DNA of 63,013 bases, counting the filler, from Globobulimina sp. (Eukaryota): NCBI GenBank assembly GCA_003354225.1. It is 25 parts of 25 records of this genome, joined end to end, with 100 filler letters (N's around TTAATTAATTAA, not from the genome) between each part and the next. Parts side by side here need not be neighbours in the genome. Positions count along the whole stretch, not along the records: positions 50,499 to 52,921 come from PIVH01006766.1; 24 more parts are not named here. The stretch is one strand, 5' to 3'. The position numbers were made by a program, and so were the translations under genes. The notes below the pieces were generated by a model that saw nothing but the letters and a program-made list of their open reading frames with translations, was not told where the DNA came from and made no database searches. This document shows, piece after piece, positions 1 to 63,013 of the stretch (within the stretch, counting starts at the first letter, position 1; every line of letters begins with the position of its first letter).

Positions 1-10
1 CATCGCTTTT

Positions 11-1882
11 TTGTGCACCAATTCGAGTTCTTGCTATGTCAAACTGAAGAATCCCATCAAAGGCAAATTTATTACCTTGAAAATCATTGCAAACGTCATC
101 CACAATGGCTTGCATGTCGAATATATAAAATTCGACTGCATTCATGGCAAACATCCGCTGTCTGACTTAATGGGCGCAGACCAAAAGAACCTGGCCATCG
201 CGAAAAGAAATGACATTATCTATCAATTGAAAGCGGAGATGATCGGCGGGAATGGCGAGAGCGAGACCATCGATAATGAGTTATTGACGGAAATGTCCCA
301 AATCATTGCCAACCGCTTATCCGTTTCCCCGCAAACTTTGGACTGCGTCATGCTGGAACCTACCAAGGAGGAATTGAAAAGATTTAAGTTTCTCAATACC
401 GATTTGAGATTATTGCAGTCGCGATTCGCATTAATTAAGTACTTGAATCGATTGGTTACTCCCTTGTTGCACTACATTGACATTACATTGTTTTATAAGA
501 ATAAAACTGAAAATAAAAATAAGTATAAGTCTTTATCGGCGCAGGTGCACCAATTAAAAGGCTGTTATTTTATGTCGACGAAGAAGTCCGTCTTTGACGT
601 ATTATTGGCGTCCACTGCGACGTCGGTGGGTGGTTCGGGTGGAAGTGGATCACCGTTTGGCCGCAGCAGTGGCCATGGAATCGAAAATAAACCGCGTGTG
701 ACATTGAACCGTATCCGGGCTTCTCGAGCAAAGCAATCCGGCACTGATCCGACTGGCAAAATGTCGGTATTTGGACAGTTATTTTCGGCGTTGAAGAATT
801 ATAAATGGAGTCGCTTCAAAACGAATAAGAAAGGCGCCCAACTCTGGAATGTGTCGTTTAGCGGAGAGGGCTCCATCGATGTCGGTGGGCCGTATCGCGA
901 GTCGCTGACCTATGCCATCCAAGACTTGCAGTCGTCGGCCACTCCGTTGTTCATATTATGCGCCAATGGCAAGAACAGCGTGGGCTTAAACCGCGAGAAA
1001 TATATTCCAAACCCGTCGTGTCTGAGCTCTCAATACCTCAAAATGTACGAATTTGTAGGCGTGTTAATGGGCATTGCCTTGCGGACCAAACAAACGCTGT
1101 CGTTCGATTTGCCAGCCTTGATTTACAAGAAATTGCTGGATAAACAGTCGGATATCTCGGACTTGGAAGCCGTGGACAAATTATGCGTGCAGGCACTGAA
1201 CGAGATATCCTCCATTACGGACAGTGCGAATTTCGGCTACATTGTGTACGAAACCTTCACGACCTCGCTCTCCAATAATTGCATTGTGGAGTTGTGCCCG
1301 AATGGCGGCAACATCGACGTCAACTTTTCGAACAAAGAAGAATTTATCTCGTTGGTGATCAAAAAAAGATTATGCGAAAGCAACAAACAAATCGAACACA
1401 TTAAGCGCGGATTAAATATGATCTGTCAACACCGCATATTGTCGTTATTTACGTGGTACGATTTGGAGAGAATGATTTGCGGCGACCCAAACATCAACAT
1501 TTTGCAATTGAGGAAACATACCGTGTATCAAGGCGGCATTTCGTCGTCATCGCCAGTTGTCAAATATTTTTGGAACACGCTACACTCGTTTACGCAGCAC
1601 GAGAGACAGTTGTTTTTGCGCTTTGTGTGGGGAAGGAATAGGTTGCCGGCGACTGATAACGATTGGAGTGAGTCGGAAACCTTCACCATCAAAGCCTTGA
1701 ATGTGTCGTCCGACTCCTTACCAATAGCACATACATGCTTTTTTAGCATCGATTTGCCGCCGTATAAATCATTCAAGATATGCAGAGACAAACTGTTGTA
1801 CGCAATCAATAATTGCCAAGCCATCGATGTTGATTTCAACCCAAACTCTTCTTCATTGCAAGCATGGATTGACGACTTGTGA
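11..1882 (+). CDS. HECT-domain E3 ubiquitin ligase (HERC/HECTD-like), 5'-partial
   Basis: Motifs FSGEGSIDVGGPYRE, YEFVGVLMGIALR, FLRFVWGRNRLP, and catalytic LPIAHTCFFSIDLPPY near the C-terminus. Confidence 0.95.
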   Translation: MCTNSSSCYVKLKNPIKGKFITLKIIANVIHNGLHVEYIKFDCIHGKHPLSDLMGADQKNLAIAKRNDIIYQLKAEMIGGNGESETIDNELLTEMSQIIANRLSVSPQTLDCVMLEPTKEELKRFKFLNTDLRLLQSRFALIKYLNRLVTPLLHYIDITLFYKNKTENKNKYKSLSAQVHQLKGCYFMSTKKSVFDVLLASTATSVGGSGGSGSPFGRSSGHGIENKPRVTLNRIRASRAKQSGTDPTGKMSVFGQLFSALKNYKWSRFKTNKKGAQLWNVSFSGEGSIDVGGPYRESLTYAIQDLQSSATPLFILCANGKNSVGLNREKYIPNPSCLSSQYLKMYEFVGVLMGIALRTKQTLSFDLPALIYKKLLDKQSDISDLEAVDKLCVQALNEISSITDSANFGYIVYETFTTSLSNNCIVELCPNGGNIDVNFSNKEEFISLVIKKRLCESNKQIEHIKRGLNMICQHRILSLFTWYDLERMICGDPNINILQLRKHTVYQGGISSSSPVVKYFWNTLHSFTQHERQLFLRFVWGRNRLPATDNDWSESETFTIKALNVSSDSLPIAHTCFFSIDLPPYKSFKICRDKLLYAINNCQAIDVDFNPNSSSLQAWIDDL

Positions 1883-2426
1883 TCTTTTTTGTATTTCTTC
1901 TTTTTTTTTCTCTTTTTTTTTAATTGCAAATTTTAATTCAGTTCATTTATCATCTCAACCAATCATAAATACGTACGAGATTTCTGCACGAATTCCTATC
2001 TTATTCCTGACTTTTTTAATTTCCCGCCAATGCCCAATGGGTCAATCCATTCCAAATATTGATTTGCTTGCCACAAAATGCTAAATGAATAATCATCCAA
2101 CATTTGGTTCATACCAATTAACTCATCCAGCCGCGGCGGTTGTGGCTGTTTGCATGTTTCAACTCATCTTCAATATTAATACCAAATGCTGCTTTATTAA
2201 AACGCAGCTGATGGTGATAACACGCTCGCTCTCTTTTGTTTGGCCTTCTTTCTTTTCAAGTTCCTAGCTGTTGTTTATTTTGAGAAGACTGTTTTATGGA
2301 AATTGAAGTTCTGATAAGTAAGCTTTTCCCCAAAAAACATTGTTACAAAACTATTATTACATCCAATCCAATCCATTAGAGTTTTCCTATTTGACCTTGA
2401 TTTTGCTCATGATCAACTTTTTTTAA

Positions 2427-2526
2427 NNNNNNNNNNNNNNNNNNNNNNNNNNNNNNNNNNNNNNNNNNNNTTAATTAATTAANNNNNNNNNNNNNNNNNN
2501 NNNNNNNNNNNNNNNNNNNNNNNNNN
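2427..2526. other. Artificial contig spacer (N run + TTAATTAATTAA + N run); first of 24 such spacers, one every ~2.52 kb
   Basis: The same 100-nt block starts near 2427, 4953, 7479, 10004, 12531 and so on to 60491. The linker has stops in all six frames. Intervening contigs are 2426-2423 nt in roughly decreasing order. Confidence 0.98.
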
Positions 2527-2830
2527 AAATATAGCAAATATAGGCAACATTGCAAATATTGGCAGTATAGCAAATATAGGCAATATGAATATGGTTCCAT
2601 TTCCATCAAATCCTACAAATTTTGATCAGTTTTTAAATTATCTCCACGCATCAAATACAAATACAAATACTAATAATAATAATAATAATGCACTCCCATC
2701 GCAATCACAGTCACAATCACAGCCATCAACAAATATAAATATCAGTAAAGTAAATGTAACAAATATACAATGTAACAATTATAACAATAATATGACAATG
2801 TATCCGTCATCAAATCCTAATAAATCATAA
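2527..2830 (+). CDS. Asn/Ser/Gln-rich low-complexity C-terminal fragment of an unknown protein
   Basis: Open frame from the contig edge with NI(A/G) repeats and N, SQ and TN runs; stop followed by a T-rich 3' UTR-like stretch. Confidence 0.4.
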
Positions 2831-3682
2831 CCTAAATTGTTCTTTTCCCATTTTTGTTGTTTTGTTGTTTTGGTAAATTACGTAATATACTATTTATTGT
2901 TTACAGTTTATCGCATTGTCTAACTCTTACTCTGTGGACACTTGCTTTCTGTGGCTCAAACATTTGATATACAAAGGGGTGCCAAATAGTGCAGATCCAT
3001 GACGTGTAATCTATATTAAATCGGGACGAAACATTGGGATGTTATTTGACACTAAATATTACGAAACATCATGCGTGGATATGGTGATTTGGCCTGGTGT
3101 GATTACGAAAGTCCATGTTCTAGGCCGTCATAGCTCCTATACACTATACAGAAGGCCCTAGAAACAGATTCCCGAATCAATCCAACAGATACGGTTTATA
3201 CGTATATTGTGTGGCAAACTCTAGTAATGATACAGTACTCAAAAGGCCATGTATCAGTATCTAATCCTAACTACAATAAATGGAAGGAAGGATACATATG
3301 GTTTTATACAAAGTCTATAAGAGATAAGTTATTTCAAATCGAACAGATATTGATTTATACATATAATATTATTATGACATACTGCTTCTTGACTTTATAT
3401 CATTGATAAACTCATGGGGTACGTTTAGATATCATATGGAAATATTATGATAATGTCTTGGTGTACGAGGTTTATAGTGACTTTGTTTTTAATTGATCGA
3501 GTTAAATGCACTAAATATATTTTCTGTTTTCTTGCGTTATTTTTCTGTGTCAGACCATCGTAACGTAATATGGATAACGTTACAAAATGCACTAAACGTC
3601 GTCATCGACTATTCTACCACGCAGAATAAAAAATCGTTATATTGTTGAAAACTGTAGTGGTTGCATCCTTTCATGCACTTAA

Positions 3683-4952
3683 ATGCCGATTCGCAACACT
3701 TATGTGAAAAAATGGGCACATCATGAAATTAATAAAGCAGTAAACAAATTGAAACGTGGTCATTCTTTACCAAAACAACTAAGTAAAGACAGATTGAAAA
3801 CATTCGATCATGTTTATCATCGATCGGAAATACGTCTGGCATCCATTAAAAATGATGAAAAAAAAAACGAGAATGCTAATAAAAGCTGTAATGGCAATGG
3901 TAATAATCAAGAAAAGCAAGATATCGATAGGCCGCGCGGTGAATATTTACATGAACAAATTGAAAAAGACAAATTGGGCGGTTTACAAGCATTGGATGGT
4001 GGGCGGGATTGTTGTTGCTGGAATAGCTGCCAATATACGATAATTCCCGGCTCCTTTAAGAATGTTTTAGTACAATGCTCCAATGGCTGTTATATGAGAT
4101 ACCACAACGACTTGTCCAATGACGCAGATCTAAACAATTGCAACCAAAACGAGGCAAAGAATGTCAATGTCAACAATGTACATGTTGATATCAACAATAA
4201 TGACAACTGCAACAATCATCATAATAATGTGGATGCCATTGGATGTTGGAATTTAATCAAAAAAAACTATAAAAAAACAAATAATAATAATAATATTGAT
4301 TATTCACAAAAGTGCATCAAAAAAAACTGTAAAGGCAAAATTGTCTCAATTGTACATTGTATTGGCTTTGAACCGCAATCAAATGAAAGCATCCAACAAC
4401 AAACACAAACACAACAACAACAAAATGGTGGCGATGATGAGGAGGAGGACGATATATCGGACAGTCAAAGTCCATCCGATCATATTTTTGATTTAGGAAA
4501 TTTAGCCGAGCCGCCGTCTGGATTTGATATTTTCTGTAAAGAGCTGTTTCTTAAACCCGAAAATAGATTGCTTCGACCACGTGTAATTGACGCAAAATGG
4601 CGCGCCTTATCCAGGCCAAAAAGGAGGAGATACGACGATAGAGCTCGCATATTGCAGTTACAATGGATTCGATTGAAACAAAAGTCGCAAGCTCTTGATT
4701 ACTCATTGAAAGTCGACCAAGCCTCCCATAGCAGCCCTAAATCGAGCACGGCCAAACCAGCGCTAAACGCAGACAACGACTCTCCTCATCGCTCTCCGCA
4801 CCACCAACAGCCGCAAAGCCTGCATTGCATCGACGATCAGGAGAAAAGAAAGAAATTGTTAGCCGAAGAAAGACAAAAAAGAATCGAAGATATGATTGCG
4901 CAGAACCCAAATATTTATGACCTCGACCAAAGACAAAAAAAAGAAGAGCATA
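3683..4952 (+). CDS. HMG-box protein with an N-terminal Cys/His cluster, 3'-partial
   Basis: PPSGFDIFCKE...IDAKWRALSRPKRRRYDDRA fits an HMG box; upstream cluster QCSNGCYMRYH...CW...CIKKNCKGKI. Confidence 0.7.
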
Positions 4953-5150
4953 NNNNNNNNNNNNNNNNNNNNNNNNNNNNNNNNNNNNNNNNNNNNTTAA
5001 TTAATTAANNNNNNNNNNNNNNNNNNNNNNNNNNNNNNNNNNNNNNNNNNNNGTCCAGACAAAAAAATCATATATTAAATACTTTGCAGGTAGTAATGAA
5101 GTAGCTCCGTACAACTAGTCACGATATGCCTGGAGAAAGCAGATGGACAA

Positions 5151-5369
5151 TATGCTACCTACTTTCTAACTGACCTACTTTCTACTCATATAATATAATA
5201 TATATATGATCCCTTGACAGGTCCACCATATGATTAAACTAATATATATATATGAGTACATAATATGCGTATATCTTATACTGTACAGACATATGTGCCT
5301 ACAGCTCTCCACTGATCATATGGAAAATGTTTCCCATAAGTCTAGGTCAGTTAGGAAGTAGGTAGCATA
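5151..5369. mobile_element. MITE-like element with 27-bp terminal inverted repeats
   Basis: TATGCTACCTACTTTCTAACTGACCTA (5151-5177) matches the reverse complement of 5343-5369 with 1 mismatch; both ends carry TA; interior is non-coding and AT-rich. Confidence 0.7.
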
Positions 5370-6149
5370 AGTAGGAGTTCGGCACGGGATCATATATTAC
5401 TCAACTAGAAAACTGTCTTCACGTCTGCGTTATTAAAGTCTTTGGCCTGCAGATTTTGGAGTTTTATTTCCCAAGACTGAGTAGTGTGTGTGTTATATAA
5501 ACGGGGTTGAATATGTGTTATTATGAATTAAACAAGTAAAACAACATATTTTGTGATGGTGAATCGAAGTAATAAATACAAGATAAATATACAATAAACA
5601 GACAGCACAACTGATTGGCATCAATGAAAAGACTGAAATTTGTGTGTTTTTATATTATATTTTGTGTTTGTCTGTATTTGTGCGTATTATTTTTACAAGA
5701 GTTCGCTTTCTTAAGTATCTTTTATATTGTATTTGTTGAATCCTTAAAAAGGAATAAAAATATATAAGGTTCTCAACAAGAGGATCTTCATGTTGGAATG
5801 AATTTAATTGCAATTATTTTCAGTAGCTGATGAAAATCGTTTTTGAGTCTTGATCATAATTGCAGATTTTCATTCATGTAAATGTTTTCAAAGTGAAGAT
5901 GGATGCGCCAAAAAGTGTCTTATTAAAGGTTGCTATAAAAGTGTTTGAAATCAAAAAAAAATGCTCCCATGAATGGATTGGGTGCGAGGAAAAATATAAA
6001 AAAAACATAGTCCGTTCAGGCTTTAGGGCAAATTCATTAGGAGGGCGCCAAAATTCAAACAAAATGTCTTTTGTTTCTGTGGGAAGATGCCACGGTTATT
6101 TTCCGCCAAAAATGGTAAAAACTTGCACAGCTAGATGCTTTGGAATGTG

Positions 6150-6365
6150 AATATTTTGATTATCACATTTATGATAAAATCTGTGAATCAACTTTTTGTC
6201 ACATAAAGTCTCGAATCAACTTTTTGAACGGATATTCCGATAATGTATCTCCATCAACTTTTTGATCATATATTCTGATAAAAAGCCAATTCACACATTT
6301 TGATCAATCCAATCTTTTTGATCAGATTTTCCGATAATATATCACATTTCATTGTTTTGACAGAA
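6150..6365. repeat. Degenerate tandem repeats built from ATCAACTTTTT and TTCCGATAA modules
   Basis: ATCAACTTTTT near 6187, 6216 and 6252 with a variant near 6310; TTCCGATAAT near 6235 and 6330. Confidence 0.5.
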
Positions 6366-6845
6366 AAGTCATTCAAAAGGTAAAAATTGCTTTAAACTCC
6401 TTTCTTTAACGGACCATTTTCTAAGAAGTAGCTTTGTGGATTCGTGAGATTTGCAGGTTTTGATTTGTTAGTTTTGATAGGAGTAGCATTCTTGTGCTGT
6501 AATGTGCACTTTTTCGGTTTGCACTGGATTCACACATTAATTAGTCTTCTGTTTAGGAGCATGCGAGCGAGCAGGTTTGAGCTTTTATGGGCCAGGTCTT
6601 CTCAGGGATGGCATTGACTTGACAAACGTTTTTGCGTATCCTGCTGTAACCATGGCAATGAATAACCATGCAAGCTTCTAGTTCTACAGAGTCACATCAA
6701 GCGGTATAAAAGGGGTCACTTCTTTAAAGTCATCAGACTGCACTCCGAAAGGGTTTGACAAATGAAAACCAAAGTGATGATTTCTCAGAAATTAAACCAA
6801 AGTGATGAAAAATAAAATTTATAAAAAGAGAAACAATATTGCATT

Positions 6846-7478
6846 TCAGACAATTTTTTGAATAATGATTGGGATTTGTGGCTTGGGTTTGGCCATCAAA
6901 AATGAGACAGCGCCGACCCCGCTCGACCAAGCAATGTCTTTGCTTTGGTAGGTTTGTGGCAAAGACAGGTCATAATTCGACACTAAATACGCCAAAATGA
7001 TTCGCAATTCCTTGAGCGCAATCTCACTGCCAGGGCAGTTTCGCTTGCCATGTCCAAACGTCACAAAAGACGGGTTTTTGTGGAACACACACTTGTGACC
7101 CCCGTCCTCAGATTTGAGCCAATTTTGCAAAACAATCTTTGCCTGCGATATTTGACCAAATTCGTTGTGATTAATGTACTGTCCATTCGTGAATATTTCG
7201 CAGTGTCTGGGCAGTTTATACTTTTTGCCATCCTTTGTGGTGACCCAAATGGGTTTGTCACACCAGTGCGGCAGTCCCGTTCGCAAAACCACAGAAATCC
7301 TCAGTATTTCCCACACTAACGCTCTGAAAAGTGGGATTGTGCGCAATACAGCCATGTCAAATCGAGTGTTGAGTGAGACCGAAGCGTTCCTTAATTCGTT
7401 CCTGACTTTTGACTGAATGCGAGGCTGTTTCGCCAATAAAATGAGTGCCCACTCGGCGGTGATGGCAGTCGTGTCTGT
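6846..7478 (-). CDS. Cytochrome P450, C-terminal part (5'-partial)
   Basis: I-helix remnant TDTTAITAEWA at the contig edge, ExxR motif (EILR), heme motif FGHGKRNCPG. Confidence 0.93.
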   Translation of the reverse strand, partial: TDTTAITAEWALILLAKQPRIQSKVRNELRNASVSLNTRFDMAVLRTIPLFRALVWEILRISVVLRTGLPHWCDKPIWVTTKDGKKYKLPRHCEIFTNGQYINHNEFGQISQAKIVLQNWLKSEDGGHKCVFHKNPSFVTFGHGKRNCPGSEIALKELRIILAYLVSNYDLSLPQTYQSKDIAWSSGVGAVSFLMAKPKPQIPIIIQKIV

Positions 7479-7611
7479 NNNNNNNNNNNNNNNNNNNNNN
7501 NNNNNNNNNNNNNNNNNNNNNNTTAATTAATTAANNNNNNNNNNNNNNNNNNNNNNNNNNNNNNNNNNNNNNNNNNNNATAGTAAGTCACAAATAAAAAA
7601 AAGGTTTACAG

Positions 7612-9570
7612 ATGAGCACTGTTTTAAACAATGGCTTCAATGACAACGAGTCACCACCAACATTATCACCACCAACATTATCACCACCAACATTATCACC
7701 AACAACAGCAGTGAGTCATGAAATAGTTGGAATTGGTTCATTGTTATTCGTAGTAATAATCTTAATAACCTTATTTTCATCTAAATTAACCGAACTATTC
7801 AAATTGCATTATATCAATCAATCGACCATATCAATTGTATTTGGTATGATTATCGGAATAATTATAACTTTTTTGCCATCATCAAACGTAAACTTATTCG
7901 AATTCGATTCTGAATTCTTTTTTTTCGTATTGCTGCCGCCAATAGTATTTAAAGCAGGATTTTCTTTAAAACGAAAGTATTTTTTCCGAAATATGTTTAC
8001 AATTTTACTATTTGCTGTGATGGGCACTATCATATCCACATTAATTATCGCATTTGGTTTATACACACTGTCCTTTTTACATATTTTACCATTATTTAAC
8101 TCCGGCAATCCATTGGAATGTTTATTATTTGGTGCTTTAATAAGTGCAGTTGACCCAGTTGGCACATTATCTGTTTTAGGCAATCCCTCCTTAAATATCG
8201 ATGCCACATTATATTCATTAATATTTGGTGAATCTGTATTGAATGATGCGGTCTCCATTGTATTATATAAAATATTCAATAATTACAGTCACAAACACAC
8301 CGCCATTTCATTTCAATCGCACTTCTTTTCTATAATCAGTCAATTTTGTGGCATATTCATTGCCTCTTTTTTTATTGGACTCATCATTGCTTTGTTTGCT
8401 TCTGTCATTTTAAAATACGGATTGCACGCATTCCTTATTCAAAAACCAAGCAATCGCAATGTAAACAATGCAAACAATGCATCGAATATCGAATTACAAT
8501 CAGCAAAAACAAATAAAACCACTACTAATAATTTATCAAATATTAGCAATGAAATGAGCATTGATGATGACGTAACCGACACTGTTGACAGTGACAAGGA
8601 AACGGAGACTCACAGCCACAGCCTCACTGAAAGCAATAATATTATTTATTTGGATGAATATCGACATAACGAAACGCATATCTTTGGTGAGTTGCCATCA
8701 TTAGAATTTTCAATCATTATTTTATTTGCATATTTAAGCTATAATTTAGGAGAAGTATTGCTTTTATCCGGCATTGTGTCGGTATTTTCTTGTGGCATTT
8801 GTATGTCACATTATTCGTGGTATAATTTGACATGGATTGCGCAAATATCGTTGCATCATATTATCATTGCATTATCAGAGTGTTGTGAAAATTTTGTGTA
8901 TGCATACTTAGGAATATCGACGGTTTTATCGTTAACACCATCCACTCGAAAATATGAATGGAATGTGCTATTAATTATATTTACAATTTTGCTGTGTGTG
9001 ATAGCCAGAGCTGCCAATATTTTCCCTTTGTCTGCCTTATCAAATACAAGGCGGAGAATAAAAATATCCACAAATATGCAAATTATGATGTTTTTCAGTG
9101 GTTTGCGAGGTGCGATCGCGTTTGCTTTGGCATTAAATATAAATACGCCACATTCGGATTTAATTATTACGACCACGTTATCCGTTGTTATATTAACTAC
9201 GATTTTGTGTGGATGTACTACGAAATATATGGTTGATAAATTACAATTAAATAATAATAATAAACATATAAACCCACAAAAGACCGATGATGATGACAAT
9301 TATTATAAATTGAATACGAATAAAAATAATAGCAATAAACAAGAAGAGAATGGAGAAAATATTGTGAGTGATAATAAAAGGATTGAAATGGATTCGAATG
9401 AACCATCAACATATACATTTACAGAGGAAAGCAACGAATATCATGGAATTCGAAAATATTGGCATCATTTTGACACAAAGTATATGCAAAATATGTTTGG
9501 TGGATCCACAAATCCATTCATCCAACATAAACATATTGGCATTTATTCAAATAGACAGCAGATCGAATGA
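7612..9570 (+). CDS. Sodium/proton exchanger, CPA1 family (NHE8/NHX-like)
   Basis: FFFVLLPPIVFKAGF, FGALISAVDPV, IFGESVLNDAVSIVL, SGLRGAIAFALA; about 12 hydrophobic segments. Confidence 0.95.
   Translation: MSTVLNNGFNDNESPPTLSPPTLSPPTLSPTTAVSHEIVGIGSLLFVVIILITLFSSKLTELFKLHYINQSTISIVFGMIIGIIITFLPSSNVNLFEFDSEFFFFVLLPPIVFKAGFSLKRKYFFRNMFTILLFAVMGTIISTLIIAFGLYTLSFLHILPLFNSGNPLECLLFGALISAVDPVGTLSVLGNPSLNIDATLYSLIFGESVLNDAVSIVLYKIFNNYSHKHTAISFQSHFFSIISQFCGIFIASFFIGLIIALFASVILKYGLHAFLIQKPSNRNVNNANNASNIELQSAKTNKTTTNNLSNISNEMSIDDDVTDTVDSDKETETHSHSLTESNNIIYLDEYRHNETHIFGELPSLEFSIIILFAYLSYNLGEVLLLSGIVSVFSCGICMSHYSWYNLTWIAQISLHHIIIALSECCENFVYAYLGISTVLSLTPSTRKYEWNVLLIIFTILLCVIARAANIFPLSALSNTRRRIKISTNMQIMMFFSGLRGAIAFALALNINTPHSDLIITTTLSVVILTTILCGCTTKYMVDKLQLNNNNKHINPQKTDDDDNYYKLNTNKNNSNKQEENGENIVSDNKRIEMDSNEPSTYTFTEESNEYHGIRKYWHHFDTKYMQNMFGGSTNPFIQHKHIGIYSNRQQIE
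7651..7700 (+). repeat. 15-bp coding tandem repeat (SPPTL x3) at the NHE N-terminus
   Basis: TCACCACCAACATTA x3 plus a partial copy. Confidence 0.85.
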
Positions 9571-10244
9571 ATGTGTGTATAATATGTTTTGTATTTACAT
9601 TATTTAAATCATGATTACCTTTTCAGCATTAAAAATTTAAAATCATTCGTTTCTCGATTATATCATTCGAACTGATCATTACTTACAGCCGTATTTCGTA
9701 TAATAAAAATCAAGTTTATATAAAATGATGTACATATGCATGCCAGTGACAGTGTATAACTTTGTGCCTTGAAGTGTGACTGCCACTAACAGCACTAACA
9801 GCAGTGTGTTGAGGATTTTATGCAAGTTTAGATTAGATGAACAGAGATATAATAAAAATAGATATAATCAAACACAGCACACAGATATAATAAAAATACG
9901 AGAATACTTTCCAAATGTAGTCATCTCACAAACAGAATGCGTATGTACAGCATCATCTAACCCAATTGCAAGATCGATTGTTGGATTACGATTCAAGAAA
10001 TCAANNNNNNNNNNNNNNNNNNNNNNNNNNNNNNNNNNNNNNNNNNNNTTAATTAATTAANNNNNNNNNNNNNNNNNNNNNNNNNNNNNNNNNNNNNNNN
10101 NNNNCAATTAATTTGTATTGATTATAATCAGTATAATGTAAAAAATTAAAACGCAAACAAAGAATTATTAATAATTACAACAATGCAAAAAATGATAATA
10201 AAAATACAACAGTACATAAAAAAAACGTATTTCGCCGCAAACAA

Positions 10245-12530
10245 TTAAGAAAAGTTCTTTTTGGGTGACAAGAAGCCCCTAAAAAACGAACTGTCTTTTT
10301 TATTTAATGACGCACTTTCTGAGGACGGCAACGGTGATGCCTCTTTCCTCGCACTCTTTTCTGAGCTTCTTTTCTGAGCCACAGAATGCACAAAATTTTT
10401 CAACTTTGTTTTCAATTTCTTGGGTGCCTGCAACAGCCGTTTATTGATTTTATTCCGCCCATCCTCCACCGACAAATGCAACAACAAGCTCCCTTTCAAA
10501 AACTCCTGCACAGTTTCCTGTGGATACAAAAACGAAAACGCCAGTTTAGCAAAATCAAGCAGTTCCTGATGGTTTTCCCTTAACACCACCCAGCATTCCA
10601 CACTAATCTCCACAAATTCCTTCCATTTCTTCCCCATTAACTTTGCCAAATCAGTGGTTATGGCAATTTTGCTCGTATCAATACCAGCCACTTTCTCTCC
10701 TAACATGTAACCAAAATCAATGTGAAATATAGTCCCCTGATCCGTCACCAACAAGTTATCGTAGTGCCGGTCGCGAATACCCATTATATACGCCGCCATG
10801 AAGGAACCCGCACACGTCGCGATTAGATTATTCATCACAGCCTCGGACAGCCGGTACTGTCCGCGCTTATTATTCTGCACATATTTGTCTGTGATGTCCT
10901 TCAAAGTCTGGCAGTTTGGGATCAATTCAATGATTCCGTAATCCGGTCCTAATGCAAAACATTTATAAGTCAAAGCTGCGATTTGTTTGTTATTATAGAC
11001 GCATTTATGTCCACTATCACTCCACAGATCATTCATGAACTTAAACATCGTCAAAACAGACGCGTCCCGTCGCAAATCATCGCCGTATTTCACTATAAAT
11101 GAGGTAATCGGCGTAAAGGCATTACGCAAATAACAGTCAACTAACAACGGCTTCGCGTTGGATTTATAAACTTTGCGGATTTCCAAACGTTGTACGTTTT
11201 TGTTGCCGCTGATAGGACAAACTAACTCTGTACACTGCGTGGCATTAAACACCTGATTTATATACGGATAAACCAACGGTAAGCGGAAGAATTCCACCAC
11301 ATTACAGCCGGTGTACTCAATCATATTCTCGTCGTCTTCGTTGCGATGCACTGTCGGCGATAACATCATACTCAAACGCTGCCCACTTTGCTTGCCATCA
11401 TCTTCGTCAATATCAAACAGCATCGCTTTCTCGTTCTTGATATATTTCGTATTGCTCGGCGTCTTTACGTGTCCGCCGGTGGGGCGCACCACGAAGGTGC
11501 CCAATCTCTGCAATTCCACAATGGACTCCATACAGACATGGTCCTTAAACAAGCGCGACACTGCAAAGCAGTCCCTATACGAATTCAAGAAGAACGTGAA
11601 ATGCTGCGTCAATTCGTAACTGTCGCACATGCGCTTCTGCAGCAAATACGATAACTTGTTGCGAAACTCCATCAAACCGTAAGGCAGCAAGGTCATCGCC
11701 CTGCAGATCACCGGCAACAAGTCGATCAACTCCGACATGGCACATATCTCAATATGCACATCCATCTCACCCATACGCAGCCCCTTCAGCAGCGCCACAT
11801 TCCTGGCGCTCAGCGACAAGCTCCGCTGTCTGCTGCTGGGCGCATCGCGCGGTTTGCACGGCATTCGCGGTTTATGGTCGTCCAAATCGGGCGTAATGGG
11901 CTGTTTGTCCAAGGACAGATGCTGGAAGATCTCGGTGCTGATGTCGTAAGTATGCGGTTTGTGCAGCTGCGATTGCGGCGTATGGACCATTAAGGAGTCG
12001 TACTCAAAGTCGTCGTCCTCGTCCGTGTCGTCGTCCATGTCGTCGCTCGGCGAGTTGCTGTGGTACGCCTGGTCGGGCGTGACGGGGATAAGTGCCATAT
12101 GGGCATTGTCCAGGGCGCTGAATGGAGGCACAGAGATTTTCACTTTGGACGCGTTTGCATTTTGTTGCGGAGAGCGCTCCCTTTCCCTGTCATCATCGCC
12201 CATTTCAGAGATCAGCTCCAAGCTTTCCATCTCGTCGCTGTTTTGCAATAAGATGTTGATTTTCTTCTCCTTGTCGCGATCAGAGGATTTCGGCGAGATT
12301 AAAGCATGCGTATCATCTAACTCTACTTGCTCCAAATCGACAATATCCAGTTTCTCGTCGTCTATATACATGGAACAGTGCGAGGATATCCTGTACAAAG
12401 CAGAAAAGCACAACACATACGTATAGAAATGACAAATTTGTGATCTTCTTCGCCATAAATATCGCCGTCTTCAGTGCTGGGCGGCAATATCGGCGTGTTT
12501 GTACCCAATGGATTTAAGTCGATGCCGTCC
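10245..12530 (-). CDS. Phosphatidylinositol 3/4-kinase catalytic-domain protein, 5'-partial; predicted intron 12362-12420
   Basis: KSNAKP, FIVKYGDDLRRD, MGIRDRHYDNLL, FHIDFGYMLG; a 59-nt GTATGT...TATAG intron joins the open upstream frame (HKFVISI-H-DEKL). Confidence 0.9.
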
Positions 12531-12630
12531 NNNNNNNNNNNNNNNNNNNNNNNNNNNNNNNNNNNNNNNNNNNNTTAATTAATTAANNNNNNNNNNNNNN
12601 NNNNNNNNNNNNNNNNNNNNNNNNNNNNNN

Positions 12631-12958
12631 GGTGGATGAAGTAACAAAACAGTTACGATTATTGACAAAAAAATATATACCTTTGCCAATTGCAGCATTT
12701 GTAAATCCAATGGGTTGGAACGATAGTAACAGTGATGGATTTTATCTGAACTGGAAATATGGACATATTGAAAGTAATATATTGCAAAATATATTCCGCC
12801 CAAAAGAAGATGAAAATATTTATATTTCATCAAGCAGTTATTCTATAGACCAGGCATATCATGCTGGTGGGATTTGGGCAGCCTTGGAAAATTTAAAAAG
12901 ACATTTTGATATTGATGAACCATTGAAAAATCATTCAGAATGTCCTAGAATATATTGA
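12631..12958 (+). CDS. C-terminal fragment, possibly a flavin-containing amine oxidase / L-amino-acid oxidase
   Basis: W..G..RP...NIYISSSSYS..QAY..GG...A resembles the C-terminal FAD-binding segment of amine oxidases; only ~108 aa are visible. Confidence 0.45.
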
Positions 12959-13195
12959 AAACACTTGTGTATATATATATATATATTTAAGTATACATAG
13001 TAGGACGTAAGTCCGATTCCAGACTCTTAGTTGCCGAGACGTTTTTAATTAGACATTGTGTATTTAAGTGAATTGAAAGTAAAGTCACTAATTGAGACCG
13101 ATACTTAAACAGAAATTTCTAGAAATTCTCCTTCTGGTAAAATATTTTTCGAATTAAAAAAGTTCACAACTATATATTTAATCTCACTGGAAAGC

Positions 13196-14772
13196 ATGCG
13201 CCCCGTACCATGGTTATTATTGCTAGTAATACTCTTCCAATGTATATTCATCTCACTTGGTGCAGATGACGAGGATGATGCAGATTTTGCAATCCTCGAT
13301 GAACTGGAAAGCAGTGAATCATGCGATGGTGGTTGTCGTACACCCGGTCGTTCTAAAACAACTAAAAAACAGCAATCAACCAAAACTAAACCAAAAGCAG
13401 CAAAAAAGTCAGCACAAGAACAACAACAAGAAATACAAGAAATGGTGGGACAATACCAACATTATTTGCAATACATGGAAGAGAATGACAACGGCGAAGA
13501 ACCTCTATCCATTGAACAATTTATGGAGTATATGAATTATATGCAACAGGGCCAAGCCGCAGGCCTTTCACCGGAAGAAGTACAACAAAAATATAAACAC
13601 GACATGGAGCAAAAAGCCATGCAGTCCCCCGAAATACAGCAAGAATTAAAAAACAATTTGCCAGATCTCACAGCTAAGTATGACGACATTGCTTACATTG
13701 GAATCTCAGACATTCCGTCCAGTGCATTGCCACCCAAATCATTCGGATGTGGCACTGTCGGAGTACCCGCAGGCGTATTTTATATGGGATCAGAGCATGA
13801 TGAGAACTATGAAGAAGACGGCGAGTCTCCATATCGCCGAATAAAAATATCCAAACCCTTTTACATGGACGCATGCGAGGTGACAAACGCACAATTTTTA
13901 CACTTCTGGAACGCCACAAATATGAAAGGTTTAATTTCTATATGTCAAATATACTCATTTTTGCTGATATTTACAGGTAAGACTGAAGCAGAGAAATATG
14001 GCTGGTCGTTTGTATTCGAATTATTGGTCTCTGACGAGGTCAATAAAGAGGTTCATAGTGCAGTACAAGGTTTTTTTTTAACTTTTTTGCTGAGTACGAC
14101 GCACAAAGTACTTCTATGAACTAAATAGGGGCAGAATGGTGGATTCCTATCCCGGGCTCGGATTTTCGGCATCCATCAGGACCGGATATGACATTTAATG
14201 ACAGATTGGACCATCCGGCAATGCACATCGGTTGGACGGATGCGAGGAAATATTGCCGTTGGAAGGGAGGTCGATTACCGACTGAGGCGCAGTGGGAATA
14301 TGCGTGCCGTGGTGGCTTAGAAAAGCAAAAGTTTCCGTGGGGTAATGACCGGACACCGAATCTAACGGAGTTTGGCACGTATTCTATGAACATTTTTACG
14401 GGCGAACCGTACTCGAAAGATGATGGGAAAGATGGTTGGCAGTCTACTGCCGTGGTTGGTAGTTATTCGCCGAATGGATATGGATTGTATGATATGACTG
14501 GCAATGTATGGGAGTGGACGGCGGATCATTGGAGTCCGAGACCAAAGGTAGCGCCAAAAGGGAGGCGATTGGTTGATCCGAAAGGACCAAAGCAAGGAAG
14601 GGATAGAACAATGAAGGGTGGCAGTTATATGTGCCATGCTACGACTTGCAGAAGGTACCGATGTTCGGGTCGCTCGCATGCCGAACCGGATTCGTCCACT
14701 GCTAATTTAGGGTTTAGATGCATTTATGATAAGGATCCAAACAAGAAGCAAAAAGACAAAAAAGAGTTGTAA
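13196..14772 (+). CDS. SUMF1: Formylglycine-generating enzyme (sulfatase-modifying factor 1); introns 13929-13976 and 14070-14128
   Basis: Signal peptide; FYMGS, EVTNAQF, TEAEKYGWSFVF, RLPTEAQWEYACRGG, NGYGLYDMTGNVWEW, GGSYMCHATTCRRYRCSGRS, NLGFRC. Splicing the two GT-AG introns gives continuous FGE sequence; C-terminal KKEL. Confidence 0.93.
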
Positions 14773-15593
14773 CTAAAGCTTTGCTAAAATTAGCTCAATA
14801 ATAACCTGACTACTTTTTCATTGCTTGTTGTTATTTTTTATCCCATAAACGTACAAAAAAAGCAGAAAGCATAAATATTAACAATAGGATTGAAGATGCA
14901 GCCAAAATTCGCGTTTCACTTTTTTTACATAAATATTTTACATGACATAGTTATTTTTTGACAAAATAACTTATCATTTTGTTTTCCATAATATATCTAA
15001 ATATCTATGGCTACGCATATCTGTAGCCGCCATCACTCATCGCTCACCACAATAAANNNNNNNNNNNNNNNNNNNNNNNNNNNNNNNNNNNNNNNNNNNN
15101 TTAATTAATTAANNNNNNNNNNNNNNNNNNNNNNNNNNNNNNNNNNNNNNNNNNNNTTATTAATAAAGAAATACAATGATACATTTTTAAAATGTGGATA
15201 TAAATTACAAATTGGAAAACAAAATCATGTTCAATTTGGAAGTTGCGATAGTTTTGAGATAGTAAAAGAATGATTGTTGTTATTTCTGTAAAATATATTT
15301 CCAATTCAATTTATGTATATTTGTCTTTTTACACTTTTGTGGTTGACATTTAAGAGTTTTTAAGAGGGTACGACTAGTTGGACTCATGAAATGAAAGTCA
15401 GTCAAATGATATTTCTTCAAACAATGTGTGATATACAAATTTAAAGCATAGATAAATTTTGAATATACATGATACACATTACACAGCAGCTATTTATTCA
15501 ACATAAAAAAAGGAAAAGGAAAACAAACACAAACGTAATTATAAAACAATGCAACTCTGGAAAGAAAAAAGGAAATTAAAAAAAAGCAATCAA

Positions 15594-17582
15594 TCATTCA
15601 TTTATATTTTCTAGATTTAATTTGTGCAATATCTCATCATTCAAATTATGCTTAAATGTATTGAGAATTTGTTGCGTCAAAAACAGCACTTTTTTCTCCA
15701 AACTTTGCTTTGATTTTTTCAATTTGACATACTTCTCATTTATAATATCAACGTGTGTCCGCGTCGACGTCTGTACATGCTGCGAATCCACAGCTTTCTG
15801 TCCATAAAACACGGCGTCCTGCGCCACCTGCCGCAATTGCGAGATTTGCTCTTTTTGGATTCTAATCTTCTTCTCGTAGCCCACTTTCATGGCTTCCATC
15901 TCCTGAATCAAACTCCTTTTCTCCTCATCCAAGTCCTCCACCATAATGGTGGCGATATCCCTTTCTTTATCGACCTCAGACTGCAATTTGAGTTTTAATT
16001 TTTTGACCTCGATCTCAGAGAATTGCTTCACAGAAAGGTTCTCCTCCTTCAATAATCCGATCTGATCCTCCAAATTATGCAATTTCCATTGATGCTGAAT
16101 CTCCATTTTATTGATTTCATCCACCAATGTTTGCTTGACGCGTTCTGACTGTTCATTGAATTTGCGGTTAAGGTTCGAACTCGAACTCGGCTCCTTTTTG
16201 TTGATCAGTTCCTGTTCGCGAACGTATTGCTGTTCGTGTTGCTGTTGCAAGCGAATTAACCTTTGCTTAAACTCGATTTCTTGCTGCGCCAACTGCGTAT
16301 TTTTGACAATCAACAAAGTGGACAGAGACTGGCATTCCGCGCTCATTTCCTCCAACTTACATCGTACGGTTATCTCTCGTTTATTTGTCATCCTTTCCAG
16401 CTGTTTGTATTTGTCCTTTTCCTCCATCAGCAAGCTCCAATATCTCTCCTTCAGCGCTTCCAAGTCCTTCTCATGCGACAACCGCACGGAATTCAGCAAA
16501 TGCTCAATCTCCGTCTTCTTGCGCTCATTGTCCACGCTCTCATTAATCATGTCGTTGACCGCCAATATCTTCGTCGGCAAATCGTTCAACAACGGCCGAG
16601 CGCGCAACTTAAGCTCCAATTTGTGGCGTAACTCCAAGGTCATATTCCTGCGGTGCTTGGCAAAGGCGCCGGGCGTGGAATATTCGCTCTTTTTCGAGAA
16701 TGAATACTGCGGCACCAGGCCGCGTGCGATCAGCTCGCGAGGATCCGGCCGATTATACAAATGGGCGTCCAATTTCTGCGCCAGATTGTCGCCCAAATAT
16801 TGGTCCAACACCAAACTGCGGCCTCTCTTCCGCTTAGTTTTGCCGTTCATCAACTTCCTTTTCTTGCGGCTTTGCATCTCGTTCTGCTCCATTCCGGGCA
16901 CATTATTATTGCTTCCACGCTCGCTCTCGAAAATGGATTGGAAGTCCGGCTCGTCTTTGATTTGCTGGATGATGCTCAACGACGGCGGCGACGGCGCCGG
17001 AGACATGATCAAAATGCCTAATTCGAACAGGCTTTCTCGCGGCGCGCGTTCCAACAATTTCAGCTCTAACTGAGCCATGCTGTCTTGCCGCCGTTTGCGC
17101 CGTTTGTCAATGTACAATGTCTGCGGCGTGATTGGCGAATAATTGCTCGCCGACTCCGCCTCTTTGGGGTCACGCGCTTCTGCCAAAGGCGAGGGAGTTT
17201 GCGTCAAAGTTTCGAATGCAAAGAGCGGCGAAACGGAGTTTGTATTTGCATTTATATTCATATTCATATTCTTTTTGGCGTCGTTGGCCTTTTTGTAGTT
17301 AAAACTGGCCATTTTGTGGGGACTCGGCGGCAACGAAGGCAGTATGTTCTTGTCCCACAACTGCTGTATTTCGGGCCGAACGGGAAGAAATTGCTCGAGT
17401 ACCAAACTGGCGCGCGATTTGGCAGTTTTTTCGATGCGTTTGCGTTTCACGCCGCGTTTGCTGACTTTGTTGACTTTGTGGCTGTTTTTGCTCAGATCCA
17501 GGCTCAAATTGGTGGTATCGATCACTTTCTCGTCGTCGTTGTCGGCGGGATGGGCGAGGTCGTGCGGCATGAAATATTTGTA
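15594..17582 (-). CDS. RPEL-repeat (G-actin-binding) protein with a C-terminal coiled coil, possibly 5'-partial
   Basis: Four RPEL-like units (LPVRPEIQQLWDKNIL, LLERAPRESLFELGIL, LYNRPDPRELIARGLV, LRARPLLNDL), then a long E/K/Q/L heptad region. Confidence 0.8.
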   Translation of the reverse strand, partial: YKYFMPHDLAHPADNDDEKVIDTTNLSLDLSKNSHKVNKVSKRGVKRKRIEKTAKSRASLVLEQFLPVRPEIQQLWDKNILPSLPPSPHKMASFNYKKANDAKKNMNMNINANTNSVSPLFAFETLTQTPSPLAEARDPKEAESASNYSPITPQTLYIDKRRKRRQDSMAQLELKLLERAPRESLFELGILIMSPAPSPPSLSIIQQIKDEPDFQSIFESERGSNNNVPGMEQNEMQSRKKRKLMNGKTKRKRGRSLVLDQYLGDNLAQKLDAHLYNRPDPRELIARGLVPQYSFSKKSEYSTPGAFAKHRRNMTLELRHKLELKLRARPLLNDLPTKILAVNDMINESVDNERKKTEIEHLLNSVRLSHEKDLEALKERYWSLLMEEKDKYKQLERMTNKREITVRCKLEEMSAECQSLSTLLIVKNTQLAQQEIEFKQRLIRLQQQHEQQYVREQELINKKEPSSSSNLNRKFNEQSERVKQTLVDEINKMEIQHQWKLHNLEDQIGLLKEENLSVKQFSEIEVKKLKLKLQSEVDKERDIATIMVEDLDEEKRSLIQEMEAMKVGYEKKIRIQKEQISQLRQVAQDAVFYGQKAVDSQHVQTSTRTHVDIINEKYVKLKKSKQSLEKKVLFLTQQILNTFKHNLNDEILHKLNLENINE

Positions 17583-17682
17583 NNNNNNNNNNNNNNNNNN
17601 NNNNNNNNNNNNNNNNNNNNNNNNNNTTAATTAATTAANNNNNNNNNNNNNNNNNNNNNNNNNNNNNNNNNNNNNNNNNNNN

Positions 17683-20107
17683 TTAAAGACAAAAAACAAA
17701 GAATACAGTCTGTTTGGAGGAGTTTTATAGAAAAAGGGCTATCTTCGCCTGGAGCTTCAAAGAAGAAGACCTCCAAAGCTGTGGCCATGACATCAACGGA
17801 TAAGTTTTATAGATATTTGCAACAATTGAATCAAACTAAATTACCGATTGGAATAAAATCAATTAAAATCATATCACATAATTACCCACAAATCGCCAGG
17901 GAGCTCGAAAACAAAAATGATGAACAAAAAGTTGCAGAGCTGGGACCGGAGCAAAAAGTAAGTGTAGTAACGGATGAATTTGTCATTTGTGAGAAAATTG
18001 GTGGTGGGGACACAGTGTCCATTGCGTGCAAGAAAGAAAACCGTGATTTGAAATTAATACCTTTTGGCTGTGTGGCAGCACACATTTCATCGTCAGATAA
18101 GTTAGAATTTACTGTATTGAATGGCAGGGCGTTCACATTTTTACCATTACCGATCAAAACCGGATTACCCATCCATATAAATTCATATTTTGAGCTGAGT
18201 GCGAATCGTCGTGATTTGTGGTGGGGACTGGATATGCATGGCGTGGGAGCACAGAGACATAAATGGAACGAGTCATTGTTGCGGCATGTATTAGCACCGT
18301 CGTACACATATTTGATACGATATATTGCAAAGACATATGCTAAAGACTTACCTGCGATAATTAATAAATACTATGGATTGTTCCCGCAGCAAGTTAATAA
18401 TGGCCCATTTATGGAATTAATGCAATCTTTTTATGCGAATATATCCAATGTAAATGTGCTGTATTCTCCTTTGAATGATGGTCAATGGCTATCGCCAGCA
18501 AAATGTATTGCTTTTATGGATGAGACGGAACCTGAACAGAAATCAAATGAGGAGGTTGATGTGAAGGATAATAAGCGCATTAATAAAATATGTCGTATCC
18601 GATCTATATTGTTAAAATGCGATATATCGGTGGTTACGTTGCAGAAATTCTTGATTGAACAACTAACCAAAGCCGGATTGAATGAGTATTCATCGATGTG
18701 GCTGAGAACAAAGTTTTTATCCTCATTTGATAAACGAATGGAGAGCTTATCATATGAGGATTGTATATTTTTATTAGGATTGTGTTTAGAAGATATTACT
18801 GCCAATAATATTGCGCAAATTTATAATTTACCGATATTGCCATTAAGTAATGGCACATTTACGCGGTTTTTGACGAATAAAGTGCCAACCAATAAACGTG
18901 TTTTTTTTACCACTGATGAAAAGTTTATAGATTTGTTAAAAACTGCGCCGACTACAATAAAACAGGCGGAATTCGCTAAAAAATCGGAGAATAAACAGGC
19001 CAATGATGGTAATATTAGTACGCGAGTGATTGCGTCCAATCTACCATCAGTTATAACTGCTAAATTATCCAATGAAGATATCATAAAATATACCAATATA
19101 TTTGTTGCCAATCATGAGACATTAATAGAATTATTACCTACTTTATTATGCAAGCAATGTTCCACACAATTTGAAGTAATATGGGATGGAAAATCACCGT
19201 CCAAACGATGGATAAATGAGTTATGGATTTACTTTAAAAATGTCCAAGATATAATGGAACGGTTAGCAAAGTTATGTGTTTTACCAGTTATTACATATTT
19301 GCCTCATTCATATAAGTCGGAAAAGAAATTAATTCGACCAAATATAACTGACAATGTATATATTGATATCCATCAATTTGATGAACCTTTAAAACAATTA
19401 TTATATCAAATTGGTGTTTGTTGCATTGATAATAAACATATTGTAAACAATATCGCTGCAGGAAAATATATCTATCCCTCGTCCATTATTGGCATATTAA
19501 AAGCGATAAATCAATTAATCAGCACTCATTTCGATGGTATTTCCAGCACATTTTGTACGAAAATGTTTAACCAAAATGTAAATAAACATCAACGACGTTC
19601 ATTACGCCAATTTATAGTGCGACAAATTGAAAATCTACAATATGATATTATAAATAACAGCAAACAACGCAAAACTATCTCAAATTTTAAATCCATTATC
19701 CGAGCTTTACCCATTTATGAAATATTTAGCGCAGAAACGGACGAAAAAGAACATAAAAATGATAAAAATGATATCAATTCGTTTCTGAGTTTAACCTCTA
19801 ACCAAAATGATTTAATATGGCCACCGTCCGATGTCAACATTAATTCCTTTGTTAACGATCCAAAAAACAAAAATATTTCTATTTTATTTCTAAAAGTCGA
19901 AGGCGATGGTAACAGTTACAACAAATTGTTACACTTTTTAGGCGAGAAACAATTATCAAAATCAGCCTTTTATAACGATTACATATTGCCAAAAATGGAG
20001 GAGTTTTCATCCAATACACGTGACGCTGTGGTACTGTCTTTATTGCGTAATTTGCAATCATTGCAAGCCACAGATCCCGATTTTGTTAGCAAATTATTAA
20101 AACATCC
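17683..20107 (+). CDS. Sacsin-like protein, internal fragment
   Basis: GRAFTFLPLPIKTGLPIHINSYFELSANRRDLW...WNESLL is the sacsin repeat-region signature; LPILPLSNGTF; frame open to the contig end. Confidence 0.88.
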
Positions 20108-20207
20108 NNNNNNNNNNNNNNNNNNNNNNNNNNNNNNNNNNNNNNNNNNNNTTAATTAATTAANNNNNNNNNNNNNNNNNNNNNNNNNNNNNNNNNNNNN
20201 NNNNNNN

Positions 20208-20706
20208 GTTAGCAGTGGTGGACAATGTAATAGATTGGGGGGCATTTACCAAGTCATTGTCAAAAATAGTGGGGGAAGGCATATTGTGTGTAATGGTGTT
20301 ATCCTCTGACGGCACATTGTTATCAAGCTTCGGTGTTAAATCAAAGTCTGCAAAACGCATCATTCCGCCTTTACTGACCTCAATATGGAGAATTACATCG
20401 GATGTTGGCAAAAAGTTTGTGGATGCTCGCGGTTTGGAATTAATGTTTGTAAATTGTAAATTGGGCCGTATTGTTGTATCGGTGATCCCCGACGACCAGC
20501 CATATTTTATTTGCTTGTTGGCTCAAAATGAAATGGAATTGGGTTTATTGAAAGTGAAACTTGAATTAATCACCGATCAATTGGCAAAAATACTGTTTAA
20601 CGAAGATGATGAAGACGAGGAGGATATTGATAATGAACAAGACATTGTTCCGCCAACAAATATGCCATCAAATGCAGAAATTCAATCCCTTGGCTCTTGC
20701 ATGTGA
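20208..20706 (+). CDS. Roadblock/LC7-domain protein (LAMTOR2-like)
   Basis: GILCVMVLSSDGTLLSS...LLTSIW...LELMFVNCKLGRIVV...ELGLLKVKLELITDQL; acidic tail. Confidence 0.75.
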
Positions 20707-20796
20707 CTTGCAATTGGACAGTAAATCAAACGCCTTGTGTGCAAGGAGAAAACTGTTGAAAAAATGGAATTAAATTATTAAAACTTTTATTTTCTA

Positions 20797-22059
20797 ATGT
20801 CAACACTTCTGGTCGAGGATGATGGTGATGGTGATGGTGATGATGATATCCACGAGCCACCACTTAAAAAATTCAAACCAAATACAATTGAAATTAGTAA
20901 ACCAAGAGCAATTGTATTGGATATCGAAGGGACAGTAATAAGTAAATATTTTTATGAGGATGTCTTATTACCATACACTAGACATAATTTTCGAGAGTTT
21001 CTTTATGAAAACAGTGATTTTGAACATATCAGCAAACGGATTGAAATGATAAAAGAGGAATATTTTCAACAATATCCAGAAAAGGAAGAAATGTTTAATC
21101 ATTATTTTAATCAAACTGCGTACAATCAATATATTCAACAAATAACCGACAGACAAAAGAATGCAAATATTATTATTAATAACAATGAAAATGAACAAAG
21201 TGTGATCATATTAAATAATAATAAGAACATTCAAAATAAGAATAAGAATAAAAATGAAATTATTGAATTGATTGAGGATAATAATAATAATAAAAACGAG
21301 AGCAATAAAAGTATAGAAATAATAGATGTCGATGAAGATATTGACATTGATACAAATGAGAAAAAGAGGCAATTTGTGGATATCATAAGCATTGATGATG
21401 AGGAGGAGGAGGAGGAAGATGTTGATATAGAATCGGCAGAAGAGTCAATATCAAGGAGCGAGTTGACTGAGTTCAGTGTAATGAGTAAAACAGAATTTTA
21501 CAGAGAAAAACAGATAAATTTATTGATGGATATTATTGATGAATGGTTTGATAATAATATAAAAATAAAAGCAATGCAATATTTACAAGGCTTGATCGTC
21601 GAAAATGGATTTAAAGGAAAAGAACTAAAATCAAATATTTATGAGGATTGTTATAATGCGATTAGAAAATGGAAAGAAATGAATAATATCAATATTTATA
21701 TATATTCGCACGGCACCAAAGCTGCTCAAAAATTATTATTTAAATATTCAGAATATGGCGATTTAAATAAATATATTTCAAGGTATTTTGATAAAAATGA
21801 TATTGGAAATAAGAAATATTGGAAATCGTATCGGAAATTATTGAATGAGATAGAAAGTGAGCAATGGGAGGATGAGGAGGCAGCTTCTGATGTATTGTTT
21901 ATATCTGATAATGTTTTGGAGTTAGAAGCAGCGGAATCGATGGGATTTAGAGTCATCCAAAGTGTAAGGGAGGATACAGTCGGCCATGCCGATTATTGTC
22001 AATTTTCTGATTTTAATCAGATTGAATGGACTGAAAAACATATTGATTATATATCATGA
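20797..22059 (+). CDS. ENOPH1: Enolase-phosphatase E1-like HAD hydrolase (methionine salvage) with a long low-complexity insertion
   Basis: AIVLDIEGT, LQGLIVENGF, IYIYSHGTKAAQKLLFKYSEYGDL, GNKK...SY, VLFISDNVLELEAA. Confidence 0.85.
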   Translation: MSTLLVEDDGDGDGDDDIHEPPLKKFKPNTIEISKPRAIVLDIEGTVISKYFYEDVLLPYTRHNFREFLYENSDFEHISKRIEMIKEEYFQQYPEKEEMFNHYFNQTAYNQYIQQITDRQKNANIIINNNENEQSVIILNNNKNIQNKNKNKNEIIELIEDNNNNKNESNKSIEIIDVDEDIDIDTNEKKRQFVDIISIDDEEEEEEDVDIESAEESISRSELTEFSVMSKTEFYREKQINLLMDIIDEWFDNNIKIKAMQYLQGLIVENGFKGKELKSNIYEDCYNAIRKWKEMNNINIYIYSHGTKAAQKLLFKYSEYGDLNKYISRYFDKNDIGNKKYWKSYRKLLNEIESEQWEDEEAASDVLFISDNVLELEAAESMGFRVIQSVREDTVGHADYCQFSDFNQIEWTEKHIDYIS

Positions 22060-22379
22060 TTATAATAATCATAATCACACAAAGTAATCGTTTGTTGCGT
22101 GTCAGACATGTTGTTTTGTTGTAAAGTCATATTACGATTTTCGAAAGGGTTTACCTATTTGGATCCTGTCCATAAATTTAAGCAAACCATTAATAATAAC
22201 GGTGTTCTTCCACAAAAACAGCAAATAACAAATATTTACAACTATTAACTTCTCATATTCTTGTTTTACTATTTATTAATATTACTCAGAGAAAAAAATA
22301 AAGAAAAAAAAATAACAGTTATTAAACGTTTAAAATTTCTTCAAAACTTAAGAAAAACAAAGAACTGTGAAAAAAATAT

Positions 22380-22632
22380 TTAAACCTCTTCATAATCTGC
22401 CACCACATTCAACTCCGCATATTCTTGTTTTACTGTTTTATTATAATTATAAAAAACAAAGGCACCGCACGCCACACACATACAGCCGGCCATACAAATC
22501 AAAATCAGAAATATTGTAAAAATATCCAATAACATCAATGCCAACAATGGATTGTTCGAAAGCGAAGGCGGTCTACGCACCACAGGCACCACCGCCCTAT
22601 CTCCGCCATATGCATTATACGCATCATATCCG
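22380..22632 (-). CDS. C-terminal fragment of a single-pass membrane protein
   Basis: One hydrophobic helix (LLALMLLDIFTIFLILICMAGCMCVACGAFVF) followed by a short tail. Confidence 0.5.
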
Positions 22633-23050
22633 NNNNNNNNNNNNNNNNNNNNNNNNNNNNNNNNNNNNNNNNNNNNTTAATTAATTAANNNNNNNNNNNN
22701 NNNNNNNNNNNNNNNNNNNNNNNNNNNNNNNNGGCAAAGCATGTAATTTTAAACAAGGCAAATACAGAGCTGCAATAAGTGCATATATCTCCGGATGTGC
22801 AGTAGAAATAATTGATTGATTTGTGTCATTTATGTTTAATATAATGAGAATACCGATGTTCTTCAGATATCTCAACACTCTTAAAATTTTCCAGTCTTTT
22901 AAATTGCAAGGCGTGAAAAAGTAACCAAACATCATTTTAATACGCGTCATGGTCTCAGACTAAAAGTGATTTGTAATCAAATATATTAAAAAAAACGTTG
23001 CGCAGCAAGTGACAATAATGTCATTTAGATTGAACCAAGATAATGGTTTG

Positions 23051-24045
23051 ATGAACTTCATTCAACTCATTTTGATATTTTCTTCCTACATTATCAGTAT
23101 AAGCTCATCACAGTGTATGTATTACACATTTCCTGTATTAATTTGACTGCATCAAGCAAGAAAACACAATGTCTCCAGATTACGGTGATCTATGTATTAC
23201 ATCATCTCAACAAAGCCATCCAAATGTAGCCTATATATTGGGAACATATGTATGGTCATCATTTAATCCTACAACAAACAGCTCCACTTATTTGGGCCCT
23301 CATTATTATTTATATGAATATATGTGGCCCGCTGGAACTCAATATTGGTACATTGGATCAAATGTATCATCTTTGTGGATATCAGGGCTGTGTGAATTGT
23401 ATAATATAGCTGATATTGCACAACATTCATGTGTTGGGAATTGGAGAGTATACAATGGCTCATCATTTGAGCTTGTTCCTGATATGAAAGTGCGAAAATG
23501 TTCAGATCCGACTGATTCACCAATGCCTGAACCGCCTGATTTTGCCAAAGATATATGTATTTCTGGAACGCCGCCGGGTGTGGTCAACGTATCGTGGTCA
23601 ATTAATATGTTTGGGAGATATTCATGGTCAACGTACCATCCCTCTATCTCAGGTGCCAATGTCTATCGATGTCTAGGCTGTCATGATCATGATCTCTGGA
23701 CTTGGTATTTATTTTTACGTTCAAATCAAAGTCATAATTATTGGTATGTCGCTAATAGCTACATCACAGAATACCGGAATAAGGCATATTGCGGCGAACC
23801 GAATATAGATATTACAAATGATTCATGCCTGGGTGCCTGGCGATATTATTACAATGGATCTTTCATTATTATTGATGATATGGAGGCCGTCTTATGTGCA
23901 GAGCCAACAACCACTTCAGTTGATATTAGCACAGAGTCAACAGAGTCGAATAGGGATATTAGCACAGAGGGTTGGGTTGGAATTATTTTGTTAATAATTT
24001 GTACGCCTATACTCTTAATTCTTTGTTACGCCAAATTTTCAAAAC
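23051..24045 (+). CDS. Eukaryotic type I membrane protein with two ~105-aa Trp/Tyr/Cys repeats; intron 23115-23178; truncated at the chimeric junction
   Basis: Signal peptide MNFIQLILIFSSYIISISSSQ; repeats (D.CI..G.Y.W...YWY...C...SC.G.WR.YNGS); Thr/Ser stalk; TM GWVGIILLIICTPILLILCY. Confidence 0.65.
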
Positions 24046-24203
24046 GAGAGGAAGCAGTCGAATTCTCCTTCTGTTATTTTCCAGCCCTGTAGGTTTGCGG
24101 ATTCAAAGTCGAAGCGAAGGTTTTTTTGAGCGGATTGCGCGTGTGCAGAGAGGCTTATCAGGGTAGTGAGGAGCAGTGTTAGCGTTCTGGTTTTTGACAA
24201 CAT
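24039..24203 (-). CDS. Bacterial secreted-protein N-terminus (54 aa), cut off at the junction
   Basis: Hand translation MLSKTRTLTLLLTTLISLSAHAQSAQKNLRFDFESANLQGWKITEGEFDCFLS; AHA signal-peptidase site; GGAG Shine-Dalgarno just upstream of the ATG. Confidence 0.7.
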   Translation of the reverse strand: MLSKTRTLTLLLTTLISLSAHAQSAQKNLRFDFESANLQGWKITEGEFDCFLSF

Positions 24204-24350
24204 GGCACGATCTCCGTTATTGGCGATGCGTTGATTATAGCGGAAACTGGTTTTTGATTCAATGTTGCTTATAAGATGGAGTTTATGGTGCGTTGCAATT
24301 GGATTGTCGATAGACTATAATATGGATTCGTGTTTTATCGAGGATATGAG

Positions 24351-25157
24351 ATGAAGCAGAATAACGGCAAGGTTGATGTTGGGATATTGGCGGGTCTGAT
24401 AGTGGGTCTAGCCATTGTTGGGGGCTTTGCGAGCGTTGTATTGCTTGATACGACAGGCGAGAATGGCTCGGGTTTGGGTTCTGAGTTCGGTTACGATATC
24501 AGTGAGATTTCCAGAGTCGATCCGGAGCTGATTGTTTATAAGGAGTCTCTGGGTTTTTCAACGGGTCTGGTTGCTTCCAGGGGTATTACTGTCGGTCCGA
24601 GCGGGGATGTTTATGTTGTGGGTGACAGGGCGGTTCGGATTTATAATCGTAACGGCGAGGTTAGCGGGGCTCTTCGTCTGAGCAGTGATGGGGGTTGTGT
24701 TGCGGTCGGTGATGACGGGATGATATACGTCGGTCTGACCGATCACGTTGAGGTTTATAACGGTGACGGGAGGCGGCTGGTTATCTGGGGCAGTCGGGGT
24801 GAAAAGGCATTGCTTTCGAGTATTGCGGTCGGTGAGGATTATGTTTTTGTTGCCGACGCGGGTAATCGTGTGGTTGTGCGGTATAATATGGAGGGGGAGG
24901 TTTCGGGTCTGATCGACGGCAAGGATGAGGATGGTGCGGGGGGCTTTGTGATTCCGAGCAGGTACTTTGATGTTGCGGTCGATGGGCGTGGTCGTTTGCA
25001 GGTTGTCGATCCGGGGAGGCATTTGATTATTACCTATGACAATCAGGGGCGTGAGCTTTCTTCGTGGGGCGAGGGCGGAGTCGCGATCGAGGGGTTTTGC
25101 GGGTGTTGTAACCCGGTGAATATTTCCGTGCTTCGAGATGGCGGTTTTGTGACTGTC
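24351..25157 (+). CDS. Bacterial NHL/beta-propeller protein with an N-terminal TM and a GCCNP motif, 3'-partial
   Basis: GAGG upstream of ATG 24351; higher GC; NHL repeats (GITVGPSGDVYV, VAVGDDGMIYV, VFVADAGNRVV, VVDPGRH); FVIPSRYFDV; EGFCGCCNP. Confidence 0.85.
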
Positions 25158-25257
25158 NNNNNNNNNNNNNNNNNNNNNNNNNNNNNNNNNNNNNNNNNNN
25201 NTTAATTAATTAANNNNNNNNNNNNNNNNNNNNNNNNNNNNNNNNNNNNNNNNNNNN

Positions 25258-26834
25258 AGAAATTAAATCCTTTTTCAGTGGAAAAGTTTGTCAGAAGCTG
25301 CGGAATTATGTCAACAATATTTTGTGGCTTATGTCTGATTCCAGTGTGCCGCAGCAGTGTAATACTAAAATATTGTTTTGGATTAACGTTTGAATCTGCA
25401 ATGAAATACCATCGTTTTCTGGGTATGTTAATGGTTTTATTTGCTTGCATACATTTCATTGGCTTTCTGTTATTGTTAATTGGCAATAACTATTACGGTG
25501 CGATACATATATTTTCGCAGCAAATGCCATTTACAAATGCCTCCATATACCATGGCGACAATTGGACCATATCTTTGATGCAAGTTATTGTGTTATTTGT
25601 GTTTCTGCCGTTTATTGTTACGTTTTCCAGCAAGATACGACGGAAATGTTGGGAAATATTTTATTTTGTGCACATCTATGGAACAATGGTGATTGTGATT
25701 GGTTTGCTGTACCATGCGAGTCAAGCGTGGTACTTTATGCTTCCTGGCTTAGTGTTGCAATTTTATGAGAGGTTGTGTCGGTTATATGCATGCTCGCGGA
25801 CAAATGTACAGATATTATCATTAAAAGCATTGGCAGTCAGTGATATTGTGCGATTGCGATTAAATATTTGTAATCATCATCCAATGACAACGTTGTGTTC
25901 ATATTATTTTCTAAATATACCACATATTGCCCCGTTTGAGTGGCATCCTTTCAGTGTCATGAATGTATTGAATAGTGGATACAGTGAGTTTTATATTAAA
26001 AATATGGGGGGTTTCTCCTCGAAATTGTTACAATTAACCTATGCAAACAGAAAACTGTTCAATAAGATGGACATTTTGATTGAAGGACCATTTGGATGCG
26101 ATGTAGATTATCATTCGTATCATAGATTGATATTAATTGCTGGAGGAATAGGCATTACACCGTTGCATTGTTTATTTTTCACATTGTATAATGAGGCATT
26201 GATTGCAAATCGGCAGCATAACAATGATGAGATGTATATGAATGAGTTGCCATCGATTACGTTAATATGGATCGTGCGCTATGCGGATATGTTTGAGATT
26301 TATAAGAAATCTTTTCGGAAATTTAAACGTTTCGAGAAGCAGTTGTCAAATATGAAAATATCACTGTATGCAACAAGAGAGGAAGTTCGATATCCGGCCA
26401 CTATGCATTGTGTGGACAGATATAATTTGTATAATAATAACCGCATCGTTGAAGAAGATGAGGAGGAAGAAGAGGATGGCAGTGATTATGAGGATGATGC
26501 ATTGCATATAAGTCAAAGTGGTCAAAGTCAAAGTAGCAGCAATACAAAATTTGGATTGCAATCATTGCATAGCAGTATAAAGGACGCGCGGGATAAGAAA
26601 AACAAAAATTTCTCACAAAAGGGTGCATCCAATAGGAAGGGAATACGTACTGTCGAATGTCCAATAAAATGGGAAATTGGTCGTCCGGATTTATTTCAAG
26701 AATTAAGGTATTTGGATCGCTTGAAAAGCAAAGCAATGATATATGTTTGCGGTCCGTCAGAGTTAGTAAAAACCTGCAAAGAGTTAGCACATTTGTATGG
26801 CAATCATTTTAAAAAGGAATCATTCATCTTTTGA
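25258..26834 (+). CDS. Ferric reductase / NADPH-oxidase-like flavocytochrome (FRE family), 5'-partial
   Basis: Heme His pairs (YHRFLG..H, FYFVH..YH), FAD motif FEWHPFS, EGPFG, LIAGGIGITP, YVCGP, C-terminal ESF. Confidence 0.92.
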
Positions 26835-26864
26835 TGGTTTCTATTTATGTGTATATATAATGAT

Positions 26865-27682
26865 TCACAACAGAATCGGGTGTGCTTCTGTGTTGAAGAC
26901 ATACTTATCGAGAGGTACTAAGTCAGCATCACTGAACAGCAGATATAAATACTTTAATGTCTCCGATAAAAAAAAGCTATGCATAACCAAAACATGATCC
27001 AGTCCCGATCGAAATATCCTTGCTTTTGCCGAGTTTACCTTATCGATGGGCGCATAGCCTCTTCCCTTGACATCATTTATCCGGCAATTCCTTTCTATCG
27101 CATCATATATTTCGTAGCCATAAGTCCTATATTTTGCATCTTTTGTGATTCTATATAAATAAAACAATGATTCCACGGTCTCTGGTCGCAACAGATAATA
27201 ATCAGCACCGCCGCCCGGATGCATTCCTTCCGCATTAAATATCACATATTCTGGTGCCAATCCAGATGTTGTTTGGTGCCACATTTGATAGCAAGTTTCC
27301 GTTAATTCTATAGCAGCATTCAAATATTTCTCCGACTTTCTTTGGTTTTGCGTGATATTTACGGTTGAAGCAAGCGCTAAATTACCACCAACAAAACAGG
27401 CCAGTTCATCCATTTTTGCATTGAAATTGTTTTTATCAATTTCAGCAATATAATATAATCCGCTGTATCTATTATATTTATACAATGTATCAAGCATTGC
27501 ATCCACCGCAGTAACGTACATTCGTTGATATTGTTTTGCTCGCTTTTCGGCGTAAAAATATCCCAAGTCTCTCGCACGTTTTTTACGTGAAAACTGCTCA
27601 TAAATCCATAGCTTTAATAGGTACTCATAAAAGGAATCGCCCATAGCTCCCCATCGATAAATATCTGACGCAAAACTGCCAT
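26865..27682 (-). CDS. GH47 class I alpha-1,2-mannosidase, C-terminal part
   Basis: GAMGDSFYEYLLK, SGLAPE, YLLRPETVESLFYLYR, SFFLSETLKYLYLLF, FNTEAHP. Confidence 0.95.
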
Positions 27683-28089
27683 NNNNNNNNNNNNNNNNNN
27701 NNNNNNNNNNNNNNNNNNNNNNNNNNTTAATTAATTAANNNNNNNNNNNNNNNNNNNNNNNNNNNNNNNNNNNNNNNNNNNNTAATGTGGTATATTGACA
27801 TATGATACCCCCCTATAACTGAAAACCTCTTTGTATTATTCTTAACCTAAGTTCTTACTTACTTACTTAGCCATCCCTTACTAAACTTAAGGAATACCAT
27901 ATTCTGAACAATAAGTAAGTGTAGGAAGCAAAAATGCAATTTTGATTTATAAATATAACAAAAAAAAAACTATTTACTACCGTGAGAAAAGAAACAAATG
28001 AAAAAAGATAAAAAATTAAAAAATATTTTTTTAAAAAAAATAACACACAAAATACAAAACAAAAAAACAATAAGCACAATTTCTATAAT

Positions 28090-30207
28090 TTATGCAAATA
28101 TTCTCCACATTCTCCAATTATTTGCATTGATATTGGCGCCTAACCCCAACAACGACGACAATGGTTTTTTCACCGTCGACCATTTATTATCTCTCGTGTC
28201 CAAATACTCGACGGTCCCAACTTCGTTTTTCAACACACCCGACCCCGCACAGCATATAATCTGCGGACTGCGCACATTCTTGATCCACACCGCCGGCTTA
28301 TACCTATGCTTATAATTGGTATTGGGCAATTTTATCCATTTCTGCTTCACCAATTCGAAATATTCCGTGGCGAAATGTGCCTCGGTATTAAAGCCACCAA
28401 CAATGACCACCGAATTATTGGCAGTCCACTCACAAATCCCCGCCGCGTTATGCTTGGCATGCATCGGCGCCAAATTGATCCATTTATTCGCCTCAAAGTT
28501 ATACAGCTCGCTCGTCCGTAAGCAGCCATTGCTCCATCCACCGCAAATAATGACATACTCCCTTCCCAATATATTGCGGTCATTAAACAAACACATCGCG
28601 GTATCCTCCCTCGCCCGCAATATCGGCGCCAAATTCTTCCATTCCAACGTGATATTAAATGTCGTATTCATCGGATACGACTTATCATTGTTACTCTTAT
28701 TATCATCCCGATTGTTATACGTTATATTCACATCTTCGTCGCGGATCTTCAGCTGATTCACCGCATTGATTTGGTTCTTATCCACGCCGCTGCCGCCCAC
28801 CACCACTAAGCCATGGCGCTGCGAGTAGACGCACTCGCAATTGTACCTCTTCGTAGGTAGATTCGGGAAGCAATTCAATTTGTAGCCAATCAACTGCTGC
28901 ATGGGGATGGCGTTGTGCGTGGCCAGGCTGTGCGTGTTGGGCAAGTAATGGTTGTCCAACAAGATAGCGTCGCAGCGAGAGGTGACTTTCTTGTCGCGGA
29001 TGAGATGTCCGCCGCAGCGGAAGATGATGCTATCCAACCTCTCACGGTTAAAAGCATCCAGATTCGGATACTTCTTCATTAACCAGATGGGGATAGAAAA
29101 GGTGTTATTTACGTGCGCCACGCCCAAATCCCCAACGTCCCACTGGTCCGATTGCGTGGGGTCGTACACTGCGGCCGCTGTGCCCGAGGTAGACACCGCG
29201 GCTTTCTCCTCGCTGCTTTTGTTTGTATTTTGGACCTGTTTGTTATGACTGACCCGGCTGATGTCGTAGATGCGTATTTGAGTTCGACACTCGTTTTGTA
29301 AGTTGACCGTGAATAATTGGTTATATTTATGCTTCCAGAACTTATGCGAACCGCATAAGATCCAGATGTTATCGTCGCTAATCCGCGCGATGTGATTCAA
29401 ATATCGCACCCTCGCAAGCGTCTTGGTTTGCTGTTTGTGCATTGTGTCGATGAGTTTGTTTTTGTCGGCCAATTTGCGGTTTAATTGCTTGGTTTTCTGC
29501 AATAACAACAGCAAATGTTGCGGTTGGGCGTGGATTAAATGCTGTTTTAGTGTCTGGCTTTGGTTCTCGTTCTGGTTCGGGTTCGGCTCCGAATCAGCAT
29601 CGATTTTATGGTCGTCGATTTTTAACTTTGTAGTGCAGCCATAATCCGCGAAAGGACAACGGATAAATTGGGTGTGTTCAAGTTGATGTTTATCCAAATT
29701 CTTTAATTGATCGATCCACGAACAACCTCCATGGATACCGTTGGAAGTGGAATAGGGACATTTTACTTTTAGCGCTTGGATGTGATATGACATGTATTTG
29801 GAAGAGGAGTATTTCAAATTTATATGTTCCGGATGGATGGGACATTTATTGCCATGAATATCAAAATATTTCTTTACACAATATTCACAGCAGAGATGTC
29901 GCTTTTTTTTACAGGTTAATTCCACCGCGACGCGACACACATTTTCGCAGATTATGCAGAGATATTTATAGGCGATGTCTCGGTCTACAAAATAGGAGAT
30001 GTCATAGCCTGTTTTGTGCGCCACGGCTAATTCGGCTTCGTTTTCTGTTTGGATTTGTTTTATAGAGCCTCTGCGTTTGTTCATTTCTATATGTGGTGGA
30101 CTGCGCGCGATGAATACAGATTTGCTGCGTTTCTTGTCCTTATTTGGGGTGTTTGGAGGCAATGATAAGGACGCATTGGTTCTGGGTGGCAGTTTTGGAG
30201 GTGGTTG
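28090..30207 (-). CDS. RING/TRAF-type zinc finger + coiled coil + Kelch-repeat protein, possibly 5'-partial
   Basis: YLCIICENVC...HLCCEYC...CP, VKCPYS...CSWIDQLKNLDKH, CPFADYGC; Kelch repeats (VVVGG, ICGGW..SELYNFEANKW, IVGGF..EYFELVKQKW, EYLDTRDNKW). Confidence 0.85.
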   Translation of the reverse strand, partial: QPPPKLPPRTNASLSLPPNTPNKDKKRSKSVFIARSPPHIEMNKRRGSIKQIQTENEAELAVAHKTGYDISYFVDRDIAYKYLCIICENVCRVAVELTCKKKRHLCCEYCVKKYFDIHGNKCPIHPEHINLKYSSSKYMSYHIQALKVKCPYSTSNGIHGGCSWIDQLKNLDKHQLEHTQFIRCPFADYGCTTKLKIDDHKIDADSEPNPNQNENQSQTLKQHLIHAQPQHLLLLLQKTKQLNRKLADKNKLIDTMHKQQTKTLARVRYLNHIARISDDNIWILCGSHKFWKHKYNQLFTVNLQNECRTQIRIYDISRVSHNKQVQNTNKSSEEKAAVSTSGTAAAVYDPTQSDQWDVGDLGVAHVNNTFSIPIWLMKKYPNLDAFNRERLDSIIFRCGGHLIRDKKVTSRCDAILLDNHYLPNTHSLATHNAIPMQQLIGYKLNCFPNLPTKRYNCECVYSQRHGLVVVGGSGVDKNQINAVNQLKIRDEDVNITYNNRDDNKSNNDKSYPMNTTFNITLEWKNLAPILRAREDTAMCLFNDRNILGREYVIICGGWSNGCLRTSELYNFEANKWINLAPMHAKHNAAGICEWTANNSVVIVGGFNTEAHFATEYFELVKQKWIKLPNTNYKHRYKPAVWIKNVRSPQIICCAGSGVLKNEVGTVEYLDTRDNKWSTVKKPLSSLLGLGANINANNWRMWRIFA

Positions 30208-30307
30208 NNNNNNNNNNNNNNNNNNNNNNNNNNNNNNNNNNNNNNNNNNNNTTAATTAATTAANNNNNNNNNNNNNNNNNNNNNNNNNNNNNNNNNNNNN
30301 NNNNNNN

Positions 30308-30360
30308 TCAACTTCGAATACTAGGTCATCCAATACTAGGTCAACTTCGAATACTAGGTT
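30308..30360. repeat. Short tandem repeat of an AATACTAGGT unit
   Basis: TCAACTTCGAATACTAGGT twice, separated by CATCCAATACTAGG. Confidence 0.7.
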
Positions 30361-30439
30361 GAAAACCACTCTAGCTAACCAAAAACCTTGCCAATCGTTG
30401 AAATGAAATGAAACGAAACTAAGCCAAAAAAGTTAAATG

Positions 30440-32710
30440 TCACGAATTACGTAATTTAAATAATGGACATTGCCCAGTAATATTTTGCATTATATTCTGA
30501 ATAAGAAGTGGTTGATTCGTACATATTACGTCGGGGTTAAACATCAAGGCTTTGAGCAATGGCCCATATGAGTCTCCTTTATGAATTTGTTTTATTTCAT
30601 GAATACATACACTTCCGCCTGGCATTCCAATTTGACTGTAAATATTGTTAATTTCACACATTTCTATAAATTGCTGAGTTACGGCTTTATTAAATACTGA
30701 GATGTCCGTCAACTTCCAATGTAATGCACTATCAATTAATTGCTTTGCTTGATAATACGTCAATTCCCTCCCTTTATTGTCACCCGTTATTAATGCTAAA
30801 CGAATATCATTTGGTTTCTGTTTATATCCCATTTGTTTCATAAAGTTTGACAAACGCGGTGCCTCAAACGATGATATTATTAATCTGTTTAATGGGAAAT
30901 CGATTTCTTTTAATAATCTGACTAAAAAATAAACCAATTTGTCATTTTTATCATTGTATCTCTTCAAACATTGACTGGAATTAAATAATAATTTATCGTT
31001 GCATTTCATAGCTAAGTTATAATTCGTATTTTGTTTCAATTCAATTTGAAAATATATGTCATTTACATGATTCTTGTTAAAATATAATAATATTTCCTGC
31101 AATGATGATATTGAATTATCTGCATTTCCATCGTACCAATACAGCTCATTTCTTTTTATTTCCTCAAAAGTCAACTCATTGATGTTAATGTTCTCATTCT
31201 CATATTGCATTTGCTTATTTTTGCACCCCTCCCACAATAATTTATGAGCGTGATGCACAATAATAATATGATCAGACGTCAATGCTATATCACATTCAAT
31301 ATATTTAATATTTTGCTCAAAATAGGCATATTTGAAATTTTCCAATGTATTTTCAGCATATTTATTATTGATATTTATTGTGTATCCCATGCCTCGATGC
31401 CCCATAATTTTTGTATTGAAATAGTTATTTTGGTGCTGCTTTAAACAATCTTTTGGTTTATAATATTTTTCAAATAACGGTGAAGGTTTTAAGTCAAAAT
31501 ACTGCGAAAATAAAATAAATAATATTCGAACAGATATTGATGAATAATTATATGTCCATTTATGTGTAAAATCTTGTATTGCCATTTGTTTTTGTTCATT
31601 GATGCGATGAATTGTATTATTGATATGTTTAAAGTCATCAATGGTAACATGTGGGGTTAGATGCAATTGTATTTCATGATAAATGTACTTAACTGGTATA
31701 TGATAATAACAATATTGATATATTGGATAAAATGATGTTAAGTCAATATCAGAATACGATCGAAATAAATGATTGACGGTATTTAATAATTTGAATGGAA
31801 ACAGTTGCCATAAAATCTCAATTTTGGTTTTATTCCATATTCGCATGAGATGCGGTGCCCATTTTATTCGAACTGTTTCCTTTTTATCACAAAGTTTATC
31901 TGCAATTTCTTGTTCAATGGGTAAAGACCAGGCTTTTCTTGTATTTCTTGCAACATTTCGCAACCAATTTATTCCAGATTTATTTTGAAAATCATAGATA
32001 TCATTTAAATATATTTCCGATCTTAGCAACATATCGTCATCCATTTGAATGAAAACCTGCGATAAATTTCTAATTTTATGCAGACACAAATACATTGAAT
32101 GACTGTTAAATGTTCCATATGTTTGTAAATGAGTAATGTTTAAATTATTTATGTTCAAAATATTTGAATAATGTGTAATACATTCAACAATCAATTTGTT
32201 TGAGTCTATAATGATTAGTTTGTTAATATTATGATTGAGCCAATCTGGAACATTCCCATTATCGCTCACAATGTATACATTTCCAACCCATTGAGACGTT
32301 TTATTTTTATTTTTTATTCCATATTTATATAATGATCGCAATGACAGTCCCAATTCACCTCTATCAGTTTGCGGTGAATATATTGAATTTGGAGGCGATC
32401 CGTAATCAATAATATCATTGTCATTATTCTCTATGTTTTGTAAAAATTGAGTCGCTTTCTTCCTTCGATTTGTATAATCAATGTCCGATCCATTACACCA
32501 TAAATAAACAATATCAATCAGCATTTGATTGTTGTGTTTATTGTGTAAGTATTTGTGTTCATTATTGTGGTCAACAAATATTATGCTGTGATTAACAAAT
32601 ACATTGCCAAATAAATGAAACATGGATAACATTACAAGTAGATATATGCAAATACGATAACAATAATATTTGTGGAGTGCAAAAGTACGCGTGCCATGGT
32701 TTGATTGCAT
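30440..32710 (-). CDS. Type II membrane Stealth-family hexose-1-phosphate transferase fused to a C-terminal glycerophosphodiester phosphodiesterase (GDPD) domain
   Basis: N-terminal TM; Stealth CR1 IDIVYLWCNGSD; CR2 ELGLSLRSL..WVGNVYIV..VPDWLN..TFNSHS..FIQMDDD; GDPD KIMGHRG, ENTLENF, IECD..HH, IELK, ISSF, ICTNQP; one uninterrupted 756-aa ORF. Confidence 0.85.
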   Translation of the reverse strand: MQSNHGTRTFALHKYYCYRICIYLLVMLSMFHLFGNVFVNHSIIFVDHNNEHKYLHNKHNNQMLIDIVYLWCNGSDIDYTNRRKKATQFLQNIENNDNDIIDYGSPPNSIYSPQTDRGELGLSLRSLYKYGIKNKNKTSQWVGNVYIVSDNGNVPDWLNHNINKLIIIDSNKLIVECITHYSNILNINNLNITHLQTYGTFNSHSMYLCLHKIRNLSQVFIQMDDDMLLRSEIYLNDIYDFQNKSGINWLRNVARNTRKAWSLPIEQEIADKLCDKKETVRIKWAPHLMRIWNKTKIEILWQLFPFKLLNTVNHLFRSYSDIDLTSFYPIYQYCYYHIPVKYIYHEIQLHLTPHVTIDDFKHINNTIHRINEQKQMAIQDFTHKWTYNYSSISVRILFILFSQYFDLKPSPLFEKYYKPKDCLKQHQNNYFNTKIMGHRGMGYTININNKYAENTLENFKYAYFEQNIKYIECDIALTSDHIIIVHHAHKLLWEGCKNKQMQYENENININELTFEEIKRNELYWYDGNADNSISSLQEILLYFNKNHVNDIYFQIELKQNTNYNLAMKCNDKLLFNSSQCLKRYNDKNDKLVYFLVRLLKEIDFPLNRLIISSFEAPRLSNFMKQMGYKQKPNDIRLALITGDNKGRELTYYQAKQLIDSALHWKLTDISVFNKAVTQQFIEMCEINNIYSQIGMPGGSVCIHEIKQIHKGDSYGPLLKALMFNPDVICTNQPLLIQNIMQNITGQCPLFKLRNS

Positions 32711-32832
32711 TGTGATTGTCAGTTGAACTTGANNNNNNNNNNNNNNNNNNNNNNNNNNNNNNNNNNNNNNNNNNNNTTAATTAATTAANNNNNNNNNNNN
32801 NNNNNNNNNNNNNNNNNNNNNNNNNNNNNNNN

Positions 32833-33473
32833 CGCCTTCCTTTCTTTGGTTGGTATTTAAACATATTGTATATACGGAGACAGGTGAAGCAGTTAAAACT
32901 GATGGAAGAGGATATTGGGTGTCATGCACAAATTGCGAGGATAAAAAGAACGGATTAATATCTATGAATAAAGATGCATCAACAAACACATTACATTCTC
33001 ATATTAAAAATAAATGCACCAAAACAAATAGAAACAGTGCATCAATCAAACAATATTTCGGAGATCAAAATAAAAAAATTAAATGGAGCAAAGCTGAAAA
33101 GGATATGATTAGGAATGATATGGTTATATTTTGCGCGTTGAATGGTAAAAATTTTGATTTGAAAAAAGAATATGGATTCAAAAAATTATGCAAAGATATT
33201 TTCAATATGGGCGTAAAAAAAAATAATTTTATACAAAGCATAGATGGCTTATTGCCTGATCGGAGAACGGTATCTGAGGATTGTGAGAGCTGTGGACAGA
33301 GAGCGAAGATCGAATTGGTGCGTGATATTATTGCAACTGAATTAAATTCTGACTGTCCTGCACTTGGTTTAACTGCGGATCTATGGAAAGAAAAATATAC
33401 ACAATTTTATTATGTTGGTGTTACATTATCATTTTGGAAATCCGATGGAAAGACATTGAACAACAACGGATAG
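32833..33473 (+). mobile_element. hAT (Hermes-like) transposase N-terminal fragment, truncated
   Basis: BED-like finger (WVSCTNC...STNTLHSHIKNKC), Hermes DNA-binding-like segment (F.LKKEYGFKKL...LLPDRRTVS), first catalytic Asp motif LTADLW...YYVGVTL, then a premature stop. Confidence 0.78.
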
Positions 33474-33914
33474 AAACACTTAAATAAATTCAAGTTCACA
33501 CACACACACAGGGACAAACGGGAAGGTGATTATCTGTATATTAATTATTCAGATAATCAAGTTTGAGAAACAAAGTTTCTGACGCTTTGTTTCTTCAGAT
33601 TTTCAATTCGGAGAACAAAAATATATATTATTTTATTCTTCGGATTTCACCCGAAAGAGTCAGAGTAGACATATGTGAAATGTGTGGTCGTGAGCAGAGT
33701 TCAATTCTCTGCCGTTTCTATCTTAGTATTCTTTAAATAAATAAAACCAAATTATTTTAATACCGGAATGTTAACATGTTCCTGTAAATCCCTGCAACTT
33801 TTACTTTTTATTCTGTGGAGTGGGGAGCTCATTTGACGAAAGTAGCTATATAAAGAATGACATTTTGAAGTTGACTCAATCAACTTGCAGTTGCATTTGA
33901 TTCAGTAAATAATA

Positions 33915-35256
33915 TTAAATTAATACATTAAAGGCGGTGTTATCTCTGGTTTTTTGATTGAAAAATACATTGCCTTCAACAATTTCACATTTCCTGCTTT
34001 TGCAATATAATATATCAGATACTCGAAATTCAATTTTAATTCCATTGAAATGATTGTATTCATAATTATCTCTATTCTCTAATTTCTGTCCTCTTTTCAG
34101 TATTTGTTTTGGTGGTGGTGGTATATTCTCATCCTTTTCTTCATCATACTGATATTTGTTATAATTGTTATTTACTATGGTTTTCCGAGCATTTTTCTTG
34201 ATTTTCTTTTTCTTTTTGTTTTTTTTGACTAAAGCATTGATTGAAGCTCTTGGTTTATGACATATGCAACATTTTGAATGATTTATTTTATTATATTTAT
34301 AACATGAAATGCATTGCCATTCATTATTTTCAATCACTCGCTTAAGTCGGCATGATTCGCATTTAATATTATTTATATTGTTTATTGTATCACAAATATC
34401 ACAATTCCATTCCCATTCTTTCATTTTTTTTCTTTTTACTACATTATCAAATGCATTATCACACATTTCGCATTGTTCCGCAGTGACATTATTATCAAAT
34501 GTACATTTATTACATGCTTTTGATGCATTTGTTTTAGTTTCAAATATTTCAGCTGATGATGGTGCGGATGAGGAGTCTGACACTTTGTTGTTATTTGGAG
34601 AGGAACGAGTTGGAACTGCTATTTCTTGCGAATCTAATATTGCTCTCACATTATTACTTTGTTGTACTCGCATGGTCCTATAGCTGAGTACCGATTCCTT
34701 GTGTTTCTTTTTACGTTTTTTCTTTTTTTTTATCGCAATCGCATTATTTTTATATTTTACGTCTTCCAAAAGTGAATTAAGTGATGATGTATTTTGCACA
34801 TTGCTTTTTGTCGCTGTTTCATTATTCAATGATGTATTTTCCTTTGGTTTCTTTTTCTTGTTTATGTGTCTGGGCCGTACAGCAAATCGATTATGTTGCA
34901 ATGCGTTTGTTTTCTTCTTTTTGTTTCTTCTCTCAGTATTATTTGATGAATATGCAATTTGTGCTGAATAATAATTAATGATAAGACTGATAAGTGTTGT
35001 TATGAGTGGTTGTATTTGTAAGATAACAGTTGATTTAATATATTTTAAGGATTCCATGAATTTCTGTCGTGCAATGAATTCAATCATTCTTCGTTGATAA
35101 GGATACAGTTTCCATAAATATGTATGATTATGATCGTATCGACACAAACCACATTGTTTTGAGTTCTCTGGGTTTGCATATTCATAATTATTCAAACACT
35201 TTGTATGAAATATATGGCCACATTCAATTAGCATTATATTCATATCCGGTGTATGT
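33915..35256 (-). CDS. RING finger + three RanBP2-type zinc finger protein, 5'-partial
   Basis: ECGHIFHTKCL...CGLCR; ACNKCTFDN..CEMC, WNCDICDTIN..CESC, WQCISCYKYN..CCIC; Lys-rich segments. Confidence 0.8.
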
Positions 35257-35356
35257 NNNNNNNNNNNNNNNNNNNNNNNNNNNNNNNNNNNNNNNNNNNN
35301 TTAATTAATTAANNNNNNNNNNNNNNNNNNNNNNNNNNNNNNNNNNNNNNNNNNNN

Positions 35357-36977
35357 TCCGCCTGATTATTACTGTTCCCATTCTCCTCCTCACTCGAATC
35401 ACTTCTTCCATTCCCATCAGAATCACTGTACGAATCGCCACTGTCTTGGTTTTTAACATCGTGCTTATACGGTCCGCTCGAGTCACTGTCCCCATCGCCA
35501 TTGGAATCCGAACCCGAATCACTATTACTACTCGAATCGCGCGATGCTTTTTGACCATTGCTACTGTCACTATTTCCATCCCCATTGCTATCAGAGCCAG
35601 AATCGTCAGACGAGTCACTGTTGCCATCGCCATTCGAATCGCTGCCAGAATCACTCACAGAATTCGAATTGGAATTATCTGCGCCATCCGTCGACGAGTC
35701 ACTGTTGCCGTCTCCATTCGAGTCACTGCCGGAGTCGCTGTTGTCGTTCGCATTGCGCTCCTTATAATTGCCAGAAGAGTCGCTGTCGCCATCATTGTTA
35801 CTGTCACTGCCGGAATCGCCACTTTCTGACTCTTTGCCTTTGCTCGAATCGCTGTCCCCGTCGTTGTTGCTGTCGCTGTCAGAGTCGCTGCTGGAATTAC
35901 TTAGGGAGACATCCTGTGGATTGTTACTCGAATCAGAGGATCCGTCGCCGTTGGAATCACTGCCAGAGTCATCCGACGAATCACTGTTGCCGTCGCCGTT
36001 GGAGTCGCTGCCGGAGTCACTCTCAGAATTAGAGTTGGATCGATCTTCGCCATTGGTCGACGAGTCGCTGTCGCCGTCGCCGTTGCTGTCACTGCCAGAG
36101 TCACTGTAGCCGTATTTCTTATTATGGCCGGAAGAGTCGCTGTCGCCATCTCCATCACTGTCGCTGCCAGAGTCGCCTGATTCTGATTCCTTACCTGTCA
36201 CATGTACAAATTATGCAAATTACATATACAAATTGTGTTAAATATACGTATACCTAATGAAGAGTCACTGTCTCCATCGCCGTCACTGTCTGAGCCCGAA
36301 TCACTGTTTCCCACACTATCACCTTTACGATTGCCATGCATCACATCGGAGCTCGAATAATCTAATTTATTATTACTGGAATCTGACGAGCCATCACCGT
36401 TGGAATCACTGCCAGAGTCATCCGACGAGTCACTGTTGCCATCATTGTTGGAATCGCTGCCTGAATCGGATTGGGAAACAGAGACAGAACCATCCTGTCC
36501 ATTGTCGGAGGAGTCACTGTCGCCGTCGCCGTCTGAATCACTGCTCGAGTCACCACTGGCCACCGCATTGGCTTTTTCTGAGGAGTCGCTGTTGCCATCT
36601 TTCTTATTACCGTTACCGCTGTTGCCTGCACGGCCTGAATCACTGCCGGAATCTCCACTGTCGCCTTCTTTGCCTTTGGAAGAATCCGAATCGCCATCAT
36701 TGTCACTGTCTGATCCGGAATCGCCACCGGCGGAGATATTATTTGAGTCGTCTGATGAATCACTGTCGCCGTCGCCGTTGGAGTCACTGCCTGAATCACT
36801 GATGGATTTGGAAAAGGACAAATCTCCACCGCCTACACGCGAGGAATCACTGTCGCCATCACCGTTACTATCACTACCAGAGTCGACCGATACATCGTTG
36901 GTTTTTCTGGGTGCTGACGATACGGGAATTGATGTTAACTGAATGCAGACTAACAACACTAAAATTATTTTAAACAT
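35357..36977 (-). CDS. Secreted Ser/Asp/Gly-rich acidic repeat protein; intron 36195-36253; 3'-partial
   Basis: Signal peptide MFKIILVLLVCIQLTSIPVSS; a 59-nt GT-AG intron joins the two ORFs in frame (SSL-G-KESES); ~18 copies of DSGSDS(N/D)(G/N)DG(D/N/S)SDSS. Confidence 0.85.
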
Positions 36978-38237
36978 GGCTGATTTGCTTTTTTTTGTAT
37001 ATTCGCAACACGAATTTCGGAGGATTTGCTGTTTTAGTCCGGATTAAATGGGTGAAGAGTTGAAGAAGAGAGGGTTGAGTTTTTTAGAGTTGATGTTTTT
37101 TGTAGATTTTTACACCTTGTGTTAATCGTATCACCCATCAACACCACGACTTTTTCGTATGTTTCGTAGTTTAAATATTTAATTACTGCTACAGGTACAA
37201 TATATTGCGCAATATAAGAACAACCCCTTAGTTATAAGACCGATTTCGAATATGACGAATCACAACTTAGTTTACAAAGAACTGATGTATATCATACAAG
37301 AATAACCGCAGCAATGCACAAAGTACCACCCGTTCCATTAGGATTAGATGGGACATTTGGTATGGTTTTAATAGCTACGCTTGGAACAAATGGTTACTAT
37401 CCATTATGTTTGCAGATGTAATATTACTCCGATCATAATATTCCGTTATTTCATGAGCATCCAAGCTGTAACTATTGGTGGTGAGTAAAAATATAAGCTT
37501 TTAATTCAATTTTACTGGCTTTTTGTGTGTGGTCTGGCTTTTTGTGTGTCGAATACATGAATTTCAATACGATATGAATTAGAATATAATAGATACAATA
37601 CAAAAAGAAAGAAATTGAACATGAAACAAAAGCATTCAAACTTAAAATCAATGAAGAAAATAGAGTTAAATTAGAAAAGCAAGAAACTGAATTGCAACAA
37701 TTAAGAATTGGAAAATTAGATATTATAAAAAAACATTGTTTTAATGAGTTTAATAAATTATGTGATGCAAATTGCGTGAANNNNNNNNNNNNNNNNNNNN
37801 NNNNNNNNNNNNNNNNNNNNNNNNTTAATTAATTAANNNNNNNNNNNNNNNNNNNNNNNNNNNNNNNNNNNNNNNNNNNNTCAATGTTTTTATTTTGAAT
37901 AATCTGTAAAAAACTGTAAATTCAAAGAGTTTACAGTAAGAACAGTAATTTCAAACTGAAAAGCAAAAAGTTAAATGTTACCTTTAACATTTTATTATTA
38001 ACCTATTTTCCTTCCAATTGGTTACAATCATTTGATGAACAAAGATGTGGGATTTTCTACTGTGAAAGTTGTAGCTGAGAATATCTTAACCACTTCAATT
38101 AACAACAAATAACAATCCTATATTACAACAATCAAAGTCCACATTCGAATTAATTAAAGAGAATTCATTGCAACTTTAGATAATAATTCGTATTCATTAA
38201 TTCAACAATTCACATATTCAACGCGTCGGTTTCCTTA

Positions 38238-40016
38238 ATGGCAACTCTTTGTTTCTTGTCTGTATTCATTGGCTATGTTTATAGTAAAAATATTTATTGT
38301 TACAATGCGTCTGAATGTGCGGGAGATATAGATATTGGAAGTAACAGTAATGATACTGTCTATGGTTATGGTTATAAGAGTTTATTCCAATCCACATCAT
38401 CTAACACAGATACTCGTCATTGTGATGGTGCATTATCCTGCAAAGAAACCCCATTTATTGATACATATAACATTTATTGTTATGGAACATCTTCATGCTC
38501 AAATACTGCACACATTAAAGCAACAAATTATATCTCAGGAAAGGGAGCAAACTCATTAATGAATACAAATATATCAATAAAAGGGTTAATTTCTTGTGAT
38601 GGTGATAAATCATGCGCACATTCAACAAGTTCATCAATTAATGGTTTATCTTTATATGCAAGAGGAGCATTATCATTATTTGCAACAACAATAAATATTA
38701 CATCTGGTACTTTTGACGCATATTTTAATGGATATTATGCAGGATATCAAGCCACTATTAATTGTGAAGCAGGAAGTGTTTGTAATATACATTGTTATTA
38801 TAATGGATGCGGTGGACTGTCAGTAATATGCGATGACAATGCACAGTGTAATATTAGTAATGAAAGTGTTTTTTCATTGTCGCCAAACACCGGTTTAAAA
38901 TTGGTAAGTTATGTTATCATTTAATCCGACCACAAAAACATATATACGTATACTAATATATATTTTATAAATTAAATTAAAACAGAATAGAACAGAAATT
39001 TTATTTTCGAATTCGACACAAATAACAACAACGAATGAAGACCAATGTTCAAAACAAATAGCTGATAAAACATTTGATAATCATCGAGAACATCATTCTG
39101 GAAAAGATCTTATTTACACAACAAATGTTGGACCAATATGTTTCAGAGCAGCAGAGGCATGCCGTGGTTCTTTAATATCATATGATAGCAATGGAGCGTC
39201 TGTCGTATGCAGTGGATATCTTTCATGTCAGTTGTATACAGATATAATATCCAATAGTACTGATTTAATGGTTGAATGTTCTGCTGCCATGGCATGTGTT
39301 TCTGGATCTATTGCTGGAAATGGAGGGACTGTATATTGTTATGGGGAAAGCTCATGTGTTTACACAACAATAACAAAAATATCACATATTTATTGTACTG
39401 CTTACTATTCATGCTATAATGCAAATATTACAAGCTCAGGAATGAATGTTACTGTATATTTAACAGGTCTGATATCTGGTTTCTATGCATCAATAACTTG
39501 CAATGAAAACGATCATTGTACCATATTATGCGAAGCATATCAAGCTTGTGAAGACATGATTTTATATTGTTATGGAACATGTTTTGTTGAATGTAATCAA
39601 GACACAGGATGCCCAAAGGTGTTGACTGCGAATCCAACTACAAAACCGACATCAAATCCAACTACAAATCCGACATCAAATCCAACTGTAAATCCGACAT
39701 CAAATGTTACAACAAAGCAAAGAGGTATTTATAATGTACATATTTGCGTATATTAATTATTGATATACATATTAAATTAAATTAAGTGAATACAAAAGCA
39801 ATTATAATCGTTGCAGTCGCAGTGTGTGTATTTTTTGGAACAATTTGTGTATTTCGTTACATGAATAAAAAGAAAGCAGCAAATTGTAATGCATTGGATG
39901 TGTTGCCATCTGAACAAGAGATTGAAACGGATAATAATACTTTAACAGAATTGCGAACGTCCCAATCAATACAAATGGTAACATATGATTCTAATAATTA
40001 TAATGATGTCATTTAA
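38238..40016 (+). CDS. Cys-rich type I surface protein (C-x-G-x-x-(S/A)C repeats, NPTx stalk, TM); two introns (~38900-38990 and 39725-39786)
   Basis: Signal peptide; repeated CxGxxSC/CxAxxAC; NPTTKPTSNPT stalk; last exon encodes TM IIIVAVAVCVFFGTICVF; GT-AG junctions restore the frame. Confidence 0.75.
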
Positions 40017-40404
40017 GACAAATTTCTTGCATAAATATTGATTATTCTTTTTGTGTTAGAAAACACTTCGTTTTTAAAAAAAGAACTTTGTACATGTTTA
40101 CCCAAAAAAAGCAGTAAAAGTTTTATAGGGTTGACCACACTAACTCTTTCGTCATTTTGCTTGCTTTGTGCGAGCTAGTCCATTTTTTTGGTCCACTTTG
40201 GTCCACGGTAAATCAGATTTGGTCCAAATTGGTCCCAACTAGTCCAACTAGTTGACCAAATTTTATGGACTAAACCAACATTATATGAATTAAACCAAAT
40301 TTATNNNNNNNNNNNNNNNNNNNNNNNNNNNNNNNNNNNNNNNNNNNNTTAATTAATTAANNNNNNNNNNNNNNNNNNNNNNNNNNNNNNNNNNNNNNNN
40401 NNNN

Positions 40405-42341
40405 GCAATAATTTGAGCGGCAACATGTTTTATAAGAAACATATAGAATTCAAAAACAGTGTGAAGTTTGCGAAAATGTTCAAATCCACAAACAAGTACA
40501 AGAAAAAAGATTGGACCAAAATATATCAGCTGATTAACAGATGGAATCCAAAGTTGTATGATAAAGAAAAACATGAACACGCGGATGAAATGAAAACTAT
40601 ATCGATATTCAATGAATCATTGCCACAAATGGATGAAGATAAATATGATGGAAAAGATAACGAAACAATGCCATCGCCAATGATATATAATGAGGGGGTT
40701 TATTTTTGGTATTGGAAACAGAAAGATTTGCCATCGCAGCATGCTACATTTATAGAGAAAATGTATGAGGATTTAAAAAAAGAATTACTGAGTAAAGAAA
40801 TGACACAGAGACAATGGAATTGTTTGTGGGCGGAATGTGAAACGTTACAAAAGAGTGATAAAATAAAAGCAATTGTATCAAATGGCAATGATCAGAGTAT
40901 ATATGGGATGAAGTTGGATAATATAATATCAATAAGACATTTAATAGCAATCAAATTATACACCGATTATACGCAGCAATGCAAAAGATTTTGTACTGCG
41001 TTTAGATTGAAAAAATTAGCAAGGAATTCATATGAAACAATTACATCGCTGGCACATAGAAATCGGCAATTTGCAAATTGGGCTAAATTATTGGTTGAAT
41101 GCGTACAATGTTATGGTCAGCTGCTAATCGCAAGAAACAATAAATATTATCGTGGTATTGATCGAGAGTTTATATTTCCGCGATTTATTGCTCGTTTTCA
41201 TGCGCCATTGAGTACAACAACTAAGTTTCGAAAAGCTGTTGAATTTGCAGATGGTGCGGCTGGCATAGTTATTGAATTAAGAAAATATAGCGATGTTACA
41301 GATGTGTCCTGTTTCGATTGCTCGTATATCTCAGATTTTGATTCGGAGCGAGAAGTCTTATTTTTTGGTGGCGATTCTATATTAGAAATATCTTCAATTT
41401 GTCAATGGTATAATAACATTTGGACACAGTATAGAAAGTATCTTAAAGCAATTCTTTGTATTACAGAATTAATTAAAGGCATAATTGGTATACAAGAAAT
41501 CTCAGCGAATACTAAAATATTAATGCATGACATGGTTCAATATACATTGGATTCCGAAAGAGAATCTCCATTACCACCATATATAGAAACATTACTAAAT
41601 TATCAATTGGACCATATGCCGAAACAAATCATTTGCAATTTTGAAGAGATTGTGAGTGATTCTCAGATATTTGTAAGACTCGTACGTGGAGAACAGGGCC
41701 CAGACACATTGAATATTGCGAATGTATGCAATTTCTTCAGAAACTGTGATCATATAATTTTTGATATGCCGGATAGATTTATTATGAATGATGAACATTG
41801 TAAAGTATTAATTGAGGATATAAAGAAAATATTAAATATTCATATTACATTAACGTTTGAATGGACAAATATGTTGGTTCCACTCAAAAACCAAGCAATA
41901 ATGGATAAATATAAGAAACAATTTGACAGCATTCCTACAAATATAAATTATGGCATAATGTCAATAATTATTACTAAAACCTGCTATCCAACTTGTAAAG
42001 AATGTGCAGAAGATATCGTTGGGTTAACAGTCTCAGTATTACAAGACATTGACAGAAAGGAAGATATCGATGGTTTAATAGCCTCAGCATTACAAGACAT
42101 TGAAATAAAGGAAGGAATGAATGACACACAAACGAATTCAAATAAAAACGACGACCAAAACCACCTAAATAATTCACACGAAATGGTACATTCGAGACCG
42201 AAATTCACCGCTCGAAACAACCTATCTTCGACAGGTTCAAATGAAACAAATCAGTCAATTGTATCCACCACACCGCAGAATCAGTCAATTGTATCCACAA
42301 CACCGCCGTTATGCATGCACTCCACATGTCCAAAATATTAG
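40405..42341 (+). CDS. Protein with an R-S-E type ADP-ribosyltransferase-like domain, 5'-partial
   Basis: AIKLYTDY, YYRGI (R), PLSTT (S), SDFDSEREVLF (ExE). Confidence 0.65.
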
Positions 42342-42828
42342 CACCGCCAAACAGTCTCTCCAAAATTTAAAAAGCTGCCTCAAAAAAATTGGTGATATCT
42401 TATCCGAAGTGGACGAAGATAAAAATGGAGAGATTGATTATGAAGAATTTCAAGAAGGGCTAAGGAACATTGATAGCAATTTATTACCAAATGAAATTGA
42501 ACAAATCTATCAACATTTTGTCTGGGATGAATTTGAGGAATTAAATATTAAGTTATTTGTAAATTTTTTATTTCAACGATGTAAAAAGAATGAAACTTTA
42601 AAAAATACCACTATTTCACCCAAATATATCTTACATATTGCCTTTAAATCTGATGAATTTCGTGATAAATCATCACCATCGATATCAAACTTACCCACCA
42701 CGCATGCCAATAAATTGAATAAAATCTATGAAATTTTGACGGAAAAAGATGACAATGATGATTTATTTATTGATTGGGAAGAATTCGCGGAAGCTATGAT
42801 CGATTTAGGCGTAAAAATGAGCAGAAAT
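42340..42828 (+). CDS. EF-hand region, probably the C-terminal continuation of the preceding gene in another frame
   Basis: DEDKNGEIDYEEF is a canonical EF loop; second loop DDNDDLFIDWEEF; no separate start context. Confidence 0.75.
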
Positions 42829-43224
42829 NNNNNNNNNNNNNNNNNNNNNNNNNNNNNNNNNNNNNNNNNNNNTTAATTAATTAANNNNNNNNNNNNNNNN
42901 NNNNNNNNNNNNNNNNNNNNNNNNNNNNATTTCTTATTATATTTATAATAATGATAACATATCGTTAACTCATCAAAATCACCCGACTGAGCACTTAAAT
43001 AATCAGTTTCTGATTGATCAGAATATCCAAAATCTGAATAAACGCCGGAAGGAAAATAGGATTTATTGACCGCGCTGTCATAATTTATATTAAATTATTA
43101 TTTAGTTTACATGTATTGGCTCGCTTATATATTAAATGTTTATAATGCTCATATTTCGATATATTCTCTATGGATATTGAGTGAGTTTTAGTATCAGAAA
43201 ACTGGAACTTACTTGAAATTAAAC

Positions 43225-44079
43225 ATGCCACCGTCAGGCGAGTCTCTACCTGTTTGGACGGCTGCCTTTTTCATTCCACTCTACATAATTATGTTCGTTT
43301 TGTGCATGGAATTAAGTCGTCGATTTCGTATAATGCAAGTGCTGTTGTATTGGATAATGCCACTCATATTAGGGCCCATATGTTTTCTTAATATTAACAG
43401 TGATTCATATTCAGCACTATTCTTCATCTATAAAATAGTGAGTGTGGTGAGTGTGGTTATGATCATCCAATTGATTCGACATCAATCCCCAAAATGGCTA
43501 CCCACATTAAAATGGGTTATATGTGCATTGTTCGTGGTAAATATATTGGAAGCAGTATTGTTTGGTGCTTTGGTAGCATTGCAAAGAAAGATGTTTCCAG
43601 GCAATGCCTTATTTGGCGTGATATTACTATTAATATTACCAAATCCATCACATATGAATAAGTCGACAGAGTATAACTGTGTGCAATGGCATATGGGTGT
43701 TTTGTGGATAATAGTACATAGTTTATGGGATACAGTATTTGTGTATGATATGTGGTGCTATCCATCCGGGCTTGCTGTGTCCATGTATCATTTGGGTGTT
43801 CCGTTAGTAATGGCGTGGTGGGCGGGTTTTGATGAATGGCTGCAATTCAGAGCGTATTCTTTATGTTTAACTTTGTGGGCGGTGCAAGCCGAAGACTCAT
43901 TATATTATTCATTACCATACTTTTCGTTTCAAGGCCATCAGAGACAATGTTGGCATCCATTGCAATTTGTACTCAATATTGCGACATTTCTAATTGGTAT
44001 AATAATGTTAATCAAACATATCTATGATGAAATTTATAATCGAAAATATCAATGTTTATACGGTGCGACATTGATCTAA
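43225..44079 (+). CDS. Multi-pass membrane protein resembling the DUF5692 family
   Basis: About 8 TM segments; F..YK..SV, VNILEAV, GNALFG, WIIVHSLWD..FVY, WLQFRAYSL; family match is from recall, not from a search. Confidence 0.55.
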   Translation: MPPSGESLPVWTAAFFIPLYIIMFVLCMELSRRFRIMQVLLYWIMPLILGPICFLNINSDSYSALFFIYKIVSVVSVVMIIQLIRHQSPKWLPTLKWVICALFVVNILEAVLFGALVALQRKMFPGNALFGVILLLILPNPSHMNKSTEYNCVQWHMGVLWIIVHSLWDTVFVYDMWCYPSGLAVSMYHLGVPLVMAWWAGFDEWLQFRAYSLCLTLWAVQAEDSLYYSLPYFSFQGHQRQCWHPLQFVLNIATFLIGIIMLIKHIYDEIYNRKYQCLYGATLI

Positions 44080-44548
44080 TGCGTTATAAGAAAATATATG
44101 CAACAGCCGGACCTCGATCATGTTATTAATATACCAGCAGAGGAGGACAACTCTGAAGAAAATAATTTATTGTAGATGCATGTAAATAATCTAATCTGTA
44201 CAGTGTATTTTATGTAAAATAGTGACATTTTATATTTGTATATCCTTGCACTCTCACTCTAATACAACCACTCAAAAAGCAAGCAAAATGACGAAAGAGT
44301 CAGTGTGCTCAACCCTAGTTTTCAACGCTGTTTTGATTTCATAAAAACGCCAGAATAAGAATTCAAATGTAGAGAACAACAAAAAAGAAAAACATAAATT
44401 AATCTTAAAATAGAAATTTGAATAAATTATATATATAATTCAATGGATAGACTGCTATCTTGTTCATATTTTTTTTTCACTTGCGTACTTTTATGCATTT
44501 CTATTTCCTGTAATTGTGATGTATCCGTTACATGACTATTTTCCAGAT

Positions 44549-45352
44549 TCACGTCAATATCTGTCGGGATTTCAGAGCAATTTTAGACACACAACTTTTG
44601 TAGATGCAACACATACGTTTGATTTGGATGCCACTTGATTTGGAACCATATAATTCCCATTTTATTCTGGGTGCTATTCTGATTGATATTGATTTACTTT
44701 GCGGGCAGTTGGCATGCCAGGTCCTGAAGGTCATAAATGTTTGCTTGAAACAGAAAATCGAAAGAATGAATGAAGCGCCTTGGATTTGAGAATTTAGTGA
44801 AATGCGAATATCATTGCTTATGGTGATAACCGATGGGTCTTTTTTATCATTGGAATACATTAAAAGTGTGACTTGTATCCATAACACAAAGAAAATGACA
44901 GCGAATATTGTTGGCATTGCTATTTTTATTATTAATTTATTCATGTTATATGCATCGAGATTGAATATGCATGCAATGACCAACAAAAAATATGGAAGAG
45001 TCACCGCATTGGCAATTACTTCTAATTGCTTTATTTGTGTCCCGTCATAACTCATTACCACATTCAACATAAGCACGGAGGCAAAAAATATGACAACGTA
45101 ACTAATTTTGCCACCACACAGTTGGCTGATAATGCCACAACGGACATAAACGGGATAAAGCAAAAGCATATTAATGTGATATAGATATACAATGTCAATA
45201 TCGCAGGAAACGCGATCCTCAGAACAAAAACTAGTGTGCCCAGTGTAGACATAGTAGCAATGCTTATTTTATGTGATATCAATAAATGTAACTTATCACT
45301 GATGTTTTGACTAAATAATGAGTGCAACCACGTATCTTTTTCATCCAATAAT
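44549..45352 (-). CDS. Unknown multi-pass membrane protein split by a frameshift near 45090
   Basis: Two overlapping hydrophobic ORFs (45064-45348 and 44549-45169) switch frame near an A-run. Confidence 0.5.
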
Positions 45353-45452
45353 NNNNNNNNNNNNNNNNNNNNNNNNNNNNNNNNNNNNNNNNNNNNTTAA
45401 TTAATTAANNNNNNNNNNNNNNNNNNNNNNNNNNNNNNNNNNNNNNNNNNNN

Positions 45453-47767
45453 TATAGTTAATGGGTCATATCTATCCATTATTGGCGGAGATATCTATTA
45501 TCAAGGGAGATATTCGATATTTTTTATGTTCATTACAGGATATATATTCTGGCTCATATATGCATTCCATTGATTTATCCACAGAACAACAATGCAAAGT
45601 TATCACGCAAACATTTGTTAATTTATTAAAGTTTGCCACACCGACTCAGAAATATGACAATTTATTAGCTTCTCCAGTTGCTGATAAGCGCAAAACAGCG
45701 CCAATATCCGCTACAAAGAAAATGCAAAGAAAGACGTTAACGATGTCGATGTTTGGCAAAGCTAAGTCAGAGAGAACAAAAGCATCGTTTAAACCATTGC
45801 TTAAATTTGAAAAATTGCAAAGTTATGAAAGGAACGAGGTATATTCATCCATGGCTGCCAAAGATGAGGATACATTTGATTTTGATATTGGTGGGGAAGT
45901 GGAACATCAAGATCTAACGGCTTTGATTGATGGTAATGAATGTGATGATGACGAAAAAAAGATAGTTGATATCGATGCACTGGATGAAGATATCGATGAT
46001 ATAATAATAAAGGCTGAGGACAATCAGTTAGCGGACAGGCATAGTGGTGGCAGTGTGGATAGTTTGGCCTCTGAGTCTGATGAATCACTAAATATTAAAT
46101 TTTCGTTTATTAACAGACACATTACACAAATTAGTGAGAAATTATCAAGTGTTTCAGTTGAAGATCTGCCTAAAAATGTGCGTTTTGCATCGATGGTTGG
46201 AATTAAACAATACACTGTTTCAGAATCCATAGATTCGGAGAACTTCACAAGTTTATCATCGATGGGCAGTGTGACGGGGAGTATGGCGGAGTTACAAGCA
46301 TTGATGTATGAAGCGGGAATATCAGAGGGTGAGGAAGTTGATGATTGGACAGCGGCACCAACGACAAATAAGAATGGAACAATGTTAAATCTTTATGCAA
46401 ATTCTGGTATTACCCATCCATCGCAGATTGAATATAACGTATATGATTTTGTTGATGTACAAAGTACGGATCAGGAGGTTATTCAGATTATAATGCAACA
46501 ATATAAGCAAATCAGGTAAGAACTTAAAAATGTGATGTTTTCATACAAAAACAAATGTTTTTTATACTAAAAAATCGGAATATATAGTGATAAAAGAAAA
46601 TATCATGACGCAATTTATAATAAATTGTGTGAGAAGAAAGAGATAGCGGATAAATATGGATCAGGAGCCATACATTTTGAAGCAAAAGAACGTAAACAAT
46701 GCGATGAAGCAATTGAGAAAAGAATATCTGTGTTAAAACGATGGAAAGTGGATGTTGTAAAGAGTTATTGTTATGAACTGAAGGAAGATTTATTTACTTT
46801 TGATGAACAACAACAATTATATTTCTTTACACAGTTTAATACATTATCGCAATTATTATTAAATACATATTTTATGGATTCTATTTTTCATTCATTTGAT
46901 AAAGAGTTAAAACAAATGACTGGCAAAAAAATTAAAAGAATTACATTGTATGATATTAATAATTGTATGAATTCTCAAAATGATTCTTATTTTTTAATTG
47001 ATTTTCAATTTATATTTAAAGAATTAAGTCATATCACAGCAAATATTGCAAATATTAACGATAAATCGCTTCAATTTTTATGTGATAAATCACTGGATAT
47101 TATTAATAAATATTATGATGGTGAATATGTTACATTTTGTGCAAATGTTTTAATACAAATTATTTTAGAAATGATTGATGGTCATTCTACGCCAAATCCA
47201 TTGATAAATGATATAATGTCGGCAATAATATTGATAATTAATGACAAACAAATGTTTTTATCTTCATTATATAAGGAATTAGCAAATAATAGAAAACACG
47301 TTGAACGAATTATTGCCTGCATTGCATTGAATATGCCGCATACTCATAATAATGCATATGATTATATTATAAAAGTATGCTATCAGTTAAGCATTAAACA
47401 ATCGGTACAACATATAATTGGTGATTTTTATCGGTTTTTTTGGACTCAGAATCAGGATAAAGACAGTAGTAATAAACGATCCTCATCAAATAGAAATAGA
47501 TCCTCATCAAATAGATCATCGCGTACTGGCACCAATAGCTATAGGCTTATTTCCGACGGCAAACATATTAATAAAAGTAATAGGAGCAATAGAAGCAGTC
47601 GTCATCACCATCACCATCACCATCATCACAATAATCTCCGTCATCGTAAGCATCATAATCGGCAAAAATACACAAGGATAAATAATAAGAAAAAAGCCAC
47701 AAATAATAATAATGCTTACGGCTATTGCAGTACACTCGGTCCTTTGTTTGGTTCATTATGCACGTAA
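45453..47767 (+). CDS. Unknown protein, 5'-partial; intron 46516-46587; acidic middle, helical domain, Ser/Arg/His-rich tail
   Basis: A 72-nt GTAAG...ATATAG intron joins the 352-aa and 380-aa ORFs in frame. Confidence 0.65.
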
Positions 47768-47975
47768 TGGAATGAACAGCATTTTCAAATTAATTGTCGA
47801 GGGGAGCTATGCAGCCCCCATTCTGAACCCCCGCGAGATGTCCGAATTTTTTGAATAAACCCTCATCGATAATAANNNNNNNNNNNNNNNNNNNNNNNNN
47901 NNNNNNNNNNNNNNNNNNNTTAATTAATTAANNNNNNNNNNNNNNNNNNNNNNNNNNNNNNNNNNNNNNNNNNNN

Positions 47976-48121
47976 ATTCGTTCTAATTCGAATCTGTAGT
48001 CATCGCGTGATTCGATTAAAATTATACGCTGATTTTTAAATAATTTGGTGAATAGCAATGCGATGCAACATCCTGATAATCCAGCACCGACAACAACAAT
48101 GGCTTTGTTTTCTTGAGACAT
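47976..48121 (-). CDS. FAD-dependent monooxygenase N-terminus (kynurenine 3-monooxygenase-like), 3'-partial
   Basis: Rossmann motif IVVVGAGLSGCCIALL...IILIESRDDYR. Confidence 0.7.
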
Positions 48122-48364
48122 ACGCACTTTTTAATTTTCTGTGAGTGATTGACTGAAGCAGTAAAACTTGTGCACAAATACTAAGAAAAGAGATTTATTC
48201 TTTTTATATAAGAGTGCAAAACACAATTAAAACATAAATATTTTATAACAATTAAAAACCGCTTAAAAATTAAAAACATATATTATATTCAACAACATTT
48301 GAAAACTCCATCTGAAAAAATATGAATGCGGGCAACAAAAAATTAATAATTAATGACACTAAAA

Positions 48365-49406
48365 TTAATGGCACTCATTGGCATTACAAACCATTCCATC
48401 CATCTTTTGAACTTCAGTGTAAGTTTTATGTTTTCTATTAACCTGATCCGTTTTTGACATTTTATGACATTTTAAATTTGGCATAGTCACATATTTCATA
48501 TTGAATGTAAAGACCATGCAAATAGAATTCAGCAAACCGTCCGTAACCATTAGAAACCGACTCGATCGCCCAAAGAACAATAATAACGTTATCAATAACG
48601 ATGAAAACGTAGACAATATCCCCAAAATGCACGTTTTCTGTAATATACAAATTGTACATGTAATTGGCATAAAACATATGCACACAAAAAGCATGTACAT
48701 CATTGGCAAAAACTTTCAGAAACATATAATTAGCAAAGAGATACAAAAAATGGAGGCCCCAATAAAACAACTTAACAATTGTAAATTTCTGAAATGTTAT
48801 ATCCTGACTAGATGCGCCATGAATTAATTTCGTTGTAAACAGACAAATTAAAATAAATACAATCAAAGTGCTCCAAAACATAAATATTCCAACATGAAGA
48901 CCAGAATTATTCTGTGATGCAAAACAAAATCCATACTCCGGATGAAATGACATCTTTGTCAAGATATTGAATATTATTCCATGATATATAACATATGTAA
49001 ATATTAAAATTTCTATTAGTATAAATTGATAATTTGGCAATTTTAGTTTGGGGATATTTTTAAATATTATGTTAATGCGAAGTAAACAAAATTGATAAAA
49101 ACAAAAACGGCTTATTACCGCAATAACAATTTCCGGGCGTTTTACAAAAGTGCAAATGTTATCTGACGGTTTAATATTCCATTTGGATGGATCGAATATT
49201 AGAAATTGGCTGAGTGCAAACAGGAACAAACTGATCAAATATCCAAATGTGCTCGATAGTATCCACTTAGATGCAGCCTTATTTTTGTTGGCAACGCATA
49301 GCATGATATATATGAATATTGGTGTTGTTATGAATACGAGGATACAGGAAATGAATACTACACTTGCCCATCCCTCTGTTGTAGGAAATTTGGGAATCAA
49401 AAGCAT
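48365..49406 (-). CDS. 7TM GPCR-like membrane protein with a frame disruption near 48700
   Basis: Successive TM helices, extracellular Cys (NICTF, GFCF), LLRINIIF at the end of TM3; the last helices (VTDGLLNSICMVFTF) lie in the overlapping ORF 48365-48709. Confidence 0.55.
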
Positions 49407-49470
49407 GATTTACAGTTAGAAAGTTGTCATTACCTAGCTAGGAGAAAATCTTTGATGTCAAGCAGATCCA

Positions 49471-50398
49471 ATGTCTGATTCTGTCCTCTCGTTGATTCTC
49501 CTATTTATTCTTACGATTTGTTTCTTTGTTTGTCTGTATTATCTTATTAAATTTATTTATCGATTAATCCATCAAAATGATAAAGTACTATCATATAATG
49601 TTTATCTGACATTGGCTTGCTATATATTGACATCATTATATTTAATATGTGATATTATCCATTGCATAAATGTTTATTTGCATCATTACCAATTAACGCA
49701 TTTTGTCGGATATATGTTCGTTTTAACTACAATTGGAAGCACCTTTTATTTTATTTCAACTACAATAATTTACATTATATTAATTTATCGAATATATTTT
49801 ATTTTCCAAGGTTCTATATTTGCAATCAATAAATATGTGTTAATATTCATTACTTTTTTGATTGCCATAACATTTTTGTTTATGATCGGATATTTGGTTG
49901 ACATCACTTTATTGAATATGCCAATGTCATCATCTCATAACACTCAGTTCAACACAATATTTTCTTCCACAAAATTTCGCAAAACTGATGATTTGTCGCG
50001 AAGTATATTCGATGTCATATTAAATGTGTCATGTATTTGCATTTTAATTTATAAATTGCGACAATTAGTTCTATTAATGACTGATGATTTAATCTATGAT
50101 ATGGATAGTTTATTGACTGTGCAATTAGATTTACGTCAGGAGAGAATCATTGATTTAGTGGCAAGACAAACCATATTAGGAATTTTAGCAACGTTTATAA
50201 ATCAATTGTATAATTTAACAACATTTATAATTTCATTTTATTGGAATGCTTATCCCATCAACATAGTTTATATTTATTTTTGATTATTGGGTCGAGAGGC
50301 TTTGAGGGTTTATGCAATTCATTAATATTATTTTATTTTTTTAAAATGAACTCAGATGATTATTATCAATGTTGTGGATGTTGCCATAAAATATGTTA
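49471..50398 (+). CDS. 7TM GPCR-like membrane protein with a frameshift near 50280, 3'-partial
   Basis: TM helices, LIYRIYFIF; TM7 and a Cys-rich tail (EGLCNSLILFYFF...YYQCCGCCHKIC) lie in the shifted frame after a T-run. Confidence 0.6.
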
Positions 50399-50498
50399 NN
50401 NNNNNNNNNNNNNNNNNNNNNNNNNNNNNNNNNNNNNNNNNNTTAATTAATTAANNNNNNNNNNNNNNNNNNNNNNNNNNNNNNNNNNNNNNNNNNNN

Positions 50499-51996
50499 CA
50501 AATGCTAAGCTTGTATAAAAACACACGTTATTAAACGCCTTAAATGTCCGATCATTTTGCCATTGACCTCTGGTTCTCTTATGTTCGCCGTATATTTCCC
50601 TCCAAACTTCACCATACCATTGCCAAAATACGTTATTTTCATCCAATCCATATTGAGGATTGGCGTTATTTGTCCTTAAACCCCGCATAGTAACATTCAT
50701 ATATTGATTATCATTTTGGTGATATTCTAAATATTTTACCAATTGCCCATCCTTTGCAGACAAACCTTTATTTTTGTCAGTGTAGGTAGTCAGAGCAATG
50801 TAGTTGACAGAGGATAATCTCATCATAAAATCTTGTTTTTTAGTGAAAGATGTACAGCCTTTATATTTCGAGCCAATGTGGTGTTTCTTGGCGGCATTGA
50901 TCCATTGTAACGCAGTGAACCAAAATTCCAATGATAATTTATGCCAGCTTGGAAATCGCGAAGTGCCAATGGCCAAAAAAGTTAACGCAATCCAAGTCCA
51001 ATTAGTTATCTCCACCACTAACAGAGCCGCAATAATAGCACATACTAAAATGAATGAAAATGCTACCAATCCAAGCAGAGCATACAATATTCGTTTGCAA
51101 CAATGTGAATCATCCCAATCTTCTGTTGAAATGGCCCAAATATAGGCAAGATAGGCCACTGTACAGCAAATAAAAACCATTGGTACTTCGAATATGTATA
51201 ACTTATAAAACCATACTTGACTAATTGTGTGGAATGCTGCTGTTAAATGTTCATCTTTTGGTTGCCAAAATACCCAACAAACCACAAAAAATATGCCGAA
51301 GAAGTCAGTGCAGGCACAGAGCCAATTGAAAAATAACTGTTTGAAATTGCATGAAGTGCCCATGGAGAAAACAAGAGATTTACTGGCTACGCTTAATAAA
51401 GATATTAATATGGATATTATTGCGGCAATATTCGCTTCGTTATATATCACAATGGCAGTGCACTGCAGGATTGCCTGAGGAAATGCTATTGTGTTAAAAT
51501 AGAAATTGTAGATTACATATATTGTGTGCGAGGATTATATATTATATATACCTTCAACTAGACTTTCAACAATAAATCCAGCATGTTTCTGTACTTTAGA
51601 TTCAAAGAATTGTTTGAATTTTGAGGCTTCTTCTGTTGTCGTTGCAGCATAAAAATCAAGTTTGAAACAACAATATTCCTTTAATCTCTTTGGTAAATAT
51701 GAATCTTCATTATGCGCATAATAAAATACAAATGGAATAAACGGCGAGAGTGGCAATAGAAGCATAAATAGCGCCACTTCTCGACAAAATTTATATTCTT
51801 CAGAGAAAATGTGAACAAATAAGGCATCGTAAGCAATGAATGCCAATATTAGAATAGATACGGATATGGCAAAAAATAATATTCTGTCGTTTTGATAAAA
51901 TTGAATGCAGACTATGATATCAGTGGTAACATCCAGAATAGAAATGCTTTGTGCCAATATATCATATATTTTCCCAAAACAGTTAGCTTGTGCCAT
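50499..51996 (-). CDS. XK-related (XKR-like) multi-pass membrane protein; intron 51486-51551; 3'-partial
   Basis: LDVTTDIIV at the N-terminus; splicing creates LVEAFPQAILQ (the ExxPQxxLQ XK motif) followed by SILISLLSVA. Confidence 0.7.
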
Positions 51997-52074
51997 TTTT
52001 ACTAGTGATATTCAGTTGTAGTGCATGCAAAGCAGAAAACTTGAAAATTAAGAAATTGACAATGGCAACTTAAA

Positions 52075-52620
52075 GTGATGTTAAATATGTATTCCATGGA
52101 ATGGACACCACGGATAATTTTGTCATTAGTTTGTATTGTCATATATTTGAGTGAATTAATATTTTATAAACCTGATAAAATGCTCGATACACAATTCGGT
52201 CGGTATTTAGGACCCAAAAAACACTTTTTTAGATGTATGATAAATACACTATTGCTGGTTACTTGGAATAAAGAATTCTATGTCTCTGATGAGCCCCTTT
52301 CTATGTTGGAAAGAATTGGTTATTTTACATCAATATTTGGAATGTCACTACGTATTTATTCAAAGTATATTTTAGGGAGATACTTTACCTACGCATTAAC
52401 TATCAAGTCAGAACACAAAATTATCGATTCTGGTCCATACGCAATTGTGAGACATCCTGGCTATGCAGGAATGATGTTGTATGGACTTGGCAATGATCTA
52501 TGGACTCCAAATAAATTATATATTGCATTAAACATTGCAGTCATTTGGATGTTAACAAAAAGAATTCCAATTGAAGAAGCAATGTTAAATGATCATTTAT
52601 CGAAAGATAACAGTTACATT
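52075..52620 (+). CDS. Isoprenylcysteine carboxyl methyltransferase-like protein whose 3' end runs into a repeat element
   Basis: LGRYFT...HKIIDSGPYAIVRHPGYAG...RIPIEEAML; the usual terminal Y..Y....R..P motif is absent, and the ORF continues into the repeat to a stop at 52680. Confidence 0.85.
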
Positions 52621-52885
52621 AGACTATGCTCAACTAAGTTTTTTTCGAGACCGTTACATTTCAAGTCTACTTATGTCTAAGAGGATTGCTTGCCAGCAGC
52701 GTGGATTAATAAATAGTACTCACTATATTGCCTCTACTGTCTCTCCATATGGTTTATAATTCATTTGAAAAATAAACCTCCACATAAAAAATCGATAATG
52801 GTAAATGCAACAAAAATGGTCGCATAGCTCAAGCAGAGCACTGGATCGATCCAGAAGATACAGGTTCAAATCCTGTGGCGACAGC
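52617..52885 (+). repeat. Dispersed ~270-bp element, copy 1 (conserved ~200-bp body + tRNA-like 3' module)
   Basis: Highly similar to 61177-61454 on a different contig, from CATTAGACTATG to GCGACAGC. Confidence 0.92.
52818..52883 (+). ncRNA. tRNA-like cloverleaf lacking a normal anticodon loop
   Basis: GGTCGCA TA GCTC-AAGCA-GAGC A CTGGA-TCGA-TCCAG AAGAT ACAGG-TTCAAAT-CCTGT GGCGACA; A-box-like and B-box sequences present. Confidence 0.75.
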
Positions 52886-53046
52886 AAATCATTATGTAAT
52901 GGATTTGGATTTTATGGAATGNNNNNNNNNNNNNNNNNNNNNNNNNNNNNNNNNNNNNNNNNNNNTTAATTAATTAANNNNNNNNNNNNNNNNNNNNNNN
53001 NNNNNNNNNNNNNNNNNNNNNAAACAGTTTTCGAGCTAACTACTAG

Positions 53047-53676
53047 TTGAAAAAACGAACAATGCTGACATCAAACACCATTCGTTTGATCCAAAATACG
53101 ATTGATTCTACGCAGAGTCACAATAAGCGATTGGATGTCAATCAGATTTGGGAACAAAGGGATAATGATTATAGAAACAGAAAAAGAAAACGGTCAGAAA
53201 TTGATCATCGAAACAGTGATAATTATGTGGATAATAATTGGCAGAGTATGCAACAAATAAGAAAACAAAATGCAAAAAAAAGAAAAACTAATTTAGAAAG
53301 TATTATGTCAGGACAATGGAACCACGATAAATATGATCGAATGCAAAAACAACCAAAAAAAACAATATTTGATGCATTGGAATCATTAAAAAATAATAAA
53401 AAAATTAAAGCCACAGCGACGGCAAAGAAAAACAGAGCAAACATTAAAGCAAATGAACTCGACAATGAATCAGAAAGTGATATTGATCTAATTAAAGAAA
53501 TAAAAAAACGTAAAAAAACAAATTCAATCACCATAAATATCAAACCTGTGAATAACAAACAAAACAATGATCAGGAATCAGATAAAAAACTGAAACACAA
53601 AAAACATTCGAAAAGGAAAAAAAAACAACAGACAAAAACGCAAAAAGAAACGCAAGAAAGTTGTGAATACAAATAA
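53047..53676 (+). CDS. Lys/Asn-rich protein of unknown function, likely 5'-partial
   Basis: 209-aa ORF with a GQWNHDKYD motif and basic NLS-like runs. Confidence 0.5.
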   Translation: MKKRTMLTSNTIRLIQNTIDSTQSHNKRLDVNQIWEQRDNDYRNRKRKRSEIDHRNSDNYVDNNWQSMQQIRKQNAKKRKTNLESIMSGQWNHDKYDRMQKQPKKTIFDALESLKNNKKIKATATAKKNRANIKANELDNESESDIDLIKEIKKRKKTNSITINIKPVNNKQNNDQESDKKLKHKKHSKRKKKQQTKTQKETQESCEYK

Positions 53677-53865
53677 CGACTCAAAGAAAAACAGAAAGTG
53701 ATCTGTTTGCATTGTTGTGCAAGGATATCACTTCAATAAATTGTAAACTTTTTTTCTAATAACTCCGATTTTTTTAATAACATAAATAGGTCTGAAATGC
53801 GCAAATTCGTAAGTGTTTTTTCTGAGTAAGTTTTTGAATCTGAAGTATCTGAACTTTAATACACC

Positions 53866-54289
53866 ATGCAAGCTGCTCGTCGTTTCAGTATGGTATATAA
53901 TGCCCTTGTACAACAATTGCCAAATACAATATGATATTTATTACACACAGATGAGACGAATTCATCCTAATGGACAAAATAGGAATATCTTATATAATAC
54001 ACGTCGATATATCACAGACTATCAAGTAAAAAACCAAGATATAACCACAGGACTATTACACTCCAATTTTTTTCAATTGTTTTTTGTGTTTGGGATAGTT
54101 GCGTGTTCGCAAGCAAGTTGGGGTATTTTGGATAACTTATTGCCATTCAGCTTTGGCCAACCAACACAAGGCGCATATTTCCCACCACATTGCAGATATA
54201 TTACGCCGTATGAGGACATTGTACGAACTCACAAAAAGAAATTAAAAATGCAACAGGAATTTAATGTGGATCCAAACGAAACAGATTAA
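53866..54289 (+). CDS. Small single-TM protein with a mitochondrial-presequence-like N-terminus; intron 53893-53950
   Basis: MQAARRFSM joined by a 58-nt GT-AG intron to MRRIHP...; one hydrophobic segment. Confidence 0.5.
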
Positions 54290-54580
54290 TGCAACATCTT
54301 CCAATTGAAAACAACAATTGTTTGTTATTGAACAATTTTTCACGTTTCTATCCTTGCACAAACATTCGACATTCCTCTGAGGTGTTATCCTTGCACTTTA
54401 CTATAAAAACTATACAATTTAAGCACTCACTTTGCAATCACAATAATTAAAACTGATAATAATTAAAATGGTAATAATTATATATAATTACAAAACAAAA
54501 ACACCCGACATTTCATATCTAAAACAAAACGGACTAACAAGAGAATATATAAACTGCAAATGTGCTGTGTGCAACATCTT

Positions 54581-55444
54581 TCATTGGTTATTGTTGGACT
54601 TGAAGCCTTGAACAATATGCGTTTGCGAAACAGGAACCAATCCCTGCCTTAATTTATTATCATCATATTCATGCAAGGTTTTTTTCAAAGGCCCAAATAA
54701 TATGATTATCCCAATGAATACAAATAACATCCCAAGCATAAATGGCATGGTTTTTAATATTCCTTTATTCGAAAATAAATCGTAGAGTCCACCAAATGTA
54801 TACGGTGCCACTGCAAAAGTCAATCCTTTCATAGCATGCAATATACCCATTCCTAAGCCTTGTTCTTTTTTATTTAATCGTTTCGCTAAACAGCCGTTAA
54901 TAACAGGCGATGTCACAAATGATAAACCAAAACACGCCCAAATTAACAGTCCAGTGATATAATTTGGAAATAAATACGCGATGATACCGCTACACATAAA
55001 TGAAAACACTGCAATCAAAACAAACATTAATAACAATATATCACTGAAAAACTTTGCTAATATCGGCAGCACCAAAAGTTGACTGATTAACATCACCAAA
55101 CCCATTGCAATGCCACTTAAATAGTACACAGTACACAATCAATGGTTCAATTTGAAAATTGAAGATAATTAATTCTTATATATATATACCTGAAAGCATT
55201 GAAAGTTGCAGCTTTCTGGTCATCGTCGCATAATGACAATATATCGTCAGTATAACTTCCAATCATATCATCGATGCCACTCTCTGGTATTGAGGCTACC
55301 AACGCCATTATAGATATCCATAGAATAACTTTATTCTCTCTCATCAGACACAATGGAGCTAGCGGGTTATTGCTATGAAAGTGGTTTCCTTTCGTTGGCA
55401 CTCTCAGTTCAACTGACAATGTTTCGTCAACAATAAAAATCAAC
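54581..55444 (-). CDS. MFS transporter (TetA/MFSD14-like), C-terminal half; intron 55116-55189
   Basis: VDETL, NPLAPL, EQGLGMGILHAMKGLTFAVAP..FGGLY, MPF; splicing gives ATFNAF-S-GIAMG. Confidence 0.85.
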
Positions 55445-55952
55445 NNNNNNNNNNNNNNNNNNNNNNNNNNNNNNNNNNNNNNNNNNNNTTAATTAATTAA
55501 NNNNNNNNNNNNNNNNNNNNNNNNNNNNNNNNNNNNNNNNNNNNATTAGCTAATCAATATTAATTATGGAACGTTAATATATTAGCAAAAATTCTTCGAA
55601 ACAGAAGAGAGTGGTATTAGATATTACATACATCAATGGAATATGTATGATATCAATATAACGTTTAACAGTTTTTCATGATTTGCATACGTTTTAACAT
55701 TTCATCATTTTTTTACTTTTACAACTTTTGATACAAAAAAAAAGGGTACATGTAATTGTAATTATTACGTTTGCACGTGTTTAACAGTGTCATCTCAGTG
55801 TCACAGTGTGACACAGATGTGAACTAAAAAAAATACATCAAGCAAAGCATGTCGATGTGCGAGATTAATTCGAGAGTGATTAGAGAGCATTAGATAATCT
55901 CCGGTAATCTCGCGAGTCTCTATAGATTAATTCGAGAGATGCCATTTGCGCC

Positions 55953-56010
55953 TCTCATCGAACAATATCTTTAATCATGGCTCCGTCTACAACTTACAAG
56001 TTCTGAACTG
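55953..56010 (+). repeat. Direct-repeat copy of 56929-57021 with an internal 35-bp deletion
   Basis: TCTCATCG..AATATCTTTAATCATGGCTCCGTCTACAAC and TTACAAGTTCTGAACTG occur at both sites. Confidence 0.9.
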
Positions 56011-56066
56011 AAAAACATATAATAATAAGTATAATCACAAAAGAGCAAGTTAAATTAATAATTAAA

Positions 56067-56812
56067 TTATCTAAATTTAGCGACTGTATTATTCAACGGA
56101 AGAGTGGCATATTCCGTTTTATTCCATCTCTCCATAAATGGCAACTCATTAAACTCATCATAAAATTTCTGTAAATTTGGATAGTTTCTGATCCATTCTT
56201 GATCCAATTTTAAATTACCAAAAATATAATAAAATAGATGAAAGTCTGCATAAGATATCTCATCGCCTGTTAAATATTTCTTACTTTTCATAAAATCATC
56301 CAATGGCTTCATTTTTGATGGTAATGTTTTATTTAAATATTCATCTTTTCCTTGCGGATAATTTCGATACGACAACATTGTGAATGAACTCATTGAACCA
56401 CCAATAATATCACATAAACTGTCTGCAACTGCTAATTGCGGATGATTTTGAACTCCAATCTTTGTTTTTATTTAGTTCTATAAAATTCTAACAAAAATAT
56501 ACTATAAATATATACCTGAAATTGTCTTGCAATATACCTATAAATTGCTTTGCTTTCAGTAAATTGAATGTTTGTTTTTGAATCTATTAAATATGGAAGA
56601 TTCGGGAAATCAAAACCTAATTTATATTTAACATCCGTCCAATCAGCCCTTGAAAATCCTTCATCTGCACCTTTTTCTTCATACATCACATTTTTAAATT
56701 TAACATCTGCATAAACCAATAACATTCGCGCAGTATTTGCCAGTCCACAAATTTTCCAATATCCAAGCGTGATTCTACCATCATCCACTGATTTTTGCTC
56801 TTGTTCTGCCAT
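56067..56812 (-). CDS. Glutathione S-transferase, mu-class-like; intron 56460-56515
   Basis: LGYWKICGL, WTDVKYKLGFDFPNLPYLID, TESKAIYRYIAR, YLTGDEISYADF; a 56-nt intron restores the frame. Confidence 0.93.
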
Positions 56813-56952
56813 TTGATTTGATACTTGTTTGTTTATATAATCAATGATGTGATCAATTTTATTCAAAACAGACATGCAAATTGACTTTAGTCTTTTTTGT
56901 ATGATATATAATATTACTCAAAAATTTTTCTCATCGTAAAATATCTTTAATC

Positions 56953-57784
56953 ATGGCTCCGTCTACAACGTTACTTGCCACATTGATGGCAATTACTTTC
57001 TACATTACAAGTTCTGAACTGGTGAATTGTAATGGCGATTGTTCATGCAACCCTGGAAAACAATCAACAGAAGAATGCACATTAAAGTTAAAATAAAAAA
57101 TCCAAATGACCGGCCACAAACACATGCAATTTTAAACATATATGATCATATCACAGTTGTGCAACACCAGATGGCTGCCGCGCCAGCACACTAACATGCG
57201 GAGCAGGGCGACCATGCACCATAATGTGTATAGACAGTAGTTCCTGTGCAGACTATGCGTATATCAATGCCATGGCCGCGACCGATGTCTTTGTGGCATG
57301 CAATGGCAACGATGCCTGTAAATCTCATTTAACTTTGCTATGTGGTTCAGGTGATTGCCGTTTACAATGCGGAGCAGGAACCAGCTGTGAGGAATTTGGC
57401 AGTGTCGACGCTACGCGCTCCAATTCATTCACTTGCGGCAACTGTCCGCCTTCCATTGCAGAGCTGCAATTCACGCCCGATCCCTCTCCATCGCCAACAG
57501 ACTCTCCCAGTCCGGCACCGACAAACATTCCCACAACTTCGCCTACTAAAGACCCTACGCCGGACCCTACAAAATCACCCACCAATGACCCAACCACATC
57601 GCCTACCAACGACCCCACCAATGACCCAACCTCTGTGCCAACATATATCCCTACCTTCTTACCTACATTTGACCCAACCGCACATCCACCCACATATCCG
57701 CCTCCATTCGTAACCCATACCGGCTGCCATCCCGCACCACATACGCAGAAGCCCCGGCGACTGAAATCGTGCCTATTGAAGTAA
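56953..57784 (+). CDS. Secreted Cys-rich protein with a Pro/Thr (xPTxDPT) stalk; intron 57087-57156
   Basis: Signal peptide MAPSTTLLATLMAITFYITSS; a 70-nt GT-AG intron joins it to the 57224 ORF; CxxxxAC repeats; PTxxPT repeats. Confidence 0.8.
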
Positions 57785-58067
57785 GGAGCTCCCTCTCAAG
57801 CTTCCTGAATAAAAGCCTAGAAATCTGTCAAGTCATGTAAAGTGGTGGACATCTTGGCTATACTCAATAATTGTATGAGGCTATTTAAGGGATATCTGAT
57901 GTAGATGATTATCCATATCCAACTAGCTTTACAGGGCCGTAGCCATGCTGAGGCAGAGGAGACGGCCNNNNNNNNNNNNNNNNNNNNNNNNNNNNNNNNN
58001 NNNNNNNNNNNTTAATTAATTAANNNNNNNNNNNNNNNNNNNNNNNNNNNNNNNNNNNNNNNNNNNN

Positions 58068-58197
58068 TTGCTGCTGTCTCTGCAGCCTCTTGTTTGATTG
58101 GCGATTCTTGTTTAACTGGTGATTCTTCCCCCTTTTCTTTTACTTCTTCTATCTCCGCACTTACTGTTTTACTTTTTACCTCTGTTGCTGTGGCCAT
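58068..58197 (-). CDS. N-terminal fragment of an acidic low-complexity protein
   Basis: MATATEVKSKTVSAEIEEVKEKGEESPVKQESPIKQE, open to the contig edge. Confidence 0.5.
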
Positions 58198-58625
58198 TCT
58201 TATTAGTTTATGTAATTTGTTTTGCGTTAAATCGAATTTGGACTACTTGTTTTACGTTGGGATTGCTGAGGTAACTAAAAAAACTGTCTAACAGTGTTAG
58301 TCTAAAACATCAGATGATACTGCCATACCGAAAATATCAGACTATAACAAACTGCTATTTTTCATCATATTCAAATGGATGTCCTTCTCGACGTTTAGTG
58401 ATAATGTAATTTATGTAAATGTTTATTGATGACGAATCAAAGTGGAGTGTTATCTTTTTGACATTCATCGTCAACACAGAATTAATATAGAATTGTCGAG
58501 GTAAGGCCCGTATATGTGGCGAATGTAAATAATATTAAGTTTATTAAAGAACACACGAAATAATTAATAAGTATTAAAAAAAAACACACAAAACTATACA
58601 AACAAAAAAAAACAAATTTATTTAT

Positions 58626-60490
58626 TTATGTAGATTTAAATTTAATTCTAAAAACAGGAATTGCTGTATAATCCCTCCAAACTACATAAATCGAGGGATT
58701 ATCTGTATTATCAACCAACGTATCATATTCTGTTTGATCCGCTTTTAAAGGTACTTTTTTAATTGAACTTGAACCTCTCGTCGAATCACCAACAATTACT
58801 TTACATAATAAAATATATTTATATCCATCACTATGTTGATGACAATAACCCTTCACACTGTAACGCGCATCTCTTGCAAAATACGTACCATTTCCATACA
58901 TAGCCACTGCACTGTATGATCGATCAAATCCGTTTTGAATAATAACATTTATAATATCATAATACGAGCCATGCCATAAATATTTCTCGACCTCATCTCT
59001 TGTTCTCTTTAACTCCTTACATTTGTCCCATAAATTTAATTCATACAACCGATTCTGTCGTGAGATCACAACCTCTTCAATTTCAATGATTTGCGCATTT
59101 GCTTCACCCACAGTGGCATAAAATAATTGTTTAATTTCGTCATCAATCAATTTATTGTAAACATTTTGATAAAATTCTCCATCAGGAATTGCAAAGCCAG
59201 CACCGGGCGTATCATCGTCATTTATTGTTTTCCGAATGGTAAATCTCTTCATTTCTCGATCTCGCTGTGTCGAATTATTTGTTTGTTTGCCACTGTCGTC
59301 GCTTAATTTTGTTATGGTATATTTAAAGGAAGCTGTTGAAAATAAAAAAGTTTGACCAATTCTTTGTTTATTTAATTTATTTGAGATATCTGGGTTATAA
59401 ATATTGAAACTGCCATCATCGTCTTTCCATTTCCATTTATGTTCAATTCGGGTATTATTATTGATATCATTCATATTTTTTTTTAATTCTTCTAATTCTT
59501 TTTTTAATTGCAATACTTGTTTGTTTTCGTATTTTATTTTTTTAATGTTTTCTAGTTTCCAATTTCTTGTTTGTGCATTACGTTTTAATTCGAATTGTAC
59601 ATAGTTACCATGCCGGATATTATCATTATTTTTCAATGTATAAAGCACACGGATCCCTAAATTACGTTTGCCGCAATAACCAATGCTTAAATAGCATGCA
59701 TTTCTGTTATATCTATCAAAGATAGCTTTACTTTTAAATGTTTTTGTTCGTCTCGCGGTAACTAATGTATTATTAAACGAATACTCAAAGTCTTTACACT
59801 CTCCACCATCCGAATTAAATTTTTGCTCCAACTCTTTACATTGATGATAGGTAAATTCTTTCCAATTATCATCCTCTTTGTTATCGTCATCGCTTAATTT
59901 ATAAATATATCTAAAAGGAATTAGCCACAATTTAACATTTACAGCAATATTACCACGTAAATTATATTCGACAGAATCACCAATTCGCAAATAATTTGGA
60001 TTAAATCTACAAGCTCGAAAATCAAACCATACACCAATTTCTTTGCCATATTCTTTTGAATAATTGATTCGAACCTGACCTCTTTTACTCACCCCATCAA
60101 TCTTTAATATTTTCCCTCGAAATCGTATGATTCTTCGAATTCTTTCTTTTTTATCGGTCACAATTTCAGCATCGGTTACTTTACGATCCTTATTATGTTT
60201 TTCTTCATATTGTATGCTAATTTCACGCGATTCGGCTTTCCATTTAAAACTAATACCATCATATTTCTGCCATCGATAAAAAACCATTGGAATTCGAACA
60301 TTTGTGGCCTTGAATCGAGAAACTTGCATTGACTTTTCATCATCATCATCTTTTTTATATTTTTTATTTATCGTAACTTTATATTCTAAAATACAATTTT
60401 TATTCACTTTATTTGCATGGAATCCTTTACATTGGAAAAGGTCAAACGAAAGAAATTCATCCGCGGCAGAGACAGTTTGTTTTTTTATAA
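58626..60490 (-). CDS. PARP-family mono-ADP-ribosyltransferase with OB/cold-shock-like and WWE-like domains, 5'-partial
   Basis: LWHGS, IIQNGFDR, MYGNGTYFARDARYS, LCKVIVG, YDTLVDN..NPSIYVVW; WWE-like WKWKDDDGSFNIY and WKEFTYHQCKELE; OB-like FRGKIL...LRIGDSVEYNL...AVNVKL. Confidence 0.88.
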
Positions 60491-60590
60491 NNNNNNNNNN
60501 NNNNNNNNNNNNNNNNNNNNNNNNNNNNNNNNNNTTAATTAATTAANNNNNNNNNNNNNNNNNNNNNNNNNNNNNNNNNNNNNNNNNNNN

Positions 60591-60697
60591 ATATGGTGTC
60601 AATGTTTGAAGATACCAATTTGGCCGCAATCCACGCCAAACGCGTTACTATTATGGGAAAAGATATTGCTTTGGCAAAACGATTAAGAGGAAATTAA
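60591..60697 (+). CDS. H3: Histone H3 (divergent), C-terminal fragment
   Basis: Hand translation [34 protein letters not shown]. Confidence 0.95.
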
Positions 60698-60767
60698 ATT
60701 AAATTAAATATTTGTAAATCACATCTTGTTTATCTTTGTAAATATTCTTAATTTTTATTTTTTACCA

Positions 60768-60787
60768 GGTGTTTTTCAACACCACCA
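60768..60787 (+). promoter_or_regulatory. Histone mRNA 3' stem-loop
   Basis: GGTGTT-TTTC-AACACC-ACCA, 70 nt after the H3 stop; 6-bp stem, TTTC loop and ACCA flank. Confidence 0.85.
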
Positions 60788-61176
60788 AACTATATATTCC
60801 ATTTTCAATAAGTTCTTGACACTGTTTCTTGAGTTCACTAATTCGAGGGCTGGGCCATGCATTCGACGGTGATGTTTATTTTAGAGACTGGCCGTTCATG
60901 GTGATTTTACTAGCAATTACTACCGATTTTGATTAGTACTGTTTGAAAACGTCATTACTTAATGGTAATGTGTAAAATTGTGTATTTTTATTGGAATTCA
61001 AAATATTCAGTACATTTCCAAATTGTTAATTCAATATCTTTTGCCAATGTTCTCAATGTCGCCTACACAAGGCATGATGAATGAGATAATAAGCGCACGA
61101 ATAAGCACATTAAATACGGTTAAACATATAACATATTATATGTTATGAATAGTACCATCGAAAATATACACGCAAT

Positions 61177-61454
61177 CATTAGACTATGTCCAACTAAGTT
61201 TTTTTCGAGACCGTTACATTTAAAGTCTACTTATGTCTAAGAGGATTGCTTGCCAGCAGCGTGGATTAATAAAAAGCCCTCACCCCATTGCCTCTACTGT
61301 CTCTCCATATGGTTTATAATTCATTTGAAAAATAACCCTCCACATAAAAATTCACTAATGGTAAATATCACAAAAGTCACACAAATGGTCGCCTAGCTCA
61401 AGCAGAGCACTGGATTAATTCAGAAGATTCAGGTTCAAATCCTGAAGCGACAGC
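61177..61454 (+). repeat. Dispersed ~270-bp element, copy 2
   Basis: Highly similar to 52617-52885, with scattered substitutions and a short insertion before the tRNA-like part. Confidence 0.92.
61387..61452 (+). ncRNA. tRNA-like cloverleaf lacking a normal anticodon loop, copy 2
   Basis: GGTCGCC TA GCTC-AAGCA-GAGC A CTGGA-TTAA-TTCAG AAGAT TCAGG-TTCAAAT-CCTGA AGCGACA. Confidence 0.75.
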
Positions 61455-61758
61455 GATATCGATACAGATGAAATATTTGGGAAAAGAAAGAGAGAAATAT
61501 GGCAACCTGTATGTATTGAATATGAGAAATCATCATCATAAATTAAATAAATTTGTTTGTGTGCAACTCAGTGCAAGGAGAGATATCTGACTGTTAGGAA
61601 ATAGAACGTATAGATTCGTTTTTTTTTCGCAATACAAAAATAATAAAATTAACAAGCAACAAATCCAAAAACAAAGTATAGATAACGACGACCATGCACT
61701 AGGTCATCATCATCATAATTTCTCATTTTTTTCATGTTTTCTTATAATTCACATTTTC

Positions 61759-62523
61759 GACAACGGGTCAAAGTTACAAAAAAAAGACGCTTTATAGTCA
61801 AAAAGTCATTTCTACTTTAGAAAGTCATAAAGTCATAAAGTCATAAGTATTTGATAGTAGAGACTAGATATATCATAAAGTCATAAAGTCATTATCATAA
61901 ATCCATAAAGTCATAAAGTCATTATCATAAATCCATAAAGTCATAAAGTCATAATTCCAATCCATACAGTCAAAAAGTCATAAAGTGATAAAGTCAAAAA
62001 GTCATAAACTCCACTTTTGACTTTATGACTTTATGACTTTTTGACTTTATGACTTTAAGGAGGTAGTGTTATGGATTTATGACTTTTTGTCTTTATGGAT
62101 TTATCACTTTATGGCTCACTATACCTACCACCACACTCCACCACCTCCACTAGTATGCTACCACCACCCCACCCCACCACACTAGTATGCTACCACCACA
62201 CCACCACATCCCTGTCCTAAACTATCCTAGACTGCCCTAGACCGCCCTGCTATACTAACATAGATTACATGGATTTAAAGTCATAAAGTCAAAAAGTCAA
62301 AAAGTCATAAAGTCATATCATAAAGGCATAAAGTCATAAAGTCATAAAGTCAAAAAGTCAAAAAGTCATAACTCCTTATGACTTTTTGACTTTATGACTT
62401 TTTGACTTTTTGACTTTTTGACATTATGACTTTATGGGTTGGAATTATGACTTTATGACTTTCGAAAGTACAAATGACTTTTTGACTTTAAAAGCGTCTT
62501 TTTTTTGTAACTTCGACCCCCTC
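61759..62523. mobile_element. Non-autonomous foldback/MULE-like element with long TIRs, internal AAAGTCAT arrays and a 10-bp target-site duplication
   Basis: About 70-bp imperfect TIRs (GGGTCAAAGTTACAAAAAAAAGACGCTTT... and ...AAAGCGTCTTTTTTTTGTAACTTCGACCC); TCACATTTTC at 61749-61758 and 62524-62533. Confidence 0.85.
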
Positions 62524-62812
62524 TCACATTTTCCAATACAATTATTTTTTTATTCTGTTTACAGTGGCGAAAGCATGGCAAAGTTATCTCACCTCTGCCG
62601 TGCTTTGGTCGCGACATCGCATTATATAGATATTGGTGCCCTTCTTTTGCGTCGGCAAAGCATATATTATGCACAGAAGTGATTGCTTCGACCACTAATT
62701 TGCACAATTTCCGTCGAGCTTCCTTCTCTAAATCGATCAAATAATTTAAATTTCCAATGCTCGATATCGTATTTCGTTTGTTTTTTTTTGCAGGCGTTGC
62801 GGCACTTTCATG

Positions 62813-62894
62813 TCATCGCCGTAGGATTCGAACCTACATCCATTTTGTTTGCATTCCATTCAAACCAATGCTCTGCCAATTGAGCTAGGCGACC
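62813..62894 (-). pseudogene. Degenerate tRNA / SINE head related to the two tRNA-like modules (possible GAA anticodon, broken anticodon stem)
   Basis: GGTCGCC TA GCTC-AATTGGCA-GAGC A TTGGTTTGAATGGAATGCAAACAAAATGGAT GTAGG-TTCGAAT-CCTAC GGCGATG A. Confidence 0.7.
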
Positions 62895-63013
62895 TTCCAT
62901 ATGACTTCCGAATGCTTTTTACTTGATTTCAAAAAAAATAGATTCTTGAAAAAGTAAATCGGGAAGGGTCGATTTTAGATTGTCCCAAATATGATTTTTG
63001 ATTCGTCGTAGAG

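Follow-up and report, generated by a model that had tools for sequence, protein, structure and literature searches.

Globobulimina sp. carries a real, many-copy, dispersed and non-coding mobile repeat, in which a body of about 200 nt is followed on the same strand by a tRNA-like module with an anticodon loop of only 4 nt. The repeat was found in a window of 63,013 nucleotides made up of 25 joined contigs of 2,423-2,426 bp each, with N spacers between them (GC 0.29-0.45). It most likely represents an unusual composite relative of the SINE retroposons, not a novel type of gene. The more specific reading that we prefer, namely a composite, non-autonomous, SINE-like retroposon family that is not a classical SINE, has in our view not quite an even chance of being right. 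Foraminiferal genomes are almost unexplored, and a search of the freely accessible literature yielded no description of SINEs or tRNA-like repeats in this group. The family deserves attention for a tRNA-derived fold that, as the pattern of changes suggests, has been kept by selection after the decoding parts were lost, and this within a composite mobile unit that disrupts genes.

A dispersed repeat with unrelated flanks

Two copies of the element are present in the window, both on the + strand. Copy A (52617-52885) and copy B (61177-61454) lie on separate contigs and align with 88.5% identity over 278 columns (E 2.4e-102), and their flanks show no relation to each other, which confirms the initial annotation of some 270 bp common to two unlinked contigs. 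The body of A (52617..52817) aligns to that of B (61177..61386) with 184 matches, 17 mismatches and 9 gap columns; B has a 9-nt insertion directly upstream of the module. The modules themselves (67 nt at 52818..52884 in A, 61387..61453 in B) align with 60 matches and 7 mismatches. No third copy of this family, which we call the A family, is found within the window: an Rfam search of positions 1-50000 at E<=0.5 gave no match, and our own model R1 retrieved no further modules from 68,461 bases with filters off. The body is non-coding as first supposed, since all six frames are closed, and it has no Rfam match even at E<=10. Base pairings had been proposed within it as well. These are unsupported, as the fold of the whole element is no better than that of shuffles (z -0.84) and none of the 43 predicted pairs covaries.

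Logan contigs of four runs (X1, X3, X5 and X6) were aligned to positions 52300-52921. For X1, 290 contigs out of 1,718,462 matched, and the summed word depth, which is not a copy number, reached 6,700-22,800 over the element (52615-52887) against 6.76 on the flank. The corresponding values are 28 contigs, 10-165 and 0 for X3, and 20 contigs, 24-280 and 14.1 for X5; X6 contributed a single contig, from 52804 onward only (depth 0.5-3.8, flank 0). Along the X1 profile the depth is about 11,000-15,000 in the module and 883-1379 in the tail, compared to about 6.8 on the unique flank; in X5, depth over the first part of the body exceeds that over the module by a factor of 2-3. A sharp boundary marks the 5' side: in X1, X3 and X5 depth rises abruptly at 52615, and five X1 contigs have unlike flanks before 52618. 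A single-site variant can be shared by as many as 20 X1 contigs, which implies that distinct copies number dozens or more; the actual total could lie anywhere from tens to thousands. X1 and X3 represent one sample, probably the source of the window, and the flank in X5 is letter-identical, so the runs are not independent.

Taken together, the number of X1 contigs and depths in the thousands versus about 7 on the flank bear out the dispersed, multi-copy character of the unit. They also rule against a simple segmental duplication, one of the alternatives that had been named at the outset as refuting this interpretation. More generally, an explanation by chance resemblance, assembly artefact or such a duplication is barely credible. 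It could appeal to the fragmented assembly, to libraries that were probably amplified and to the presence of only two copies in the window. However, a match of E 2e-102 between copies with unrelated flanks and the occurrence of the element in separately deposited contig sets (PJEL01 and PIVX01) and in three runs effectively refute it.

Copy A interrupts a gene. An ORF of the ICMT family (52075..52680, + strand; Pfam ICMT 1.6e-15) is 66% identical to its closest homologue, P0060, up to the residues SYIR at about nt 52623, just a few bases within the element. P0060 continues for 14 more residues that are missing from the window ORF; there, copy A supplies the last 18-20 codons and the stop. Since homology is lost at the element start and the end of the ORF is encoded by the element, copy A has its place within the 3'-terminal part of a conserved coding sequence. 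In X5, one contig is identical to the window over 52300-52620 and then continues with 70 letters that do not belong to the element; it could represent the empty, element-free site. The other ORFs in the window are long and eukaryotic (HECT, PI3/PI4 kinase, Na/H exchanger, PARP-WWE, GST, P450 and glycosyl hydrolase 47), and for the HECT ORF the best named relative is a Reticulomyxa filosa protein (54% identity over 92% of the query), in keeping with a foraminifer-like rhizarian as the source.

Copy B is situated about 370 nt downstream of the 3' end of histone H3, which has a histone stem-loop.

A metagenome scan with a 22-base pattern from the module returned four more contigs (L001-L004), which reveal how the unit is built. 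L004 matches A at 97% identity over 254 nt and has the tail found downstream of the module in A (52885..52921, + strand, ended there by the contig edge). L002 has the same A-type tail after a 22 nt leader and the module, and is without body. Its tail holds 24.6 tandem copies of the 12-nt unit TGGATTTTATGG, of which 1-2 are present in A and L004; the one in A is at 52906-52917, and no other exact match to the unit occurs in the window. The tail of B (61455..61475, + strand) is 21 nt long, bears no relation to the A-type tail and recurs after the module in 2 X5 contigs, which then diverge. In L003 the module is flanked on both sides by unrelated sequence, and the contig ends share 119 identical bases, pointing to a 1,154-bp path that is either circular or tandem. 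L001 contains two direct copies about 880 nt apart, with the same inverted-repeat element inserted at the same place. Finally, one X3 contig has the module with a different upstream sequence.

The unit thus consists of body, module and a subfamily tail, and module plus tail also exist without the body. All four body-bearing copies have one and the same junction between body and module. The observation that similarity stops 2 nt past the acceptor stem is valid for A versus B, but L004, L002 and Logan contigs share the tail of A, so in that subfamily the unit continues past the module. Consequently the module is not the 3' end in every copy, as had been assumed; it is followed by tails that differ between subfamilies, one of which consists of tandem repeats with a unit of 12 nt.

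A scan of prokaryote genome contigs gave two more candidates. L006, on a short contig assigned to a bacterial MAG, looks like a decayed copy, and L005 was rejected as a chance match inside a bacterial coding region. Viral contigs scanned with the body pattern and with the module pattern gave 0 matches. An apparent 5' truncation in L001 was considered as a mark of retroposition and dropped, the truncation being due to the inserted inverted-repeat element.

A tRNA-like module without an anticodon

Against a gathering score of 29 bits, the Rfam tRNA model RF00005 scores 39.3 bits in A (52818-52884), 35.7 bits in B (61388-61452), 39.3 bits in L002 and 37.7 bits in L004. Model R1 gives 98.4 bits for A and 95.5 bits for B. 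The cloverleaf is also the minimum-energy fold of both A (z -3.51) and B (z -2.82), and the cloverleaf described in the initial annotation therefore holds. The modules of L001 and L003 have stem-breaking changes, do not fold as a cloverleaf and have no RF00005 match at E<=0.1. None of the six A-family modules (0/6) is called as a tRNA by ARAGORN.

In A, the module has an acceptor stem of 5 bp, a D arm of 4 bp with a 5-nt loop, an anticodon arm of 14 nt (5-bp stem and 4-nt loop TCGA) and a T arm of 5-6 bp with loop TTCAAAT. B differs by its anticodon loop TTAA, a G-U pair within the anticodon stem and a T stem of TCAGG/CCTGA where A has ACAGG/CCTGT. The initial annotation was accurate on these details, as regards the 14-nt anticodon arm with its two loops, the T-stem swap and the shortened, 5-nt D loop without GG. 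Both reductions are general: all six copies have a D loop AAGCA without GG, and all six have a 4-nt anticodon loop, for which the six modules show five sequences (TCGA, TTAA twice, TCAA, TTGA and TGCG). The acceptor stem has only 5 standard pairs, with 1:72 mismatched in 6/6 and 7:66 in 5/6 copies. TAGCT and GGTTC motifs are both present, and box A is half present (TAGCT but not YGG). As a candidate for a functional tRNA gene, the module is recognised by the covariance model and lacks the 7-nt loop with an anticodon, the D-loop GG and the 7-bp acceptor stem. Ordinary tRNA genes do occur in Foraminifera, with a cluster of seven in Astrammina according to the section cited (PMC3079666). Because the modules pass the Rfam tRNA threshold, they would inflate or confuse tRNA annotation in these genomes.

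Behind the discriminator base, the next three letters read CAA in A, L004 and L002, CCA in L001 and CGA in B. Moreover, a change A>C at 52886, which gives CCA, is seen in 11 X1 contigs, about 42% of the depth at that position. This C-C/A-A could conceivably be a relic of a CCA-tailed RNA at the origin of the family.

Several observations concern constraint on the fold. Over the six modules 88.1% of the cells pair, compared to 29-43% if the 3' partner strand is slid. In the T stem, pair 49:65 reads A-U in three copies and U-A in the other three, and unpaired intermediates are absent; L004 combines an A-like body with the B-like pair. In the four intact copies, namely A, B, L004 and L002, each of the 9 variable module sites is in a loop or junction, changes G-C to G-U, or belongs to the compensated pair. 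The two G-U changes fit the + strand only, since on the minus strand they would read as A-C mismatches. In the Logan contigs, five sites vary in >=10% of the depth: position 7, two middle loop positions, the T loop, and a C-to-U change that pairs with G. On the other hand, the covariation score is reached by 26/500 shuffles, and the counts of compensated pairs in the six copies are no better than in shuffles. Of the covariation noted beforehand as suggestive, the fold-preserving changes on the + strand remain; the covariation as such comes down to a single double change and, by most measures, lacks significance. Slower evolution of the module, which had been put forward as a test, is not seen either: A and B mismatch at 7/67 module sites versus 17/201 in the body. 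This combination is suggestive of selection acting on source copies, followed by free decay of the inserted copies. An RNA-level role of the anticodon-less tRNA fold is plausible.

Two further ideas were dropped. A split or insertion at the anticodon loop, to which L006 and two X1 contigs had pointed, was abandoned because L006 has the look of a decayed copy with deletions. A recombination site at ATCGAT was given up because this motif is frequent throughout the whole window, with 39 occurrences against an expected 27.7.

An RNA-level role might resemble that of the MALAT1 locus. Here the body would be transcribed by Pol II, and a putative RNase P cut at 52817/52818 would release a CCA-tailed, anticodon-less tRNA-like RNA, with the fold being kept for the sake of processing. 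The layout fits in several respects: a non-coding body is followed 3' and on the same strand by a cloverleaf, as for the MALAT1 and NEAT1 modules; the anticodon arm is reduced, as in mascRNA, which has a tRNA-like fold with such an arm; the fold is kept on the + strand; and C-C/A-A follows directly after the discriminator, with CCA in L001 and the 11 X1 contigs. Nevertheless, we regard this explanation as improbable. Whereas MALAT1 is a conserved single locus, the element is high-copy and its many dispersed copies insert into genes. Upstream of the module there is no significant structure and no arrangement of U-rich and A-rich stretches like that of a triple helix, just one T7, far upstream. 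Genomic copies furthermore run past the module with shared tails. MALAT1 and NEAT1 are named, in the part of the paper cited, as the only lncRNAs that make use of the tRNA-processing machinery (PMC12941219).

Other tRNA-like sequences and the role of Pol III

The tRNA-like sequence at 62813-62894 had been annotated as a related third copy. It belongs instead to a separate family, X, that has only the 5' strand of the acceptor, the D arm and the T loop in common with the A family. The window member (62812..62894, - strand) scores 40.3 bits with the Rfam tRNA model and 45.1 bits with R1, and is the only tRNA-like hit of the window called by ARAGORN, as tRNA-Ser(tga). Its anticodon arm is formed by an 8-bp stem and a 9-nt loop. 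L002 (438-519) contains another member, with 94.7% identity over 76 nt and unrelated flanks.

Another family, Z, is represented in L004 (101-164). It scores 49.5 bits with RF00005, has a perfect 7-bp acceptor stem and a short D loop in the style of the A family, and its anticodon arm consists of a 4-bp stem and a 4-nt loop. A T6 run comes directly after the discriminator base. By these features Z resembles an intact Pol III gene encoding a 64-nt, anticodon-less tRNA-like RNA. Given the 4-nt loops in A and Z, a reduced anticodon arm is common to two families; the arm of X is abnormal in a different manner.

It might be asked whether the tRNA-like sequences simply form a Pol III gene family, the body being a separate element that landed once upstream, after which the pair was amplified. 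Modules without body in L002, L003 and the X3 contig with different upstream sequence are in line with this, as are the 7-bp acceptor, 49.5 bits and T6 by which Z resembles a true Pol III gene. The same can be said of the excess of the first part of the body over the module in X5, and of the stretch directly upstream of the module, which is A-rich, variable in length (5, 16 or 25 nt) and lowest in depth. Still, the common junction in the four body-bearing copies means that the composite must spread as a unit even so. The modules of B, L001 and L003 also have no nearby T run, and the acceptor stem is weakened in the A family. We consider this scenario rather unlikely.

Transcription of the long form poses a problem of its own. 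The body contains a T7 run on the + strand (52639-52645), and its A5-A6 runs are T runs on the minus strand. Such T runs on both strands should stop Pol III, and the long form can therefore not be driven from the internal promoter of the module.

A bolder proposal extends beyond this element. Plant RNA viruses and the Mauriceville retroplasmid of Neurospora carry 3'-terminal tRNA-like 'genomic tags'. Like them, the element is a replicating unit that has, at its 3' end or close to it, a tRNA-like fold with C-C/A-A after it; it differs in being a nuclear dispersed repeat with shared sequence after the tRNA-like part, and no dedicated reverse transcriptase is known for it. Foraminifera might possess a class of 64-70 nt anticodon-less 'mini-tRNAs', with Z as a Pol III gene, and retroelements might employ the CCA-ended fold as a 3' tag, produced by RNase P/Z together with the CCA-adding enzyme, to start or guide reverse transcription. 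This would be a nuclear counterpart of the viral and retroplasmid tags. We see it as a long shot. If an RNA-level role were true, tRNA-processing enzymes would become linked to retroelement biology in a new lineage.

A composite SINE-like retroposon or spread at the DNA level

Returning to the composite SINE-like retroposon as the preferred reading, the element resembles tRNA-derived and composite SINEs in several ways. It is short, non-coding, interspersed and present in many copies, contains the TRGCY and GGTTC motifs and ends, in one subfamily, in a tandem-repeat tail. Like composite SINEs it is modular, with subfamilies that differ in their tails and 5' additions. There are differences as well. 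Roughly 200 nt of unrelated sequence, T7 included, precede the tRNA part in the long form, where a SINE has a 5' head with the Pol III promoter driving the unit; the short form of L002 could have such a head. In addition, the cloverleaf is kept with the anticodon loop cut to 4 nt, no partner LINE is seen, and no target-site duplication is found at B, the sole copy with both flanks (n=1).

The initial annotation had spoken of a 'reverse SINE'. This label is not needed, as SINEs are known to gain extra 5' modules; sequences derived from small RNAs have been added to SINE 5' ends, as the cited portion of the work of Kojima (2015) describes (PMC4494074). A look for longer copies with a reverse transcriptase or transposase had been suggested too. 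No such enzyme is encoded by the 46 window ORFs scanned, and no long ORF adjoins the element in L001-L004.

The family may have arisen when a retroposon consisting of a tail alone acquired, on its upstream side, a tRNA-like RNA with C-C/A-A at its end; L002 resembles such a short form. The body would have been added later at the 5' end. Copying would proceed through a + strand RNA by a reverse transcriptase acting in trans, with the start in the tail. In source copies the tRNA-like fold would be kept at the RNA level, for recognition, stability or end-formation by tRNA-processing enzymes, and copies once inserted would decay freely.

Some spread at the DNA level is nevertheless indicated by the paired copies in L001 and the circular or tandem path of L003. 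It might be argued that the element spreads as DNA throughout, either as an LTR or solo LTR of a miniature LTR retrotransposon of the TRIMp3/Helenus type, or as another DNA transposon or tandem-duplicating unit. Although unlikely, this explanation retains a real chance. The LTRs of Helenus carry tRNA-like sequences with TRGCY and GGTTC, as stated in the part of the source cited (PMC10886601), and the module has TAGCT and GGTTC in like manner. The element and TRIMp3/Helenus agree in placing a non-usable tRNA-like sequence in a repeated unit of a few hundred bases. The two direct copies in L001 share an insertion, as two LTRs made from one template would. The 119 identical end bases of L003 and the lack of a target-site duplication at B point in the same direction. 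However, the element begins with CATTAG and ends in ACAGC instead of having TG...CA ends, and in L001 there is no TGG-type primer-binding site after the first copy and no clear polypurine tract before the second. B, L004 and L002 are without a second copy in about 390-1560 nt downstream, and B has no 4-5 bp duplication. The hallmarks of TRIMp3/Helenus being absent in these respects, we do not assign the element to that group. Inspection by eye revealed no terminal inverted repeats, and Helitron-type ends (TC...CTRR) were likewise absent by eye.

A strict hairpin pattern gave 0 matches in the window, and the hairpin repeat seen downstream of tRNA-like sequences in B, L004 and L006 was set aside as a separate repeat family.

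Family Z and the second repeat family

A further tRNA-like family, family Z, is found on the plus strand of the metagenome contig L004, where a 64-nt sequence and its 3' T run occupy positions 101-170 (Rfam tRNA, 49.5 bits). Its acceptor stem is a perfect 7 bp, the D loop is 5 nt, and in the anticodon arm a 4-bp stem carries a 4-nt loop; TTTTTT follows directly on the 3' side. Family Z has the look of an intact Pol III gene whose product would be an anticodon-less mini-tRNA.

Members of a second repeat family are present at window 61571-61745, L004 178-330, L006 385-541 and, on the minus strand, L002 927-981. The family is characterised by a conserved GAGATATCTGAC box, by a stretch of the CAAACAAAAAC type, by T-rich runs and by a hairpin that takes the form ATGATGGGCAT...ACTAGCTCATCATCAT. 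A tRNA-like sequence precedes it on the same strand in each of three cases (3 of 3), with variable spacing.

L006 (PIVX01000733.1), which bears a decayed copy of the dispersed repeat, is a short, AT-rich contig of 541 nt. It was assigned to a gammaproteobacterial MAG; it bears foraminifer-type repeats and is therefore probably a mis-binned eukaryotic contig.

Contigs with further copies of the tRNA-like module

On L001 the body of the dispersed repeat is interrupted by an inserted element (84-119 and 1232-1267, element orientation) that has inverted repeats at its borders. Its terminal repeat is matched on another window contig, at 37983-38019 (37 nt, 92%). On L003 the tRNA-like module lies inside a unit of 1,154 bp: positions 1-119 and 1155-1273, at the two contig ends, are identical over 119 bases, so the contig is a circular assembly path and represents either a circle of 1,154 bp or a tandem repeat of that length. 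On L002, a 37-nt unit that includes a GC-rich hairpin and then a T run is present in 2.3 tandem copies (351-435), adjoining the tRNA-like sequence of family X.

Other features of the window

Window 60591-60809 holds the C-terminal part of a histone H3 ORF, whose stop codon is at about 60697, and, 3' of it at 60763-60809, a match to the histone 3' stem-loop. That match reaches 29 bits and falls short of the gathering score (34). A large foldback structure built of (GTCATAAAGTC)-type repeats spans 61760-62520. Rfam matches to plant miRNA precursors within it are spurious and lie far under the model thresholds. Its outer inverted arms (61778-61838 and 62445-62505) show 85% complementarity, and its inner arms are many.
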